A stretch of 64,000 bases of DNA from Candidatus Lloydbacteria bacterium RIFCSPHIGHO2_02_FULL_50_18 (GCA_001821395.1 MHLM01000012.1:64001-128000), one strand, 5' to 3'. Shown: positions 1-64,000, counted from the stretch's first letter. The notes: a model not told the origin generated them from the sequence alone. Program-made: numbers and translations.

Positions 1-1254
1 AGTTTCGTTCCCGCGATCAGTATCATCGATGTGACCAACGCATCGGGAATGCTGCAGATCATTGATGCTCCCCCCGATGTAAAATCATATGAGATCACCG
101 TGAGTAAGTCCGGATATTCTTCAGAGCAAACGTATGGACCACCCGTGATCAATCCTGTGAAACCTCACGCAACGGTCATTGCACAGACGGTAACACAGCT
201 TACTTTTGCGATCGATCGTATCGCGACGCTCAACATCTCAAGCGTATCTCCATCCTGTGTTCCTATTACTAATGCACAATTTGAGCTTACCGGATCAAAG
301 CAGGTATCCTCGCCACCCGGCAAGCCAAAGCACGATAAATTTTTTAGTACTGATGCCTCCGGGCTTAACGTGCTCAATGATATTGAGTGGGATTCGTATG
401 TTCTGACCGCTACTTCTGCTGCGTATGAGATGGCCGGAGTAACTCCACTTTTTCCATTTGCTGTCGTTGCAGGCTCAGTTCAAGACATACAACTCGTTAT
501 GGTTCCGAAGGATACTCCCTCTGTCGTGGTGACAGTGATAGATTCGGGGACGGGACTTCCTATCACGGGAGCCACTGTCACAATAGACGATGGCGTTCAT
601 CCCGCCATGGTGGAGACGACCGGACGAGGGTACATACGCCAGACTGATTGGTCCGGAGGAGGAGCACAAGAGGCAGATGTCGATCAGACGCAATATTGGG
701 CACATGATGGGAACGTCGACCCGCTCACTACCCCCGGGGAGGTACGGCTTAAGGATATCCTTGGTTCGTATCCTTTGAATGGTTATCTTGAGTCATCGAC
801 ATTTGATACGGGAGCGCCGGCGAATTTTTTCCAATTTACTTTTCAGCCGACCGTACAACCGACAGACCCGATAGTAGGGGATTCAAAGGCGGAGTTTCAG
901 ATCGCCACCGGGAATGCTACTTCATCCTGGACATATCTTGGACCGGATGGAACTCCAGATACTTTTTATACATCAACGACAACGGACATTGCGGCTGCAA
1001 ATGATGGAAAGCGGTATTTGCGCTACAAGATGTTTCTTGGTACTGCTTCGACAACACTCACTCCGAGTATTTCAGATATTCAGTTCACCTTCACTTCGTC
1101 TTGTGTCCCTCCAGGGCAGGTCATCTTTCATGGACTGGCGAATGGAGTTGCTGCGCTCTCTGTTGCTGCCTTGGGATATACCGCAGATTCAAGCACTGTG
1201 GTCGTTGATTCGGCTACTCCATGGCAAGAAGTAGTAGTAACTCTTTCCCCTTAA
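1..1254 (+). CDS. Ser/Thr-rich hypothetical surface protein, 5'-partial (frame open to window start); heads a minor-pilin cluster
   Basis: Frame 1 open from nt 1; 407-aa ORF ends 1254; T/S-rich, low complexity; followed by prepilin-type genes. Confidence 0.45.
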   Translation, partial: SFVPAISIIDVTNASGMLQIIDAPPDVKSYEITVSKSGYSSEQTYGPPVINPVKPHATVIAQTVTQLTFAIDRIATLNISSVSPSCVPITNAQFELTGSKQVSSPPGKPKHDKFFSTDASGLNVLNDIEWDSYVLTATSAAYEMAGVTPLFPFAVVAGSVQDIQLVMVPKDTPSVVVTVIDSGTGLPITGATVTIDDGVHPAMVETTGRGYIRQTDWSGGGAQEADVDQTQYWAHDGNVDPLTTPGEVRLKDILGSYPLNGYLESSTFDTGAPANFFQFTFQPTVQPTDPIVGDSKAEFQIATGNATSSWTYLGPDGTPDTFYTSTTTDIAAANDGKRYLRYKMFLGTASTTLTPSISDIQFTFTSSCVPPGQVIFHGLANGVAALSVAALGYTADSSTVVVDSATPWQEVVVTLSP

Positions 1255-1316
1255 GAACCTCGCTTTTGGGGTATAATGATGCCATATATGATGTCCGCTT
1301 TCCGGTCGCATATTCC

Positions 1317-1979
1317 ATGCTCATGAAATTTACAATACTCAGAACATCTATTACGTCTTATGGGTTTACGCTCATTGAGGCAATCGTTGCAATAGGGATC
1401 ATGACCTTGATCGGTGGAGGTATTGTCGCCTTTCAAAAAAGTGTCATAGTAAATTCAAAAGTGCTTCAAGGTACACTAGTCTCTCAGCAACAGGTCCGGA
1501 AAACCTTCTCAACCTTTTCTGCCGAGCTTCGTTCAGCGAGTCCCTCGGTAAATGGCTCTTACGCGATCGAATCAGTGAGCACTTCGTCGATCGTTTTCTA
1601 TTCAAATATTGATAATGATGCAACGGTCGAACGTGTGCGTTATTTTTACGCTACATCAACAATAGGGAGCACTGTGCTCAATGTGTTGAAAAAGGGTGTC
1701 ACAAGACCGATCGGCGCTGTCTACACCACTGCGCCTGAGACGATCACCACAATTGTTTATGACGTAAAAAATTCTTCCACTACTCCAATTTTTACCTATT
1801 TTGATTCTGCGTATAGCGGGGTCGCCTCCTCGACTGCTCCACTCGCACAACCTGTTCCGATCGCTGAGGTTCGTCTCGTTAAAATGTCACTCGCTATCGA
1901 CCCGAATGCGTCACGGTCGCCCATTTATCAGACCTATGAGACGCAGGTATCCATCCGCAACCTTAAGGACAATCTATGA
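1317..1979 (+). CDS. prepilin-type N-terminal cleavage/methylation domain protein (minor pilin/pseudopilin)
   Basis: Internal Met followed by short leader then G|FTLIEAIVAIGIM hydrophobic segment (class III signal motif) in ORF 1221..1979. Confidence 0.7.
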   Translation: MLMKFTILRTSITSYGFTLIEAIVAIGIMTLIGGGIVAFQKSVIVNSKVLQGTLVSQQQVRKTFSTFSAELRSASPSVNGSYAIESVSTSSIVFYSNIDNDATVERVRYFYATSTIGSTVLNVLKKGVTRPIGAVYTTAPETITTIVYDVKNSSTTPIFTYFDSAYSGVASSTAPLAQPVPIAEVRLVKMSLAIDPNASRSPIYQTYETQVSIRNLKDNL

Positions 1980-3448
1980 AAAAAAACTTTGCGCGCATCT
2001 CTTTTTCTCGCGGTGGCATATTGATCCAGGTCATTGCATTTATGTCCATCGGCATGGTCATCCTTTCGGGGTTCGTCGGTTGGGGAATCATGTCCTCTCG
2101 TGTTGCACGGCACACTGAGGCGCGTGAGCAGGTCTTTGAGATTGCCGAGTCGGGCATCGATTATTACCGTTGGCACTTGGCGCACGCTGATACTGATTAT
2201 CAAGATGGCACTGGGGTGGCAGGTCCTTATGTTCATGATTTTAATGATAAGAATGGAGTCAAGATCGGGACATTCACACTCGATATCACTGCACCCCCAA
2301 CAGGTTCAACGCTGGTCGTCGTGAAGTCAACCGGGGCATTGCTTTCTGATCCGACAATGACACGGACAATCCAAGCTAAATTTGCTAAACCATCCTTCGC
2401 GAAGTATGCACTCGTGACCGATTCCGATGTGTGGGAGGACGCTGTGGAGATATTTGGCCCCTACCATTCAAATGGCGGAGTGCACTTTAGTAACGTCGTC
2501 GCGCACAATGTCGTGACCAGTGCACAAAGAAATTACATTGATCCGGATTTTGGGGGAAATCGTTGGGGTGTTTACACGAGTAAATCTATTGTCGGATATC
2601 CCACCGGAGATCCAAATTATCCGAGCGCATACCCTGTTCGCAATGATGTCTTTGTTGCCGGCCGTACTATTAGCGTGCCGGCGGTTGATTTTGCCGGCAT
2701 GATGTCGGATCTGTCGACGATCAGAACGAATGCACAGACGAGTGGCCGTTATTATGCGCCATCGGGTGCTTTCGGGTATCATATCAAGCTCAAGAATACT
2801 GATAAGTTCGATATCTGGACAGTTACAGCAAAAACTCCTTCACCGAATGGCAGCTGTAAGAGTAACTATTTATCGCAAGACACGCATGGCGGCATGTGGA
2901 GTATTTCGGCTGAGACCGTCCTCGCGTCAAATGTGGATGTACCAACAAATGGACTCATCTTTACTGAAGACGATGTGTGGGTCGAAGGACTGATCGATAC
3001 TGCGCGTGTAACGGTCGCAGCAGCGCGATTTCCCGATAATGCGGCAAATCGAGCAAGCATTATTGTGAATAATGATCTGCTCTATACGAGTACGACAACG
3101 GGAACGGACGTTATTGGGCTTATCGCACAGGGCTATCTGCGTGTTGGCTATGCAAGCGCGGATGACCTTGAGATCGATGCGGCCCTTATCGCACAATCGG
3201 GCGCAATTTGGAGAGATTTTTACTATCAACCTAATTGTGGGGCCTCATCGAAGCGTACGAAGATCACGACGTTTGGTTCATTGATCAGCAATCAGCGATA
3301 CACTTTTTCTTGGTCCTGCGGTGCCAGTTGTACTTCCGGGTATGCGACACAGGTTTCCAATTACGATGTGAATTTGCTTTACGCTCCTCCTCCATCGTTT
3401 CCGCTCACTACCGACAAATATCAGGTGCTCTCCTGGGATGAGATTTAA
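1976..3448 (+). CDS. PilX-like type IV pilus minor pilin/assembly protein
   Basis: N-terminus RGGILIQVIAFMSIGMVILSG resembles PilX_N; 4-nt overlap with upstream pilin gene. Confidence 0.55.
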   Translation: MKKNFARISFSRGGILIQVIAFMSIGMVILSGFVGWGIMSSRVARHTEAREQVFEIAESGIDYYRWHLAHADTDYQDGTGVAGPYVHDFNDKNGVKIGTFTLDITAPPTGSTLVVVKSTGALLSDPTMTRTIQAKFAKPSFAKYALVTDSDVWEDAVEIFGPYHSNGGVHFSNVVAHNVVTSAQRNYIDPDFGGNRWGVYTSKSIVGYPTGDPNYPSAYPVRNDVFVAGRTISVPAVDFAGMMSDLSTIRTNAQTSGRYYAPSGAFGYHIKLKNTDKFDIWTVTAKTPSPNGSCKSNYLSQDTHGGMWSISAETVLASNVDVPTNGLIFTEDDVWVEGLIDTARVTVAAARFPDNAANRASIIVNNDLLYTSTTTGTDVIGLIAQGYLRVGYASADDLEIDAALIAQSGAIWRDFYYQPNCGASSKRTKITTFGSLISNQRYTFSWSCGASCTSGYATQVSNYDVNLLYAPPPSFPLTTDKYQVLSWDEI

Positions 3449-3533
3449 AAATAGATGATGCGCAATATTTGATGGAAGGAGTATCTCTTACTCTCTGGTT
3501 ATCCGGGCTCATTATCGGTTATAATGTTTAACA

Positions 3534-4292
3534 ATGAAATTCATCATTGGAAATTGGAAGATGTTTCCCGCTTCACCCTCCGAGGCAAAGACGATATTTA
3601 GTGGGATCAAGAAGAGCATGAGGGGTGTGACGCATGCGAAAGTGATCATCTGCCCGCCTTCACTGTATGTGGCGCAACTCGCCCTACTTGCCGCAAAAAC
3701 AAAGATCCAGATTGGCGGACAAAATTGCTTTAAGGAAGATGAGGGTGCCTATACTGGCGAGACGTCGCCAAGGGCATTGCGCGCGGTTGGTGCGACGCAT
3801 GTCATTCTTGGTCATTCGGAGCGGAGAGCAATGGGTGAGACGGACTCGGACATTTCGGAAAAGATGTCCGCAGTGATCCGAAATAAACTGACCGTTATCC
3901 TTTGCGTTGGAGAAAAGGCGCGTGATGAACACGGCGGATATTTCAACGAGGTGAGCACAGAGCTGCGCTCTTCTTTGCTCGCGTTTCCCAAGAATGAAGC
4001 GAAACGACTGATCGTAGCGTATGAGCCGATATGGGCGATCGGATCAAGGGCGAAGCGCGTTGCGACCCCCGCGGACTTTCGAGAGATGAGTATCTTGATT
4101 CGCAGAACCCTGACCGAATATTTTGGGAAAAAAGATGCCTTTGCCGTCCCGATACTCTACGGCGGTTCGGTCGATGATCATAATGCTGAGGGTTTTTTGA
4201 AAGAGGGCGGAGCAGACGGGCTGCTTATCGGACGAGTCAGTCTTGACCCCGAGAAGCTTGGCATGATCATCCGCAGTGCGAATACTATTTAA
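3534..4292 (+). CDS. tpiA: triosephosphate isomerase
   Basis: GNWKM N-terminal motif, ILGHSERR signature, 252 aa. Confidence 0.9.
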   Translation: MKFIIGNWKMFPASPSEAKTIFSGIKKSMRGVTHAKVIICPPSLYVAQLALLAAKTKIQIGGQNCFKEDEGAYTGETSPRALRAVGATHVILGHSERRAMGETDSDISEKMSAVIRNKLTVILCVGEKARDEHGGYFNEVSTELRSSLLAFPKNEAKRLIVAYEPIWAIGSRAKRVATPADFREMSILIRRTLTEYFGKKDAFAVPILYGGSVDDHNAEGFLKEGGADGLLIGRVSLDPEKLGMIIRSANTI

Positions 4293-4301
4293 TTTACCAC
4301 T

Positions 4302-5435
4302 ATGATCATTCTTCCTCATGTGACCGATGCATCCGACCTTTCAGGAAAACGCGTTCTCCTGCGTCTCGATCTCAATGTCCCGATCGAAGGCGGCGAGATC
4401 CGCGATCCGTATCGCATTGAAAAATCACTGCAGACGCTGAATTATTTGCGGGCACAGAACGCACGCATCGTGATCATCAGTCACATCGGAAAAGGCGACC
4501 CGGAAGACACGCTCGCTCCGGTCGCCAGATATCTGAATACAAAGTTCCCCACCACGTTTCTTTCCCGGCTTGAAAGTTCTGAAAATGAACGGCTGACCAA
4601 GGAAATGGAGGACGGTGACGTTGTCATCGTTGAGAATCTTCGGCACAGCAAGGGAGAAGAAAAAAATGACTCGCAGTTTGCGGCATATTTAGCGACCCTT
4701 GGAGACGTGTACGTGAATGATGCCTTTTCTGTGTCCCATCGTGCCCACGCTTCAGTGGTGGGGGTTCCCGCTTTGCTTCCGCATTATGCGGGGATACAAA
4801 TACGTGAAGAGGTCGAAAGAATCGCAGTCGCTTTTAAACCCGCGCGTCCATTCTTGTTCATTGTTGGTGGCGCAAAGATCTCGACAAAGATGCCTCTCCT
4901 CAAAAAATTCATTGGTATTGCTGACCATATTTTTGTCGGTGGTGCTAATGTGAACAACCTGCTCAAGTCAAAGGGGTATGAGATCGGTACATCAGTATAT
5001 GACAAAGATGTGGACGGCGACCTTACGGAGCTCCTCGAAAGTAACCGCTTGATCCTGCCGATCGATGTTGTGGTAAAGAATGATGCGGGGTCCGAGGTTC
5101 GCCCCGTCAATCAGGTGAATTCGGGAGACATGATCGTCGATATCGGTCCGGAGACGATCAAGTATCTGGAGGGAGTCGTTGGGTCTGCACAGCTTATCGT
5201 TTGGAATGGGCCTCTCGGATTTTACGAGCAAGGTTTTACTGAGGCAACCAGAGAGCTCATCTCCCTCGTTTCCGGAAGTCGCGCGACTTCTCTCGTTGGC
5301 GGAGGCGATACGGTCGCCCTTATTGATGAAATGGGCGCAATTGATAATTTTTCATTCGTCTCTACCGGAGGTGGTGCAATGCTCGACTTTCTCGCGAACG
5401 AAACATTACCGGGAATCGAGGCATTGCAAAAGTAA
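4302..5435 (+). CDS. pgk: phosphoglycerate kinase
   Basis: RVLLRLDLNVP N-terminal motif, 377 aa, directly downstream of tpiA. Confidence 0.9.
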   Translation: MIILPHVTDASDLSGKRVLLRLDLNVPIEGGEIRDPYRIEKSLQTLNYLRAQNARIVIISHIGKGDPEDTLAPVARYLNTKFPTTFLSRLESSENERLTKEMEDGDVVIVENLRHSKGEEKNDSQFAAYLATLGDVYVNDAFSVSHRAHASVVGVPALLPHYAGIQIREEVERIAVAFKPARPFLFIVGGAKISTKMPLLKKFIGIADHIFVGGANVNNLLKSKGYEIGTSVYDKDVDGDLTELLESNRLILPIDVVVKNDAGSEVRPVNQVNSGDMIVDIGPETIKYLEGVVGSAQLIVWNGPLGFYEQGFTEATRELISLVSGSRATSLVGGGDTVALIDEMGAIDNFSFVSTGGGAMLDFLANETLPGIEALQK

Positions 5436-5556
5436 TACTTGGCCGGACTTTTGTCTGCAGTAAGGGCACCCGAAGAAGCTTCGAGTGTCTTTACATTTGT
5501 GATAAAACGCTATAGTTTTAGCGAGGATGTAAGATTGATTTTTAAAGGAGCGAATA

Positions 5557-6768
5557 ATGCATGATCATGGTCTTGGAATAAATACTCCGATCTACCCTTC
5601 CGTGACTTTTGGGGTAAGCGACCCGGGTAAACCGGCGGAGTATTTCGCAAACGGTATTCCCGAAGGCAAATATTTGTATGGACGCTTTGGGCACCCCAAC
5701 TATGCTGATTTACGCGAGCGTTTGTCACTCATAGAGGGCGGCGAAGATGCACTCCTCTTTGGGAGTGGCATTGCGGCGACGTTTACGCTCTTTTTTGCGA
5801 TGCTTGCTGTTGGTGATCATATTGTTGTATCGAGCCGTATCTACGGCGGCACACGCGGACAGCTTGCTATGCTTGCAGACAAACTTCATCTTAAGGTGAG
5901 TGTGGTCGACATACTCGACATGAATGCAGTGCGTAAGGCATGTACCAAAAACACCAAGTTGTTGTTTGTTGAAGCGCAATCGAATCCTGAGGTCGTGTTT
6001 GCTGACATTCCCAAACTCGCATCTATTTGTCACACTGAAAAAAGAAAAATTCTTTTGGTGGTGGACAACACGTTCACCATACTTGTTGTGCGCCCACTTG
6101 CACTTGGTGCCGACGTGGTGATGCATAGCCTGACGAAATATGTGAATGGGCGCTCTGATGCGATGGGCGGTGCATTGATAGGCAAAAAGGAACTGCTGCA
6201 GAGTATTGCACACCCGGGAACCGGCGAAGCGTCGCTCATTGGCGCGTTGCTCCATCCGCCGGTAGCGCAGGAAATGGCCGAGCGGCTCTATCAGATCGAA
6301 GATCGGGTACGCGAAGCCGGTGTGAGGGCGAAGTATCTTGCAGAACGCTTCCGTGCACGCGGACTTTCGGTGCATTATCCGACTTCGTGCCCCATGAAGC
6401 ATCGACATTTCGGAGATGACCGGGAGTCATGTTACGGCGGTGTATTTTCGGTCCATTTTCCTTCCGTAGAGGAAGGTGTGCGCTTCGTTGATCTTGCCTG
6501 CGCCGAGATGCTTGATGACCCGATGCTCGGAAAATATCCGCTCTCAACCCCTATGGTTTCATTGGGGAGTGCGCATACGTACGTATGGTGCGCCACCGAA
6601 GCATATGTGCAAAGCACGGTGACAAAGTGGAAATCGCTTCCATTTTCACGGGTGCCGTTCGGCTCAGTGCGCATCGCCGTCGGCTATGCGGGTGACAGGA
6701 CCCTCATGCTTAATGGTTTCGATAAGGTGCTTTATGAATTGGGTTATTTTCGATCAAAAGCTCATTAA
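5557..6768 (+). CDS. PLP-dependent Cys/Met metabolism enzyme (cystathionine gamma-synthase/beta-lyase/methionine gamma-lyase family)
   Basis: HSLTKYVNGRSD PLP-lysine motif, VVDNTF, 403 aa. Confidence 0.75.
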   Translation: MHDHGLGINTPIYPSVTFGVSDPGKPAEYFANGIPEGKYLYGRFGHPNYADLRERLSLIEGGEDALLFGSGIAATFTLFFAMLAVGDHIVVSSRIYGGTRGQLAMLADKLHLKVSVVDILDMNAVRKACTKNTKLLFVEAQSNPEVVFADIPKLASICHTEKRKILLVVDNTFTILVVRPLALGADVVMHSLTKYVNGRSDAMGGALIGKKELLQSIAHPGTGEASLIGALLHPPVAQEMAERLYQIEDRVREAGVRAKYLAERFRARGLSVHYPTSCPMKHRHFGDDRESCYGGVFSVHFPSVEEGVRFVDLACAEMLDDPMLGKYPLSTPMVSLGSAHTYVWCATEAYVQSTVTKWKSLPFSRVPFGSVRIAVGYAGDRTLMLNGFDKVLYELGYFRSKAH

Positions 6769-6812
6769 AAGAACATCCCCACATAATGTGGGGATTTTTT
6801 ATCACCGCTCGG

Positions 6813-7226
6813 TCATTTGAATTCCTGCGTGATGATATCTTTGATGGTCTCAATTTCTCCGGTCTGATACGGATTTCCATGCCAGTGTGCGTGCCCGTCA
6901 TCATTGAATCGAGGAATGATGTGCGCGTGCAGATGAAAGACCAGTTGCCCCGCGGCAGTTTCATTGTTGATCCCGATATTGATCCCGTCAGCAGCGACCG
7001 CCTGTTTTATTTTTGGAGCAAGGATACGTACAGTGTCCATGACATGTTGGAATACCGACTGAGGTACCGTGTAGATATTTTGATGATGTTCCTTTGGTAC
7101 GACAAGCGTATGCCCGCGGTTGATCGGATGGATGTCAAGAAATGCAAAAGTAAACTCATCCTCATAGATCTTTAGCGATGGAACCTCGCCGTTCACGATC
7201 TTGCAAAAAAGGCAATCGGTTTCCAT
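6813..7226 (-). CDS. HIT family (histidine triad) hydrolase
   Basis: HLHAHIIPR histidine triad, CLFCKI N-terminus. Confidence 0.85.
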   Translation of the reverse strand: METDCLFCKIVNGEVPSLKIYEDEFTFAFLDIHPINRGHTLVVPKEHHQNIYTVPQSVFQHVMDTVRILAPKIKQAVAADGINIGINNETAAGQLVFHLHAHIIPRFNDDGHAHWHGNPYQTGEIETIKDIITQEFK

Positions 7227-7229
7227 ATG

Positions 7230-7568
7230 CTAAAATACTGATTTTACTCTGTTTATAGTAAGATATTTTCCGAGTACATCGTGGATATGCTTGAGTTTTG
7301 CGGAGCTGTATTTGAAGCGCTTGTTGTTTGCTGCGTCCTTTTCAATATCGGCAACTTCTGCGGGCGACACCTGGGCCCAACCGTACCGCATGTCATTCGG
7401 GGTATCGGGATCCATCGCATCGTCGAGGTCTTCCATGATCTCGTCGACCTCGAAAGAGGTTAATTTATCGGCTGAATGCCCGAAGGGAGCATTTGCTAGC
7501 TCTCCGCGAATAAAATGCAGCTCTTCTTTTGTGATCCCGTTCGGTCGTATCGGTCCAAATAGTGACAT
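7230..7568 (-). CDS. hypothetical protein
   Basis: 112-aa ORF 4 nt downstream of HIT gene on same strand; no recognisable motif. Confidence 0.4.
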   Translation of the reverse strand: MSLFGPIRPNGITKEELHFIRGELANAPFGHSADKLTSFEVDEIMEDLDDAMDPDTPNDMRYGWAQVSPAEVADIEKDAANNKRFKYSSAKLKHIHDVLGKYLTINRVKSVF

Positions 7569-7659
7569 AGTAAATGCGTAAGCGAATATACCTATAGTAT
7601 ATACGGTGTAACGTTCATCGGGTAGGTCAACTTGGGTTTTCTGCTTTCATGGTGTTACT

Positions 7660-9336
7660 ATGCCTCCTATGAATGACCTTTCCTGCTTGCACCCGCTCAC
7701 ACATCTGCTTTTAGAAAATCGACAGATCATTGACCCCTTGGAAAAACAACGATTTCTTTTTCCTGATTATGAACGGGACGGTAATGATCCCTTCCTCATG
7801 CTGAACATGGAGCGCGCAGTCGACCGCATTTTTCTTGCGATGACAAATAATGAAACGATCATGATCTATGGAGATTATGATTGCGACGGCATTCCCGGTT
7901 CGGTGCTTTTGCATGATCTTTTTAAAAAGATCGGGTACGCACCTGTTCAAAATTATATTCCGCACCGCCATCTTGAGGGATATGGGTTGAACAAGGAAGC
8001 GGTTACGCAGTTCGCAAAAGACGGCATCGCGCTCGTCATTACGGTTGATTGCGGCATCACCGACGTGGAAGAGGTTGCACTCGCGAATGAATTAGGTGTC
8101 GACGTGATCGTGACCGATCACCATCTTCCTCAGGTGATACTCCCACCCGCTTATACGATATTGAATTCGAAGCAAGTTGATGATACCTACCCTGACAATA
8201 TGTTGTGCGGCGCCGGGGTGGCATTCAAGCTAGCACAGGCAATACTCTTGCGCGGAAAGTTTGCGCATATCGGTCAAGGCTGGGAAAAGTGGCTGCTCGA
8301 TATGGCGGGGCTCTCGACGATCACTGACATGGTACCGCTCCGTAAGGAAAATCGCATGCTCGCATATTATGGGTTGAAAGTGTTGCGTCGATCACCTCGT
8401 CCCGGCCTTCAGGCTCTGCTCAAAGATGCGGGTACACTGCAGGCACAGCTCACTGAGGAAGATGTCGGATTTACCATCGGACCACGCATCAATGCGGCCT
8501 CTCGGATGGATGTACCGTTGCGCGCCTTTGAATTACTGGCGACCAACGATGCTATTCTTGCAAAAGAACGTGCAAAGTTTTTGGGTGATCTGAATGATGA
8601 ACGGAAGAGCGAGGTTGCGCGCATGGTCAAGGAGGCAAAACATCGCCTGAAGGAGCGGGTGCTTCGCGAGGTCATCGTGATAGGGAATCCGAACTGGCGC
8701 GTCGGTGTTGTCGGTATCGTTGCGAATCAGATCGCGACGGAATATGACCGTCCGACATTCGTGTGGGGAAAGAGCGGATCGCATGACCTCAAAGGATCAT
8801 GCCGCTCGGATGGTCGGGTGAATCTCGTTGAATTGATGTGCGCCGTTGATCCTGGCATCTTTATCGATCGCGGTGGGCATGAATTTTCCGGAGGATTTTC
8901 AGTGACGCCGGAGCATATTCACACGCTTGAAGATCATCTGGTCGCGGCACATGCAACGATAGCAAAAAAAGAAAAACCGGAGCACGCATATGTGATCGAT
9001 GCTGAATTAACGATCGCAGAAGTGAATGAGCGCACGTATACCGCCATCGCACTTCTTGCCCCGTTCGGCGTTGGGAACCCCAAGCCCCATTTTTTCTTTC
9101 GGCAAGTTGTCGTGCGTGACGTCGGGTTATTCGGCAAAGAAAAAAACCATTTAAAACTCACACTTGCTGATGACGCAGGAAAGACCGCGCAAGCGATAGG
9201 ATTTTTTATGACTGCAGAAAGTTTTGTGTCGGCTGATATTCATGATGGAAAGAAAGTCGACCTTGTTGCTACATTCGAGAAATCGTACTTTCGTGGTCGT
9301 CCGGAATTGCGGCTCAGGATCGTTGATATCTCGTGA
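7660..9336 (+). CDS. recJ: single-stranded-DNA-specific exonuclease RecJ
   Basis: DHH motifs IMIYGDYDCDGI and VIVTDHHLP; DHHA1-like C-terminus; 558 aa. Confidence 0.85.
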   Translation: MPPMNDLSCLHPLTHLLLENRQIIDPLEKQRFLFPDYERDGNDPFLMLNMERAVDRIFLAMTNNETIMIYGDYDCDGIPGSVLLHDLFKKIGYAPVQNYIPHRHLEGYGLNKEAVTQFAKDGIALVITVDCGITDVEEVALANELGVDVIVTDHHLPQVILPPAYTILNSKQVDDTYPDNMLCGAGVAFKLAQAILLRGKFAHIGQGWEKWLLDMAGLSTITDMVPLRKENRMLAYYGLKVLRRSPRPGLQALLKDAGTLQAQLTEEDVGFTIGPRINAASRMDVPLRAFELLATNDAILAKERAKFLGDLNDERKSEVARMVKEAKHRLKERVLREVIVIGNPNWRVGVVGIVANQIATEYDRPTFVWGKSGSHDLKGSCRSDGRVNLVELMCAVDPGIFIDRGGHEFSGGFSVTPEHIHTLEDHLVAAHATIAKKEKPEHAYVIDAELTIAEVNERTYTAIALLAPFGVGNPKPHFFFRQVVVRDVGLFGKEKNHLKLTLADDAGKTAQAIGFFMTAESFVSADIHDGKKVDLVATFEKSYFRGRPELRLRIVDIS

Positions 9337-9349
9337 TATAGTAGTAGAC

Positions 9350-10111
9350 ATGAAAGGACCGAAACCCGATCTCGACAATAGCGCACAGCGGACACATCTC
9401 CTCTTTACCGACGGAAGTTCACTTGGTAATCCCGGCTCGGGCGGGTGGGGCGCGGTGCTCGTCATTGACGGAAACCAGGTGGTCGAGTTGGGTGGACATG
9501 AAAAACATACAACGAACAACAGCATGGAACTCCTTGCGCTCATCAAAGGGCTCGAGAGACTTTCTGAGGAATCAGGAGAAGTAACGATCTTTACTGATTC
9601 AAAATACGTACATAAGGGAGCGACGGAGTGGTCGCATGGGTGGAAGGTGCGGGGGTGGAAAACGATGGCAAAGACTGAGGTGGGGAATCGCGATCTCTGG
9701 GAGGTTGCACTCTCCCTTCTCGATGATCGAAAGAAATTTGGAACTGAAAAGTGGGTTCATGTCCCCGGGCATTCGGGTATTGTTGGAAACGAACGTTGTG
9801 ATGTGATCGCAACAGGGTTTGCAAAAGAAGAAGAGGTACCGCTTTTCCAGGGAACGCTTGGAGATTATGCGGTCGACATCTTGAATATTGCGGTTGATGA
9901 AAAGAAGTCAGAAGCACGCTCGGTTGCACGCGCGCATTCGCGTGCAAAAGCATATTCGTACCTTTCACTTGTCGGAGGCGTAGCAAAGCGTCACCTCACT
10001 TGGGGGGAATGCGAAGGACGCGTGAAGGGGAAGTCGGGAGTAAGATACAAAAAAACGCTCTCATCTTCCGATGAAAGCGCGATACTTCGCTCCTGGGGGG
10101 CCTCGCTCTAG
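9350..10111 (+). CDS. rnhA: ribonuclease HI with ~100-aa C-terminal extension
   Basis: TDGSSLGNPGSGGWGAVL and HVPGHSGIVGNERCD motifs; Met at 9350 just after recJ stop (ORF track start 9224 is an upstream extension). Confidence 0.85.
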   Translation: MKGPKPDLDNSAQRTHLLFTDGSSLGNPGSGGWGAVLVIDGNQVVELGGHEKHTTNNSMELLALIKGLERLSEESGEVTIFTDSKYVHKGATEWSHGWKVRGWKTMAKTEVGNRDLWEVALSLLDDRKKFGTEKWVHVPGHSGIVGNERCDVIATGFAKEEEVPLFQGTLGDYAVDILNIAVDEKKSEARSVARAHSRAKAYSYLSLVGGVAKRHLTWGECEGRVKGKSGVRYKKTLSSSDESAILRSWGASL

Positions 10112-10437
10112 TTGTCAAATGGTTCCTCCGCAAATGGCTGCTCTCTCGATTCTCCCTTCAGGTAGCGAACCCAACCTTTGATCGCTGACGCGACAAGGAG
10201 GTGCTCGGTTGGGGACATGTGCATACCGTCTTCACTCTGGTCGGGAATGCCCTCATTATATGCATTCACGACGATATCGCTGATCTCGCCCGTTGGCAGA
10301 GTATCAAAACAGTCTTTGCACACCGCCATAATACCGCCTTCTGGGCAGGTCGGGACTGTTTTTGGGAGGCATTGCTTGCCGTTATTTACGCTATACCACT
10401 CGTATCCACAGTGGCCACATGTACCGAATTGGGTCAT
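10108..10437 (-). CDS. Cys-rich small protein (putative zinc ribbon)
   Basis: CGHC..C..C..CKDC pattern; convergent with rnhA with 4-nt overlap. Confidence 0.45.
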   Translation of the reverse strand: MTQFGTCGHCGYEWYSVNNGKQCLPKTVPTCPEGGIMAVCKDCFDTLPTGEISDIVVNAYNEGIPDQSEDGMHMSPTEHLLVASAIKGWVRYLKGESREQPFAEEPFDN

Positions 10438-10521
10438 GATGATTACTCCTTTTGTTGATGAACTGGATGAACTACATTATATCACAAAATTACAATTACG
10501 CAAGTAACGAAAATATTAAAC

Positions 10522-12093
10522 TTGGGTAATATTTTTTTTGTGCCGCCATTAAAAGCATTTTTTCAATATCCGCTCATTGCCCTCCTTGTCGGAGTGGGTA
10601 TCGCACCGCTGTTCTCAGCATCTCGACCCCTTATTATCTTTTTACTCCTTCTTTCCGTTTCACTATTGCTGCTCGCGCTTGTTTATCGGCGCAAGGAATT
10701 TCTCTATGTGGTCATTCTCCTCTTATTCGCATTACTCGGTATATTGCGCTATGTGTTTTGGAGAGAGGCGCCCCTCGATCCACTTGTTGAGACAGCGATC
10801 GGAAGTGTGGTTGAGATTAACGGTATGGTCGATGATGAACCTGACATTCGAGAGGGCAGTACGAATCTTCTCGTTTCCATGCGCACGCTTCACCTCACCG
10901 CTACTTCCTCCCTAGTATATGGCCGACTGCAGGTTTCCGTAGCTCGTTATCCCGAGTATCGCTATGGCGACCTGGTCCGCATTAAGGGGAAACTCATGCG
11001 ACCTGAAAAATTCGTTAAAGACGACGGTCGCGTTTTTGATTACCCGTCATATCTCGCGGTAAAAGGTGTTCATTATCAGGTCCCTTTTTCTGTCGTCACT
11101 CGGGAGGATCGTAATGAAGGAAATACAATACTCGGAATGCTTTTTACGATGAAGCATGAGTTTCTCGGGGTATTAAGCACGCTTTTTCCGGAGCCGCACA
11201 ATGCGTTACTTGGAGGGTTGCTCCTTGGGGGGAAGCAGTCGCTGGGTGATGCTTGGCAAGATGTTTTTCGCAGGGCCGGAATTGTGCACGTCGTAGTCCT
11301 CTCCGGGTACAACATGACCATTGTTTCGGAATGGCTGGTGAAGCTGTCTAGTTTTATGGGTTTTTATGGAAGCTTGTCTGTCGGCGGAGTTGGTATCATA
11401 TTGTTTGCGCTCATGGCCGGCGCCGGTGCAACGGTGCTCCGGGCGGCAACCATGGCACTCATTGCGCTCTTGGCGCGTGCAACGGGGCGAACGTATACAA
11501 TGGGTCGCGCACTCCTTATCGCGGGCGTGTGTATGGTCCTGCAAAATCCGAGCATCCTTGTTTCCGATCCCTCTTTTCAGCTTTCATTCCTCGCTTCCCT
11601 CGGCCTTATCTTTGTCACTCCGGTGCTTGAAGCGCGCACGAGACTTTTTGTGCGCTTCCCTGTTTGGCGAGAAATTTTTCTTTCAACCCTTGCGACACAG
11701 ATTATGGTATTGCCGTTGCTACTGTCGCAGACGGGGATGCTTTCCCTCGTCGCCCTTCCGGTCAACATGCTGGTACTTCCCATCATTCCGCTTACGATGT
11801 TATTCGGCTTCCTCGCCGGTGTCATCACGGTCATCGTTCCATCAATCGGGTTCATCGCCGCGATTCCCGCCCATGTATTATTGGCGTGGATCCTTTCCGT
11901 GGCCTCATCCGCGGTGCGCATTCCCTATGCTTCGGTCTCACTCACTCTTTCCTCCGGCGTCATGCTTGCTGTCTATCTGCTGCTTACGTTGTTTCTTTGG
12001 CGTGCACATGCTTCTTTTCTTCGGGTAGATCGAGCAGTAATTCCGCAGTCACCTCTTTTGAGTTTAGCAAACGATAAAAAAGAAAAAGAATGA
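10522..12093 (+). CDS. comEC: ComEC/Rec2-family competence membrane channel (no beta-lactamase domain)
   Basis: Many TM segments; FRRAGIVHVVVLSGYNMTIV matches the ComEC competence-domain core (FR.G..HLLAISGLH); 523 aa. Confidence 0.7.
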   Translation: MGNIFFVPPLKAFFQYPLIALLVGVGIAPLFSASRPLIIFLLLLSVSLLLLALVYRRKEFLYVVILLLFALLGILRYVFWREAPLDPLVETAIGSVVEINGMVDDEPDIREGSTNLLVSMRTLHLTATSSLVYGRLQVSVARYPEYRYGDLVRIKGKLMRPEKFVKDDGRVFDYPSYLAVKGVHYQVPFSVVTREDRNEGNTILGMLFTMKHEFLGVLSTLFPEPHNALLGGLLLGGKQSLGDAWQDVFRRAGIVHVVVLSGYNMTIVSEWLVKLSSFMGFYGSLSVGGVGIILFALMAGAGATVLRAATMALIALLARATGRTYTMGRALLIAGVCMVLQNPSILVSDPSFQLSFLASLGLIFVTPVLEARTRLFVRFPVWREIFLSTLATQIMVLPLLLSQTGMLSLVALPVNMLVLPIIPLTMLFGFLAGVITVIVPSIGFIAAIPAHVLLAWILSVASSAVRIPYASVSLTLSSGVMLAVYLLLTLFLWRAHASFLRVDRAVIPQSPLLSLANDKKEKE

Positions 12094-12610
12094 CAAAGGC
12101 AACGAGTGCGAGGATGACCCCGTACGACTTCCACACTTCCGTGCTTTTGCCGAAGAAATATCCGATGCTGATGAACATGAGCGACCAGATCCATGAAGAG
12201 AGGAGCATGAGGGATGCAAATACTCCGCGATGGACACGTCCGAGGGCCGCGGGAATAGGGACAAACACCTTAATAGCCGGGAGGAGTTTTCCTATAAAAA
12301 GGAACCAAAGACCTTTTTTCCTGAACACGATCTCTACTCTTTTAATATCCGCTTTTCGAAACATGCCGAATTTTTCCACATAGTGCAGTCCGCGTGCGCG
12401 GACGATCTCGTAGAGCAATATGTTTCCCACTGTGTTTCCCAGTGCACCGATGATCGATGCTGGAATGATCCCCAGATAGCCCGTACTCACAAAATAGCCC
12501 ACCAAGATATAGAGAATTTGGCTTGAGGGAAAGGAAAGTGCTCCGTTCGTCACCATGAGTCCGAAGATGCCCAAATAACTAAAACCGATGATTATTGCTT
12601 CGGTGTTCAT
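11984..12610 (-). CDS. DedA/SNARE-associated (VTT domain) membrane protein
   Basis: TM-rich 208 aa with DedA-like organisation; start taken at MNTEAIIIGF; about 110-nt convergent overlap with comEC 3' end. Confidence 0.65.
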   Translation of the reverse strand: MNTEAIIIGFSYLGIFGLMVTNGALSFPSSQILYILVGYFVSTGYLGIIPASIIGALGNTVGNILLYEIVRARGLHYVEKFGMFRKADIKRVEIVFRKKGLWFLFIGKLLPAIKVFVPIPAALGRVHRGVFASLMLLSSWIWSLMFISIGYFFGKSTEVWKSYGVILALVAFVILFLFYRLLNSKEVTAELLLDLPEEKKHVHAKETT

Positions 12611-12763
12611 TGGGACATTATAACCTAGTGTAGACACGATTGTTCTTTCAAGGACTTTACATATTATAATTAATATGTTCTGGTGTGAAACTACTTGTCA
12701 GTCACTCGCTGCTCCTTATGATGAAAGTAGTAATAGTTTTTTGTCAATTTCAAGGAGACCGAT

Positions 12764-13438
12764 ATGGCTACTCAGAAATCTGGTAATACGGAATACTTAC
12801 TCTTGCTTCGGACATTCATTGTGCATGCAGTAGGTATCATGCTCATGTTCTTTAGCTACAAGATGGGTTGGCTGCAGAAGGTTATCTCAACCGACACGCT
12901 GTATATCTCTCGCGTGATCATCTTGCTTGGTGTGTTCACACTCGTGATGGGCACTATCAAAGTATGGACTTTTACCAAAGAGCTCAATGTTGCTAGAGAT
13001 GCGACGAAGCGTTTTCGTAGCGGCGGGAAAAGGGCGGTACTCGACCTGCTTTCCGGAAGCAACTCGCGCACTGAAGAATTCGTTAAGCTCAGCATTGATG
13101 CAGGCGCAGAAAATCGTAGCGGTGTAGTGCGTGCATATGTGATGAAACTTGAGCGTAAGGCATCGTCGCTTGATCACTTTCTTGAGATATTGCCCATGCT
13201 CGGACTATTCGGCACGGTCGTTGGTATCATTTCCGCATTCGGCGCACTTGACCCATTGGCACTCGATAAAAGCGGACCCTTGGCGCTCCCGGGATTTATG
13301 ATCGCGCTTATCACGACGGCGGTCGGCATCTGCTTCACCGTGTGGTTCATCTTCATCAGAATGCTGATCGGTGACGGTGTGGGGCAGCTCACTGAAACAC
13401 TGCTCGCGCTTCCTCTCGAGGGAGAAAAAGATGAATGA
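12764..13438 (+). CDS. MotA/TolQ/ExbB-family proton-channel protein
   Basis: LPMLGLFGTVVGIISAF signature; 3 TM; 224 aa. Confidence 0.8.
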   Translation: MATQKSGNTEYLLLLRTFIVHAVGIMLMFFSYKMGWLQKVISTDTLYISRVIILLGVFTLVMGTIKVWTFTKELNVARDATKRFRSGGKRAVLDLLSGSNSRTEEFVKLSIDAGAENRSGVVRAYVMKLERKASSLDHFLEILPMLGLFGTVVGIISAFGALDPLALDKSGPLALPGFMIALITTAVGICFTVWFIFIRMLIGDGVGQLTETLLALPLEGEKDE

Positions 13439-14051
13439 TTTCAAGTTAAGGATCTCCCGTGCATCAAAGACGATCTTGGGCGATGTTGTCTTCAATATGC
13501 TCATGGTCTTTGCACTGCTGTTCATCGTCCTTCCGCATAGTCCCAAAAAGGAAGAATCGAAGAACGAGGCGGTGAAATCCGCAGGCGACATGATGGTCGA
13601 GATCCATTGGCCGGATAAGGTCGATATCGATATCGATCTCTGGACCAAGTCTCCTGACGATGATCGTCCTGTCGGGTACTCGAATCGTGCAGGGAAGACA
13701 TTCAATCTGTTGCGTGACGATCTGGGGGGGTCAAACGATTCCACTGATCGTAATTTTGAGATGGCATATACGCGCGGACTACCCGCCGGTGAATACATCA
13801 TCAATATCCACTATTTCGTTAACCGTGAACCAGGTTCACCCGGTGATGTACCCGTGGATGTCGTCATCAGTACGAAGGCGGGTGACTCCGGCGGAATGAA
13901 GCAGATCATTACGCGAAGGGCAACGTTGCGCGTTTTGGGTGAAGAGATCACCGTCGTACGATTTGTCATTCGAGAAAATGGTGAATTCGACGAGCAAAGT
14001 GTCAATGATTTTTTTCAGGAGCTACGAGCATGGGTACTACCACCACAATAA
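13431..14051 (+). CDS. ExbD/TolR-like single-TM partner protein (divergent C-terminal domain)
   Basis: N-terminal TM GDVVFNMLMVFALLFIVL as in ExbD/TolR; ATGAATGA overlap with upstream MotA/ExbB gene. Confidence 0.55.
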   Translation: MNDFKLRISRASKTILGDVVFNMLMVFALLFIVLPHSPKKEESKNEAVKSAGDMMVEIHWPDKVDIDIDLWTKSPDDDRPVGYSNRAGKTFNLLRDDLGGSNDSTDRNFEMAYTRGLPAGEYIINIHYFVNREPGSPGDVPVDVVISTKAGDSGGMKQIITRRATLRVLGEEITVVRFVIRENGEFDEQSVNDFFQELRAWVLPPQ

Positions 14052-14650
14052 CGCTTTACGCGGTGCTCGTCGCACTCCTTGGATTTGCGTTGGCTTCCGT
14101 CGCGATCTGGTCTCGGCGAGAACTCCGTATGCGTCTGTTCGCCGTCCTGCTTGCGATCGTGGCGGCTCCGGTCTTCTGGTTCGCCTTTTCGCAGTTGCCG
14201 GGGAAACCCGACAGCATAAGCGCCGAGGAATTTCGTGAGCACTATCGGTGCGCGAGAATCACTCCGGTGAAGATCATCGAACGTGTCGGCATCTTTATCC
14301 TTGCTGAAAAGATTCGCACAAAAGAACCCGAGTACCTTTTTGTTCTCTGGAACATGAGACTCGCGTCATCGCTTCAAAAAAGCATGCGTGTCGCAAAGTT
14401 GAATGGCGCCGGTTCGATCATCTACGGCTCTGCATCATGTCAGAATGATGACGAAGAAGGCGGTGGCAACGGTAAGGGAAAGAAAAAGAATGGCAAGAAA
14501 GGGAAACCCAGAATGCAACAGCCCGGAAGTTCCGGACAAGAGCAAGATGGTGGAGACGGTTTCACGTTCTATCCTGACCCCGTTCCTCCCATGCCGGAGA
14601 AGAATTACGGACCACTCTATGAAGGTCCGATCGCGATGCCGGAACGATAA
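14030..14650 (+). CDS. membrane protein with Gly/Lys-rich and Pro-rich C-terminus (third gene of MotA/ExbB cluster)
   Basis: Two N-terminal TM helices; overlaps upstream gene; followed by strong terminator. Confidence 0.45.
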   Translation: MGTTTTITLYAVLVALLGFALASVAIWSRRELRMRLFAVLLAIVAAPVFWFAFSQLPGKPDSISAEEFREHYRCARITPVKIIERVGIFILAEKIRTKEPEYLFVLWNMRLASSLQKSMRVAKLNGAGSIIYGSASCQNDDEEGGGNGKGKKKNGKKGKPRMQQPGSSGQEQDGGDGFTFYPDPVPPMPEKNYGPLYEGPIAMPER

Positions 14651-14666
14651 TAGTACGGCAGAACAA

Positions 14667-14700
14667 GACACCCCCGAATATTCGGGGGTGATTTTTTTTT
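14667..14700 (+). terminator. rho-independent terminator
   Basis: cacccccgaatattcgggggtg hairpin followed by T9. Confidence 0.8.
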
Positions 14701-14719
14701 ATATACTGATCATCGTTGA

Positions 14720-15610
14720 TCATTTTTTTCCGCAAGCAGGAACGCTTTGGGAATTTTGCTGCAAATACTCTGAGGGATTGGCGTAAGACATTTGCGTCGG
14801 AACGCCTCTCATCATGATGATCGCCACAACTTGCCCGACAACAGCACCGGTTGCGACCGACACGAGCGGTCCGCCGGAGTTTCCTGGAAGGATCGGCGCG
14901 GTGAACTGGATCTTCGGTGCCCCCTTTTTGCCCGTTTCTTTGTCTTGTGGAACAAAGTCGAGATTGCTGATGAAGCCCGGAGTCATGAAATTCATGTTGC
15001 CAAGCGGCGAGCCAATCGTGAGCACCTCTGCTCCCTCGCGGTAGCTTCCCGGTGCAGCGATCTTCAAATGGGGGAGCGATCCGCCGGGGTGCTCGACGCA
15101 CATGACCGCGATATCGTTTTCTTTGTCCAGCTTGACTAGCTTTGCTCTGAAGACTTTTGTGAACGATTGATTGACCAAGAGACAGAATGTGTCTTTTTTG
15201 CCTTCTTCCCGAAGCGCTGCTTCTTTTTGGCGTCCGACTTCTTTATCCACGGCTTCCTGACTTTTGGGTTCTTCGTTGCTGTTGCCTGTGCAGAAATTTG
15301 TGCCTTCGACGACGTGCACGTTCGTCAGTATGAGGCCGTCTGCGCGCACGGCAAATGCGGAGCCATTAGCGGTTTCAGCATGCATGGCATCAAGAAATGT
15401 GGCATCCCGAAGTTTCTCGACGTCGTCGGTATCCGGAAAGACACTGTAACTTGCGGCACGAGTCTGGACAATGACCTTGTGTCGCTGCATGTCAGCAAGC
15501 ATGATCGCATTTGTTTTTACCATTGATGTTCCGACGCCGTTGTCGTTACATCCGGAAAGACCGCTAAATGCGGCGGTGAGCAAGAGAAGTGCGGTACGAG
15601 CAATCATCAT
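14720..15610 (-). CDS. trypsin-like serine protease (S1 family), lipoprotein
   Basis: GNSGGPL catalytic Ser, TNVHVV His, DIAVM Asp; N-terminal LSGC lipobox; no PDZ domain. Confidence 0.8.
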   Translation of the reverse strand: MMIARTALLLLTAAFSGLSGCNDNGVGTSMVKTNAIMLADMQRHKVIVQTRAASYSVFPDTDDVEKLRDATFLDAMHAETANGSAFAVRADGLILTNVHVVEGTNFCTGNSNEEPKSQEAVDKEVGRQKEAALREEGKKDTFCLLVNQSFTKVFRAKLVKLDKENDIAVMCVEHPGGSLPHLKIAAPGSYREGAEVLTIGSPLGNMNFMTPGFISNLDFVPQDKETGKKGAPKIQFTAPILPGNSGGPLVSVATGAVVGQVVAIIMMRGVPTQMSYANPSEYLQQNSQSVPACGKK

Positions 15611-15857
15611 TGTTCTCCTCGTGTGAAATGAACTCTATTATCAGACTAGCGAGTGAGCGTATTCTGTCAATGATATTTTGTTATTTTGATGTTTAAGACC
15701 ATAGAAGTGCCTATTGCGGTCAATTGAATAAGTAACAATGAACTGTTACCTGAAACAGTATTGTCCAGCAGCGTTTTCGTTGAGTGTCAACAGTGCATCG
15801 CCATCAGACCCGCGGTAGTCTCAGTAGAGGATGATCTTTGATGGGGGGTGTACTGTA

Positions 15858-17036
15858 ATGAAATTGCCACTTAATCGACCAAAGGATTTGCAAAAAAGGG
15901 ACGAATGCCCAATGTCCGCAGAAGAATCGGAGGCACTCAATAAGCCACTTACGCAAGCCATTGTAGTTGAGGTTGTTGAGATGCTTGTCGCGAGGGCTGA
16001 CCGAAGAGAGCTTGCGCTCAGGCGCGAAAAACGTCGTTCCACAATTTGGAAGTGGGGCACATTTCTTTTTATGTGTACTCTTGCCCCGCTTATTTTTTGG
16101 GGTTGGTTTGGACAAGATTCATCAGAGCCGGTTCAAGTGATCTCAGATCCGATCCGTACGATTGCGCTTACTGGTAAGGGAGGGATTGCTCATGTCGCCT
16201 TTATCCCAATCAGCGGAAGTATCGACGGAGACAGGCACGGTGCTCCGGGTCTTGAAAACACCGAGTGGTATGTGGAAAATGCGCTCAAGCTTGCGGAGAA
16301 GCAAGAGAATATTTCTGCGATCATTTTGAATATCACCTCATATGGGGGTGATGCAGTCGCGAGCGCTCATGGGTATCGCATGATCAAGAAATTTCGTGAG
16401 CGGACAAAAATTCCGGTCATCGCTTTTATTTCGCACTATGCGTATTCCGGTGGGTACTATCTTGCGCTGGGTGCGAATGAGATTGTCGTTGATCCTGATG
16501 CAAATATCGGAAGTGTCGGCGTCATTATGTCGTGGTTCAACACTGCATCGATCGGTAAAGTATTTGATGTAGGAGAGGTCAAGATCGCGACAGGCCCGCT
16601 CAAGTCTTGTATCGGACAGTGGGTTGAATTGACTCCTGCATGCCGTGCGGGATTTGCCCGGAGTATTGACGTGGCATTTAAGGGATTTCTTGGTGCGATG
16701 TCTGATTCACGTGATATTCCTCTCTCTACATTGATCAAGGAGTCACGCTCGAATACCGGTCGCTCAAATGGTGGAACGTTTGCAGCAGAGGATGCAGTTG
16801 CACGGAAGATGGCTGATCGCGTCGAGGACGAAGACCAGCTTGAGGAAAGAATTGCTGCCGATATTGCAAAAAAACATCCGGAATTCAAGAGCGTTGAATT
16901 TATTCAGTACGACATGAAGCTTAGCGTGCTTGCCGAATTGTCAGGCGCCACGAAGAAATCGATTCAAGGCGTGTCGCGCTTCATGGATGCGCTCTCCTCC
17001 ATGGTTAATGCTCGTGCCATGATGCGTGCGGAATAA
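15858..17036 (+). CDS. sppA: signal peptide peptidase SppA (S49, 36K type)
   Basis: ITSYGGDAVAS and AYSGGYYLALGANEIV motifs; N-terminal TM. Confidence 0.8.
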   Translation: MKLPLNRPKDLQKRDECPMSAEESEALNKPLTQAIVVEVVEMLVARADRRELALRREKRRSTIWKWGTFLFMCTLAPLIFWGWFGQDSSEPVQVISDPIRTIALTGKGGIAHVAFIPISGSIDGDRHGAPGLENTEWYVENALKLAEKQENISAIILNITSYGGDAVASAHGYRMIKKFRERTKIPVIAFISHYAYSGGYYLALGANEIVVDPDANIGSVGVIMSWFNTASIGKVFDVGEVKIATGPLKSCIGQWVELTPACRAGFARSIDVAFKGFLGAMSDSRDIPLSTLIKESRSNTGRSNGGTFAAEDAVARKMADRVEDEDQLEERIAADIAKKHPEFKSVEFIQYDMKLSVLAELSGATKKSIQGVSRFMDALSSMVNARAMMRAE

Positions 17037-17038
17037 TA

Positions 17039-17068
17039 TAAAACCGGTACTCGTACCGGTTTTTTTTA
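17039..17068. terminator. bidirectional rho-independent terminator
   Basis: aaaccggtacTCgtaccggttttttttat between convergent sppA and phosphatase genes. Confidence 0.8.
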
Positions 17069-17108
17069 TAAAAAAACACGCACAGGTAGTGCGTGTGTGT
17101 TTGGTACA

Positions 17109-17774
17109 TTACGTAAGATGCGCGGTGTCGTTTAATCTAAGAATGACCCATCCTTCTCCTGTTTCGGAAAAATTGGTCCGCACCTTGTGTGTAAGGATGG
17201 AAAACCCGGTGTTATCGAAACGGAATTGATACGCGTTGAGATCGTGCGATGTGAGGCTCTCCCCGCGCTGTGTTGCCGCAACAAAGAACGTCGCGAATAC
17301 CCCATGTGTGACAAGCGCGATGTGTTCATCAGGAAGCGCGAGGAGATAGGTGATCCCTGCGAGTGCTCGCGCTTTCATCATTGAGAACGTTTCGCCGTCT
17401 CCGTAGATAAAGTCCGGATCATGAAAATGATCACGTCCCTCCATGTGAATAATGGACGCACCGGGGTCAGTTGTCAGTTTCCCCCGGATCACGCTTGGGT
17501 GTCGCCGTTCGACGAAGAGAGGCGAGTGGGTCGGCGCGAGACCGATCGCACCTCCGATCGCTCCGGCAGTTTGCACCGCACGGTCATCGGTGCTGGTGAT
17601 GAGTTTTGTGATCGGATAGCGCATGTGTTCACGTGCGAGTCTTGCCGCAAGTGCTTCCGCTTGTGCTTCACCGCGCTTCGTCAGTGGTTCCGTGTTGTGC
17701 TGGAATCGTCCGTCCACGTTTGAACCTGTTTCTCCATGACGGATGATATACAACGTCTTTTGTTTACTGCTCAT
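17109..17774 (-). CDS. histidine phosphatase family protein (phosphoglycerate mutase-like)
   Basis: IIRHGETGSN N-terminal RHG motif; 221 aa. Confidence 0.8.
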   Translation of the reverse strand: MSSKQKTLYIIRHGETGSNVDGRFQHNTEPLTKRGEAQAEALAARLAREHMRYPITKLITSTDDRAVQTAGAIGGAIGLAPTHSPLFVERRHPSVIRGKLTTDPGASIIHMEGRDHFHDPDFIYGDGETFSMMKARALAGITYLLALPDEHIALVTHGVFATFFVAATQRGESLTSHDLNAYQFRFDNTGFSILTHKVRTNFSETGEGWVILRLNDTAHLT

Positions 17775-18011
17775 GGTACGAGTACCTCCTGTTGGTGCAC
17801 CTCCGCGGGGCAGAGATGAGCGCTACTATGAATGAACCACTGCTAGGACAATAGCCGTTTTATCGAGCCGGTGCAAACAGCAGTGATATTGTGTCTCAAG
17901 ACCCTACGACGAATTCTTCGTGAGTTGGAGTCAGTTGTGGATAGCTGCCCATAGCTCCCTCAGTCCTGATCTTATACACAGATTATACACAGAGTTTTCC
18001 ACAAGATAAAA

Positions 18012-18040
18012 AAGTCCGCACATTGTGCGGACTGAAGTGT
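18012..18040 (-). terminator. rho-independent terminator downstream of prs
   Basis: Minus strand reads agtccgcacaatgtgcggacttttttatc. Confidence 0.7.
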
Positions 18041-18058
18041 CGGTTAAAAGACCGTCTT

Positions 18059-19105
18059 CTATTTTGTCTTTCTTGCTTTTGAGACCCCACTCACGCTGCC
18101 CCTCACGAGTGTCGATTGATGGATCGCATCCGCGAACAGCATGTCGATGGGTAGATGCGTCAGCCAAGTCTTGTTGCGCTCGTAGTACAGAGGATCTCTC
18201 GGAAGTGTTTCCGTAACGATCACTTTCATACCACTTTGCGCGAACTTATCCTCGGCGGCGGATATTCCTGTCACCTTATCGAGTTTTGCACTGAAGATCG
18301 GATGTGTCGCCATCAGTGTTACCGTTGCCGCACCTTTATCGAACAACATTTTTCCGGCCTTGAGTGCGGTACCACCCGTATCGATCATGTCTTCACTTAT
18401 CCAAACATGTTTTCCTTCGACACTCGGACCGGTTCCATATGCCATTCCCTCAACTTCGTTGGCTGAGACGCGATCTTTGTCGATGATGCCGAACGGTATC
18501 GGTTCAGGAAGTCCGATCGCCTCCGCAGCGTTCCGCGCAAAGGCACGGACGCGCTTACCTCCTCCGACATCAGCGGCGATCGCAACGATGTCTTTTGCTT
18601 CCGGGTGCTTTGCGAGGAAATACGGGAGAAATATCTTTTCGCCGAAGAGGTTGTCAAACGGTCCCGGAAAGAATCCCTGTATCTGGTCCGCATGCAGGTC
18701 AAGTGCGAATAATCTTCGCACTCCCTGAAAGGCAAGCAGGTTCGCGAGAAGCGCCGCGGTGATTGGTTCGCGCGGTTTCTTGCGGTCTTGGCGGGCATTG
18801 GCAAAGTATGGAAGCACGTTGCTGACCGAGTCGGCATCAGCACGCCGAAGCGCATCGTTCACCTGAAGCAGCTCCCAGATACCCTTATTGATATCCGGAT
18901 AAAATGAGTGAATGAAGTAGACGTGCGTGTTGCGTATCGACTCGGGGATGAATGCCTTGAATTCGCCGTCTGCGAACTCGTCATAGCGAACAGTGAGCAA
19001 TTTTCCGCAATCAACCCCTCGCGCCTTCAATGACTGATGTATTGGTTCGGCGACATAGGCCATTCTCGGCGAGGTGAGGATCGTGATCGCCTTTGTTTTG
19101 GGCAT
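18059..19105 (-). CDS. prs: ribose-phosphate pyrophosphokinase (PRPP synthetase)
   Basis: DLHADQIQGFF and DMIDTGGT motifs; 348 aa. Confidence 0.9.
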   Translation of the reverse strand: MPKTKAITILTSPRMAYVAEPIHQSLKARGVDCGKLLTVRYDEFADGEFKAFIPESIRNTHVYFIHSFYPDINKGIWELLQVNDALRRADADSVSNVLPYFANARQDRKKPREPITAALLANLLAFQGVRRLFALDLHADQIQGFFPGPFDNLFGEKIFLPYFLAKHPEAKDIVAIAADVGGGKRVRAFARNAAEAIGLPEPIPFGIIDKDRVSANEVEGMAYGTGPSVEGKHVWISEDMIDTGGTALKAGKMLFDKGAATVTLMATHPIFSAKLDKVTGISAAEDKFAQSGMKVIVTETLPRDPLYYERNKTWLTHLPIDMLFADAIHQSTLVRGSVSGVSKARKTK

Positions 19106-19224
19106 GAAAACTCCTTATAGAGAATAGTTGAAAGAACTGACGCTGGAACCATAACACGCATCAGCGATTTTGTGAAGTGAAGCCAATTCTTTACGACATC
19201 CTTCTCCTGACGTAGTCTCATCAA

Positions 19225-20100
19225 ATGGCACAAGGGTCATTTCTTTTTTGGGTGCGGCGTCACCCATTCCTGCTGATCATATTATTGCTCGTACTTCTTG
19301 ATATTGTCTTGATATGCGGTCTTTTTGTGCGCGAACACCCGGTCCTACGCGTTTCTTTTCTTGATGTCGGGCAGGGCGATGCCGTGCTCATAGAAGCTCC
19401 GAACGGAAATCAGTTGCTCTACGATGCCGGCCCTCCATCCGGTGCAGCACTTCGCGCTTTGTCACGCGAGATGTCATTTTTGGATCGTTCCATTGATGTC
19501 GTGGTGTTATCACATCCCGACGCGGATCATATCGGCGGTTTTCCTGAAATATTCAAACGTTATCGGGTCGGAGCAGTCATTGAACCTCATGTTTCTTCAG
19601 CAACGGGTGTCTACGATGCAACGGAGAAGGCGATTGAGAATGAGCGTAGCGCTCACTTCGTTGCGAAGAGGGGGATGCAGATTGAACTCGGCGATGGTGT
19701 CGTTCTCGATATTCTTTATCCCGATGCCGATCTCCCCGGCGCCGATACCAACAGCGCTTCTGTCGTGATGCTTCTGCATTATGGTGCAACGGCCTTTCTC
19801 CTTTCCGGCGATCTCCCGCAGAAAGAAGAAGAGCAGATCGCAAGAGCATTTGGCGAACGATTGCATGCGCAAGTGCTCAAGCTCGGGCATCATGGGTCAC
19901 GGACCTCAACAAGTCCGTATTGGCTCGCAGCCATTGACCCTGAAACAGTCATCATTTCCGCCGGTCTGAACAATCGCTATGGGCATCCGCATAAAGAGGT
20001 ACTGGAGCTGCTTGAAAAAATAAGTATCCCGTATCTTACTACCTTTAAAGAAGGAACCGTTTCATACGAAAGCGATGGCGAAACCGTGTCCAGAGACTAG
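19225..20100 (+). CDS. stand-alone ComEC C-terminal metallo-beta-lactamase domain protein with N-terminal TM anchor
   Basis: VSFLDVGQGDAVLIE...HPDADHIGG...KLGHHGS motifs typical of the ComEC MBL domain; preceded by TM helix. Confidence 0.75.
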   Translation: MAQGSFLFWVRRHPFLLIILLLVLLDIVLICGLFVREHPVLRVSFLDVGQGDAVLIEAPNGNQLLYDAGPPSGAALRALSREMSFLDRSIDVVVLSHPDADHIGGFPEIFKRYRVGAVIEPHVSSATGVYDATEKAIENERSAHFVAKRGMQIELGDGVVLDILYPDADLPGADTNSASVVMLLHYGATAFLLSGDLPQKEEEQIARAFGERLHAQVLKLGHHGSRTSTSPYWLAAIDPETVIISAGLNNRYGHPHKEVLELLEKISIPYLTTFKEGTVSYESDGETVSRD

Positions 20101-20212
20101 CTTAAAAAATACATAGGGCCACCCTATGTATAAAATATAGGTATATTTTTCAACGTTCTCTTGTGTGCTAGGGGCGTCGCCCGCGCAAATCGGTGAGATG
20201 GAGAGAATGGGG

Positions 20213-20245
20213 TTGTGCTATTTATTAAACTGTGATATAATATAT
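20213..20245 (+). promoter_or_regulatory. sigma70-like promoter (TTGTGC-17-TATAAT) with downstream GGAGGTG RBS
   Basis: ttgtgctatttattaaactgtgatataat upstream of ORF 20288. Confidence 0.5.
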
Positions 20246-20287
20246 CCGCGTTTGTTTGTTCTTTAATTTACTTATGGAGGTGCCATC

Positions 20288-21067
20288 ATGGCCCAAACTC
20301 TCGGTTCTCTCAATGCGAGTGTCCGCAAGGTCACTCTGCAGTTTTCAATGTCACATGGAAATCAGGTCCCCCGCTGGGTGACGTGGATCAAGCCCGAATG
20401 TTTCGCTGAGCGTAGCCTGCGCAAGGCAGCCGCTGTTCCTGGAGAACAATTCTTGATCCCGGAAAACGATGCATCGGGTCGTGGTGTCAACGATGTCAGT
20501 TTGATTTATGTCGTCGATGACCTTATTGCTGCCGGTTTCACGCTTGTTGAGGCGATCGCTCAGGAGCGTTCTTCCAACAAGGCCGGTGCCCCGGCTTATG
20601 CGATGGTGCGGTATTCATTCTATCGGAATGAACTTGCCAAACATTCATCGGACTTCCTACAAAATATGGCGAACATTGTTCGTGATCTTCAAGAATTCCT
20701 CGAACTCGCTCTGTGGCGCGTGCGGGGCTTCAGAAATCTGTATTTTCAGGAAGATGGCACAGTGATGGACGGTGCGTATGGCATCTCCGTCAATATGGAG
20801 GCGCGAAACCCGCTCTTTGTCGGAAATGACATGACAAAGCCGCAGGTTCGCTGGCAAAAAGATGCTAACGGCGATCGCGTGGGCGATGCCCCTCTTCCGG
20901 TCGTTCCGGGGTCCTATGTCAGCGTCATCGACAACGAGGTCAGTCTCTGCGTCGAGCAATCAGCCGAGGTTTCCGACGCTGAGATGCTCGATAGTCAGGG
21001 TCGCACATGGTCGCAGGTGCTGCGCGAAGAAGATCAAGTGCGTGAAGCATTGTTTGCACAATCGTAA
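20288..21067 (+). CDS. hypothetical protein
   Basis: 259-aa ORF with SD and promoter; terminator at 21078..21107. Confidence 0.5.
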   Translation: MAQTLGSLNASVRKVTLQFSMSHGNQVPRWVTWIKPECFAERSLRKAAAVPGEQFLIPENDASGRGVNDVSLIYVVDDLIAAGFTLVEAIAQERSSNKAGAPAYAMVRYSFYRNELAKHSSDFLQNMANIVRDLQEFLELALWRVRGFRNLYFQEDGTVMDGAYGISVNMEARNPLFVGNDMTKPQVRWQKDANGDRVGDAPLPVVPGSYVSVIDNEVSLCVEQSAEVSDAEMLDSQGRTWSQVLREEDQVREALFAQS

Positions 21068-21077
21068 TTTACGTTAC

Positions 21078-21107
21078 ACACACGCCTCCTTCGGGAGGCG
21101 TTTTTCT
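21078..21107 (+). terminator. rho-independent terminator
   Basis: cgcctccttcgggaggcg hairpin + T-run. Confidence 0.75.
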
Positions 21108-21180
21108 TTAACCGAACGATTCCTATTGTTTTAGGTTTTTGCAACAAAAAACATCCGTGAGGATGTTTTTCTACTTTTGT

Positions 21181-21411
21181 CTACTTGGCCTTTAATTCAA
21201 GATGTTTGCTTGCCTTCATGCAGCGCGTGCAGATCTTGATGCGTCCCCCTGAAAGTCCAGATGCGGTCTTCGCGAGCGCGACCCATTGCAGATTCGGATA
21301 TTTACGGCGGTCACCGCTTGGGTTGAACTTGGTCGCACGGATACGGTTCGAATAGCCCCCTGCCATTTTGGAGCCCTTGTCGCAAAGTTTACATACATTT
21401 GATGATGCCAT
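21181..21411 (-). CDS. rpmB: 50S ribosomal protein L28
   Basis: MASSNVCKLCDKG...PNLQ...KICTRCMK pattern; start at internal Met of ORF 21181..21474. Confidence 0.7.
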   Translation of the reverse strand: MASSNVCKLCDKGSKMAGGYSNRIRATKFNPSGDRRKYPNLQWVALAKTASGLSGGRIKICTRCMKASKHLELKAK

Positions 21412-21487
21412 ATGGTTTTTCCCTCCCCGCACATTACTTTCGTGCTTAGAGTTTGGTGACCGCCATGCTATCATGGGAGCTAATCAC

Positions 21488-22108
21488 ATGCAAGACGTCG
21501 ACCTCATCCAGACTATTTTTTCTATAGCGATCCTTATTTTTTCCGTCGTTGCGCACGAAGTGTCTCACGGCTATATGGCTCAATACCTCGGAGATCCAAC
21601 CGCACGGCTGGCGGGTCGACTAACCATGAACCCACTGCGGCATATCGACCCGATAGGGTCAATCTTGGTTCCGCTCATCACACTCTTGATTCCACCCCAT
21701 TTCGTTTTTGGATGGGCGAAGCCGGTACCCTATAATCCATACAATCTCCGTGATCAAAAATGGGGGGATTCCAAGGTCGCACTCGCCGGGCCGCTCACGA
21801 ACCTCGCTATCGCCTTTATTTTTGGACTGTTTATCCGCTTCGGAGGCGACCTCTTTTCCGGATCAATGATAACCATCATGCATCTTATTGTGTATATCAA
21901 TATCCTTCTCGCGGTGTTCAATCTCGTTCCGATCCCGCCGTTTGATGGTTCAAAAGTGGTCTTGAATGCACTACCACTGCGCCGGCGCTATATCGGCGAC
22001 TACTTACAGCGCTATTCGCTCCTACTGCTCGTCATTTTTGCATTTTTCCTTTGGGGGCCATTTTTGCAGCTTATTGATCTGATTTACTCACTATTCGTCG
22101 GTCTTTGA
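21488..22108 (+). CDS. M50 family (site-2 protease-like) membrane zinc metalloprotease
   Basis: HEVSHG HExxH motif and NLVPIPPFDGSKV motif; TM-rich. Confidence 0.7.
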   Translation: MQDVDLIQTIFSIAILIFSVVAHEVSHGYMAQYLGDPTARLAGRLTMNPLRHIDPIGSILVPLITLLIPPHFVFGWAKPVPYNPYNLRDQKWGDSKVALAGPLTNLAIAFIFGLFIRFGGDLFSGSMITIMHLIVYINILLAVFNLVPIPPFDGSKVVLNALPLRRRYIGDYLQRYSLLLLVIFAFFLWGPFLQLIDLIYSLFVGL

Positions 22109-22250
22109 TCGAATTCGGGCGCTTAAATGCTCGACCTCCTCACGAAAGGTTGCACTTTTCCACCTCTTATAGTAGATTACCGCTACCTAGCCGTACTCCA
22201 TAAGCGCGTGCGATCAGGATCACAAATTTCATTTATCGAATATTTAAGTT

Positions 22251-22667
22251 ATGCCAACGATCAACCAACTCGTAAAAAGCAGCAGAAAGCAGGTCGCCCA
22301 AAAATCGAAGGCGATTGCGATGGGTCGCGGTTTCAACTCGATCCAGAATCGACCGATCTTTTACAATTCCCCGTTTAAGCGTGGTGTTTGTACGAAGGTG
22401 ACGACCATGACTCCCCGCAAGCCGAACTCCGCTATCCGAAAGATCGCACGTGTACGCCTCACGAATGGCATGGAGGTCACTGCCTACATCCCGGGAATCG
22501 GACACAAGCTCCAGGAGCACTCAGTGGTCATCGTGCGCGGCGGCCGCGTGAAGGACCTTGGTCTTCGCTATCATATCGTTCGCGGACGACTCGATGCTAC
22601 CGGTGTGGACAAGCGCCAGCAGGGCCGCTCGTTGTACGGTGCAAAGCGTGCAGAGGTGAAGAAGTAG
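22251..22667 (+). CDS. rpsL: 30S ribosomal protein S12
   Basis: MPTINQLVK...KRGVCTKV...PNSAIRK...VRGGRVKDL; long Firmicutes-type form. Confidence 0.95.
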
Positions 22668-22751
22668 TAGTATTCAAGTCTTTACAGAAACTAATATCGC
22701 ACTGGAGTACCGACGACTTGCGGGAAAGACCAGTCGAACAAATAAAACAAT

Positions 22752-23222
22752 ATGCGCGGACCAGTAAAGAATCGTAATATCCGAAAGCCGGATGCAAAGT
22801 ATCATTCAGTAGAAGTTTCGACACTCATCAACTACGTGATGTGGGAAGGAAAAAAGACCATCGCAACGACGGTCGTTTATGATGCACTTGAGCTCATCAA
22901 AACTCAGCTAAAAGTAGAGGACCCTATCGAAGTCTACAAGGAAGCACTGCGCAACGCCGGACCGATCATGGAAATTCGTTCACGCCGCGTCGGTGGCGCC
23001 AATTATCAGGTTCCCCGTGAGGTCCGACCCGAGCGCCGCATCTTCCTCGCGCTGCGCTGGATCATCGATGCCGCTCGCTCAAAGAAGGGAGCCGGAATGG
23101 CCAAGAAGCTTGCCGATGAGATCATCTCCGCTTCAAAGAACGAGGGTGAAGCTATCAAGAAACGTGAGAATGTGCACAAGATGGCGGAAGCGAACAAAGC
23201 CTTCGCGCACTTCGCCTGGTAA
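22752..23222 (+). CDS. rpsG: 30S ribosomal protein S7
   Basis: S7 family throughout; 156 aa. Confidence 0.95.
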   Translation: MRGPVKNRNIRKPDAKYHSVEVSTLINYVMWEGKKTIATTVVYDALELIKTQLKVEDPIEVYKEALRNAGPIMEIRSRRVGGANYQVPREVRPERRIFLALRWIIDAARSKKGAGMAKKLADEIISASKNEGEAIKKRENVHKMAEANKAFAHFAW

Positions 23223-23487
23223 AAATTTTGTAATTCTGGCGCCCTTCGCGCTTGACTTTGAACGCGAGTCCGACGAACGTACTATGAGGAGTACGTCCGC
23301 ACGGACATCGCATTCTTGCCGCGCGCGAATTGCATCCAGAATAACAAAATTTTTCGTATCGGCTGCAAAATGCAGCAAATAAAATTCCCTCGAAAGGGGA
23401 ATTTTAATTTTACTAAATCGCGTTGCGGACGTAGTGTTTTATGTTATGGTGACGGAAGATCGTTCAAATTTAATGGAGGAGTGCGTT

Positions 23488-24075
23488 ATGTCCAAGAATT
23501 CTTGTGTCACCGTCATCTACCCGAAATCAATTCCAGTGAATAATGGAGCGGAGAATTGTTTTCTCCTTGGGCCCTGCACAAACGCGCCGCCATATCACGA
23601 GGATGTTATTGATATTTTTGCCCGACTCGCGAGAGAAGACAAAAAAATGATCTCCTTGCGCATCAATTGCCCGAAGCGAGAAGGGGAGATGGTCCGTGCG
23701 CTTGATGTTGTTGCTCCTCCCGCAGAGATCCATCATACCTATGCCCGTCAGCGGGAATGGGAGTTCGAGACTCAGGAGAGTGCCGCATTTTCTGCCGGTC
23801 TCTTGTTCTGTTTCGTTAAGCAGGGGAATAATGCTGTTCCCGAGAAGGTCTACGGAGCGATCACCCAAGTGGAGTTTGGCTATTGGCTTGCGCGGGCATC
23901 GGTCGATAGGCGCATACGCATCGCGTATTACTCTGATGGGATATACAACCACCAACTCCGCGTGCTCCTCCATGACATTGAGCGTCTTGCACCATGGCTT
24001 CTCCCGATGCATACTTCGTTTGAGTCATTGTGTGCGCAGTCGCTCGCATGGGCCAAGCAAGGCCCCTCAAAATAG
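23488..24075 (+). CDS. hypothetical protein (island between rpsG and fusA)
   Basis: GGAGG SD 8 nt upstream of MSKNSC start within ORF 23434..24075; no recognised domain. Confidence 0.5.
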   Translation: MSKNSCVTVIYPKSIPVNNGAENCFLLGPCTNAPPYHEDVIDIFARLAREDKKMISLRINCPKREGEMVRALDVVAPPAEIHHTYARQREWEFETQESAAFSAGLLFCFVKQGNNAVPEKVYGAITQVEFGYWLARASVDRRIRIAYYSDGIYNHQLRVLLHDIERLAPWLLPMHTSFESLCAQSLAWAKQGPSK

Positions 24076-24158
24076 TCCATCAAGCAAGCAATACGAACCG
24101 ATCCTCGGTTCGTTTTTCATTGCAATTTGTGATTCTTAGCCATATTTTCCCGCTTTTT

Positions 24159-24179
24159 TGTCAAGGTTAAACCTTGACA
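24159..24179. repeat. 21-bp perfect palindrome TGTCAAGGTTaAACCTTGACA within a ~40-bp repeat (second copy 45036..45056)
   Basis: Identical arms, T-run 5' flank conserved in both copies. Confidence 0.6.
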
Positions 24180-24194
24180 TTGATATATAAAGAA

Positions 24195-24225
24195 AAAACC
24201 TCCGATGAGTCGGAGGTATTTTTAC
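24195..24225. terminator. bidirectional rho-independent terminator
   Basis: aaaaacctccgatgagtcggaggtattttt. Confidence 0.7.
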
Positions 24226-24434
24226 GTTTGTTTGCTTGGAACTTTTTCTACTCGGTCGCGAGAGTAGTGCCCGTCAAGCCCGGGAATGTCCGTTGAAGTG
24301 CATACGTTGCTTCCATCACAGTGCCGGACAATGTAGATATTGCCGACCGTGAGCGGTAACGTACGCGATGTTTGCCCCGTTGGCTTCGAAAGCAATTTGA
24401 CTCGGTCATTCGAGCGCAGTGTTTGATCAGACAT
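24222..24434 (-). CDS. hypothetical small protein, translationally coupled to upstream gene
   Basis: GGAGGA SD and ATGTCTGA start/stop overlap with preceding gene. Confidence 0.4.
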   Translation of the reverse strand: MSDQTLRSNDRVKLLSKPTGQTSRTLPLTVGNIYIVRHCDGSNVCTSTDIPGLDGHYSRDRVEKVPSKQT

Positions 24435-24777
24435 GAGCATCCTCCATAAATAGATCCGTTTCCGGGGTGATCCCAATACTTTTGATGATCTGCCCGTTGT
24501 CACTCCGTTCGTTCAGGGTGAAACATACCGTTGCAGTACTGTATCCCACGTGACACTTGCTCAGTTTTCCGAGTAATTTGCCTTGCGCGTAGGCGCTGAC
24601 TGTTTTACCGGTGAGCGTGCAAAGTGCAGTGAGATATTGGTCGTTGCGTGCATGGCCCAAGGCTACCGCACTTAGCTCTTTTGCCAACGGATGTCCCATT
24701 TTATTGAGTACATTGACGGCATTTCGGTATTGTTCCTCACGGTACTTGTGGAGTACGTAGGGAATGGGGAATTGCAT
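24427..24777 (-). CDS. hypothetical protein
   Basis: 116-aa ORF, first of a two-gene minus-strand operon inside the rpsG-fusA island. Confidence 0.45.
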   Translation of the reverse strand: MQFPIPYVLHKYREEQYRNAVNVLNKMGHPLAKELSAVALGHARNDQYLTALCTLTGKTVSAYAQGKLLGKLSKCHVGYSTATVCFTLNERSDNGQIIKSIGITPETDLFMEDAHV

Positions 24778-24975
24778 TTGCCTCTCCTTGTTTTGATTTT
24801 GAACTCCTGTGTAAAACTATACATAAGATATTGTTCTTGTAAAGATTCTTTGCAGGTTGCTCAAAAGGGGAGTTTTCTATATAGTAACGCCATTAAGTGC
24901 CCTTTGTGGCGTTTTTGTTTACGCGGCAGTTCGCGTTACGGGGAAGATCATTTATTCGTTTTTTATTCACTTTTT

Positions 24976-27123
<2,148 letters not shown>

Positions 27124-27142
27124 ATATATTTCTCGTAGATAA

Positions 27143-27180
27143 ATAAAAGCGATCATTATTTAATGGTCGCTTTTATTTTT
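27143..27180 (+). terminator. rho-independent terminator after fusA
   Basis: aaagcga...tcgcttttattttt. Confidence 0.6.
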
Positions 27181-27194
27181 GCTATACTATATCC

Positions 27195-27746
27195 ATGTAC
27201 GATGATGAAGATGATGACGACGAAGACGAGGGTGAAATAGGGCTTGATGCAGAAACAGTGCGACGCGAAGAGGCCGAGGTCGTGCAGGGGAAAGCATCCC
27301 GTGCTTTTTATGATGACCTCGCAAAAAAAGAAGATGATCGTCACAATGCGATGCGTCTTGACATGCAACAGCGCGCACTTGCCGCGGGTGAACTCCGTCA
27401 AAAATTACGCAATAAAGAAACCGAGCTGCACGCGCTCCAACTCAAGATCACTATTGAGGAAGACCGTATCGATTATGAAAAAAAGAAAGCGTACCGTCTT
27501 GGAGGAGGTGAATCTATCGCTACGGGAGATGGAGCAACACGATCTGTCCCGATCCCCATACTCTCAAAAGATGTTGACGCTAAGGATGCTGATCAAGAAT
27601 TTTCGGTAGAACACGCTGAAATACACATCAAGCAATTGCAGAGTGAAAAATTGGAGCTTGAAAAGGTGTTGAGCGGAATGAAGGAGCATTTGAATGAAGA
27701 AGAGCGTGCGTTGTCACAACTTCAGCATCAACTCGTTCGCATGTAA
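27195..27746 (+). CDS. acidic coiled-coil protein
   Basis: Poly-Asp/Glu N-terminus (MYDDEDDDDEDEGE), heptad-like E/K/L/Q-rich remainder. Confidence 0.5.
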   Translation: MYDDEDDDDEDEGEIGLDAETVRREEAEVVQGKASRAFYDDLAKKEDDRHNAMRLDMQQRALAAGELRQKLRNKETELHALQLKITIEEDRIDYEKKKAYRLGGGESIATGDGATRSVPIPILSKDVDAKDADQEFSVEHAEIHIKQLQSEKLELEKVLSGMKEHLNEEERALSQLQHQLVRM

Positions 27747-27777
27747 TGGCGTTCTTCTTTTTGTTGCATGATATAAT

Positions 27778-29043
27778 TTGGTCATGCCCGAAGATGAAGC
27801 CAACCAATCCTCAGCCGCATCCGGGAGTCTAGGCGGTCTTCCCGATAGTGTAGCTCCTTCGGCCAGCGTGGAACCAAAAATAATTTCATCACCAGCACCA
27901 ATGGTCTCCTCTGTTGTGTTACCCGTGGCGAATCCTATCGATCCTGCGGCGACAGAGAGTTCCGCAAATAATGAGAAGCATCTGCTACTCATTGCGCATC
28001 TATTGAATCAGGTTCGCATCAAAAAGTCTGAGATAGGTGCTGCTCGCGATAAGATGGGTCAATTGGGGCGCGAGAGCGCGCAATTGCAAACCGAAATGCA
28101 CCATATTGAGCAAGACGTGCGCCGTGTTGAGGGAGAGTTGTACCAGGTCAAGCTTGATGCCAATAAGCAAGAGAGCACGTCAAAAGGAGAGCAGGTTGGC
28201 ATGAACGATAAAGATACGGAACTGAAAAGGCGGAGCGATGGCATCGCGAGGCTCGAGCGAGATATCGATAAATTGAAGCAAGCGATCGCCGAGCGAGAGC
28301 AACGAATAGCTGAGATAAAAACTGAAAATAGTTCACTTGCGAAATCAAAGGAGGACCTCAGGCGAAAGATCGAGCTCGAACTTGCAGGCATCAGGGTCAA
28401 GGCCGAAAAAGCACGCGAGAAGGAAACCGCGATACGGCGCATAAAACAAGATCATGAACGGAAAAAGATGGAGATCTTTCACAAGAAGAGTGCGCCTGTT
28501 GACCGCTTACACTCAGCTCTAGATAACCAGCGGGAGGTTTCCCGACTGGAGTCCGACCTGCGGCATATTGAGCAGGAACTGTCGCGCACAGAGGGCGAGC
28601 TCCGTCTTATCGAAACGAGTGAGCACCAAGAAGAGAATACATCAAGGGTGGATCAGGGTGAGATGCGCAATAGGGATATGGTGATCTATAAAACAGGAGA
28701 TGAGGTTGTTAAGCTCGGCAGAGAGATAGGGCGGCTGAACGTTGAGATTGCCGAGAAGGAAAGTGAGATAGCAAAGCTGGGCGGTGAAGGTCAGGAGTTG
28801 AGAAAGGGAAGAGAGGAGTTACGGCGACGGTATGAACTCGAGCATTTTAGTGCAAACTCAGGATTTACGCTTGCGCATGAGAAAGAGCTTCAGCTCTCTC
28901 GTTTTAAGCAGGGATTTCTTTTGAAGGAGGATAAGATCAAAAAGAACGAACATGCGCAAATACAACTACGCCATGACCTCATCTCCCTTGAGCAAGATCT
29001 GGCAACGGTTGAAGCAGAATTGCGTCATGCTAACAGTGCATAG
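27778..29043 (+). CDS. long coiled-coil protein with threefold repeated L..HIEQ.L.R.EGEL motif
   Basis: Repeats EMHHIEQDVRRVEGELY / DLRHIEQELSRTEGELR / LISLEQDLATVEAELR. Confidence 0.5.
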   Translation: MVMPEDEANQSSAASGSLGGLPDSVAPSASVEPKIISSPAPMVSSVVLPVANPIDPAATESSANNEKHLLLIAHLLNQVRIKKSEIGAARDKMGQLGRESAQLQTEMHHIEQDVRRVEGELYQVKLDANKQESTSKGEQVGMNDKDTELKRRSDGIARLERDIDKLKQAIAEREQRIAEIKTENSSLAKSKEDLRRKIELELAGIRVKAEKAREKETAIRRIKQDHERKKMEIFHKKSAPVDRLHSALDNQREVSRLESDLRHIEQELSRTEGELRLIETSEHQEENTSRVDQGEMRNRDMVIYKTGDEVVKLGREIGRLNVEIAEKESEIAKLGGEGQELRKGREELRRRYELEHFSANSGFTLAHEKELQLSRFKQGFLLKEDKIKKNEHAQIQLRHDLISLEQDLATVEAELRHANSA

Positions 29044-29157
29044 CTCTTGATGTGTAACACACTCTGCCGTCACGGGAGACGAACTCTTGCGGGGAAATCT
29101 AAGGACAACGTCAGGTGATGATATGGTTGTGCTTCGATAGTTTATTGTTCAGTAAAA

Positions 29158-29245
29158 GGTATTAAACCCCAGGGCAAGCCCTGGGCTCGCGATGGGCTCG
29201 CAAAGCCTCGCGCGAGTCTAGGGCTGTGCCGCAGGGTATTAAACC
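29158..29245. repeat. 66-bp GC-rich palindromic element flanked by 11-bp direct repeats GGTATTAAACC (TSD-like)
   Basis: Direct repeats at 29158..29168 and 29235..29245; internal ccagggcAAGccctgg hairpin and ctcgcgcgag palindrome. Confidence 0.5.
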
Positions 29246-29295
29246 TTTTTTAGCTCTCCTCGGCACCACGGAGAGTACTTCATTTTTTTATGTTC

Positions 29296-29343
29296 AGAAT
29301 ATTATCTTAACCTATGCTATAGCATAGGTTAAGATAATATTCT
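29296..29343. repeat. 48-bp perfect palindrome AGAATATTATCTTAACCTATGCTA|TAGCATAGGTTAAGATAATATTCT
   Basis: Exact reverse-complement symmetry over 48 nt in the convergent intergenic region. Confidence 0.8.
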
Positions 29344-29460
29344 TGATGTAGATATACATGTGTACACTTTTTTAATCGCACCACGAGAGTACTTCCATTC
29401 TTCTAAGGTGGAGTACCACCAAGAAGAATTGGTCGCTCGATGAAATCGCTCTACATCGGC

Positions 29461-29492
29461 AATAAAAAAACGAACCCGAGGGTTCGTTTTGT
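29461..29492 (-). terminator. rho-independent terminator for the dNK-like gene
   Basis: Minus strand reads aaacgaaccctcgggttcgtttttttattg. Confidence 0.75.
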
Positions 29493-29494
29493 CT

Positions 29495-30235
29495 TCATTC
29501 AGTGTGCTGGCGCATTTTTCGCGCTTCGGCAACAAGTCGCTCGAGCGTGTCCGTTGCGATATGGTTTACCATCTCCGATTCAGTCATTGTGGTCGTATCG
29601 ATGAGTTGGATCTGCGGATATTTCGGCGAAAGTTCTTCATGCATCGTCCGATAGCGGTCCACGAGTTTGCGGATCGACGCGGGGTTCGATGTCTCACCGA
29701 GCTTGTCCGAGAGTGCGATACGTTGTCCGCGGCGCATTGCTTCTTCAGGTTCACATACCACGACATAGGAGGCGATGATACGGTCTACCCAAAAACGCAG
29801 CAGGAAGAATTGCTGGATGAGTTCACGCTCTTCACCGGAGAGCAGTCCCTTGTCTTGCCAGTACATCATCCACGCGTACGGGTCAAAGATCGAACGATCA
29901 AAGATCACCACATCGTAAGCATGACCATGTGTGTAGTCGATGACCATCTCGAGCGCATAGAGTGCGGTGCGGATGTTGTATTCCGGAGTCGTACGCGGAA
30001 TATGTCCGATTACTTCGGCGCCTTCTTGCGGAATGTGCACGCGCAATCCTCTGCGTTTCAAGAATTTATAAAGTTCCTTGATGCAGGTCGTTTTTCCCGA
30101 ATCCGGAGAACCGGTGAATTCGATAAGGAATGGGCGTGGCAAGAATGTACCTCCGTAACGCACGTCCGTTCGCAGGTATCCGTGCAGCATGTCCGCCATG
30201 AGTTCGAGGCGGGCAATGTCGATGGTTTTTGACAT
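29495..30235 (-). CDS. deoxynucleoside kinase-like P-loop kinase
   Basis: Walker A GSPDSGKTT, downstream DRSIFD (ERS/DRY-like) motif and Arg-rich lid RRGQR. Confidence 0.6.
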   Translation of the reverse strand: MSKTIDIARLELMADMLHGYLRTDVRYGGTFLPRPFLIEFTGSPDSGKTTCIKELYKFLKRRGLRVHIPQEGAEVIGHIPRTTPEYNIRTALYALEMVIDYTHGHAYDVVIFDRSIFDPYAWMMYWQDKGLLSGEERELIQQFFLLRFWVDRIIASYVVVCEPEEAMRRGQRIALSDKLGETSNPASIRKLVDRYRTMHEELSPKYPQIQLIDTTTMTESEMVNHIATDTLERLVAEARKMRQHTE

Positions 30236-30288
30236 GAAATACTCTCTTTCTTTTGAAAAAGTACCAAGCTGTGTTTTACTATACCTGA

Positions 30289-30882
30289 ATGATGCTCAAA
30301 AATAATACTATACAAACAGGGCCCCGTATTGTGGGCTTTGACATGGATGGGGTGATCATCAACCATGCTCCGAATAAGATCATGCTTGCAAAGCGTTATG
30401 CCGTAACACTGCGTCCCGAGGAGACGCACTCGGAACTCCTGCCCGGCAAATTCCCCCGCGAGGAGTATCTTGCCTTCCAGAATATGCTTTATGGTAATTC
30501 GGATTTTGCGCTTTCGGCACCGCTCATGCTCGGTGCATTCGATGTTTTGCACGAGATGAAAGATCGTGGCATCCCCTTCGTGCTGATATCCCGCCGCAGG
30601 GAACCCGAAAATGCCATCAGACTTCTTAAGGAGCGCAAATTGTGGGGCGACTTTTTTACCGAAGCAAATGCTTTTTTTGTCGGCACACCGGAAGAAAAGA
30701 ATGTCGCAAGCGTACGAGAGGGCGTCACTCATTTCTTTGATGATGAGCGTAAGGTGTTGCGCGCCATACCGGACGTGAAAAGGAGATTTCTCTTTGATTC
30801 ACTTCGCCAATTCAATGATGAAGATGAGTTTGAGCGTGTATTTGATTGGAAAATGCTCCGTCAGATCGTTTTTGAGGAATAG
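30289..30882 (+). CDS. HAD-superfamily phosphatase, 5'(3')-deoxyribonucleotidase-like (paralog 1)
   Basis: GFDMDGVIINH motif I (DxDGV); 197 aa. Confidence 0.65.
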   Translation: MMLKNNTIQTGPRIVGFDMDGVIINHAPNKIMLAKRYAVTLRPEETHSELLPGKFPREEYLAFQNMLYGNSDFALSAPLMLGAFDVLHEMKDRGIPFVLISRRREPENAIRLLKERKLWGDFFTEANAFFVGTPEEKNVASVREGVTHFFDDERKVLRAIPDVKRRFLFDSLRQFNDEDEFERVFDWKMLRQIVFEE

Positions 30883-30956
30883 GACAAAACGCGGAAGGTG
30901 CATAAGTCGCTTTGAAGGCTGCGGGGGTCTGATACGATGAAGATGAGGAACCTCTT

Positions 30957-31544
30957 ATGACCATTATGCACGAAGAAGGAATAGTCCTTGGGTTTGATCT
31001 CGACGGGGTCATCATCGACCACACGCAAAATAAAATGCTGATCGCTTCGCGCTACGGTATTGAATTAAGTCCAAAAGATACTCACGCCGAGCACATGGGT
31101 ACGCATTTTACTCCTGAACTCTATCGCGTGATCAAATCCCAGCTTTATGATTCAACTGCGCTCGCGCTCGAGGCTCCTTTGATGGCGGGAGCTTTCGCGA
31201 CATTGGCAAAACTCCGCGAACAAGGGATCCCATATTTCCTCGTTTCGCTTCAGAAGAATCCCATGCATGCTGCGCATTTGCTCGAAGAGCGGGGTTTGTG
31301 GGGTACGTACTTCACTCCCGAGAATACGTTATTCGCACGGAATGCTGATGAAAAGCATGCACTCGCGGCGCAGATCGGTGTCACCCACTTCATTGATGAT
31401 GAACCAAATATCCTCGACGTGATGATCTCGATCCCGAACCGTATATTATTTGATGCGCGCGGACTGTTTCCCGAAAAAACTGACTATTGCCATGTAGAGA
31501 GCTGGAGTGAGCTTGCTGAAACACTGGGAATGGCGAATCGTTAG
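30957..31544 (+). CDS. HAD-superfamily phosphatase, 5'(3')-deoxyribonucleotidase-like (paralog 2)
   Basis: GFDLDGVIIDH motif; colinear similarity to 30289..30882 along the whole length. Confidence 0.65.
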   Translation: MTIMHEEGIVLGFDLDGVIIDHTQNKMLIASRYGIELSPKDTHAEHMGTHFTPELYRVIKSQLYDSTALALEAPLMAGAFATLAKLREQGIPYFLVSLQKNPMHAAHLLEERGLWGTYFTPENTLFARNADEKHALAAQIGVTHFIDDEPNILDVMISIPNRILFDARGLFPEKTDYCHVESWSELAETLGMANR

Positions 31545-31654
31545 CCTCGTACCAGTATCTCAGGTTCATTTTTGCGCTTTGTGGATTTTATGTTATGTTT
31601 TTTCATACGCTGTGAATACCGCGCGTAAGTTCTTTTGAATAAAGGAGTTCGAGT

Positions 31655-31966
31655 ATGACTGAGGCATTGCCTTCTTGTCGGGACATGCTGTGTGACGCGT
31701 TTGTCCGTGAATTTGATGAATTGCCGACAGATTCGATCTGGCTGGTAAGCAAGATAGGTTCCGAATTCGCGCTGTCCTCCGCGACGTCGATCGCTTTTAA
31801 GGAGTGGCTTCGACAACATCAGGGATTTTTCAGTAAATTTCCCCGCAGATATTGTGACTGGAAACGGAGCGATGTGCTGCGGTCGTCAAAGATCATCTCC
31901 GCTTACCGATCGACTTTTTACGTATACATCCTGCCCGATGAGCTAAAGACTTTTCCGGAGTCATGA
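31655..31966 (+). CDS. hypothetical protein
   Basis: AAGGAG SD upstream; 103 aa. Confidence 0.4.
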   Translation: MTEALPSCRDMLCDAFVREFDELPTDSIWLVSKIGSEFALSSATSIAFKEWLRQHQGFFSKFPRRYCDWKRSDVLRSSKIISAYRSTFYVYILPDELKTFPES

Positions 31967-32048
31967 GCATTCCCCGTACCTTTTTGTGTTTCAACACCGA
32001 GCATTGCTCGGTTTTTTATTTTCACACACGATGACGTACAATAGCACT

Positions 32049-32552
32049 ATGGATATCATTTCACATGGTCTCTATGGCGGTGTGCTTGTCGGCAGAAGGA
32101 GCCGTAAAAGTTTTTGGACTTCGTGTTTTTTTGGTATCGCTCCGGATTTGTTCTCTTTTGGCATTTTTACCGCGAGTATTTGGCTGCAGCTTGCTTCCGG
32201 TCCGGACTGGTCTTCGGATCACCCTGACGTTTCGCAGATACCCGATTATGTGAATTTGCTCTATGGTATTACCCATAGCCTTGTTATTTTTGCGCTCGTA
32301 TTCCTCATTGTTTGGTTTATAAAAAAGAAACCCGTCTGGGAAATGCTGGCGTGGGGTTTTCACGTTGTACTGGACATTTTCACCCACAATCTCCATTTTT
32401 TCCCGACACCATTCCTCTGGCCAATATCAGGGTACTATTTTAATGGACATAGCTGGGGTACGTTGGAGGTATTCATCCCGAATCTTACCGTACTTGCCAT
32501 TCTTTATGGCTGGTGGTGGTTTCAAAAAAGGAAGAAACGGGCTACCTCTTAG
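32049..32552 (+). CDS. membrane-bound metal-dependent hydrolase-like protein (YdjM/DUF457-like)
   Basis: MDIISHGLYG N-terminus, 4-5 TM; start taken at internal Met of ORF 31986. Confidence 0.45.
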   Translation: MDIISHGLYGGVLVGRRSRKSFWTSCFFGIAPDLFSFGIFTASIWLQLASGPDWSSDHPDVSQIPDYVNLLYGITHSLVIFALVFLIVWFIKKKPVWEMLAWGFHVVLDIFTHNLHFFPTPFLWPISGYYFNGHSWGTLEVFIPNLTVLAILYGWWWFQKRKKRATS

Positions 32553-32935
32553 CATATCGCGGGACGGCGCCTCACTTTTCATGCGCAGTTCTCTCTCGAT
32601 ATGAACTTCGGATAATTGGGTGCCCCATCATTTAATATCCGCTTAACGTACAAATGTGGAAAAAGCTGTGGATAAGCAGTGAATAAGGCGGATCGCTAAG
32701 AGAGATTGACTCTCAGCCCACATCTGGTATCCTGTGCAGACGTTGCTTCATGTGAGTTTTTAGGTTTGAGCCATTCAGTCGAAAGTATGGCTTAAAACAA
32801 GGAGGAAAACGAGCAGTGCACGTGGAATAAAGTTATACGACCATCTCGTATAACCTCTTGTTTTTACAGTATTGGTCATTTCGGTATTATCCGATGTTTC
32901 CAACGCTGAATTATTTAACTAATCAAAAAAGCTTT

Positions 32936-34126
32936 ATGGCAGATTTTGATCGTTCGAAACCGCATGTGAACGTCGGTACCATTGGTCACGTTGACCACGG
33001 AAAAACCACACTCACCGCTGCGATATTACACGTGCTGCACATGGGTGGATTCGAAGTGAAGATGAAGGGAGTCAACGAGATCGACTCTGCTCCTGAGGAG
33101 CGCGAGCGCGGTATCACCATCGCCCTTTCGCACAATGAGTACTCGACTGCAACTCGCCACTACGCACATATCGATGCGCCGGGCCATGCAGACTATATTA
33201 AGAACATGATCACCGGTGCCGCTCAGATGGACGGTGCGATCATCGTGGTTGCGGCAACCGACGGCGTTATGCCTCAGACCCGCGAGCATGTCCTTCTTGC
33301 AAAGCAGGTTGGTGTGCCAAAGATCATCGTCTTCTTGAATAAAGTAGACATGGTTGATGACCAGGACTTGGTTGAGCTCGTTGAGGAAGAGGTTCGTGAA
33401 TTGCTCACCAAGCAGGGATTTGACGGTGCAAACTGCCCCGTTATCCGTGGTTCAGCATTGAAGGCTCTTGAGTCAAAGACCATTGATGATCCTTGGGCTG
33501 TGAAGATCCTTGATCTTGCAAAGGCACTCGATGAGTACATCCCGGTTCCCGTTCGTGAACTCGACAAGCCATTCCTTATGCCCGTTGAAGACGTCTTTTC
33601 TATCGAAGGACGTGGCACGGTCGTTACCGGCCGTATCGAGCGCGGTGTTTGTAAGGTTGGGCAGGAGGTCGAGATCGTTGGTCTCGCAAAGACCGCAAAG
33701 TCGACCATCACCGGTATCGAAATGTTCAACAAGTCCCTCTCAGAAGGACAGGCTGGAGACAACGCCGGCATCCTTATTCGCGGCATCAAGAAAGAAGATG
33801 TTACCCGCGGACAGGTTTTGGCCGCAACCGGTACTGTTACCCCACACACTGACTTTGAGTCAGAAGTCTATATCCTTTCCAAGGAGGAGGGTGGACGACA
33901 CACACCGTTCTTCTCAGGCTATAAGCCACAATTCTATATCCGTACTACTGACGTGACCGGAGAGGTGACGCTCGCAGAGGGTGTCGAAATGGTCATGCCG
34001 GGAGACACGGTGACCTTCAAGGTGAAGCTCATCGCGCCTGTCGCGCTTGAGGCACAAATGCACTTTGCTATCCGCGAGGGTGGCAGGACCGTCGGTGCTG
34101 GTGTTATTACCAAGATCGTTGCATAA
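32936..34126 (+). CDS. tuf: elongation factor Tu
   Basis: [32 protein letters not shown] motifs; start [10 protein letters not shown] inside ORF 32858. Confidence 0.95.
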
Positions 34127-34164
34127 GGCACCATCACCCCATTGTTACTCAACCATAGAATGTC

Positions 34165-34527
34165 ATGACTACAGGAACGGAACACACAAAGAAAGCCGCA
34201 AGTGCAAAGACGAAAGAGGTAGTCTCGAAGCTGCGCATCCGCGTACGCGCATATGAGTACAAGATCCTCGACGCATCGGTGCGTCAGATCATGGATACGG
34301 CATTGCGCTATGATGCAAAGCTTGTCGGGCCGATCCCTCTTCCGACTCAGATCACGAAGTACACGGTCAATCGTTCAGCGTTCATCTATAAGGATGCTCG
34401 TGAGCAGTTCGAGATGCGCGTCCACAAGCGCTTGATCGACATCATGAACCCGACACCAAAGGTGATCGAGGCGCTGACTAACCTTACACTTCCTTCAGGC
34501 GTCAATATCGACGTGAAGATGATGTAA
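34165..34527 (+). CDS. rpsJ: 30S ribosomal protein S10
   Basis: LRIRVRAYEYKILD...GPIPLPT...RLIDI. Confidence 0.9.
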   Translation: MTTGTEHTKKAASAKTKEVVSKLRIRVRAYEYKILDASVRQIMDTALRYDAKLVGPIPLPTQITKYTVNRSAFIYKDAREQFEMRVHKRLIDIMNPTPKVIEALTNLTLPSGVNIDVKMM

Positions 34528-34557
34528 TTTGAGCGCGAGACTTTGTTATCTTCGCTA

Positions 34558-34640
34558 TAAACCCCGCTCACCGTATATGAATACGGCTCGGGTGGTTCGC
34601 AGCTCGATGCCTCGTCTCGCATCTCAAATTTCAACATCTT
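34558..34640 (+). repeat. ~85-nt conserved intergenic element (copy D), between rpsJ and rplC; homologous to 37468..37545
   Basis: About 75% identity to copy C with a compensatory change in the hairpin ccgtatATGAatacgg vs tcatatACGAatatgc. Confidence 0.6.
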
Positions 34641-34786
34641 CTTCAGGGTGCTGAACATTTTCTCTGCAAATTTGATCGAATGTCTTACCGTTTTCCGGAA
34701 GGAAAGCGGGGGCTTCGGTTATTACGGAGCAAAGTACTATTCTTTCTTTCGTTTATTCCCATGACATTCCTACTTAAATTACGGAC

Positions 34787-35410
34787 ATGAAATTCCTATT
34801 AGCAACAAAACAAGAGATGACGCAATACTTCTCGGAAGACGGGAAGTGTATCGCTGCGACGCTTCTTTCCGCGGGCCCAATCACGGTGACCGAGGTGCGT
34901 ACGAAAGAGCGCGACGGCTACGAAGCCGTTCAGTTCGGTTTTGGGACGCAGCTTCCAAAACGCGTCAACAAGCCACAGCTCGGCGCCCTCAAGGAGCTCG
35001 GTGTATTCCGCTTCATGCGTGAATTCCGCCCTAAAACGGGTGGCACTGAGTCATTGAAAGCAGGCGACAAGATCACCGTTGAAGCATTTACTCCCGGAGA
35101 CGACATCGAGGTTTCGGGTATCTCAAAGGGTAAAGGTTTCCAGGGTGTCGTGAAGCGCCACGGTTTCCATGGCGGACCTCGTTCACACGGTCAGAAGCAT
35201 TCTGAGCGTGAGCCGGGATCCATCGGTGCGACCGGACCTCAGCGCGTGGTACCGGGTACCCGCATGGCAGGCCGTATGGGCTCGGATCGTGTGACCATCA
35301 AGGGTCTCAAGGTTCTTGCCATTGATCCGACAAACAATCTTCTTCTCGTGTCGGGAGCGATCCCGGGTCGTCGCGGGACATTGATCGAAATTAAGGCAGC
35401 TCTTTCATAG
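34787..35410 (+). CDS. rplC: 50S ribosomal protein L3
   Basis: GKGFQGVVKRHGFHGGPRSHG. Confidence 0.95.
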   Translation: MKFLLATKQEMTQYFSEDGKCIAATLLSAGPITVTEVRTKERDGYEAVQFGFGTQLPKRVNKPQLGALKELGVFRFMREFRPKTGGTESLKAGDKITVEAFTPGDDIEVSGISKGKGFQGVVKRHGFHGGPRSHGQKHSEREPGSIGATGPQRVVPGTRMAGRMGSDRVTIKGLKVLAIDPTNNLLLVSGAIPGRRGTLIEIKAALS

Positions 35411-35414
35411 GCTT

Positions 35415-36128
35415 ATGACAACAGAAACAACGACAAAGAAAGTTATTGCAAAGAAGGCCATTGATCTCGATGCAACTGTCTACACAATGGACGGAAAGAA
35501 GTCGGGAAACATCAAGCTTCCTGAAACAGTATTCGCAGAAAAATGGAACGCAGACCTCGTACATCAGGTCGTTATCGGTATGCAGGCAAATGCCCGTCAG
35601 CCGATTGCGCACACGAAGGATCGTTCCGAAGTTCGCGGTGGAGGCAAGAAGCCATGGGCCCAGAAGGGTACCGGTCGTGCCCGTCACGGTTCGTCTCGCT
35701 CACCGATCTGGCGCCACGGTGGTGTCACTCATGGTCCGCGTAATGACCGCGATTTTTCACAGAAGATCAACAAGAAGATGCGCGTAAAGGCATTGTTCGT
35801 CGTACTCTCAAAGAAATTTGCAGACGGACAGCTCCTCTTCATGCATGATCTTTCAATGAAAGAGCCAAAGACGAAAGACGCTCGCGCAATGCTTACGACG
35901 TGGGGCACTATCGACGGTTTTACACCGCTTGCAACGCGCCGAAAGAACGCACTCTATGTGGTGCTCTCAAAGGCGGATGCATCGGTAAAGAAATCATTCC
36001 AGAACATGGGCAATGTATTAGTCGGAACAATGGGAACCGTGAATCCGGTCGACCTTCTCTCGTACCGCTATGTCCTCTTTGCAAATCCCGAAGAGTGCAT
36101 GAAGATAATGGAGGCTAAACTGAAATAA
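35415..36128 (+). CDS. rplD: 50S ribosomal protein L4
   Basis: GGGKKPWAQKGTGRARHGS. Confidence 0.9.
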   Translation: MTTETTTKKVIAKKAIDLDATVYTMDGKKSGNIKLPETVFAEKWNADLVHQVVIGMQANARQPIAHTKDRSEVRGGGKKPWAQKGTGRARHGSSRSPIWRHGGVTHGPRNDRDFSQKINKKMRVKALFVVLSKKFADGQLLFMHDLSMKEPKTKDARAMLTTWGTIDGFTPLATRRKNALYVVLSKADASVKKSFQNMGNVLVGTMGTVNPVDLLSYRYVLFANPEECMKIMEAKLK

Positions 36129-36129
36129 T

Positions 36130-36576
36130 ATGGCAACACTCTTCAATAAAAAGTCTCCCGTCAAAAAGACGGTAGCAACAACCGATGTTGCAAAGGCGAA
36201 AGCCGCAAAAGTGGAGAAGGCAGACAAGAAGGACGAGGTCGCAGCACTCAAGGTCAAGGAGGCCGGAAGTGTGCGCGCAAAGAAGGGGGGACTCGAGCTC
36301 AACATGATACTCGTTCGTCCGCATATCACCGAGAAAGCAACCGATCTATCCGAGCACAACGTCTACGCATTTGAGATCGCACGTATGGCGAACAAGGCGC
36401 AGGTCCGTCAGGCGATCGAGAAGTTCTACAAAGTGAAACCCGTCAAGATCGCGATCATCATGGGTATCGCAAAGTACATGAAGAATCCTCGTACCGGTCG
36501 AATGCAGACAAAAAAGATTGCAATTAAAAAGGCGCTCGTCTACTTGAAAAAAGGAGACAAGATTGAGTTTGTATAA
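36130..36576 (+). CDS. rplW: 50S ribosomal protein L23 with ~57-aa Lys/Ala-rich N-terminal extension (alternative start 36301)
   Basis: MILVRPHITEKATD core; start 1 nt after rplD stop. Confidence 0.8.
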   Translation: MATLFNKKSPVKKTVATTDVAKAKAAKVEKADKKDEVAALKVKEAGSVRAKKGGLELNMILVRPHITEKATDLSEHNVYAFEIARMANKAQVRQAIEKFYKVKPVKIAIIMGIAKYMKNPRTGRMQTKKIAIKKALVYLKKGDKIEFV

Positions 36577-36587
36577 ATCTTATCAAC

Positions 36588-37433
36588 ATGAAAACATTCA
36601 AACCATTAACGCCTAGTCTGCGTAACACCGTCCTCACTCCCTATAAGGAGCTCCTCTCCGGCGATTCGAAAGCAATCCCGAAGAGTCTTACGAAAGGAAA
36701 GCGAAAGACCGGTGGCCGCAATAACCAGGGTCGCATCACCATGCGGCACATTGGCGGAGGCAACAAGAACCTGAAGCGCGATGTCGACTTCAAATACAAG
36801 AAGCGTGACGTCTTGGGTCGCGTCGAAGCGGTCCAGTACGATCCCTTGCGCACCGCATTCATCGCCCTCGTTGTCTACAAGGACGGAGAGCGCGTGTATG
36901 TCGTCGCACCGAAGGGGATGAAGAAGGGAGACACGATGATCACGAGTGAGAAGGCCGCCCCTACGGTAGGGAACCGACTTCCGCTCAAGAAGATCGCCGT
37001 CGGTACCTTCGTGTACAACGTTGAGGTCCAGCCCGATGGAGGAGCAAAGCTTGCTCGCTCTGCCGGAAACTTCATCGAAGTCATCGCCAACGATATGGGC
37101 TACGCATTCTTGAAGATGCCGTCATCCGAGGTCCGCAAGGTCCCCGAGAATTGTTGGGCATCGATCGGAGGAGCTTCGAACGATCAGCACAAGCTCCGCA
37201 AGGAGGGAAAGGCCGGTCGTAACCGCTGGAAGGGTATCCGACCACACGTGCGCGGTTCAGCCATGAACGCCGTCGACCATCCTCATGGAGGTGGAGAAGG
37301 CCGCATGGGTCGCGGTATGCGACGCCAGAAGTCACGCACCGGTAAGTTCATCGGCAAGGGACAGAAGACCAGATCGCCGAAGAAGTATTCGAACGTGTTC
37401 ATTGTCTCTCGCCGAAAGGTGGGCAAGAAGTAA
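36588..37433 (+). CDS. rplB: 50S ribosomal protein L2
   Basis: HPHGGGEGR motif, 281 aa. Confidence 0.95.
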   Translation: MKTFKPLTPSLRNTVLTPYKELLSGDSKAIPKSLTKGKRKTGGRNNQGRITMRHIGGGNKNLKRDVDFKYKKRDVLGRVEAVQYDPLRTAFIALVVYKDGERVYVVAPKGMKKGDTMITSEKAAPTVGNRLPLKKIAVGTFVYNVEVQPDGGAKLARSAGNFIEVIANDMGYAFLKMPSSEVRKVPENCWASIGGASNDQHKLRKEGKAGRNRWKGIRPHVRGSAMNAVDHPHGGGEGRMGRGMRRQKSRTGKFIGKGQKTRSPKKYSNVFIVSRRKVGKK

Positions 37434-37467
37434 AAATTTTCGCGCATTGCTTTGTTGTCATCGTCGC

Positions 37468-37545
37468 GAACCCCGCTCGTCATATACGAATATGCCTCGG
37501 GAGGTATCGCAACTCGACGCCTCGCACTGCATCGAAAATATTTAC
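37468..37545 (+). repeat. conserved intergenic element (copy C), downstream of rplB; also shares gcattgcttt module with the 45.6/49.6-kb elements
   Basis: Alignment to 34558..34640; followed by terminator 37570..37591. Confidence 0.6.
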
Positions 37546-37569
37546 TTCTTTCTAAGATTGAAGGAAAAC

Positions 37570-37591
37570 AAAACCGCTTACTAAGCGGTTT
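37570..37591 (+). terminator. rho-independent terminator after rplB
   Basis: aaaccgcttactaagcggttttgttg. Confidence 0.7.
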
Positions 37592-37672
37592 TGTTGTATA
37601 CAAGCACTTATGTGTCAAAAGTTTTTATACATAAGAAAATTGACATTCTTATGTATGAGGATATAATACTTC

Positions 37673-38760
37673 AATGAGTAAAAAACCAGCTATTGTCGAA
37701 CCCCTCAAATTAGATGGCTTAGGGCTAGACTACAACAGGTTTGCAGAAGAACTTTCAACCGCCGAATATGCGCTCGGGTTAATTGAGGGTATGCAAAAAA
37801 ACTACTAAACCCAAATCTTTTGATTAGTCCCCTAACCGCCAAGGAAGCAGCTGCGAGTTCTAAGATAGAAGGAACACAAAGTGATGTGTCCGATGTATTT
37901 ATGTTTGAGGCGGGTGGGGAAACTAAACATGCAGATACACGTGAGGTTGTGAATTACCGTCGAGCAATGCGTTTGGCCATGACGGAGATTAAAAAAGGAA
38001 GAGAGGTAAGCAGTCATCTGGTAGAGACCCTTCACGGAGTATTATTGAAAGATGTCCGTCATATTGGCAATCTTGGAAAATATAGAGAAGGACAAGTTTG
38101 GATTGCCGAACGATCTGGTGATCCAATTGAGAAAGCGATATACGTCCCACCCGAGGCAATACACGTGCGCGGGTTGGCTCAGAATTTGATTGAATACATA
38201 AACGTGGGGAAGGAGAATGCATTGATTAAGGCAGGCGTTGCACACTATCAGTTTGAGGCAACTCATCCATTTGATGATGGGAATGGGAGAATTGGGAGAC
38301 TCCTTATTCCAATTGTGTTACACAGACATCAGAGATTGTCATCACCAATTCTTTATCTTAGCGGCTACTTTGATGATCATCGAGATGAATATATCGCGAG
38401 GCTCCATGCATTGGATGATGGTGCTGATATGGAAGATTGGTTAAAATTTTTTTACATTCGGTTAGCCAGCAGCTCGGTCAAACACAAAAAATAATTGAAG
38501 GAATTTATGAACTCTATGACCAGCTTAGACTTGAAAATAGGGGGATAAAATCACCATTCGTTATTCCCCTCATTGATATGATGTTTGAGATGCCAATTTT
38601 TACGTTGGCCATGGTGCAAGAATCAACTAAATGCTCGAGCTATATAACTGCATCGACACTAATTAAGAGAATGATTGATGCGGGTCATGTTGAAAATGTA
38701 GGAAAGGTTGGAAGGGAAAAGCTTTATGAATTCCGCTCGCTTGTAAAAGTATTAAAATAA
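37673..38760 (+). pseudogene. Fic/Doc family protein (HPFxDGNGR) disrupted by two -1 frameshifts at 7-nt homopolymers
   Basis: Three consecutive frames encode Fic_N (..GMQKK|LLNPNLLISPLTAKEAAASSKIEGTQ), core with HPFDDGNGRIGRLL, and C-terminal wHTH-like part; breaks at A7 (~37795) and T7 (~38455); restoring 8 nt at each gives one ~360-aa ORF. Confidence 0.7.
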
Positions 38761-38888
38761 TCAATGAATCTGTCCTGGTAAGGAAATTAATCACAATTGA
38801 TTTCACAAAATTTTTACTTCCTTTACTTCCCACTGAAACCCATGTAGTTTGACGGGGGATTGATACGTACTTTAACAGGAGAAATCCG

Positions 38889-39546
38889 ATGAGTATTGGT
38901 GAAAATGTTTTTGAGCGTACGGGTCCTTCGACCATGTCGGCGCGCGGTTTCTACGGCGCACTGGGATTGATCGTCGCGTTTGGGCTCTGGTTATCAAGTC
39001 TCGTGGCGGCAGAGTTCACTGCATGGCAGCCGTCACTCATGGTGATACTGCTTGTCGGGCTCGGCATCCCGATCATCGGCATTGTGATCGCTGCGAAGTC
39101 TGAGACTCCAGCGATCTCATTCCTCGGCTACCTCATGGTGGCGGTGCCATTCGGGATGCTCCTGGGGCCAACGCTCAATCAGTATTCGCCCGAGGTCGTG
39201 CAAAAGGCGATGTTCTACACCGCGGCGACCACGCTCGTCATGGGTGCGGCGGGCGTGCTCTATCCGAATTTCTTTGCGCGGATCGGCGGCGCACTCTTCA
39301 TGGCTCATGGCACTCATCGGGCTTGTCGTTGTGCGCGTCATCGGCATCTTTATTCCCGCATTGGGCAACATGTCGGCCATCGACTATATTTCTGCGGGTA
39401 TCTTCTCGCTTTACATCGGCTACGATATGTACCGTGCAAGTGCAATGCCGCACACGCTCGACAATGCCGTTGACGCCGCATTGTCCCTGTATCTCGACAT
39501 CATCAATTTGTTCCTCAGTTTGCTCCGGATATTCGGCAAGAATTGA
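38889..39546 (+). pseudogene. Bax-inhibitor-1/YccA family membrane protein disrupted by 7-bp tandem duplication
   Basis: tcatggc|tcatggc at ~39298..39311; removing one copy joins ORFs 38889..39473 and 39244..39546 into ...GGALFMALIGLVVVRVIGIFIP...LYLDIINLFLSLLRIFG. Confidence 0.65.
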
Positions 39547-39698
39547 TCGTTTCGTTTTAAACTCGGCATACGCCGGGTTTTTTGTTGCATGTATTTGTCA
39601 CGATGGTTGATCTCAGCCTCGCGAGCTGGTGGTGTTGCGTCTCACAGCCACTTGTGTTTGTATGGTCACAGCGTTCATTTGATCACAAAGGAGAATTC

Positions 39699-40199
39699 AT
39701 GTTGCTCGACAAATTGGTTCCCGTTCTCGGTACGCCCATTCGCATTGGTGTACTTATGGAAAGCAGTGGCGATGGAACAAAAATACCATTTTTCCTCATC
39801 GATTTTGGTAAAGAGTATCCATCGATCGAACCGTTGATCGCCAGAAATGGCACAATGACGCTCGACATCGTACCGGATGGTGACCACTGTACTTTCCACG
39901 TCACTGGAGATCGGATGGTCAGCGAGCTCACTCCCGAGCTTTTGAATCGCGCGCTCGCCGCACCGCCTGAGACGAGGAACCAAGTATTGTTCGGGCAGGG
40001 AAGGCCCGAATTCGCTTCAAGTGTTACGCTTTCAGGCGAATCATGCGAGCAATTCATCGAAGCATTCACTGCAGGCGGCGGGTTCTGGCTTCTCGTCACG
40101 CTCAGTCAGTCCGGAACTCGATCCGTGATCGCTCCAGACGGTGAGATCATTCGTACTGAGTCGTGTTCGCGCTTGGAACTTGAGTATCTCTTGGGTTAA
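39699..40199 (+). CDS. hypothetical protein
   Basis: Internal Met MLLDKLV of ORF 39582; followed by terminator 40210..40247. Confidence 0.4.
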   Translation: MLLDKLVPVLGTPIRIGVLMESSGDGTKIPFFLIDFGKEYPSIEPLIARNGTMTLDIVPDGDHCTFHVTGDRMVSELTPELLNRALAAPPETRNQVLFGQGRPEFASSVTLSGESCEQFIEAFTAGGGFWLLVTLSQSGTRSVIAPDGEIIRTESCSRLELEYLLG

Positions 40200-40209
40200 G
40201 GTTTGCCGT

Positions 40210-40247
40210 GCAACACCCCGACGTGTCGGGGTGTTTTTGTTTTTTCG
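40210..40247 (+). terminator. rho-independent terminator
   Basis: caacaccccgacgtgtcggggtgtttttgtttttt. Confidence 0.75.
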
Positions 40248-40274
40248 GTAAATAAAAACTCCGCAGATGCGGAG

Positions 40275-40634
40275 TCAGTCGGGCTTGAAAAGTTTTGCAA
40301 GAAGTTCTTGCGGGAGAATGTTCGGATCGAGCGGCAATGCATCCAATTCGTCAGCCGACCCTATCGTCTCTCGCGACTCAGCGATCTCGAGTGTGCGGAC
40401 GAGGAGCAATATCAATGCAGTGATATATTGCCGGAATTCATCAGCGGTCTGCGTAGCTACCTCTTCGTGTGCACTTTTTGCACGCTCCCCGATCAGTTCA
40501 ATGAGTCCTCCAAGAGAGGGATTAATTTCTTTTAATCGCAGTACGTGAGTCGTAATGTGTGCAATGAGGGCCGGCCGTAATTGTGGAAGTTCACGGCTTG
40601 CCGCCAAAACATCCAAGGGCATGACATGTTTCAT
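40275..40634 (-). CDS. hypothetical protein
   Basis: 119 aa; its own terminator hairpin (aactccgcagatgcggagt) on minus strand at 40255..40275. Confidence 0.4.
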   Translation of the reverse strand: MKHVMPLDVLAASRELPQLRPALIAHITTHVLRLKEINPSLGGLIELIGERAKSAHEEVATQTADEFRQYITALILLLVRTLEIAESRETIGSADELDALPLDPNILPQELLAKLFKPD

Positions 40635-40795
40635 GGATACTCCATGTGGTGAACAGTGCGCTTACTCTGTTGTACGCGCGAGCGTATGTTGTGTCAAGAA
40701 ATAGCGACTGCATCCCATTTTGTTGTTGAATGGAATGTTTCATCCCGCCCCGTCTGCTCGCTTTACATCTTTTATTGTTGCGTTAGAGTAAGCAT

Positions 40796-41116
40796 ATGTT
40801 TAACTTCAATAAAAAACCGATCCCTGAAGATCGAATAATGACGTGGGAGGAGGAGGCGACCTTCCCCATTGAGCTCCAAGAAGCAGCTCTCTCGAGTTTG
40901 ATAGAAGTCGCACAGCGGCAAGGAGCATCTTCGGTCGATCTTGAAAAACAATTGAATACGATTGAGATCAAGAGACGGGTCATTCTCTGGCTCGGAACTT
41001 TTCCTGATATAGCAGAGAAGAATGCTGCGATCGAACGGGCAAATGCGGAGGGTTTGCCGCCGGAGATATTCACTACTCCGGAGTTTGTTGCTCCGGAAGT
41101 TGAGACGCTCCAATAG
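40796..41116 (+). CDS. hypothetical protein
   Basis: 106 aa; terminator 41165..41197. Confidence 0.4.
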   Translation: MFNFNKKPIPEDRIMTWEEEATFPIELQEAALSSLIEVAQRQGASSVDLEKQLNTIEIKRRVILWLGTFPDIAEKNAAIERANAEGLPPEIFTTPEFVAPEVETLQ

Positions 41117-41206
41117 GCGGTGTGCCGTGGTCTTTTGACCTTGCCACCCCTGGTCTTTGAACGAAAAACCCGCTCATTAGTAGCGGGTTTTTGTAACAGA
41201 GCTCCC

Positions 41207-41272
41207 CTATTTCTTTCCTCCCTTCTTCGGCTTCTTTGCCTCCTTCTTGATGTTGTTGTCTCCGCGTCCCAT
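41207..41272 (-). CDS. putative 21-aa lysine-rich micro-protein (MGRGDNNIKKEAKKPKKGGKK)
   Basis: ATG..TAG small ORF immediately followed on minus strand by palindromic terminator hairpin 41165..41197; paralog of 41362..41427. Confidence 0.3.
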   Translation of the reverse strand: MGRGDNNIKKEAKKPKKGGKK

Positions 41273-41361
41273 GTTGTATGCGTCTATTGATAATATTGCA
41301 CAATTATATCATGACACAGCAAAACACCACCGCACATTTGTGCGGTGGTGTTTTGCTTGTT

Positions 41362-41427
41362 GTTATTTCACTACGACCTTCTTTGGCTTTTTCTTATTTT
41401 TCTGCTGTGCATTGTTTCCTTTTGCCA
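41362..41427 (-). CDS. putative 21-aa lysine-rich micro-protein (MAKGNNAQQKNKKKPKKVVVK)
   Basis: Same length and pattern as 41207..41272; followed by palindromic terminator 41318..41353. Confidence 0.3.
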
Positions 41428-42028
41428 TGACGTATTGCTTATACTGCTAATGAACGAACGTATCTTCAGTGTAGCAGATTTTCGTCATGACATGAAAATG
41501 CCCGGTTGTACCCATGTTGATAGTGGTCATACGGACCGACCCATGCTTATTTGCAAAAACAGGGGATAACTTTCACTACGGAAGGCGCTTTGAGGCTATA
41601 ATGGTGACAACATTTTCGCACATTACGCGCTGGGTGCTTTTGGAGTAAAAAGCGAGCAGGACGTAGTGTGAGAAGATCCACAAAATGGATCCTTATGCTA
41701 TGTTCCAGCGAATGGACATATCGTTGCGGAGAAACAAAAACTTCGTTAACGGTAGAGGTTAGTCGTATATCTTTCTTATCAACATCGTGGATACGCGTTC
41801 GTTGCCTACAGCAAGGAATGTGAAAAGTGATGAAGAGAAGTACTCTGGAGCCAATTTTTATGAATCCGTTGTCGAGTGCTAAAAAGCAAAAGTAACGATC
41901 GCCAATCGTCCTCCCGCATAAAAAAGTATCTGTAGTACTTTTTATGCCAGAGTGCATGCTCATCGAAAGATATCAACGAATTGTCATAGCGCCGCGTTCA
42001 GGCAAGAACGCGGCGTTATGTATTGAGG

Positions 42029-42146
42029 ATTGAGAACATAGCAAATTTCTTTGTTGAAACATGAACATGCAAGCAAGCCGTACTCCGAGTACGGCTTGCT
42101 TGCATGTTCATGTTTCGTCTCGAACTTTGCATATGTTCTCAATCCT
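42029..42146. repeat. ~118-bp near-palindrome with 25-bp perfect inner arms (ATGAACATGCAAGCAAGCCGTACTC|GGAGTACGGCTTGCTTGCATGTTCAT)
   Basis: Inner 52-bp perfect palindrome 42061..42112 flanked by imperfect inverted arms GGATTGAGAACAT...ATGTTCTCAATCC. Confidence 0.75.
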
Positions 42147-42231
42147 AAAGGATGAATGTCCAATCGCTACTGTTGCGATTTTTTTATTATCTGGCAGTCT
42201 GAGTACAGAATGGTCTTCGAGGGAGGCAGGA

Positions 42232-42918
42232 ATGGTTCAAGCATCAGTCAACAAAGAGCAACTAGATAAGCTTCGAAATACTTATTGCGATGCAGCGCAG
42301 TACTTGGGTGTCCCACGCACAAGTGCAGAACGATGTTTCACGAAACTCGCGCAATACTATGCTGAACCGCATCGGCGCTATCATACGCTGGCTCATCTGC
42401 ACCAGTGCATGGTTGAGTTTGCGGATGTAGTGTGGCACAGTCAGGATCCTGCGCTCATTGTCATGGCTATTTTTTACCATGATATTACGTACGACGTTCA
42501 TCGCAACGATAACGAAGCGAAGAGTGCGTTGTATTGGAAATTCATTGCCCGCCATGTACTCGAAGTGAAGAACGAAGGATTCATCGCCGAGGTCGCCCGA
42601 TTGATCGAACTTAGCGGCGAACATCGTACGGACCCTGTCACTGATCCTGATGCCGCGCTCTTCCTCGACGTCGACATGTCGATTCTAGGAGCTGACGCAC
42701 CGGAGTACGACGCATATGCGGCCGCAGTGCGACAGGAGTATGCGCACTGCAGTGACGATGAATGGGCGTTTGGTCGCGTTGCGAAGTTCCTTGATCCGAC
42801 CTTGTGTGAGGACAGAATATTTCTCACTGATATCTTTCGTCAAAAATATGAAGAAAATGCGCGCGCAAACCTGATGGAAGAGCGTTGCCGCTATCAAAAA
42901 AACCTACCGCTCGCATGA
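42232..42918 (+). CDS. HD-domain metal-dependent phosphohydrolase
   Basis: RYHTLAHLH and FYHDITYD (H..H / HD) motifs; start at MVQASVNK downstream of the palindrome; terminator overlaps stop (42903..42930). Confidence 0.55.
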   Translation: MVQASVNKEQLDKLRNTYCDAAQYLGVPRTSAERCFTKLAQYYAEPHRRYHTLAHLHQCMVEFADVVWHSQDPALIVMAIFYHDITYDVHRNDNEAKSALYWKFIARHVLEVKNEGFIAEVARLIELSGEHRTDPVTDPDAALFLDVDMSILGADAPEYDAYAAAVRQEYAHCSDDEWAFGRVAKFLDPTLCEDRIFLTDIFRQKYEENARANLMEERCRYQKNLPLA

Positions 42919-43017
42919 GCGGTTTTTTCTTGACAAAGAGTATTTGTTGTGGAGAATCAAGAACGGCAGTCCCAATAGGGAAAGCCGTTCTTTTACAACC
43001 AACCGAAAGGATAACTC

Positions 43018-43866
43018 ATGAGCGAGATAGCCGAAAAAGTAAACCCATCGACCGATGGGCAGATGAAAGACCTCACCAGCGTTCTGGTGACCGCCATGCC
43101 CGATCACGAAAAATTCCCACGGGAACAAATCGAGTATTGGATGAAAAACAAGCGCTTGCTCGCGGCAAAGGTGCGCGCAGTGCTTGAGGGGGCCCCACGT
43201 GGCCTTGGGCAAACAACGCAAGAAGTGCTGCAATCCTGGGAGCGATTTTATCGCGAGATACTCAAAATAAAAGTCGACTTCTCGGATATCGATACTCCGC
43301 CACGTTTTAGTGAATTTAAGGCCATTATTCCCGTGATCTCATCTATTTCCGCAGAAGAAATTGTCGGTTTACTCACGAAAAATTTCAATCATGAATTTAG
43401 TTTGAGAGACTTTCAGTGCAACTTAGATGAGCTCTCGCACTTGCGTCCGGAGGGGCACTATGCGGTTTTGCACCGAGGTACTCGAATGCCCGATCTCGAT
43501 ATGCAGATCACCAGGCAGCGAGCTACTGAGGGTGTGGTCGCGAGGTACACTTGCGTACATCCTCCCGTCGATGCTTCTTCATTTATGAATCCAAGGGAGT
43601 ACATCCTTTTTGCGGCGTTCAACGTCTGGATGACATCTGGTCGTCACTCGTCACCATGGTTCGACTACGACATTGCTGGCACTAATTTTATTGGCGAGAG
43701 AGCGCTCCCTGGAACCGCGTTCCCACAGATGGATGCTTTTGATCGACCACTGGCCGCGTGTTGCCACTCTAGCAATAACCATGAGTGCCACATTGAACAC
43801 CCTTGTGGCTTTGAAAATTCCTACGGGCGACTTGTGAAAGTACTTTCTTCCTTGCGCATCGCATAA
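43018..43866 (+). CDS. hypothetical protein; shares a local motif with ORF 50374..51195 (possible paralog)
   Basis: RPEGHYAVLHRGTRMPD vs RPRCTYVVVHRGGMEPD; terminator 43871..43906. Confidence 0.5.
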   Translation: MSEIAEKVNPSTDGQMKDLTSVLVTAMPDHEKFPREQIEYWMKNKRLLAAKVRAVLEGAPRGLGQTTQEVLQSWERFYREILKIKVDFSDIDTPPRFSEFKAIIPVISSISAEEIVGLLTKNFNHEFSLRDFQCNLDELSHLRPEGHYAVLHRGTRMPDLDMQITRQRATEGVVARYTCVHPPVDASSFMNPREYILFAAFNVWMTSGRHSSPWFDYDIAGTNFIGERALPGTAFPQMDAFDRPLAACCHSSNNHECHIEHPCGFENSYGRLVKVLSSLRIA

Positions 43867-43899
43867 CGTGTTTATCACCACCGAGAAATCGGTGGTTTT

Positions 43900-44970
43900 T
43901 TATATGATGAGCATTCCGTCGCCGAATGAGTAGAAGCGGAATTTTTCCCTTATGGCGATGTCGTAGAGCGCGAGGATGTCGCGCTTCGCTCTTTTGTGTT
44001 TGAGGAGTGCGTCGACCAAGAGCATGAGTGATGAGCGAGGGACGTGGAAGTTCGTAATAAGCCCATCTGCAATCTTGAATTCGTACGGCGGGTAGATAAA
44101 TATATTCGTAGGCTTAGAACATTGCTCAACACTCCAAGGTTCCACCTTGGAGTGTTGGATTGCAGCGGATTCGAGGGTACGCATGGCGGTAGTGCCGACG
44201 GGGATGATGGGAATACCCGCCGCTTTTGCACTATTTATTTTTTTTGCGCTTTCCTTTGTGATATCGAGATACTCCGCAAAAAGTTTTTTACTTTTGAAAT
44301 TTTGTTCATCAATCGGCGCAAAGGTACCCGCACCTACATGAAGCGTGACCTCCGTACGCGTGATGTGTTCACGTTTCATTTTTTCGAGTAAGCGATCGGT
44401 GAAATGGAGCGACGCCGTTGGTGCTGCAATTGACGCGGGATATTTCGCGAGAATACTTTGGTATTTTTCACGCAATGTGTGCTCGGACATCGTATTGCCC
44501 TTGATATATGGGGGTATTGGCGTCACACCCTCTTTCTCGAGCAAACTCCAAAGGCTGCCTTTGGATACACTGGGATTGAAAAAGAAAAATTGCTCTTCTT
44601 GTCTTTCGACCTCAAGGTGCGCCCCTGACTTAAAGAAGAGTTTGGCACCGGGAAGGATCTTGCGGTCGACCACTCCTTTAATAGAGATGTCGCCGGGACG
44701 GAATTCATTCATCATGAGAAGCACCTCGATCTTGCCGCCCGTTTCTTTGGAAAGCCACAATCGGGCAGGAACGACCTTTGTATCATTAAAGACAAGCAGG
44801 CTGGGTTTGGGGAGATATTGGTCAATATTCCGGAAAACATCAAAATGCACCTTATCAGTTTTCGTATCGTAGACGAACAATCGAGCGGAATCTCGCGGAG
44901 AAGCGGGCTCATTGGCGATAAGCCCCTCAGGGAGGTGGTAGTTATAATCATCGAGAGAGATCATGTGCAC
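43900..44970 (-). CDS. queA: S-adenosylmethionine:tRNA ribosyltransferase-isomerase
   Basis: LPEGLIANEPASPRDSARL, PIPPYI, AAPTASLHFT, HVGAGTF, TNFHVPRSSL, YSFGDGMLI motifs. Confidence 0.9.
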   Translation of the reverse strand: MHMISLDDYNYHLPEGLIANEPASPRDSARLFVYDTKTDKVHFDVFRNIDQYLPKPSLLVFNDTKVVPARLWLSKETGGKIEVLLMMNEFRPGDISIKGVVDRKILPGAKLFFKSGAHLEVERQEEQFFFFNPSVSKGSLWSLLEKEGVTPIPPYIKGNTMSEHTLREKYQSILAKYPASIAAPTASLHFTDRLLEKMKREHITRTEVTLHVGAGTFAPIDEQNFKSKKLFAEYLDITKESAKKINSAKAAGIPIIPVGTTAMRTLESAAIQHSKVEPWSVEQCSKPTNIFIYPPYEFKIADGLITNFHVPRSSLMLLVDALLKHKRAKRDILALYDIAIREKFRFYSFGDGMLII

Positions 44971-45035
44971 ATGCTATCAGGTGAAGCAATATGGGCAAGC
45001 TTTTCTATGTTTAGCAACGTATTTTCGACTTTTTT

Positions 45036-45056
45036 TGTCAAGGTTTAACCTTGACA
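45036..45056. repeat. 21-bp perfect palindrome TGTCAAGGTTtAACCTTGACA (second copy of 24159..24179)
   Basis: Same arms and same gtattttc...ttttttt 5' flank as copy 1. Confidence 0.6.
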
Positions 45057-45179
45057 ATTTTAAGTGGTGCGTTTGCGGCTACGATAATATTCCACAGATA
45101 ATCCACAGAGTTATCAACAGCAAAATGTAATAATTATGGCAAAAAATAACCCCAACCCTTCGGTCGGGGTTGGGGTAGG

Positions 45180-45419
45180 TCAGTCGACCTCTGTGATGGT
45201 AAACTTTTCGCTGCAGGAGTAGAGGAAGCCCTCCTCGAGTCCCCAACAGAAAAAGAACATCCCGTCGCCCTCCTTGGGGGGCACCCCATCCTTATTCGAA
45301 ACGGTCGTTACTCCACCTTCGCGAGTGACTTTGACGTCAACGTAGGACCTGGTGGAACTTAAATCTTCCATAAATTCTGCGTGCTCATCTTCGGTGAGTA
45401 TCGCTGTGGCTATTTTCAT
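45180..45419 (-). CDS. hypothetical small protein
   Basis: 79-aa ORF upstream of queA on same strand. Confidence 0.4.
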   Translation of the reverse strand: MKIATAILTEDEHAEFMEDLSSTRSYVDVKVTREGGVTTVSNKDGVPPKEGDGMFFFCWGLEEGFLYSCSEKFTITEVD

Positions 45420-45589
45420 TGTTGCTCCTTCGGTTTGGTTTTTGAGTCTGACATGACATTAGCACGAAAAATATTTATGTCAATAATTTGATATTCCTAT
45501 ATTTTATAACATATTTTGACTTAATTCGAACGCCACACCTAGGAAGTGAGGGAAATAGGTCTTTTGGGAGACTTCACGGGCTTGAAATA

Positions 45590-45720
45590 CGCACCTGGGA
45601 GCGAGGTATTGCTTTTTGAGGGGCTACGGACCGCGGCGGCGGGAGTTTGAGGAAAAAGTCAGCAGACTTTTATCCGTGCCCTCAAAAAGCAATGCCGAGC
45701 GTATACATTGACTTCTTTGG
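45590..45720. repeat. palindromic intergenic repeat element (copy A) upstream of rpsS; related to 49590..49760
   Basis: Internal inverted arms gcgaggtattgctttttgagggg / ccctcaaaaagcaatgccgagcg; aligns to reverse complement of copy B. Confidence 0.65.
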
Positions 45721-45856
45721 GCTGTTTAAGTAGTATCTAGCACAAGGTATTTCAAATAGTTTCACTCTACGCCGTGGGAGGATCAGGGGCGTTGGGAAAT
45801 CTATATCGAAAAATCGCCAAATCGCCCAAAAGGCTTAGAAAAACTTTTATAAACAT

Positions 45857-46201
45857 ATGACAAGATCACTAAAAAAGGGACCATACGTGTACGAGAAATT
45901 GCTCAAGAAGATCGAGGGCAAGAAGCCGGATGTTGCCGGTGTAATTAAGACCTGGGCGCGTGCGTCGCAGATCTCACCTGAGATGGTGGGGCATACCTTC
46001 GGTGTGCACAATGGCAAGGACTTCATTGAGGTAAAGGTCAGCGAGGAGATGGTTGGACATCGTCTCGGTGAATTCTCAGGAACCCGCAAATTCTATCGTC
46101 ACGGTGGAAAGATGCAAAAGGACCTTGAGGCTAAACAGAAGGAAGCCGAGATCTCTGCAGCAAAGGCCGCAAAGGGAGCTGATGCCGCTAAGAAAAAATA
46201 A
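45857..46201 (+). CDS. rpsS: 30S ribosomal protein S19 with Lys/Ala-rich C-terminal tail
   Basis: KKGPYV...[24 protein letters not shown]. Confidence 0.9.
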
Positions 46202-46210
46202 TTCATTACT

Positions 46211-46666
46211 ATGGAAATCACCGCTAAACTCTCTCAGTATCGTCAGGCTCCCCGCAAGGTCCGGCTTGTTGCTACCCTCTTAAAGGGTATGACTGTCGAA
46301 AACGCGCTTGTTGAACTTTCTCATCGCACAAAACGTGTTGCCCCGATCTTTCACAAGCTCGTCTTGTCTGCCGTTGCAAATGCAAAGATGCAAGGACTCG
46401 ACGAGAAGACACTCATCGTTAAAGGCATCCGTGTCGACAAAGGACCGGTGCTGAAACGTTCCCGCCCTCGCGCACAAGGTCGCGCATTCCCGATTCATAA
46501 GCATACGAGTCATATCGTAGTAACGCTTACCGATGGAGCAGTCGCCGACACAAAGACAACAACAACCGCAACCGCCGACACAAAGACCGTAAAGGTAGCT
46601 GTTGCAAAAAAGGTCGTTGCAAAGAAGTCCGTTACCAAGAAAAAAGTAGCCGCCACGGCGAAGTAA
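46211..46666 (+). CDS. rplV: 50S ribosomal protein L22 with Thr/Lys-rich C-terminal tail
   Basis: L22 core plus ~45-aa low-complexity extension. Confidence 0.9.
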   Translation: MEITAKLSQYRQAPRKVRLVATLLKGMTVENALVELSHRTKRVAPIFHKLVLSAVANAKMQGLDEKTLIVKGIRVDKGPVLKRSRPRAQGRAFPIHKHTSHIVVTLTDGAVADTKTTTTATADTKTVKVAVAKKVVAKKSVTKKKVAATAK

Positions 46667-46676
46667 TTTTTATCCT

Positions 46677-47381
46677 ATGTCACATCATGTACATCCATAT
46701 GCACATCGGTTAGGAATCCTCCGTGATTGGAAGTCGCGTTGGTTCGCCGATCGTGGTCAGTATCAAGAATATTTAAAAGGTGACGTTCTTTTGCGTGAGT
46801 TTCTTGAGAAGAAGCTTCGCGGCTCACACGTCTCCGAAATTGTCATGGAGCGCAATGACAAAACTTGGAAGATCCTCATCAAGACTGCACGACCGGGACT
46901 CATTATCGGTCGCAGCGGAGAGGGCGCAGTAAAATTGAAGAATGACGTACTTTCGAAACTCGCCCGCTTAAAGATGAAGCATCCGAAAGACATCAAGATC
47001 GAGATAGAGGAAGTGCGCAGTCCTGAGTCGAATGCGGCGATAGTCGGTCAGATGACTGCCGAGGGACTTGAGAAGCGTATGCCATTCAAGCGTGTGATCA
47101 AGCAGTTGCTTGAGAAGGTGATGGCGAATCGCGACGTTAAGGGAGCACGCATCGAACTTTCCGGACGTTTGGGTGGTGCAGATATGTCTCGCCGCGAGTT
47201 TGTGAAGGCAGGCAATATTCCACTGCAGACCATTCGTGCCGATGTTGATTTTGCACGAGAGAAGGCTTTCCTTCCTTACGGCATCATCGGTATTCAGGTG
47301 TGGATATACAAGGGTGAAGTGTTTGCCGAGAAGGCAAAGGCTGTGGTCGCACCAAAGGCACAGGGGGCTCATCACTCATAA
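46677..47381 (+). CDS. rpsC: 30S ribosomal protein S3
   Basis: HPYAHRLGI, KH and S3_C regions. Confidence 0.9.
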   Translation: MSHHVHPYAHRLGILRDWKSRWFADRGQYQEYLKGDVLLREFLEKKLRGSHVSEIVMERNDKTWKILIKTARPGLIIGRSGEGAVKLKNDVLSKLARLKMKHPKDIKIEIEEVRSPESNAAIVGQMTAEGLEKRMPFKRVIKQLLEKVMANRDVKGARIELSGRLGGADMSRREFVKAGNIPLQTIRADVDFAREKAFLPYGIIGIQVWIYKGEVFAEKAKAVVAPKAQGAHHS

Positions 47382-47394
47382 TCAGAACAGGCTT

Positions 47395-47820
47395 ATGTTA
47401 TTTCCAAAAAAAGTAAAACATCGTAAATGGCAGTCGGATCGCTGGAACCGCAAGAAGAATCGCATCGAGTCGCGCGGAACGACCCTCGCCTATGGTGCAT
47501 ATGGATTGAAGGCGGAGACCGAGTCACGCATCACTTCAAATCAGATCGAAGCTGCACGCCGCGTATTATCGCGCAACGTCGGAAAAACAGGACGCGTATG
47601 GATCCGCGTATTCCCGGATAGACCATATACACAGAAAGGAGCCGAAGTTCCGATGGGTAAGGGTAAGGGAGATCCTCAGGGGTTTGTCGCAGAAATACTT
47701 CCGGGTCGCATCATCTTTGAGATCGACGGAGTGACGTTTGTGCAGGCAAAGGAAGCAATTAGAAAAGCCGGGTCGAAACTTGCAGTCCTCTCACGTATGG
47801 TTACTCGCGATATTGTCTAA
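47395..47820 (+). CDS. rplP: 50S ribosomal protein L16
   Basis: MLFPKKVKHRK start inside ORF 47236; RVFPDRPYTQKGAEVPMGKGKG. Confidence 0.9.
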   Translation: MLFPKKVKHRKWQSDRWNRKKNRIESRGTTLAYGAYGLKAETESRITSNQIEAARRVLSRNVGKTGRVWIRVFPDRPYTQKGAEVPMGKGKGDPQGFVAEILPGRIIFEIDGVTFVQAKEAIRKAGSKLAVLSRMVTRDIV

Positions 47821-47830
47821 TCCCATCTAT

Positions 47831-48022
47831 ATGAAAATCACAGAAATACGAAAGATGTCGGACAAAGAAATCGAGAAGGCACTCGTTGAACAGCGCGCAG
47901 AGGTCAAGCAATTCCGTTTTGATATTACGGGAAGCAAGGCAAAAGATCTGAAAGCAGGTGCAAATGCAAAGAAGGCCGTTGCGCGTCTCTTGACCGAACT
48001 TTCATCTCGGAACGAGAATTAA
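47831..48022 (+). CDS. rpmC: 50S ribosomal protein L29
   Basis: MKITEIRKMSDKEIEKAL...; 63 aa. Confidence 0.85.
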   Translation: MKITEIRKMSDKEIEKALVEQRAEVKQFRFDITGSKAKDLKAGANAKKAVARLLTELSSRNEN

Positions 48023-48024
48023 TC

Positions 48025-48333
48025 ATGACGACTATGGAAACCAAAACAATACAAACGAAAAAGCAGTCGATGGTCGGGGTCGTTGTGTCCGACAAGATGG
48101 ACAAAACACGAGTCGTCCTGGTTACTCGCTACGAGCAGCATCCAAAGTATAAGAAGTACGTGAAGCATCACAAACGCTACAAGGTGCACGATGCAAAAAA
48201 TGAGTTCAAGGTCGGGGACAAAGTGCGTATCGAAACATGTGCGCCACTTTCAAAGCATAAGGCCTTCACCGTGGTCGAAAAGGTCGGAACTCAGGACGTT
48301 GAACAGTACATGAAGACGCGCGGAGCAGCATAA
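48025..48333 (+). CDS. rpsQ: 30S ribosomal protein S17
   Basis: GVVVSDKMDKTRVVLV...HDAKNEFKVGDKVRI. Confidence 0.9.
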   Translation: MTTMETKTIQTKKQSMVGVVVSDKMDKTRVVLVTRYEQHPKYKKYVKHHKRYKVHDAKNEFKVGDKVRIETCAPLSKHKAFTVVEKVGTQDVEQYMKTRGAA

Positions 48334-48345
48334 TCAGACAAATAT

Positions 48346-48714
48346 ATGATACAACCACGCACAATAGTAAAGATCGCTGATAATTCCGGAGGAAAGGTCG
48401 GACGTATCTTTAAGGTTCTCGGCGGTTCGAAGAAGCGCTATGCGGGTCTCGGTGATCTCGTCGTGCTTTCTGTACAGACCGCAGAACCACGTAAGGGAGT
48501 GAAGAAGGGCGAGGTCTGCCGCGCGGTCGTCGTGCGCGTAGCAAATGCTTTTCGCCGACATGACGGATCGTACATCCGTTTTGACGAGAATGCGGTCGTG
48601 CTGATCGATGCAAAGAATGAGCCTCGTGCCGGTCGCGTTTTTGGCCCGATCCCTCGTGAGATCTCAGAAAAGGGATTCAAAAAGATTATTTCTTTGGCCC
48701 CTGAGGTCGTTTAA
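48346..48714 (+). CDS. rplN: 50S ribosomal protein L14
   Basis: MIQPRTIVKIADNSGGK... Confidence 0.95.
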   Translation: MIQPRTIVKIADNSGGKVGRIFKVLGGSKKRYAGLGDLVVLSVQTAEPRKGVKKGEVCRAVVVRVANAFRRHDGSYIRFDENAVVLIDAKNEPRAGRVFGPIPREISEKGFKKIISLAPEVV

Positions 48715-48727
48715 TTTCAATCGGCTT

Positions 48728-48961
48728 ATGCATATAAAAAAAGGAGACGAAGTAGTGATCCTCTCGGGAGATGATAAGGGGAAAAAGGGTAAGGTCGCTC
48801 ATGTGATGCCGAAGCTCGGCACCGCGGTCGTCGAGGGCCTCAACATGCGAAAGAAGCATCAGCATGCTCGTCAGGATGGAAAGAAGGGGCAAGTCATCGA
48901 AATAGCCATGCCGCTCCGTGTGTCCAAGTTGGCATTGGCAGACAAGCCAAAGAAGAAATAA
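48728..48961 (+). CDS. rplX: 50S ribosomal protein L24
   Basis: MHIKKGDEVVILSGDDKGKKGKV KOW motif; start inside ORF 48608. Confidence 0.9.
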   Translation: MHIKKGDEVVILSGDDKGKKGKVAHVMPKLGTAVVEGLNMRKKHQHARQDGKKGQVIEIAMPLRVSKLALADKPKKK

Positions 48962-48971
48962 TTGAACAACC

Positions 48972-49583
48972 ATGAACGTCCCAACAATAAAAGAAAAGAT
49001 AAAGTCCGCATATCCAAAGCTGAAAGAGAAGCATGGATATAAGAACGTCATGCAGGCACCTAAGGTGGAGAAGGTCATCATTTCCGTGGGCACCGGTAAG
49101 ATGTCCCGCAATGACAAGAAGAAGAATGAGTTCGTCGCGAGCCGGCTTGGTATGATCACCGGACAGAAGGCGTCTGCACGAAAGGCAAAACAATCGATCG
49201 CTTCGTTCAAGCTTCGTGAGGGTGATGTCATCGGACAGATGGTCACGATGCGCGGGAGCAAAATGATGGGTTTCCTCGACAAGCTTGTGAACGTGGCTAT
49301 CCCGCGTACGCGCGACTTCCGAGGATTCCGTGCCGCCTCGATCGATGCAATGGGGAATTTCACCCTTGGTATCAAGGAGCACACGATCTTCCCTGAGACT
49401 GCAGATGAAGACCTGAAAGACGTCTTCAGCCTCGCACTCACTGTCGTTCTTTCAACGAGGAACAAGGAGGAGTCCATTGATTTCTTGGAGCACCTTGGTT
49501 TCCCGTTCCGCGAAACTGCGAACGAGGGAAAGAAAAAGAAAGAGAAGAAGGTTGACGCCCCAAGTAAGAAGTGGAAGAAGTAA
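48972..49583 (+). CDS. rplE: 50S ribosomal protein L5 with Lys-rich C-terminal tail
   Basis: L5 family core; C-terminal EGKKKKEKKVDAPSKKWKK. Confidence 0.9.
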   Translation: MNVPTIKEKIKSAYPKLKEKHGYKNVMQAPKVEKVIISVGTGKMSRNDKKKNEFVASRLGMITGQKASARKAKQSIASFKLREGDVIGQMVTMRGSKMMGFLDKLVNVAIPRTRDFRGFRAASIDAMGNFTLGIKEHTIFPETADEDLKDVFSLALTVVLSTRNKEESIDFLEHLGFPFRETANEGKKKKEKKVDAPSKKWKK

Positions 49584-49589
49584 TTACCG

Positions 49590-49760
49590 CTCAGCATTGC
49601 TTTTTGAGAGCACGGATAAAAGTCTGCTGACTTTTTCCACCGCAAGGGTACTTCCAATTTCATACTCCCTATGGTCGTTGAAATTTAGGTCGCTCACACC
49701 TCGCACTGCCCGGCTCCGTAGCCTCTCAAAAAGCAATACTTCGCTCCCAGGTTCGTTTTT
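49590..49760. repeat. palindromic intergenic repeat element (copy B) downstream of rplE, with ~75-bp internal insert sharing cctcgcactgc / aaatttcaac modules with the 34.6/37.5-kb elements
   Basis: Reverse complement aligns to 45596..45700; insert aligns in pieces to copies C/D. Confidence 0.65.
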
Positions 49761-49837
49761 CGAGCGGGGATCCGAAAAGACTTATTGTCTTCGCCCAAGA
49801 GGATCGGAGTTCGCGTTTGAAATACAAAACCCGCTCA

Positions 49838-49868
49838 TTTGAGCGGGTTTTGTTCTTTTGAGAATAAG
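49838..49868. terminator. palindromic rho-independent terminator (near-identical hairpin to 41165..41197)
   Basis: caaaacccgctcatttgagcgggttttgttc. Confidence 0.7.
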
Positions 49869-49939
49869 CTCAATGAGGCCCTTTACTTTTTTGAAAAAAA
49901 GCAGAATCTGAGAAGAGTTGTTTTTATTGAGAGGTAGAG

Positions 49940-50308
49940 ATGCAGATCCGCTTTCGGGTTCGCGAACTCGCTTTGGCAATTCGGGAATTTCTCGTCGGTG
50001 TCTTTGTCTTCTTCCGGCGGTCAGTGAAAAGAAGGGATGAAGTACGATATTGCTTCATGTGCCAAGAGTACGGCCATCCGCTTACTAAAGTATCGTTCAT
50101 GATCCGCACAGAAGCGCGGAGGGGGGCAAAGAAGGAGGCGCCATTCTCGGTCATGGAACTCCACGTGTGCAGTATGCATCATCCTGACAAGGACGTCGTC
50201 GGGGCAGACCTGTCCGAGGAAACACGATCATTTCTTCGAAACAATGATGCTGCCGCAGCGTGTGTCTACTATTACCATGATCCCGATCATGTTTTCCGCC
50301 TCGGATAA
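49940..50308 (+). CDS. hypothetical protein
   Basis: 122 aa; its 3' end plus terminator is duplicated at 51215..51288. Confidence 0.4.
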   Translation: MQIRFRVRELALAIREFLVGVFVFFRRSVKRRDEVRYCFMCQEYGHPLTKVSFMIRTEARRGAKKEAPFSVMELHVCSMHHPDKDVVGADLSEETRSFLRNNDAAAACVYYYHDPDHVFRLG

Positions 50309-50373
50309 GAGGTGGTTTTTTTATACTCCGTACGTTATCCAAAGGTAATTGGACAAAGTAGCAAAAATGCAAT

Positions 50374-51195
50374 ATGGTCAGTACGGAAAAGCTAGCCCCG
50401 GGCTCCATCGTGGGAATATTCTTTGAGAAGGAACAGTCCATGCAAACAGATAAGACAGACTCGGCTTCTGCAACGCCGGAACAACTCGCGATGCTTACTG
50501 GCGAGTTCGCTCTGGCTCTGGCTAAGGCAAAGCCATCCGCCGCTCTCATGCAGCATCTGCTCCGAAGCAGGGTGGCAACACGGAAGATGATCATCGCGGC
50601 CCTATCGACGCAGGGAAGAATCAGTCACACGATTGATCCTCGCCTCGTGCAGTGTCAAAAGCTATGGGAGAAACTCGGAGTGGTGCTCGACTGCATGGAC
50701 AATCTTGTCATGCCGGAAATCCCATCCGGTTGGCGCGGTATCGCCATCATCCCACCACTCACAAATGAAGCACTCCTCGCTCTTTGCAAAAAGCACTTTC
50801 CGATATGGTCGAAACGCGATGGCCTCGACAATATCTTGAGAGAACAAAATCGACCACGATGCACCTACGTCGTCGTCCATCGTGGTGGTATGGAGCCGGA
50901 TAAAGAGCATCGTAATAAGAGTCATGATGATGCGGTCAATGAAGGTTTGTATTTTTTGACGCTGAAGGAGCGTATCTGCATCGAGCTTCTTCATTTCATA
51001 AAAACAGGCAAGCATTTTGATGTTAAGGGGACCATGACAGTCACATCCTCGCTGACGATGGGTGGCGATGCGTTTAATGTGTATTGGAGTTCGCATATTC
51101 AGACGTTCATTGTGGATGGTTGCCGTACGGTGACTTCGTACTCGACGAATGGGCTTCGTCAGGCCGTTTTCTTTGGATTGAAGCCTTACCGTTGA
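50374..51195 (+). CDS. hypothetical protein (possible paralog of 43018..43866)
   Basis: 273 aa; shared ..VVHRGG.EPD.. motif. Confidence 0.5.
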   Translation: MVSTEKLAPGSIVGIFFEKEQSMQTDKTDSASATPEQLAMLTGEFALALAKAKPSAALMQHLLRSRVATRKMIIAALSTQGRISHTIDPRLVQCQKLWEKLGVVLDCMDNLVMPEIPSGWRGIAIIPPLTNEALLALCKKHFPIWSKRDGLDNILREQNRPRCTYVVVHRGGMEPDKEHRNKSHDDAVNEGLYFLTLKERICIELLHFIKTGKHFDVKGTMTVTSSLTMGGDAFNVYWSSHIQTFIVDGCRTVTSYSTNGLRQAVFFGLKPYR

Positions 51196-51214
51196 TTGCT
51201 GAGCCGACACTTGT

Positions 51215-51288
51215 GCCGCAGCGTGTGTCTACTATTATCATGATCCCGATCATGTTTTCCGCCTCGGTTAAGAGGCGGTTTTTTTATA
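51215..51288 (+). repeat. non-coding duplicate (~96% identical) of 50252..50330 (3' end of ORF 49940 + terminator)
   Basis: gccgcagcgtgtgtctactatta(c/t)catgatcccgatcatgttttccgcctcgg(a/t)taagagg(t/c)ggttttttta; no start codon in copy 2. Confidence 0.75.
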
Positions 51289-51317
51289 AGACAAATTTTT
51301 GACTTTCCTGAAAGTTA

Positions 51318-52367
51318 ATGTATGGTGAGCACTGGTTTTGTACTTTTATATCTAACCTGAGGAAAGACATGGACATTAATACGTCTGACCCCGGTGACAA
51401 TGGACGACGGGGTATCGATAGGGGTTTGAGCGACAGGCGCGAGTATGACCTTGCCAGGACCCTCATTGGAACGTTGCTGTTCGTTAAGTTATATCGAGCT
51501 GCAGGCGCTCTCAAGTTCCTGAAGGCGCTCAAGGTTCTTGGTCCTCTCATGATGGTGGTCTCCGGAATTTTCACGGGAGAGATCTATTCTCTCGTCATGA
51601 AAACCTCCCTTGTTGTGGGGCTGCTATTTTCTCTTGCGGTGCATGAGCTCGGTCACTATGTTGCGACGAAGCGATGCGGCCTCCGCGCGGCGTGGTGGCT
51701 CTTCATTCCATTCGTCGGAGCGTGGATGGAAGCGCCGGATTTTCGTTCCCGCAATGACGAGGCGTGCATCGCTTTTGGTGGTCCTTTCATCGGAGGGATA
51801 TTTTCTCTGATATTGTTCTGTGCATGGTTGGTACTACCGCTGTCCAATGAATGGGGAAATATTCTCTTCACCATAGCTTTCCTTTCGACGATGTTGAATC
51901 TCTTCAATATGATCCCGCTTTCGCCGCTTGATGGCGGAAGGATCACCGAAGGGGTGAGTATCTGGTTTCGCGTCGCAGGGTTCGTTGTATTGATCACGCT
52001 TTCTCTCTATACCGCTCAAGCATCGATGGCTCTTGTGTGGTTGCTGGTGATGAGTGAAGTTCGGATGTCCGCACGATTGAGGTTTGTCACGGCGGCGCTC
52101 ATGCTGATCCTTATGGCGGTACTCATTATACTGGGGTATCACGGGCCTTCCGCTCTTGAAGATTGGTGCTATTTTGCGGTCGGCGTATGGCTGCTCTCCG
52201 CTTTTTATAAGCGTTGGAAGAATCCGCCCCCTCGGCATGATCATCGCAATGTCAGATTGACTCCAGCGGAGCGAAAAAAATGGAAACGTTCGTACTGTGG
52301 GCTCCTTCTTTTCCTCATCGTATTGTTTGCCGCATTTTTCCCTCACATGAGCAAACTTGCTTTTTGA
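51318..52367 (+). CDS. M50-like membrane zinc metalloprotease
   Basis: AVHELGHYVA HExxH and NLFNMIPLSPLDGG motifs; multi-TM; terminator 52371..52400. Confidence 0.65.
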   Translation: MYGEHWFCTFISNLRKDMDINTSDPGDNGRRGIDRGLSDRREYDLARTLIGTLLFVKLYRAAGALKFLKALKVLGPLMMVVSGIFTGEIYSLVMKTSLVVGLLFSLAVHELGHYVATKRCGLRAAWWLFIPFVGAWMEAPDFRSRNDEACIAFGGPFIGGIFSLILFCAWLVLPLSNEWGNILFTIAFLSTMLNLFNMIPLSPLDGGRITEGVSIWFRVAGFVVLITLSLYTAQASMALVWLLVMSEVRMSARLRFVTAALMLILMAVLIILGYHGPSALEDWCYFAVGVWLLSAFYKRWKNPPPRHDHRNVRLTPAERKKWKRSYCGLLLFLIVLFAAFFPHMSKLAF

Positions 52368-52474
52368 GTTGAATAACTCGCCGATAATCTCGGCGAGTTT
52401 TTTGTGCATTGTTGAATTGCATACTGTTGAGAGCAGTACTATACTTTATGTACATTAATATATATCCTCTCGTC

Positions 52475-55219
52475 ATGTCCTCAACAAAAAGGTTTTTTTC
52501 ACTGTGCATGTTTGGCATATTCCTCCTTCCCTCACTCGCCGCTGCTGACACCACCATCTCCTCCAACATCACCACGAATCAAACCTGGACCACGGCAAGC
52601 AGTACATACATCGTCACCACCGGTATTGCGATCAACGCAGGTGTCACCCTCACCATCAACCCCGGAGTGATCGTGAAGTTCAGCGGGATCATGTCCGGCA
52701 TCACCGTGAATGGGACGTTAAACGCCCAAGGAACCGCACTTGCACCGATATACTTCACCTCATACAAAGATGACACCGTGAATGGTGATACGAATGGCGA
52801 TGCGACCTCAACAACCCCAGCCGGGGGCGACTGGTTTTGGTTCTCCATTCCCGCGGGCGGAGCAGCAACGATCGACAACGCGATCATCCGCTATGGCGGC
52901 AGTTTCAATACTGCGCTGTTCTATAATAACGGAGGTAACCTCACCCTTGCGAACTCCGAAGTCGCATCCAGTTCCAAGTATGGCATCTGGACATATTCCG
53001 GCATATCAACTATCGCTTCTTCCACCATCGATCACAACGCGAGCTACGGTATCTATCATACGGGAGGCACCACTACCGTTGCCACGAGTACGATCCGCGA
53101 TCACAGCACCTATGGCTTCTCCACCCAGAGCGGAACTGGAAATCTCATCCTCACCAACAATATCTTTTCCGGTAATCTTCAAGGTGGAGGACTGGTGAAC
53201 TTGGCCGACAGTGCAAACGTGACCCATACGAACAACAGTGCAACGGGGCAAGGAAAGGGTGGCATGGTCATCTATGGTTCTCCCAATAAGGCACAGACAT
53301 GGGGAGCAGACCCGCTCTTCCCGTATATTATCTCAACGACAACAGGGTCGGTCACCGTGAGTACGTATGCCATCACCCTCAATCCCGGTGCGATCATCAA
53401 ATTTGAAGGAACAACCGCAGGGTTTGCGGGCAATTCAGGCACCTTCACTGCCGCGGGAACTACACAATCTCCCGTATATTTCACCTCCATCAAGGACGAC
53501 ACCGTGGGTGGCGACACCAATGGGAATGGCACGGGTACCACTCCATCTGCGGGGGATTGGGATGGTCTCATGTCCCAGAACTATAGCAATCTCACGTTGA
53601 ACAATACCGTGATCCGCTACGGTGGCTCAAAGATGCTCTATGCCAACGGTGTGAACAGCGTCATCAACCTATTCAACTCAGAAGTTGCCAGCAGTTCAAG
53701 TGCGGGAATCTATAGTGATGCAGGAACAGTGAATGCCACCGGTACGAGCATTCACGACAATCGCTACGGCTATTATCACGGCAATGTCCAAGGCAATAGC
53801 ATTGCCCACATTGCCAATGCCGGCAACACCATCTATCGCAATAGCACCTATGGTATTTATAACAATGGAACCGCCCTCGTGAATGCCGAGCAGGTATACT
53901 GGCCGGCGACAACAACGGGAGCGACGATGAATGGGCCGTATAGTACAAGCACCAACCCAGGGGGGCATGGAGATGCTGTGCTCCCCACATACATCGACTT
54001 TGATCCTTGGCTCTCTACCGTGTCAGGAAATATCGCAACGAATACCACGTGGACTGCTTCGAGTACATATGTCATTGATGGAACGCTCACGGTGAATGCG
54101 GGGACGACACTCACGATTCCTGCAGCTACGGTGGTGAAGTTTGCCAATGCAACCTCAAAGATCAGCGTCTCGGGGAGCTTGGTTGCAGATTCTGCAGCGT
54201 CTTCCTCACGAATATATTTCACGTCAATCAAGGATGATGCGGTGGGAGGGGATACCAATGGAGATGGGGGTGCGACTTCACCTGCTGCGGGAGATTGGGA
54301 TGGGATCAAAGTGAATGCGGGAGGCGTTGCAACACTGAACTTCATTTCTGCTCGCTATGGAGGAAGTGGTGGGCCCATGCTTTGGAACTATGCAGGAACG
54401 TTGGATCTTAATAATTCAGAAATTGCGAGCAGTAGTAATACGGGAATCTTCCATTCCTCGGGTGCCACGCAATTAATAGTTCGAGCTTGTGATATTCACA
54501 ACAATAATTATGGCATATTTGTTGACGACAGCTCGCTTGTGACAATCGGCAGCAACAATATTCATGGCAATGTTGTGGGAGTAAATGATAATACTTTTTT
54601 TGGGATTGATATTAGATATAACTATTGGGGTGATGCAAGTGGCCCATATAATTCTGTCTATCACCCGACTGGGACCGGTGATACCATCGTTGAGAATGCG
54701 TTTACGCTTGTTTCTCCATGGTTAGACAGGGTACATTATTTGTATTTCTTAAACCACAATTTGGTTACTTCGATTACCAGTGGAGTATTGGATTGGAATT
54801 GGTTCAACGGCACATCTACTTATGCGACGGCTTGGTATGCAGGAGTTAACACATGGAACACATATGGAAATTCGGTTGGAGGAGTTACTTTTGCAACAAG
54901 TACCACGGCAACATCCTCAGCTGATTTACTCGTTTTGGACATGGCTAGCTCATCTAGTGATTTATTCTATGCCATCTACGACCCCTTTGTTACTCCTACG
55001 GAAATTAAATTTAACCCTTATTATATGAACACTGCAACTGCTAATATAAGGCAAATGACCACAACTCATGAACTTGGTCATGCCCTAGGGCTTTGGCACA
55101 GTTATATAAACAACATCATGATTGCATCCCCAGCTTCAACTACTGGTCAGGTTTCACTGGGCACTCAAGATATGTTGGATTACGATTATTGTTGGGTGAG
55201 TCATAATTGTGGGATATAA
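52475..55219 (+). CDS. large secreted protein: signal peptide, three ~270-aa parallel beta-helix-like super-repeats, C-terminal metzincin (HELGHALGLWH) protease domain
   Basis: Repeated YFTS(I/Y)KDD.V.GDTNG..G.T.PAGDW and I(R/I)YGGS...NSE(V/I)ASSS blocks; HEXXHXXGXXH at residues ~880; start at MSSTKRFFSLCMFGIFLLPSLAAA within ORF 52409. Confidence 0.7.
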   Translation: MSSTKRFFSLCMFGIFLLPSLAAADTTISSNITTNQTWTTASSTYIVTTGIAINAGVTLTINPGVIVKFSGIMSGITVNGTLNAQGTALAPIYFTSYKDDTVNGDTNGDATSTTPAGGDWFWFSIPAGGAATIDNAIIRYGGSFNTALFYNNGGNLTLANSEVASSSKYGIWTYSGISTIASSTIDHNASYGIYHTGGTTTVATSTIRDHSTYGFSTQSGTGNLILTNNIFSGNLQGGGLVNLADSANVTHTNNSATGQGKGGMVIYGSPNKAQTWGADPLFPYIISTTTGSVTVSTYAITLNPGAIIKFEGTTAGFAGNSGTFTAAGTTQSPVYFTSIKDDTVGGDTNGNGTGTTPSAGDWDGLMSQNYSNLTLNNTVIRYGGSKMLYANGVNSVINLFNSEVASSSSAGIYSDAGTVNATGTSIHDNRYGYYHGNVQGNSIAHIANAGNTIYRNSTYGIYNNGTALVNAEQVYWPATTTGATMNGPYSTSTNPGGHGDAVLPTYIDFDPWLSTVSGNIATNTTWTASSTYVIDGTLTVNAGTTLTIPAATVVKFANATSKISVSGSLVADSAASSSRIYFTSIKDDAVGGDTNGDGGATSPAAGDWDGIKVNAGGVATLNFISARYGGSGGPMLWNYAGTLDLNNSEIASSSNTGIFHSSGATQLIVRACDIHNNNYGIFVDDSSLVTIGSNNIHGNVVGVNDNTFFGIDIRYNYWGDASGPYNSVYHPTGTGDTIVENAFTLVSPWLDRVHYLYFLNHNLVTSITSGVLDWNWFNGTSTYATAWYAGVNTWNTYGNSVGGVTFATSTTATSSADLLVLDMASSSSDLFYAIYDPFVTPTEIKFNPYYMNTATANIRQMTTTHELGHALGLWHSYINNIMIASPASTTGQVSLGTQDMLDYDYCWVSHNCGI

Positions 55220-55230
55220 CATTGAAAACC

Positions 55231-55959
55231 ATGAACAAAGATATAAAAGATATAATAATCCTTCTTACTGCACTCCTGCTCTCTGCCATCGTCATTGCTG
55301 GAATATATTACAGAGCAAAAAGAATACCCGAAGAAACTCCAGGAACCTTGAAAAGATATCAGCTCCAAGGAACACCTGATCATCCGGCGATGTTTTATCC
55401 TACCGATCTGACTAAAGATATAAACCTATTGGGCTCATCTCATGATGTTTTCATAGGAAAAGTCATTTCTCAAACTGGTGACAAAGAAACTCAGATTGGA
55501 CCACGCACACAATATTCGGTGGAAGTTATTGATAATATTAAGGGTAAGTTAAAAGATATTGTAACCATTGACATGCTGGGTGGTTATGACAAAGATGGCA
55601 AGTTGGTAGTAATCGAAGAAAATGATTCAACTGATTTTCTCCTTAAACCAGGCTCAACTTACCTCTTTGCTACCCGTTATAACGAAGAAGAGGATTGGTA
55701 TACTCTAATTTCTCACCCGAATGCTCGAAAAATTATAAGTACAGATAACACAAAAAATGAAGCCGCTCTCATGGCTCTCATCGACCAAGACGAAAAGGTA
55801 AAATCCTTTGAATCCGCATACGCCCATGAAGTTCTCCTCGACGCCGACATCGCCCACGGAAATACTCGTAACTCCTTCCAGTCTCTCGCACCAGCGGAAA
55901 AAGCCGCCGCCCAATCCCGCGCTGATGCGGCAAGAGCCTTGCTTGAGGCAATGCAGTAA
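55231..55959 (+). CDS. N-terminally membrane-anchored protein, partner of the beta-helix/metzincin gene
   Basis: MNKDIKDIIILLTALLLSAIVIAGIYY TM anchor then soluble ~200-aa domain; start overlaps upstream gene stop; 5' region duplicated at 56196. Confidence 0.5.
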   Translation: MNKDIKDIIILLTALLLSAIVIAGIYYRAKRIPEETPGTLKRYQLQGTPDHPAMFYPTDLTKDINLLGSSHDVFIGKVISQTGDKETQIGPRTQYSVEVIDNIKGKLKDIVTIDMLGGYDKDGKLVVIEENDSTDFLLKPGSTYLFATRYNEEEDWYTLISHPNARKIISTDNTKNEAALMALIDQDEKVKSFESAYAHEVLLDADIAHGNTRNSFQSLAPAEKAAAQSRADAARALLEAMQ

Positions 55960-56002
55960 GATGCTTCTGCGGGGGTATACTTATTTGTGAACACAACGGC
56001 TC

Positions 56003-56185
56003 ATGAACAAAAAAATACTAAAATACACACTTGTCATCTTTGGGATATTCCTGCTCGGAGGCGTCGCGTTGTCGATCCATTTGTTCATCCAAAGTAAATT
56101 TGGTGTTTACGCTCCTCTAGATCGCGGATTTCCGGTAAGGACATTCCATCCAACGGGTATTAGTATTGATCAACCCAGCATTTGA
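56003..56185 (+). CDS. small single-TM protein (possibly degenerate copy of same family)
   Basis: MNKKILKYTLVIFGIFLLGGVALSI N-terminus echoes MNKDIKDIIILL... Confidence 0.3.
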   Translation: MNKKILKYTLVIFGIFLLGGVALSIHLFIQSKFGVYAPLDRGFPVRTFHPTGISIDQPSI

Positions 56186-56195
56186 ATGGATACCT

Positions 56196-56380
56196 ATCAT
56201 AATTGTGGGATATAACATTGAAAACTATGAACAAAGACATAAAAGATATAATGATTCTTCTTATTGCACTTCTACTCTCCATCGTCGTCATTGCTGGAAT
56301 ATATTACGGAATAAAAAGTACTCAAGGAACTGTAGTTTCAACATATTCTCATCAGGGAACGCCTGAAAATCCGGCAATGT
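56196..56380 (+). repeat. ~190-bp duplicate (~85% identical) of 55203..55400 (junction: ...HNCGI stop + 5' part of membrane-anchor gene), encoding a truncated 47-aa copy
   Basis: cataattgtgggatataacattgaaaac(c/t)atgaacaaaga(t/c)ataaaagatataat... shared. Confidence 0.7.
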
Positions 56381-56897
56381 AGAATTTCATAGAAAACAAT
56401 AATTATGGAAGCTCTAAAAAATGAATTAAAGAAAACAATGGTCGTATGGAGAGATGCGTTAATCTGAGAAAAAAGATTTGCTAATCTGAAAAAGCTATTC
56501 CTCGTTATTTTGGGTGTGGCTGTGTTTATCATTATCTTTCCGATGCCAACGAGGTGCAGGATAGAAAATCATGGAGCATATAGGCCGGCTAACGATTTAG
56601 TAATTGGTGCATACGTGGTTCGTGATTGTTACCCACCAAACCGTGCTGAATTTTGGCAGAACCCACAATTGAGTTTTGAATTTCGCTGGTTATTTGTTCC
56701 CACGTTAGACAGTATAACTGGTCATCGAGGTGTCAGTGTAATAAATATCCATCTATAAGGTAATCCCACATTCGCGTAAGCAATAAAAACTGCTACAAGG
56801 CGGGTCTTTGTTTTTTGTCTGGGCTATTCCTCGCGAGCACTAAGGTGTTCGCATATTGCTGGTCTGCGATAATCTAGTCTTATATAATAGACTCATA

Positions 56898-57320
56898 ATG
56901 AAACAAAATATACTCCTCGCGCTTACTGTTGCGGGCTTACTTTTCTCGGGTTATCTCGGCGGACTGAAGTTGTTTTCCGACACGTGTGCATTTAACGAGA
57001 CATGCGCGACATTTTTAGGGTACCCGACGTGTTATTACGGCTTTGCGATGTACCTCTTGATCTTTGTCCTTCTTCTCGCGTCGCGTTTCGGGAAGATGGG
57101 CGTTTCCCGCGCTCGGTACGGAGTAGCCGGTATCTCTTTTGCGGGCATTCTTTTTTCCGGATATTACAGTTTCCGCGAGTTATCAACTCTTCTTCGTGGG
57201 GATATTTCCGATTTTTTGCTCGGATTGCCGACCTGCGCATACGGATTCATCATGTATGTGGCTATTTTGGGCTTTGCGTTGTCATCGATACGAGAAATTC
57301 AAAAGAAGAAGTTGAACTAG
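56898..57320 (+). CDS. 4-TM membrane protein with internal duplication (G.PTC.YGF.MY twice)
   Basis: LGYPTCYYGFAMYLLIF and LGLPTCAYGFIMYVAIL halves; start at MKQNILLALT within ORF 56856. Confidence 0.45.
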   Translation: MKQNILLALTVAGLLFSGYLGGLKLFSDTCAFNETCATFLGYPTCYYGFAMYLLIFVLLLASRFGKMGVSRARYGVAGISFAGILFSGYYSFRELSTLLRGDISDFLLGLPTCAYGFIMYVAILGFALSSIREIQKKKLN

Positions 57321-57369
57321 CTGCTATTTTGCAGAAAAATTGAGATATTTTATTCTGTGTCGTCACAAA

Positions 57370-57398
57370 TTGACAGTCGTTGAGCCATTTGTTAGTAT
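57370..57398 (+). promoter_or_regulatory. sigma70-like promoter TTGACA-17-TAGTAT upstream of rpsZ
   Basis: ttgacagtcgttgagccatttgttagtat. Confidence 0.5.
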
Positions 57399-57529
57399 CC
57401 AAGCACGTTTCTTTTGATCCGCCTTTCTCCTTTTTGACCCCAAATCTTGGGAGCAAGAAGAAAACAGGCGTGATATTGAAAGGGCGTATTATGTCCGACC
57501 GCGTCGAGGTTGGTATTTATCTATTTATT

Positions 57530-57712
57530 ATGGCAAAAAAATCAACAATTGCACGACAACTCACCCCGAAATTTCCGGGTCGAGCAGTCAATCGCTGTTT
57601 TAAGTGCGGGCGAAAACGCGGCTATATGAGAGCTTTCGATCTCTGCCGTATCTGTTTTCGTGAATTAGCAAACGAGGGAAAGGTCCCCGGAATAAAGAAA
57701 TCATCATGGTAA
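57530..57712 (+). CDS. rpsZ: 30S ribosomal protein S14 type Z (zinc-binding)
   Basis: [10 protein letters not shown]...[34 protein letters not shown]; 60 aa. Confidence 0.85.
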
Positions 57713-58113
57713 TCACCGACCCAATCGCAGACATGTTCATGCGCATCAGGAATGGCGGTGCCGCCAAGAAGACGGTGGTGTATATCCCATTTTCTGATCT
57801 CAAGATGCGTATCGCAAATACGCTTATGAAGGAAGGATATTTAAGTTCAGTGTCAAAGAAGATACTCAAAGGCCGTATCACGGAGCGCATGATCGCCGTT
57901 GGTATCATTTATAGTGAGGACAAGCTTCCCCTCGTTCGAGGAATGGAGCGTGTCTCTCGTCCGTCGTGTCGTTCATATATTGGTGCAAAGGAACTGCGTC
58001 CGGTCAACCAGGGTCACGGCATCATGCTTCTTTCGACTCCAAAGGGTATTCTCACGGGAGAAGAAGCCCGCAAGGAGCACGTGGGAGGTGAAATTATTGG
58101 CAAAATCTGGTAA
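57706..58113 (+). CDS. rpsH: 30S ribosomal protein S8
   Basis: [14 protein letters not shown]-terminus. Confidence 0.9.
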
Positions 58114-58124
58114 TTCCCATCACT

Positions 58125-58658
58125 ATGTCCCGTTTAGCTAAAAAACCAATAATCATTCCCGAGAAGACGACCGTCACACTTCTTGACCACGTTGTCACTG
58201 TTAAGGGTCCGCTTGGAACACTTTCACGCGCATTTCCAAAGGTCATCGACGTAGCCATCACCGAAGGTCAGATCAATGTTTCACTCAATAATCCTAGCCG
58301 AGATTTCAAGGCACTTCTTGGTACCGCCTGCTCGCATATCAAGAATATGATCGCAGGGGTCAATAAGGTCTATGAAAAGAAGCTCATCATCGAAGGTATC
58401 GGCTATAAGGCAGACGCGAAGGGCCAGTTACTCACGATGGCGCTCGGCTTTTCACATCCCGTGAAGCTTGAGGCACCGGAGGGGGTCACCGTTGTCACTG
58501 AGAAGGGTTCCATGACGATCTCCGGTATCAGTAAGGAGGCGGTCGGACAATTCGCTGCGACTGTACGCTCTTGGAAGGTCCCTGAGCCGTATAAGGGAAA
58601 AGGCATTCGTTACTCCGATGAGGTTATTCGCCGTAAACAGGGTAAGAAAACCGCATAA
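58125..58658 (+). CDS. rplF: 50S ribosomal protein L6
   Basis: MSRLAKKPIIIPE...two L6 repeats. Confidence 0.9.
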   Translation: MSRLAKKPIIIPEKTTVTLLDHVVTVKGPLGTLSRAFPKVIDVAITEGQINVSLNNPSRDFKALLGTACSHIKNMIAGVNKVYEKKLIIEGIGYKADAKGQLLTMALGFSHPVKLEAPEGVTVVTEKGSMTISGISKEAVGQFAATVRSWKVPEPYKGKGIRYSDEVIRRKQGKKTA

Positions 58659-58659
58659 T

Positions 58660-59010
58660 ATGAAAAAGACAGAACTCAAAAACTATCATCGCATGCGACG
58701 ACACAATCGCATCCGTGCAAAAGTGTCGGGTACCGCAGCGATCCCTCGTTTGGCGATATTCCGATCTGCACGACACATCACCGCACAATTGATCGACGAC
58801 GAGAAGTCATTCACGATCGCCGCTTCAGGTGACGTGAAGAGCGTGAAGGGCACGAAGCTCGAGCACGCAACTGCCGTCGGTACGGACATCGCAGCAAAAG
58901 CAAAGGAGAAAAAGATCACCAAGGTCGTATTTGATCGCGGTGGATTCCTCTACGCAGGTCGCGTGAAGGCACTCGCCATCGCTGCACGGGCTGCTGGTCT
59001 CATATTTTAA
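58660..59010 (+). CDS. rplR: 50S ribosomal protein L18
   Basis: PRLAIFRSARHITAQLIDD...VFDRGGFLYAGRVKALA; start MKKTELKN inside ORF 58618. Confidence 0.9.
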   Translation: MKKTELKNYHRMRRHNRIRAKVSGTAAIPRLAIFRSARHITAQLIDDEKSFTIAASGDVKSVKGTKLEHATAVGTDIAAKAKEKKITKVVFDRGGFLYAGRVKALAIAARAAGLIF

Positions 59011-59012
59011 TC

Positions 59013-59696
59013 TTGACTATTACTATGGAAGAAAAAACACAACAAACAGCTCCAGTAGCTCCGGCCAAGGTCGCAACACAAGGCGGCGTACCGGTGCGTG
59101 CGTATACCCCTCGCCCTGCAGGCGGTGCTCCCCGATCTTCGGGCGGAGCACGCGTAGGAACGGGACGTGGCGGTGCAAAACCGCCTGAGCGCCGAGGTGG
59201 CGGTCGCGGTGGACGCACTGATCGTCCGAAACCAGAATATGACCAGAAGTCAATCGATGTGCGACGCGTTGCACGTGTCGTTGCAGGAGGTCGCCGCTTC
59301 TCTTTTTCGGTCGCAATGATCATCGGCGATAGGAAGGGCAAGGTCGGAGTCGGTACCGGGAAGGCCGGTGATATCTCGATGGCCATGGACAAGGCGGCAA
59401 AGGATGCCAAGAAGCACATGATCACCGTGAAGCTCACGAAGACGAACTCGATCCCGCATGAAGTGTTCGCGAAGGCGTCGAGTGCGGTCGTAGAGATCCT
59501 TCCCGCACCATCGCGCGGACTGGTCGCAGGATCAGCGATGCGTAACTTGCTTGAACTCGCAGGTATCACGGATGTTTCGGCAAAGATTCGCAGCGGTTCA
59601 AAGAACAAGCTTAATATGGCACGCGCTGGGATCAAGGCGCTTTCCACTCTTCGTCCTCGTGTACGAAAGGAGGCCGCAGTTACTCAAGAGAAATAA
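59013..59696 (+). CDS. rpsE: 30S ribosomal protein S5 with Gly/Arg/Pro-rich N-terminal extension
   Basis: VVAGGRRFSFSVAMIIGDRKGKVGVGTGKA core. Confidence 0.9.
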   Translation: MTITMEEKTQQTAPVAPAKVATQGGVPVRAYTPRPAGGAPRSSGGARVGTGRGGAKPPERRGGGRGGRTDRPKPEYDQKSIDVRRVARVVAGGRRFSFSVAMIIGDRKGKVGVGTGKAGDISMAMDKAAKDAKKHMITVKLTKTNSIPHEVFAKASSAVVEILPAPSRGLVAGSAMRNLLELAGITDVSAKIRSGSKNKLNMARAGIKALSTLRPRVRKEAAVTQEK

Positions 59697-59707
59697 GCCA
59701 CAGACAT

Positions 59708-60139
59708 ATGCAACTCAATCAACTAAAACGCGTTCACAGGAACAAGGATGACAAGCGTGTCGCACGCGGTGGAAAACGCGGAAAGACTGCGGGCCGCGGA
59801 ACGAAGGGTCAGAAGGCTCGCGCCGGACATCGTATGCGTCCTGAAATGCGTGACATCATCAAGAAGTTCCCGAAGAATCGCGGATACAAGAATCAGTCTT
59901 TCGAGGTGAAACCACAGCCGGTCAATCTTCTCGTCATCGAGACCTCGTTTGCCGCAGGCGAAGCAGTCAATCCGGAGACACTGCTCGCAAAGAAGCTTAT
60001 CAACAGGGTGGGCGGAAGGATGCCAAAGGTCAAGATCCTCGCAATGGGCAAGCTCACAAAGAAAGTGATCGTTACCGGTTGTGCGTTCTCGAAGACCGCA
60101 CAGGAGCACATTGAGGCAGCGGGAGGGACAATTCAATAA
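59708..60139 (+). CDS. rplO: 50S ribosomal protein L15 (no L30 gene between rpsE and rplO)
   Basis: RGGKRGKTAGRGTKGQKARAGH. Confidence 0.9.
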   Translation: MQLNQLKRVHRNKDDKRVARGGKRGKTAGRGTKGQKARAGHRMRPEMRDIIKKFPKNRGYKNQSFEVKPQPVNLLVIETSFAAGEAVNPETLLAKKLINRVGGRMPKVKILAMGKLTKKVIVTGCAFSKTAQEHIEAAGGTIQ

Positions 60140-60142
60140 TCG

Positions 60143-61438
60143 TTGGGCAAGAGCCCCACATTAACCATGAACAATTTTTTCTACAAACTACGCTTGATGA
60201 TCTCTGATCCGTCACTACGAGGGCGACTCCTCTTTGTTGTCGGAGCACTGGCCGTCTTCCGTATCGCCGCTTCGATCCCAATTCCGGGAGTCGATCACGC
60301 TGCACTGCTCCAGTTTTTCCAGAACAATCAGTTCCTGGGACTCTTGAATGTGTTTTCGGGATCGGGACTCTCAACACTCTCCATTGTCATGCTTGGTGTC
60401 GGACCGTATATCACGGGTTCCATCATCATGCAGCTCCTTACGATGATGTCGCCAAAACTGAAGGCGATGTATCACGAGGAAGGGGAGATCGGTCGCAAGA
60501 AATTCACTCAGTATTCACGCTTACTTACGGTGCCACTCGCAATGCTTCAGGGGTATGGATTGCTTGTATTGCTGGCGCGCCAGGGGGTGCTCGGAGATCT
60601 GAATCCATTCCAGTTGTTCGTAAACGTACTCATTGTTACGGCAGGTTCCCTTTTCCTGATGTGGATCGGTGAGCTAATCTCTGAGTTCGGTATCGGCAAT
60701 GGCGTCTCGATCCTCATCTTCGCAGGTATCGTCTCGCGTATTCCTACGGTTGCCTCTCAGACCTTGGTCTCCTACAACCCTCAGGATATACCGCTCTATC
60801 TTGCCTTCACCATCGCGGCAGTGGTTATCATCGCCGGGGTCATCGTCATGACCGAAGCGGAGCGACCGGTGCCGATCACGTATGCGAAGCGCGTGCGTGG
60901 CGGAAAGATGTACGGAGGAGTCTCTACTTACTTGCCGCTTCGTGTGAACCAGGCAGGTGTGATCCCGATCATTTTTGCTCTTTCGATCTTGCTTTTTCCT
61001 CAGCTTATCGGAGGATTTCTCTCTGGGCTCGCTAATCCGACGGCGCAGATGATCGGTGAATTCATGAAGACGAACTTTTCGCAGGGATGGATCTATTCGA
61101 TCTGCTACTTTGCGCTTGTCTTCCTCTTCACGTTCTTCTATACCGCAGTGACGTTCGATCCGGAAGCGGTTGCAACCAACCTTCAAAAGTCGGGTGCGTT
61201 CATTCCGGGAGTTCGACCGGGTGCAGCGACGGCAGAGCATATTGCGAAGATCCTCACTCGTACGACATTTGCAGGAGCATTATTCCTCGCAGGGGTCGCA
61301 GTATTGCCGCTTATCATGCAGTCGTTCACGGGAAACCAATCGCTTGCGATCGGTGGTACCGCACTCTTGATCGTTGTGTCGGTTGTGCTTGATCTTATCA
61401 AGAAAATGGACGCACAACTCTCGATGCGCGAGTATTAA
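60143..61438 (+). CDS. secY: preprotein translocase SecY (alternative start at 60167)
   Basis: LRGRLLFVVGALAVFRIAASIPIPGVD N-terminus, 10 TM. Confidence 0.9.
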   Translation: MGKSPTLTMNNFFYKLRLMISDPSLRGRLLFVVGALAVFRIAASIPIPGVDHAALLQFFQNNQFLGLLNVFSGSGLSTLSIVMLGVGPYITGSIIMQLLTMMSPKLKAMYHEEGEIGRKKFTQYSRLLTVPLAMLQGYGLLVLLARQGVLGDLNPFQLFVNVLIVTAGSLFLMWIGELISEFGIGNGVSILIFAGIVSRIPTVASQTLVSYNPQDIPLYLAFTIAAVVIIAGVIVMTEAERPVPITYAKRVRGGKMYGGVSTYLPLRVNQAGVIPIIFALSILLFPQLIGGFLSGLANPTAQMIGEFMKTNFSQGWIYSICYFALVFLFTFFYTAVTFDPEAVATNLQKSGAFIPGVRPGAATAEHIAKILTRTTFAGALFLAGVAVLPLIMQSFTGNQSLAIGGTALLIVVSVVLDLIKKMDAQLSMREY

Positions 61439-61638
61439 AAAACGAGCAATTTGGGCGCACTACAGGTTTGTCATCGGGTATGACCCCACGTCAACGTACG
61501 AGAGTACGTCTCGTGAGGATCATCCCTCGACGCACCCGTATTGCATCCCAAATTGTTCGTTTTTGTTTTGTCTTAAAATCATGAACATTTGGTTGTCGCG
61601 AATATCGTTGTAGCCGGCAAGTAGATCAAAACACAAAA

Positions 61639-61665
61639 GACCCGAAAGGGTTTTTTGTTTTATCG
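61639..61665 (+). terminator. rho-independent terminator between secY and adk
   Basis: aaaagacccgaaagggttttttgtttt. Confidence 0.65.
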
Positions 61666-61685
61666 TTTTTTGATACACTCTCTTT

Positions 61686-62291
61686 ATGAATAAAGAAACA
61701 TTTATCTTCATTGGGGCATCGGGATCAGGAAAAGGAACGCAGGTTGCCTTGCTCAAAGAAGAACTGCTCAAAAAAGATCCGACTACTCCGATCTTCTATC
61801 TTCAGACCGGACAGTACTTTCGTGAATTCATCAAAGATGATACTCTCGCGTCGCGTATCGCAAAAGATGCGATCAACAATGGCGAGCGTGCACCGGACTT
61901 TTTGGCGATGTATATCTGGTCAAAGGTGTTCGTCGAAAATCTCAAAGGAGAGGAGCATCTCATTATTGATGGTTCCCCGCGGTCGTTGAATGAAGCGCGA
62001 AATCTCGATATCGCGCTCAAGTTCTTTAAACGCGAACATCCCGCCGTCATTTATATCAATGTATCACGGAAGTGGTCGTTCGATCATTTGATGGCACGCG
62101 CAACGAAGGAGGGTCGCATTGACGATAACGCGGAGAGTATCAATAAGCGCATTGCATGGTTCGATGCAGATGTTCTTCCCGCCATCGAAAAATTCCGTCG
62201 CGATAGAGATTATGATTTTGTGGAGGTGAACGGTGAGCAATCGATCGAGGCTGTCCATCGCGACATCATGGCGAATGTGTTTGGGGTGTAA
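61686..62291 (+). CDS. adk: adenylate kinase (short-lid type)
   Basis: GASGSGKGTQV P-loop; 201 aa. Confidence 0.9.
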   Translation: MNKETFIFIGASGSGKGTQVALLKEELLKKDPTTPIFYLQTGQYFREFIKDDTLASRIAKDAINNGERAPDFLAMYIWSKVFVENLKGEEHLIIDGSPRSLNEARNLDIALKFFKREHPAVIYINVSRKWSFDHLMARATKEGRIDDNAESINKRIAWFDADVLPAIEKFRRDRDYDFVEVNGEQSIEAVHRDIMANVFGV

Positions 62292-62389
62292 CGTTCACTT
62301 TTGAGCACAAAATAGTGTTGATCAAACAGACTCGTGCTCACACCCGATCGCCGCTTTTTTATTCCGGAGAACGATGCTAGTATGCCGAT

Positions 62390-63154
62390 ATGGCCAAATT
62401 TAAGACAAAAGAGGAGATCGTCCTTCTGCGAGAGTCCGGAAAACGCTTGGCGCGGGTACTCCATGCCGTAGCAAAGGAGATCAAGCCGGGGGTGACCACG
62501 CAATATCTCGATGAAGTCGCCGAGCGGCTCATTCGTGAAACGGGCGATACTCCGCCATTTTTGAACTACACTCCGGTCGGTGCACGAAGACCGTACCCCG
62601 CGGCGCTTTGTGTGTCGGTGAATGACGAGATCGTGCACGGCATCCCGAGTGATCGCGTACTGAAGGAGGGCGATATCGTCTCTATCGATCTTGGACTCAC
62701 ACACAAAGGAATGATCACTGATGCGGCGCTTACTGTCCCGGTGGGCAAGGTCTCAAATAAGATATTGGAATTGATCTCAGAAACAGAACGCTCACTCAAG
62801 GAGGGCATTCGCGCTATGCATCCCGGAGGACACATCGGGGATATCGGTGCAGCCGTTGAGCGTGTTGCGCATCAGCATGGGTACGGTATCGTGCGTGAGC
62901 TTGGCGGTCATGGGGTAGGGCATGCGGTGCACGAAGACCCCTATGTTCCCAATTACGGAAAAAAACATTCCGGTCCGATACTCAAGCCCGGTATGGTCTT
63001 GGCGCTTGAGCCGATGTTCATGTTGGGAAGTGAAGATATTCGGCTTATGCCGGACGGGTATACGATCATTACGGAAGACGGCTCTCTCTCTGCGCACTTT
63101 GAACATACGGTTGTCGTCACTGAAACAGGAGTAGAGATACTGACGAAGGAATAG
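62390..63154 (+). CDS. map: methionine aminopeptidase type I
   Basis: Metal-ligand D/D/H/E/E pattern; 254 aa. Confidence 0.9.
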   Translation: MAKFKTKEEIVLLRESGKRLARVLHAVAKEIKPGVTTQYLDEVAERLIRETGDTPPFLNYTPVGARRPYPAALCVSVNDEIVHGIPSDRVLKEGDIVSIDLGLTHKGMITDAALTVPVGKVSNKILELISETERSLKEGIRAMHPGGHIGDIGAAVERVAHQHGYGIVRELGGHGVGHAVHEDPYVPNYGKKHSGPILKPGMVLALEPMFMLGSEDIRLMPDGYTIITEDGSLSAHFEHTVVVTETGVEILTKE

Positions 63155-63162
63155 CGATCACC

Positions 63163-63366
63163 ATGTCGATACAGTCAACAGTTCGATATGAATGTGAGCA
63201 AGAACAGGTGAGTGTTCGCTCTGCTTTTGATGTGTTCGTCGCGGAACTGGATGCTATCGATCAGGAGCATGAACTCTTGCTTCAGGATGCGGTGCAGATA
63301 TTAGAAGAGCGGGCTGTGAACAAACTCCGTGCACAGATAAGTAATCCCTTTCAACATGGAACCTAA
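63163..63366 (+). CDS. hypothetical small protein (occupies the position where infA is usually found)
   Basis: 67-aa ORF, not IF-1-like. Confidence 0.35.
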   Translation: MSIQSTVRYECEQEQVSVRSAFDVFVAELDAIDQEHELLLQDAVQILEERAVNKLRAQISNPFQHGT

Positions 63367-64000
63367 CGAATTTCCATCGGATGAATTGCAGCCCTCCGCC
63401 TACCATCCCGAAGAAACAGCGGAGTCGGCAGACCTTTCTCTACTTGAGGATGCTCTCTACCCTGAGGAAAACACTGAAAATGCTGCAGCAGCAGCGGTTG
63501 TAGGAGAGCATGAGGCTATGGCGCTCCGGCAATCGGAGCGAGATCTATCGCAGGAGATAGTCACGCTCCAAGAAAAATTTGAAACGTTGCTCAAGGAGAG
63601 CGAGGTGGAACTATCGCTTGGTGCGAGCAGTCTTGATGCGTCTGCGCATGCGTTTGGTTTGGATGCTGCTGAAAAAAATGAAGCGCTTGAAACGATAGGG
63701 TGGAGCGCTCGCGAGCAAGATCTCCGAGAGCGTCTGCATCAAAGCACCGAGCGATTAGCTAAAGCACTAAGAGAAGGCGCGGGGGTTGTGTCGACTGCTT
63801 TTGTGCTCGGTATTTCAACTCCTGCGTATGCTGAAACGCCCACCGCGCCACTCGAGTCGCTCACCCGAGCGAGTGTTGCTACAGAGACGGGGGAACGGAG
63901 CCCGCTTCCGTCGTACGAGGAGGTGAAAGAACAATTCCGCGCATCAGCACTCATCGCCCTGACAGAAGAGCGAGCGGTCTTTGTGCGGACAAAGGACGGC
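63356..64000 (+). CDS. acidic hypothetical protein, 3'-partial (runs off window)
   Basis: ATG at ~63356, no stop through 64000 (>=215 codons); Glu/Ala-rich. Confidence 0.4.
   Translation, partial: MEPNEFPSDELQPSAYHPEETAESADLSLLEDALYPEENTENAAAAAVVGEHEAMALRQSERDLSQEIVTLQEKFETLLKESEVELSLGASSLDASAHAFGLDAAEKNEALETIGWSAREQDLRERLHQSTERLAKALREGAGVVSTAFVLGISTPAYAETPTAPLESLTRASVATETGERSPLPSYEEVKEQFRASALIALTEERAVFVRTKDG

Follow-up and report, generated by a model that had tools for sequence, protein, structure and literature searches.

Two direct repeats in a variable island of a Candidatus Lloydbacteria genome were probably left by two separate rearrangements of an ordinary kind

In a genome of Candidatus Lloydbacteria (Parcubacteria/CPR), two gene 3' ends appear twice within one island, and we asked whether these repeats are real and whether a common process produced them. 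An earlier note on the 64-kb stretch of DNA analyzed here (the window) had proposed two separate duplications within one island. This was borne out by self-BLAST of the whole 64-kb window, in which two repeat pairs, R1 and R2, were the sole dispersed direct repeats at E<=1e-3. The R1 pair (50251-50325 vs 51214-51288) is 75 nt long, gap-free and identical at 72 of the 75 positions, with an E-value of 7e-28; the 96% identity reported for it was correct, and so was the site, with limits that were 1-5 nt off. The R2 pair (55201-55393 vs 56197-56380; 193 vs 184 nt, 3 gaps, E-value 1e-38) was also present, but the identity of about 85% given for it was slightly overstated, being 79% over the full length and 89% over the leading 122 nt. 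These comparisons confirmed that R1 and R2 are both genuine and well above chance expectation.

The source is a metagenome-assembled genome, in which collapsed or expanded repeats could have created such pairs. However, the island (49584-57530, inside a ribosomal-protein gene cluster, between rplE and rpsN) was 100% identical across at least 9 independent assemblies made by differing pipelines. Several samples yielded identical contigs of this 7.9-kb island, in assemblies of different origin (ENA scaffolds, JGI, Logan and MEGAHIT k141; at least three pipelines, including one with k=141), and all of these contigs span both copies of R1 and both of R2. Furthermore, the repeats are just 75 and 122-190 nt long, shorter than a read or k=141, their copies differ internally, and every copy is embedded in unique sequence. 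Because independent assemblies are identical and the copies are both different and short, an assembly artefact is extremely improbable and can be excluded for practical purposes, so that the repeats hold against this check.

The features at R1 are as follows.

49940..50308, + strand: ORF122, a Cys/His-rich 122-aa protein from the ORF list, function not assigned.
50251..50325, + strand: R1 copy 1, comprising the ORF122 3' end, stop codon, terminator hairpin, T7 run and ATA.
50326..51213, + strand: unique part (888 bp) of an insertion, with a promoter-like site and ORF273; missing in the relatives L019 and L020.
50374-51195, + strand: ORF273, within the 888-bp insert; translation probably begins at the ATG at 50437.
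51214..51288, + strand: R1 copy 2, a non-coding duplicate of the ORF122 3' end with an intact terminator at 51259-51278.
51318..52367, + strand: M50-family intramembrane metalloprotease gene (Pfam PF02163, E 3.5e-17).

R1 includes 55 nt of ORF122 coding sequence. The last 19 codons of this gene, for which Pfam, NCBIfam and PHROG gave zero matches, form the coding portion of copy 1. The terminator hairpin of copy 1 lies at 50296-50315 (CCGCCTC-GGATAA-GAGGTGG, then the T-run), and the repeat ends 3 nt past the T-run. Copy 2 starts 19 nt past the stop of ORF273 and now lies between this gene and the promoter-like site of the M50 gene, which falls outside R1. Its open frame reads AAACVYYYHDPDHVFRLG followed by a stop; this is not the frame of ORF273, a stop precedes it and a start codon is absent. 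Thus, the downstream copy is non-coding, as had been claimed.

The comparison with relatives comprised just three short contigs, which give no view of the sequence beyond ORF242. In L019 and L020, orthologs of ORF122 (87% and 71%) occupy the same site after rplE and are followed by a single R1 module and by the M50 gene, the resident downstream neighbor of ORF122. Because no gene intervenes there, the window carries a 963-bp insertion, made up of 888 unique bp and a 75-bp duplicated target with exact limits, namely the ORF122 3' end and terminator. The sequence after copy 2 is contiguous with that following the single module in L019 and L020, and a promoter scan placed a promoter-like site for the ORF273 unit at 50350-50378. 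These data support the view that R1 is a duplicated gene 3' end plus terminator, and place it on both sides of a gene missing from relatives. Every contig from the population has the insertion. Copy 2 holds the ancestral state: it has the relatives' bases at the differing sites (3/3 for L020, 2/3 for L019), and copy 1 is derived at three bases vs L020 and at 2/3 vs L019. Two of the changes in copy 1 are synonymous in ORF122 and one turns a G-C stem pair into G-U, and all 3 leave the coding sequence and the hairpin preserved.

A paralog of ORF273 was also found as an insertion at another terminator.

42929..43901, + strand: second single-gene insertion vs L019 (973 bp; promoter, gene and terminator), where the L019 site is empty.

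This unit consists of a promoter-like site (42930-42957), the ORF273 paralog (282 aa, 43018-43866) and its own terminator (43877-43896). It lies directly after the T-run of a resident terminator (42906-42923) and is flanked by just 8 nt, GGTTTTTT. With the ORF273 family HMM, ORF273 and this paralog (E 8.5e-24) were the sole matches among the 336 window ORFs. The family comprises 647 clusters, and the few close homologs of ORF273 are all in unrelated contexts.

We think it reasonably probable that R1 and R2 were left behind by two ordinary rearrangements, unrelated to each other, in an island that changes fast, and are not parts of a working element. At R1, we infer that a self-contained unit, the promoter-like site plus ORF273, would have inserted directly downstream of the ORF122 terminator, with a second copy of 75 bp of the target (19 ORF122 codons and the terminator) arising beyond the insert. 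ORF122 would thereby have retained its end and terminator, and ORF273 would have acquired a terminator ahead of the M50 gene. Two routes seem most likely: insertion-duplication by host recombination of the Campbell type, in which a competent cell would have taken up a circularized or concatemeric fragment of R1 plus ORF273, or a replicative template switch that would have re-entered the chromosome 75 nt upstream. It counts against these proposed routes that neither a circular or concatemeric intermediate nor a donor with ORF273 beside R1 was seen. A parallel exists at locus L062, where a 132-nt repeat of a gene 3' end and terminator flanks a 3.5-kb insert.

Among the window ORFs, Pfam searches detected no recombinase, transposase or reverse transcriptase (RT) encoded in the 64 kb, and dedicated mobile machinery for R1 or R2 was not found. 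Several mobile-element readings of R1 were nevertheless considered. In L014, a 61% homolog of ORF273 serves as the variable-protein gene of a true diversity-generating retroelement (DGR), with Avd, an RT bearing YCDD, and 17/19 changes from template repeat (TR) to variable repeat (VR) at TR adenines. This raised the possibility that R1 is itself such a template/variable pair, with one copy at a gene 3' end and the other non-coding downstream. However, the R1 mismatches are C/T, A/T and T/C and thus not adenine-specific, the repeat extends through the terminator, tblastn of the L014 RT and Avd against the 64 kb and the RT Pfam search gave nothing significant, and the strain SNPs of ORF273 fall mostly at third codon positions. 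The mismatch pattern, together with the single R1 copy in relatives without ORF273, refutes a DGR at R1, to which we give practically no chance. An integron cassette was rejected as well: the window ORFs lack a Pfam match to the tyrosine recombinase (IntI), the attC core GTTRRRY is not present (GTTAAGA in copy 2, whose last base is not Y, and GATAAGA in copy 1), and the R1 hairpins, a 7-bp terminator stem and a codon-derived CATGATC/GATCATG palindrome, are not of the attC type. Transposons and insertion sequences are marked by a target duplication of about 2-15 bp, terminal inverted repeats and a transposase. At R1 the duplication is 75 bp, to our knowledge far longer than any made by a known transposase; 50326-51213 lacks inverted repeats at its ends, and a transposase was not found in the window. 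An integrative element that carries its integrase was likewise rejected, as ORF273 is the sole gene of the 888-bp insert and has no recombinase domain in Pfam, NCBIfam or PHROG.

It is also conceivable that R1 bounds a small non-autonomous cassette, with its copies acting as attL/attR-like sites. Such a cassette, 963 bp with one repeat counted, would excise as a circle and reintegrate at terminator-containing sequences through a recombinase encoded elsewhere or through host homologous recombination. A direct repeat containing the target gene's 3' end, as copy 1 contains that of ORF122, is the classic mark of target-restoring integration, two paralogous single-gene units each sit exactly after a terminator, the L062 repeat around an insert is similar, and the PeSL cassettes and mini-circles of T4-type phages (PMC2839356) are a precedent. 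Nevertheless, both the cassette and its circular route are doubtful: integrase, transposase and RT Pfam matches are zero among about 70 window ORFs, no R1-like sequence beyond the two copies exists in the 64 kb, and the insertion is present in all population contigs. Moreover, the terminator of the second cassette differs and the flanking identity there is only 8 nt, and therefore the two units have no common site. A PeSL-like family was rejected on related grounds, namely only two R1 copies in 64 kb, an unrelated terminator in the second cassette, and an M50 promoter-like site outside the repeat. The arrangement R1-ORF273-R1 could instead be ancestral, in which case the duplication would be older, the window would show a retained gene, and each of the two relatives would have lost ORF273 when its repeats recombined. 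Precise deletions arise readily between direct repeats of 75 nt, losses of this kind would yield the same picture, and the single copy of L019 is a 2-1-2 mix of the window copy states (T, A, C). But this requires two independent precise losses and still an earlier step of insertion with duplication, L020 agrees with copy 2 at all three sites, and the nearest ORF273 homologs are in unrelated contexts, so we hold it to be rather unlikely and keep to an insertion with target duplication as the preferred reading of R1.

R2 lies further downstream, among the following features.

52475..55219, + strand: gene for a secreted protein with beta-helix repeats and, at its C-terminus, a Zn-metalloprotease domain (HELGH at 55067-55081).
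55201..55393, + strand: R2 copy 1, which runs from the final 19 nt of the protease gene across an 11-nt spacer into the ORF242 5' end.
55231..55959, + strand: ORF242, whose product has a membrane anchor at the N-terminus, then a disordered linker and a predicted OB domain of the NTR/TIMP-like type.
56003..56185, + strand: ORF60, a leader-only 5' piece (anchor and linker) of another gene of the ORF242 family, 'type B'.
56197..56380, + strand: R2 copy 2, comprising a protease 3'-end relic (YHNCGI and stop), the same 11-nt spacer and then ORF51.
56227-56382, + strand: ORF51, 51 codons starting MNKDIKD, a leader-only ORF242-type 5' fragment.
56405..56758, + strand: ORF82x, a probable pseudogene of a small membrane protein, with an in-frame TGA at 56465-56467 (stop-to-stop translations).

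The protease gene matches Pfam Beta_helix (E 9e-21), with weak M10/M43 matches, and contains three internal repeats of about 730 nt each. Its GC content is 0.525 over 52475-54289 vs 0.417 over 54290-55219, and its identity to the relative L017 is 63-76% before about 54290 and 84-92% after. In TIMPs, an N-terminal Cys1 and conserved disulfides present a free amino terminus to the catalytic zinc. ORF242 is predicted to have an NTR-type OB fold, but it is cysteine-free and carries an N-terminal membrane anchor, and so lacks Cys1, the disulfides and the free amino terminus at zinc that define a TIMP; at the sequence level it matches neither a PDB chain nor the TIMP/NTR families of Pfam. By gene adjacency, the protease is paired with an ORF242-type gene in 44 of the 50 informative loci, and the pair is a conserved module of Parcubacteria, frequently present as tandem or partial copies. 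At least two ORF242 copies are present at seven loci, protease 3' fragments lie ahead of extra ORF242 copies at L023, L042 and L033, the junction of protease end and next-gene start is duplicated at L057, and a 5' end is duplicated at L021/L022.

The ORF242 portion of R2 copy 1 is about 160-163 nt (start codon, membrane anchor and linker). R2 contains no terminator, and recombination at terminator hairpins, which had been suggested for both repeats and does involve a terminator at R1, therefore cannot be their shared cause. In copy 2, the relic of 9 protease codons is in frame with ORF60 through a TGA. The claim that both duplicates still encode the end of the upstream gene in frame stands insofar as the relic frames are uninterrupted, but neither relic belongs to a gene. 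ORF51 is preceded by the identical 29 nt as ORF242, and a family-HMM search of the six-frame translation found no remnant of the ORF242 body downstream of copy 2. ORF60 aligns to the N-termini of P0011, P0013, P0017 and P0020, with 55% identity over 60 aa to the ORF242b gene of L021. ORF60 and ORF51 end at the identical alignment column, just before a conserved [FL]YPxD motif. Relatives of ORF82x accompany the protease-ORF242 module (tblastn matches at L029, L030 (x4), L033 and L039), and GC is 0.39 across 55960-56860. ORF51 and ORF60 are fragments within this low-GC zone of gene debris.

These data are consistent with a duplication unit that would begin inside the protease 3' end and whose downstream copy or copies would later have decayed through deletion, leaving the 184-nt junction and leader piece (ORF51) beside ORF60 and the stop-interrupted small gene. 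Such an order of events is what we infer, but duplication and decay alone predict neither the shared end column nor the linker allele of copy 2, which is that of the full-length L017 gene. The variable linker, bounded by conserved stretches on both sides, is 84% identical between copy 2 and L017, with a shared 6-nt indel, and that of copy 1 is 61-62% identical to either; the linker pairs copy 2 with L017, and the full-length gene body is 93-100% identical to L017 (three sequences). The shared end column and the L017-type linker hint at recombination focused on the leader/body boundary. ORF51 and ORF60 might otherwise be retained on purpose, as silent linker donors for gene conversion or as functional small membrane peptides. 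The common stop ahead of [FL]YPxD, the conserved stretches around the linker, the copy-2 linker type in the expressed L017 gene, the identical 29 nt upstream and the commonness of other leader-only ORFs (ORF82x-like) at related loci would fit. Yet the protein collection holds no ORF242 linker variants above 90% identity (a one-member cluster), all contigs are identical at R2, each type has a single donor copy, and the surroundings look like debris (the in-frame stop of ORF82x, the 9-codon relic, low GC), which makes retention improbable and leaves duplication followed by decay as the preferred reading of R2. Cassette-like gain and shuffling are both present, with the R2 module shuffled, duplicated and truncated in many relatives. 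Dedicated mobile machinery was not found, and of repeated, programmed copying of 3'-end/terminator cassettes there was no sign.

One of the closest known counterparts of R1 is insertion-duplication mutagenesis in naturally transformable bacteria, a Campbell-type integration by host homologous recombination. As in such integrations, the R1 insert lies between two direct copies of a short chromosomal segment and the process requires no enzyme from the element itself; genes for ComEC, RecJ and a pilin-like protein are present in the window. Unlike in those cases, the R1 homology is only 75 bp and a donor circle was not observed. Transformation-triggered duplications, a published precedent, involve IS-sized repeats and span 100-900 kb (Johnston et al. 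2013, PMC3784515). PeSL promoter/terminator cassettes mediate modular gene shuffling, with mini-circles, in T4-type phages (Arbiol et al. 2010, PMC2839356). They resemble R1 in being small single-ORF units bounded by repeated terminator-containing sequences, with gene presence or absence among close relatives at such sites. But PeSLs form a family of many copies that share a conserved motif of promoter and stem-loop; R1 has two copies, contains 55 nt of neighboring coding sequence and lies in a bacterial chromosome, and circles were not seen for it.

For R2, a unit of 3' region, intergenic sequence and 5' region has been described in tandem paralog clusters, S. aureus lpl (Tsuru & Kobayashi 2008, PMC2568036). 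R2 has this composition (protease 3' end, spacer and the variable 5' leader of the next gene), the conserved ORF242 body could be a recombination site, relatives show arrays and shuffled combinations, and the same pattern occurs at L057. Unlike the described unit, the second copy of R2 is without a gene body, and two gene families are spanned instead of paralogs. Elements with attL/attR at gene 3' ends share with R1 the gene 3' end and an intact interrupted gene, but R1 is without an integrase, brings a single gene from another family, contains a terminator and stops 3 nt after the T-run. In polymorphic toxins (Rhs, CDI), orphan toxin-tip/immunity modules lie downstream of toxin genes. By analogy, the protease could be compared with these toxins as a large secreted repeat protein with a low-GC, seemingly exchangeable C-terminal enzymatic domain; a small partner gene follows, and the partial copies of 3' fragment and partner at L023 and L042 may correspond to orphan modules. 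Unlike Rhs/CDI immunity proteins, the partner seems membrane-anchored and TIMP-like, and the relic in the window is just 9 protease codons and a truncated partner. Taken together, these comparisons suggest that with R1 and R2 a tiny groundwater bacterium offers clean cases of ordinary rearrangement of its genome, and not a novel type of element.

The window is part of the genome of a Candidatus Lloydbacteria member (Parcubacteria, CPR) sampled in groundwater at Rifle. Between rplE (48972-49583) and rpsN (57530-57712), the ribosomal-protein cluster is split by an island of roughly 8 kb (49.6-57.5 kb), which carries the following genes:

49940-50308, ORF122
50374-51195, ORF273
51318-52367, M50 peptidase
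52475-55219, beta-helix protein of 914 aa with a C-terminal HELGH metalloprotease domain
55231-55959, ORF242
56003-56185, ORF60, a small ORF of 60 codons
56227-56382, ORF51, a small ORF of 51 codons
56405-56758, a small gene interrupted by a stop codon
56898-57320, a VKOR-like gene

Two direct repeats lie in this island. R1 pairs 50251-50325 with 51214-51288 (75 nt, 3 mismatches, ungapped), and R2 pairs 55201-55393 with 56197-56380 (3 gaps and 79% identity, rising to 89% in the first 122 nt). Self-comparison of the full 64 kb returned R1 (E 7e-28) and R2 (E 1e-38) as the sole dispersed direct repeats at E<=1e-3, which bears out the existence of both duplications reported in the earlier note. 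That note had also named assembly artefact as the thing that would speak against them. We found that independent contigs, from several samples and different pipelines and including k=141 assemblies, were 100% identical over the island, and that both copies were present in every contig reaching R1 or R2. Because the copies are short, differ from each other and were recovered in independent assemblies, we take an assembly artefact to be excluded.

The str/S10/spc ribosomal cluster (window 22.2-63.2 kb) is broken at several places: some 5 kb separate fusA from tuf, 8.4 kb with Fic, a Bax1-I-like gene and queA separate rplB from rpsS, and the 8-kb island adds a further break. Scans of the window with Rfam (gathering threshold) and for tRNAs gave no matches, and an exact look-up of ribosomal protein S8, toward the relative's right-hand island border, returned the same species only. 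A long-stem hairpin element occurs at 49588-49786 (+) and 45554-45701 (-), an inverted pair that brackets the rpsS-rplE block; it has a stem of about 20 bp, GCATTGCTTTTTGAGRG/CYCTCAAAAAGCAATAC, a variable interior and fold z-scores of -3.6 and -5.2. The element had no Rfam match and could be MITE-like or, alternatively, a structured RNA. The related contig L019 bears a long hairpin of different sequence at the same site after rplE (6485-6640, z -5.5), and a second relative, L020, has no hairpin there. A strain contig, L011, which is 99% identical over ORF122-ORF273, diverges wholly left of 49726 (L011 1-133 vs window 49593-49725). The breakpoint falls within the element's right hairpin arm, and the contig is a structural variant or else a chimera. 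Long self-reverse-complementary stretches were also seen in the self-comparison, at 42023-42149 (129 nt, 87%), 29296-29343 (perfect, 48 nt), 41318-41357, 23221-23354 and 27141-27178.

Copy 1 of R1, the left one, covers the last 19 codons of ORF122 with the stop codon, then a hairpin of 7 bp and its T7 run, and ends 3 bases further on. Copy 2 starts 19 nt past the ORF273 stop; it is out of the ORF273 frame, and its own frame is closed upstream by a stop and lacks a start codon, which makes it non-coding. The hairpin of copy 2 (51259-51278) has stayed intact and now follows ORF273. Just two more distant homologs of ORF122 were found in a large protein collection, on the contigs of the related populations L019, whose ribosomal genes are about 96% identical to those of the window, and L020. 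In both, the order is rplE, ORF122, a single R1 module and the M50 gene, without ORF273. The left flank of this single module is that of copy 1 and its right flank is that of copy 2, and thus the window differs by a 963-bp segment made of 75 duplicated bp and 888 unique bp (50326-51213), the latter carrying a promoter-like site (50350-50378) and ORF273. At the three sites where the R1 copies differ, the relatives' bases are found in copy 2 (three of three in L020, two of three in L019); the changes in copy 1 are two synonymous ones in ORF122 and one C-to-T that makes a stem pair G-U.

R1 behaves like the scar of an insertion-duplication, or like an att-like duplication without an integrase. 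In an insertion-duplication, ORF273 would have arrived beside R1 on a circular or concatemeric fragment, which would have entered by one homologous crossover at R1 to give R1-ORF273-R1; this crossover would lie left of R1 position 25 because all variant bases are in copy 1. A replicative template switch may also have produced the arrangement, if synthesis left the chromosome after the T-run, copied the foreign unit and re-entered 75 nt upstream; the junction microhomology available for such a switch is at most 2 nt. The empty sites of the relatives could instead reflect loss, R1-ORF273-R1 being ancestral and ORF273 having been removed from both relatives through recombination between the repeats, but this is less parsimonious than gain in the window. 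Among about 70 window ORFs, none had an integrase, transposase or RT domain, and the window encodes ComEC, RecJ and a pilin-like protein.

An analogue of R1 is present in locus L062, where a 3.5-kb insert with protease, ORF242 and one further gene lies between two copies of a 132-nt repeat (3833-3964 / 7414-7545, 97%) that consists of a gene 3' end and a terminator. In 364 kb of related loci we found 17 direct-repeat pairs (40-400 nt, >=85%, 0.3-6 kb apart), some of which are ordinary; the one in L070 was rejected as an R1 analogue, being an ordinary tRNA-gene att duplication. Locus L067 has a perfect 186-nt repeat of a gene 5' end (2015-2200 / 3095-3280) around an ORF242 homolog.

A second single-gene segment absent from L019 was found at window 42929-43901. 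Within this unit, a 282-aa gene lies between a promoter-like TTGACA-16-GAGAAT and a hairpin terminator that belongs to the unit itself (GAAA loop, T-run). The unit sits exactly past the T-run of the resident terminator that separates queA from the gene at 42061-42918, and its sole flanking identity is GGTTTTTT. Pairwise and shallow-profile comparisons of ORF273 with the 282-aa gene were suggestive, and a 152-member HMM was conclusive: of the 336 window ORFs, this ORF273-family profile matched just two, the 282-aa gene (E 8.5e-24) and ORF273 (E 9e-68), showing that both gains relative to the relative are paralogs of one family. Both gains also lie directly behind a terminator. The earlier note had proposed that terminators take part in the recombination, and this position supports the proposal in part, but two other explanations are available. 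Terminator adjacency can reflect survivorship in a compact genome, in which an insertion does no harm only if it falls between a terminator and the next promoter, or it can come from microhomology, since a G/C stem and a T-run are common to all terminators.

ORF273 has no match in Pfam, PHROG or NCBIfam, its family counts 647 clusters at E<=1e-3 in a representative library, and an AF2 model built from a 3-sequence alignment (pLDDT 47) was unusable. Its homolog in locus L014 (61%) is the target gene of a complete DGR (L014 3406-5859), which is composed as follows:

L014 4044-4157, VR, a 114-nt repeat at the 3' end of the gene
L014 4457-4570, TR, the downstream copy of VR
L014 4593-4910 (-), Avd
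L014 4936-5859, RT-like ORF with a YCDD motif

Seventeen of the 19 differences between this VR and TR fall at adenines of TR. R1 was rejected as such a TR/VR pair: its mismatches are not adenine-specific, the repeat extends through the terminator, and the empty sites of the relatives account for it. No TR, RT or Avd for the window ORF273 was found within the 64 kb. The strain contigs L010-L012 have 8-11 SNPs in the 95 nt at 51023-51117, toward the 3' end of ORF273, vs 0-1 in the remainder of the gene. Third codon positions account for most of them, so the cluster resembles an imported patch; this suggests a recombination tract, and ongoing DGR mutagenesis of ORF273 in the population was rejected.

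R2 begins 19 nt ahead of the protease stop (…CATAATTGTGGGATATAA) and continues over an 11-nt spacer, the start codon, the ORF242 membrane anchor and a linker, with similarity stopping at …CCGGCRATGT. Its right-hand copy, copy 2, encodes ORF51, a 51-aa product with the C-terminus …GTPENPAM*, and the relic YHNCGI* in this copy is in frame with the upstream ORF60, through TGA. The copy holds a leader only, as no trace of the ORF242 body was found after it in any frame of 55960-56900 with the family HMM and a six-frame search.

We identified 83 ORF242 homologs; the genome contigs searched with ORF242 gave one irrelevant match at 34% identity. In 44 of 50 informative metagenome loci, a protease C-terminal domain of the same type lies within 1.7 kb upstream of ORF242, and 7 loci carry at least two ORF242 copies. 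ORF242 contains no cysteine and has no sequence match to TIMPs, and is therefore TIMP-like in its predicted fold only. This fold and the adjacency of the two genes led us to hypothesize that ORF242 may inhibit its partner protease. Tandem arrays of the module occur in L024 and L056, and protease 3' fragments of 44-53 aa that keep HELGH precede extra ORF242 copies in L023, L042 and L033. Short duplications are also found in related loci: the 'protease end / next-gene start' junction in L057 (54 nt, 89%) and the 5' end of an ORF242 gene in L021/L022 (103 nt, 90%). In the window, from the C-terminal protease domain through ORF242 and into the sequence that follows, GC content is 0.39-0.42, vs 0.50-0.53 in the rest of the island. 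Three signals coincide at about 54290, where GC falls from 0.525 to 0.417, identity to the relative L017 jumps from 63-76% to 84-92%, and the third beta-helix repeat ends. Because of the GC drop and the identity jump, the C-terminal protease domain and ORF242 look like a separately exchanged block.

ORF60 is a leader-only fragment of another ORF242 type, matching the N-termini of the ORF242-family proteins P0011, P0013, P0017 and P0020 and also the second ORF242 gene of L021. ORF60 and ORF51 end at one alignment column, the residue preceding the conserved [FL]YPxD at the start of the folded domain, and it is unlikely that they share this end by chance. Behind ORF51, 56405-56758 is a homolog of a membrane protein family of about 115 aa (motifs P-x-R-C and KEFW) with an in-frame TGA at 56465-56467; the family accompanies the protease/ORF242 module in L029, L030, L033 and L039. 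In L033, the N-terminal type of this membrane protein is also fused to an ORF242 body. We read 55960-56860 as the remains of further module copies, with R2 copy 2 as the piece still recognisable in DNA. An origin of ORF51 by microhomology deletion is unproven: GGCAATG is present at the leader end and at the gene end, but the sequence past the junction is unlike the 3' flank of the window ORF242.

Over the linker of about 75 nt, copy 2 is 84% identical to the full-length L017 gene and has a 6-nt indel in common with it, whereas copy 1 is 61-62% identical to both. Over the junction and anchor, copy 1, copy 2 and L017 are about equidistant (83-97%), and the ORF242 body is 93-100% identical to that of L017. 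Since the linker departs from L017 although the body matches, the linker of the window's working gene was either replaced or diverged fast, and the relic keeps the older type. This pattern and the common breakpoint of ORF60 and ORF51 point to recombination that was probably focused on the leader/body boundary. There is a small chance that leader copies are used as donors; the ORF242 cluster has one member above 90% identity and all contigs are identical, giving no population support for leader donors. We likewise think it improbable that the ORF273 family, which has no described domain, spreads as autonomous promoter-gene(-terminator) cassettes put just after intrinsic terminators by a hairpin- or T-run-directed mechanism, with R1 as its unusually long target duplication. 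A separate and similarly improbable idea is that leader-only ORFs following the protease/TIMP-like module serve as a store of exchangeable N-terminal cassettes.

Taken together, these data show that R1 and R2 are real, and an ordinary recombination history explains them well in outline; no function of the repeats is evident. Their value is as datable scars for recombination studies in uncultivated bacteria. With the empty site of its relatives, R1 offers a clean case of gene gain by a very small, reduced CPR genome, in which complete transcription units land immediately after terminators already in place while neighbour genes and terminators stay intact, and twice in 64 kb the inserted gene came from one large uncharacterised family, that of ORF273. 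Around R2, we identified a gene pair that is widespread in Parcubacteria and encodes a secreted metalloprotease together with a membrane-anchored protein predicted to have a TIMP-like fold; the loci of this pair are hot spots at which copies duplicate and decay. Should the two prove to be protease and inhibitor, the pair would be a bacterial counterpart of animal MMP/TIMP. The greater interest lies in the side observations, namely the paralogous terminator-adjacent cassettes and the TIMP-like protease partner.

Among known systems, membership of the repeats in a DGR, an integron or a transposon fails on the defining features of each. The nearest published terminator-containing repeats bounding single ORFs are the PeSL cassettes of T4-type phages (PMC2839356); R1 is not a PeSL cassette because it is not a multi-copy motif. 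In tandem paralog clusters, variable ends are shuffled around a conserved core (PMC2568036), and the probable recombination at the leader/body boundary here resembles that shuffling, with R2 corresponding to the 3'-intergenic-5' unit of a tandem module, as in the S. aureus lpl cluster (PMC2568036).
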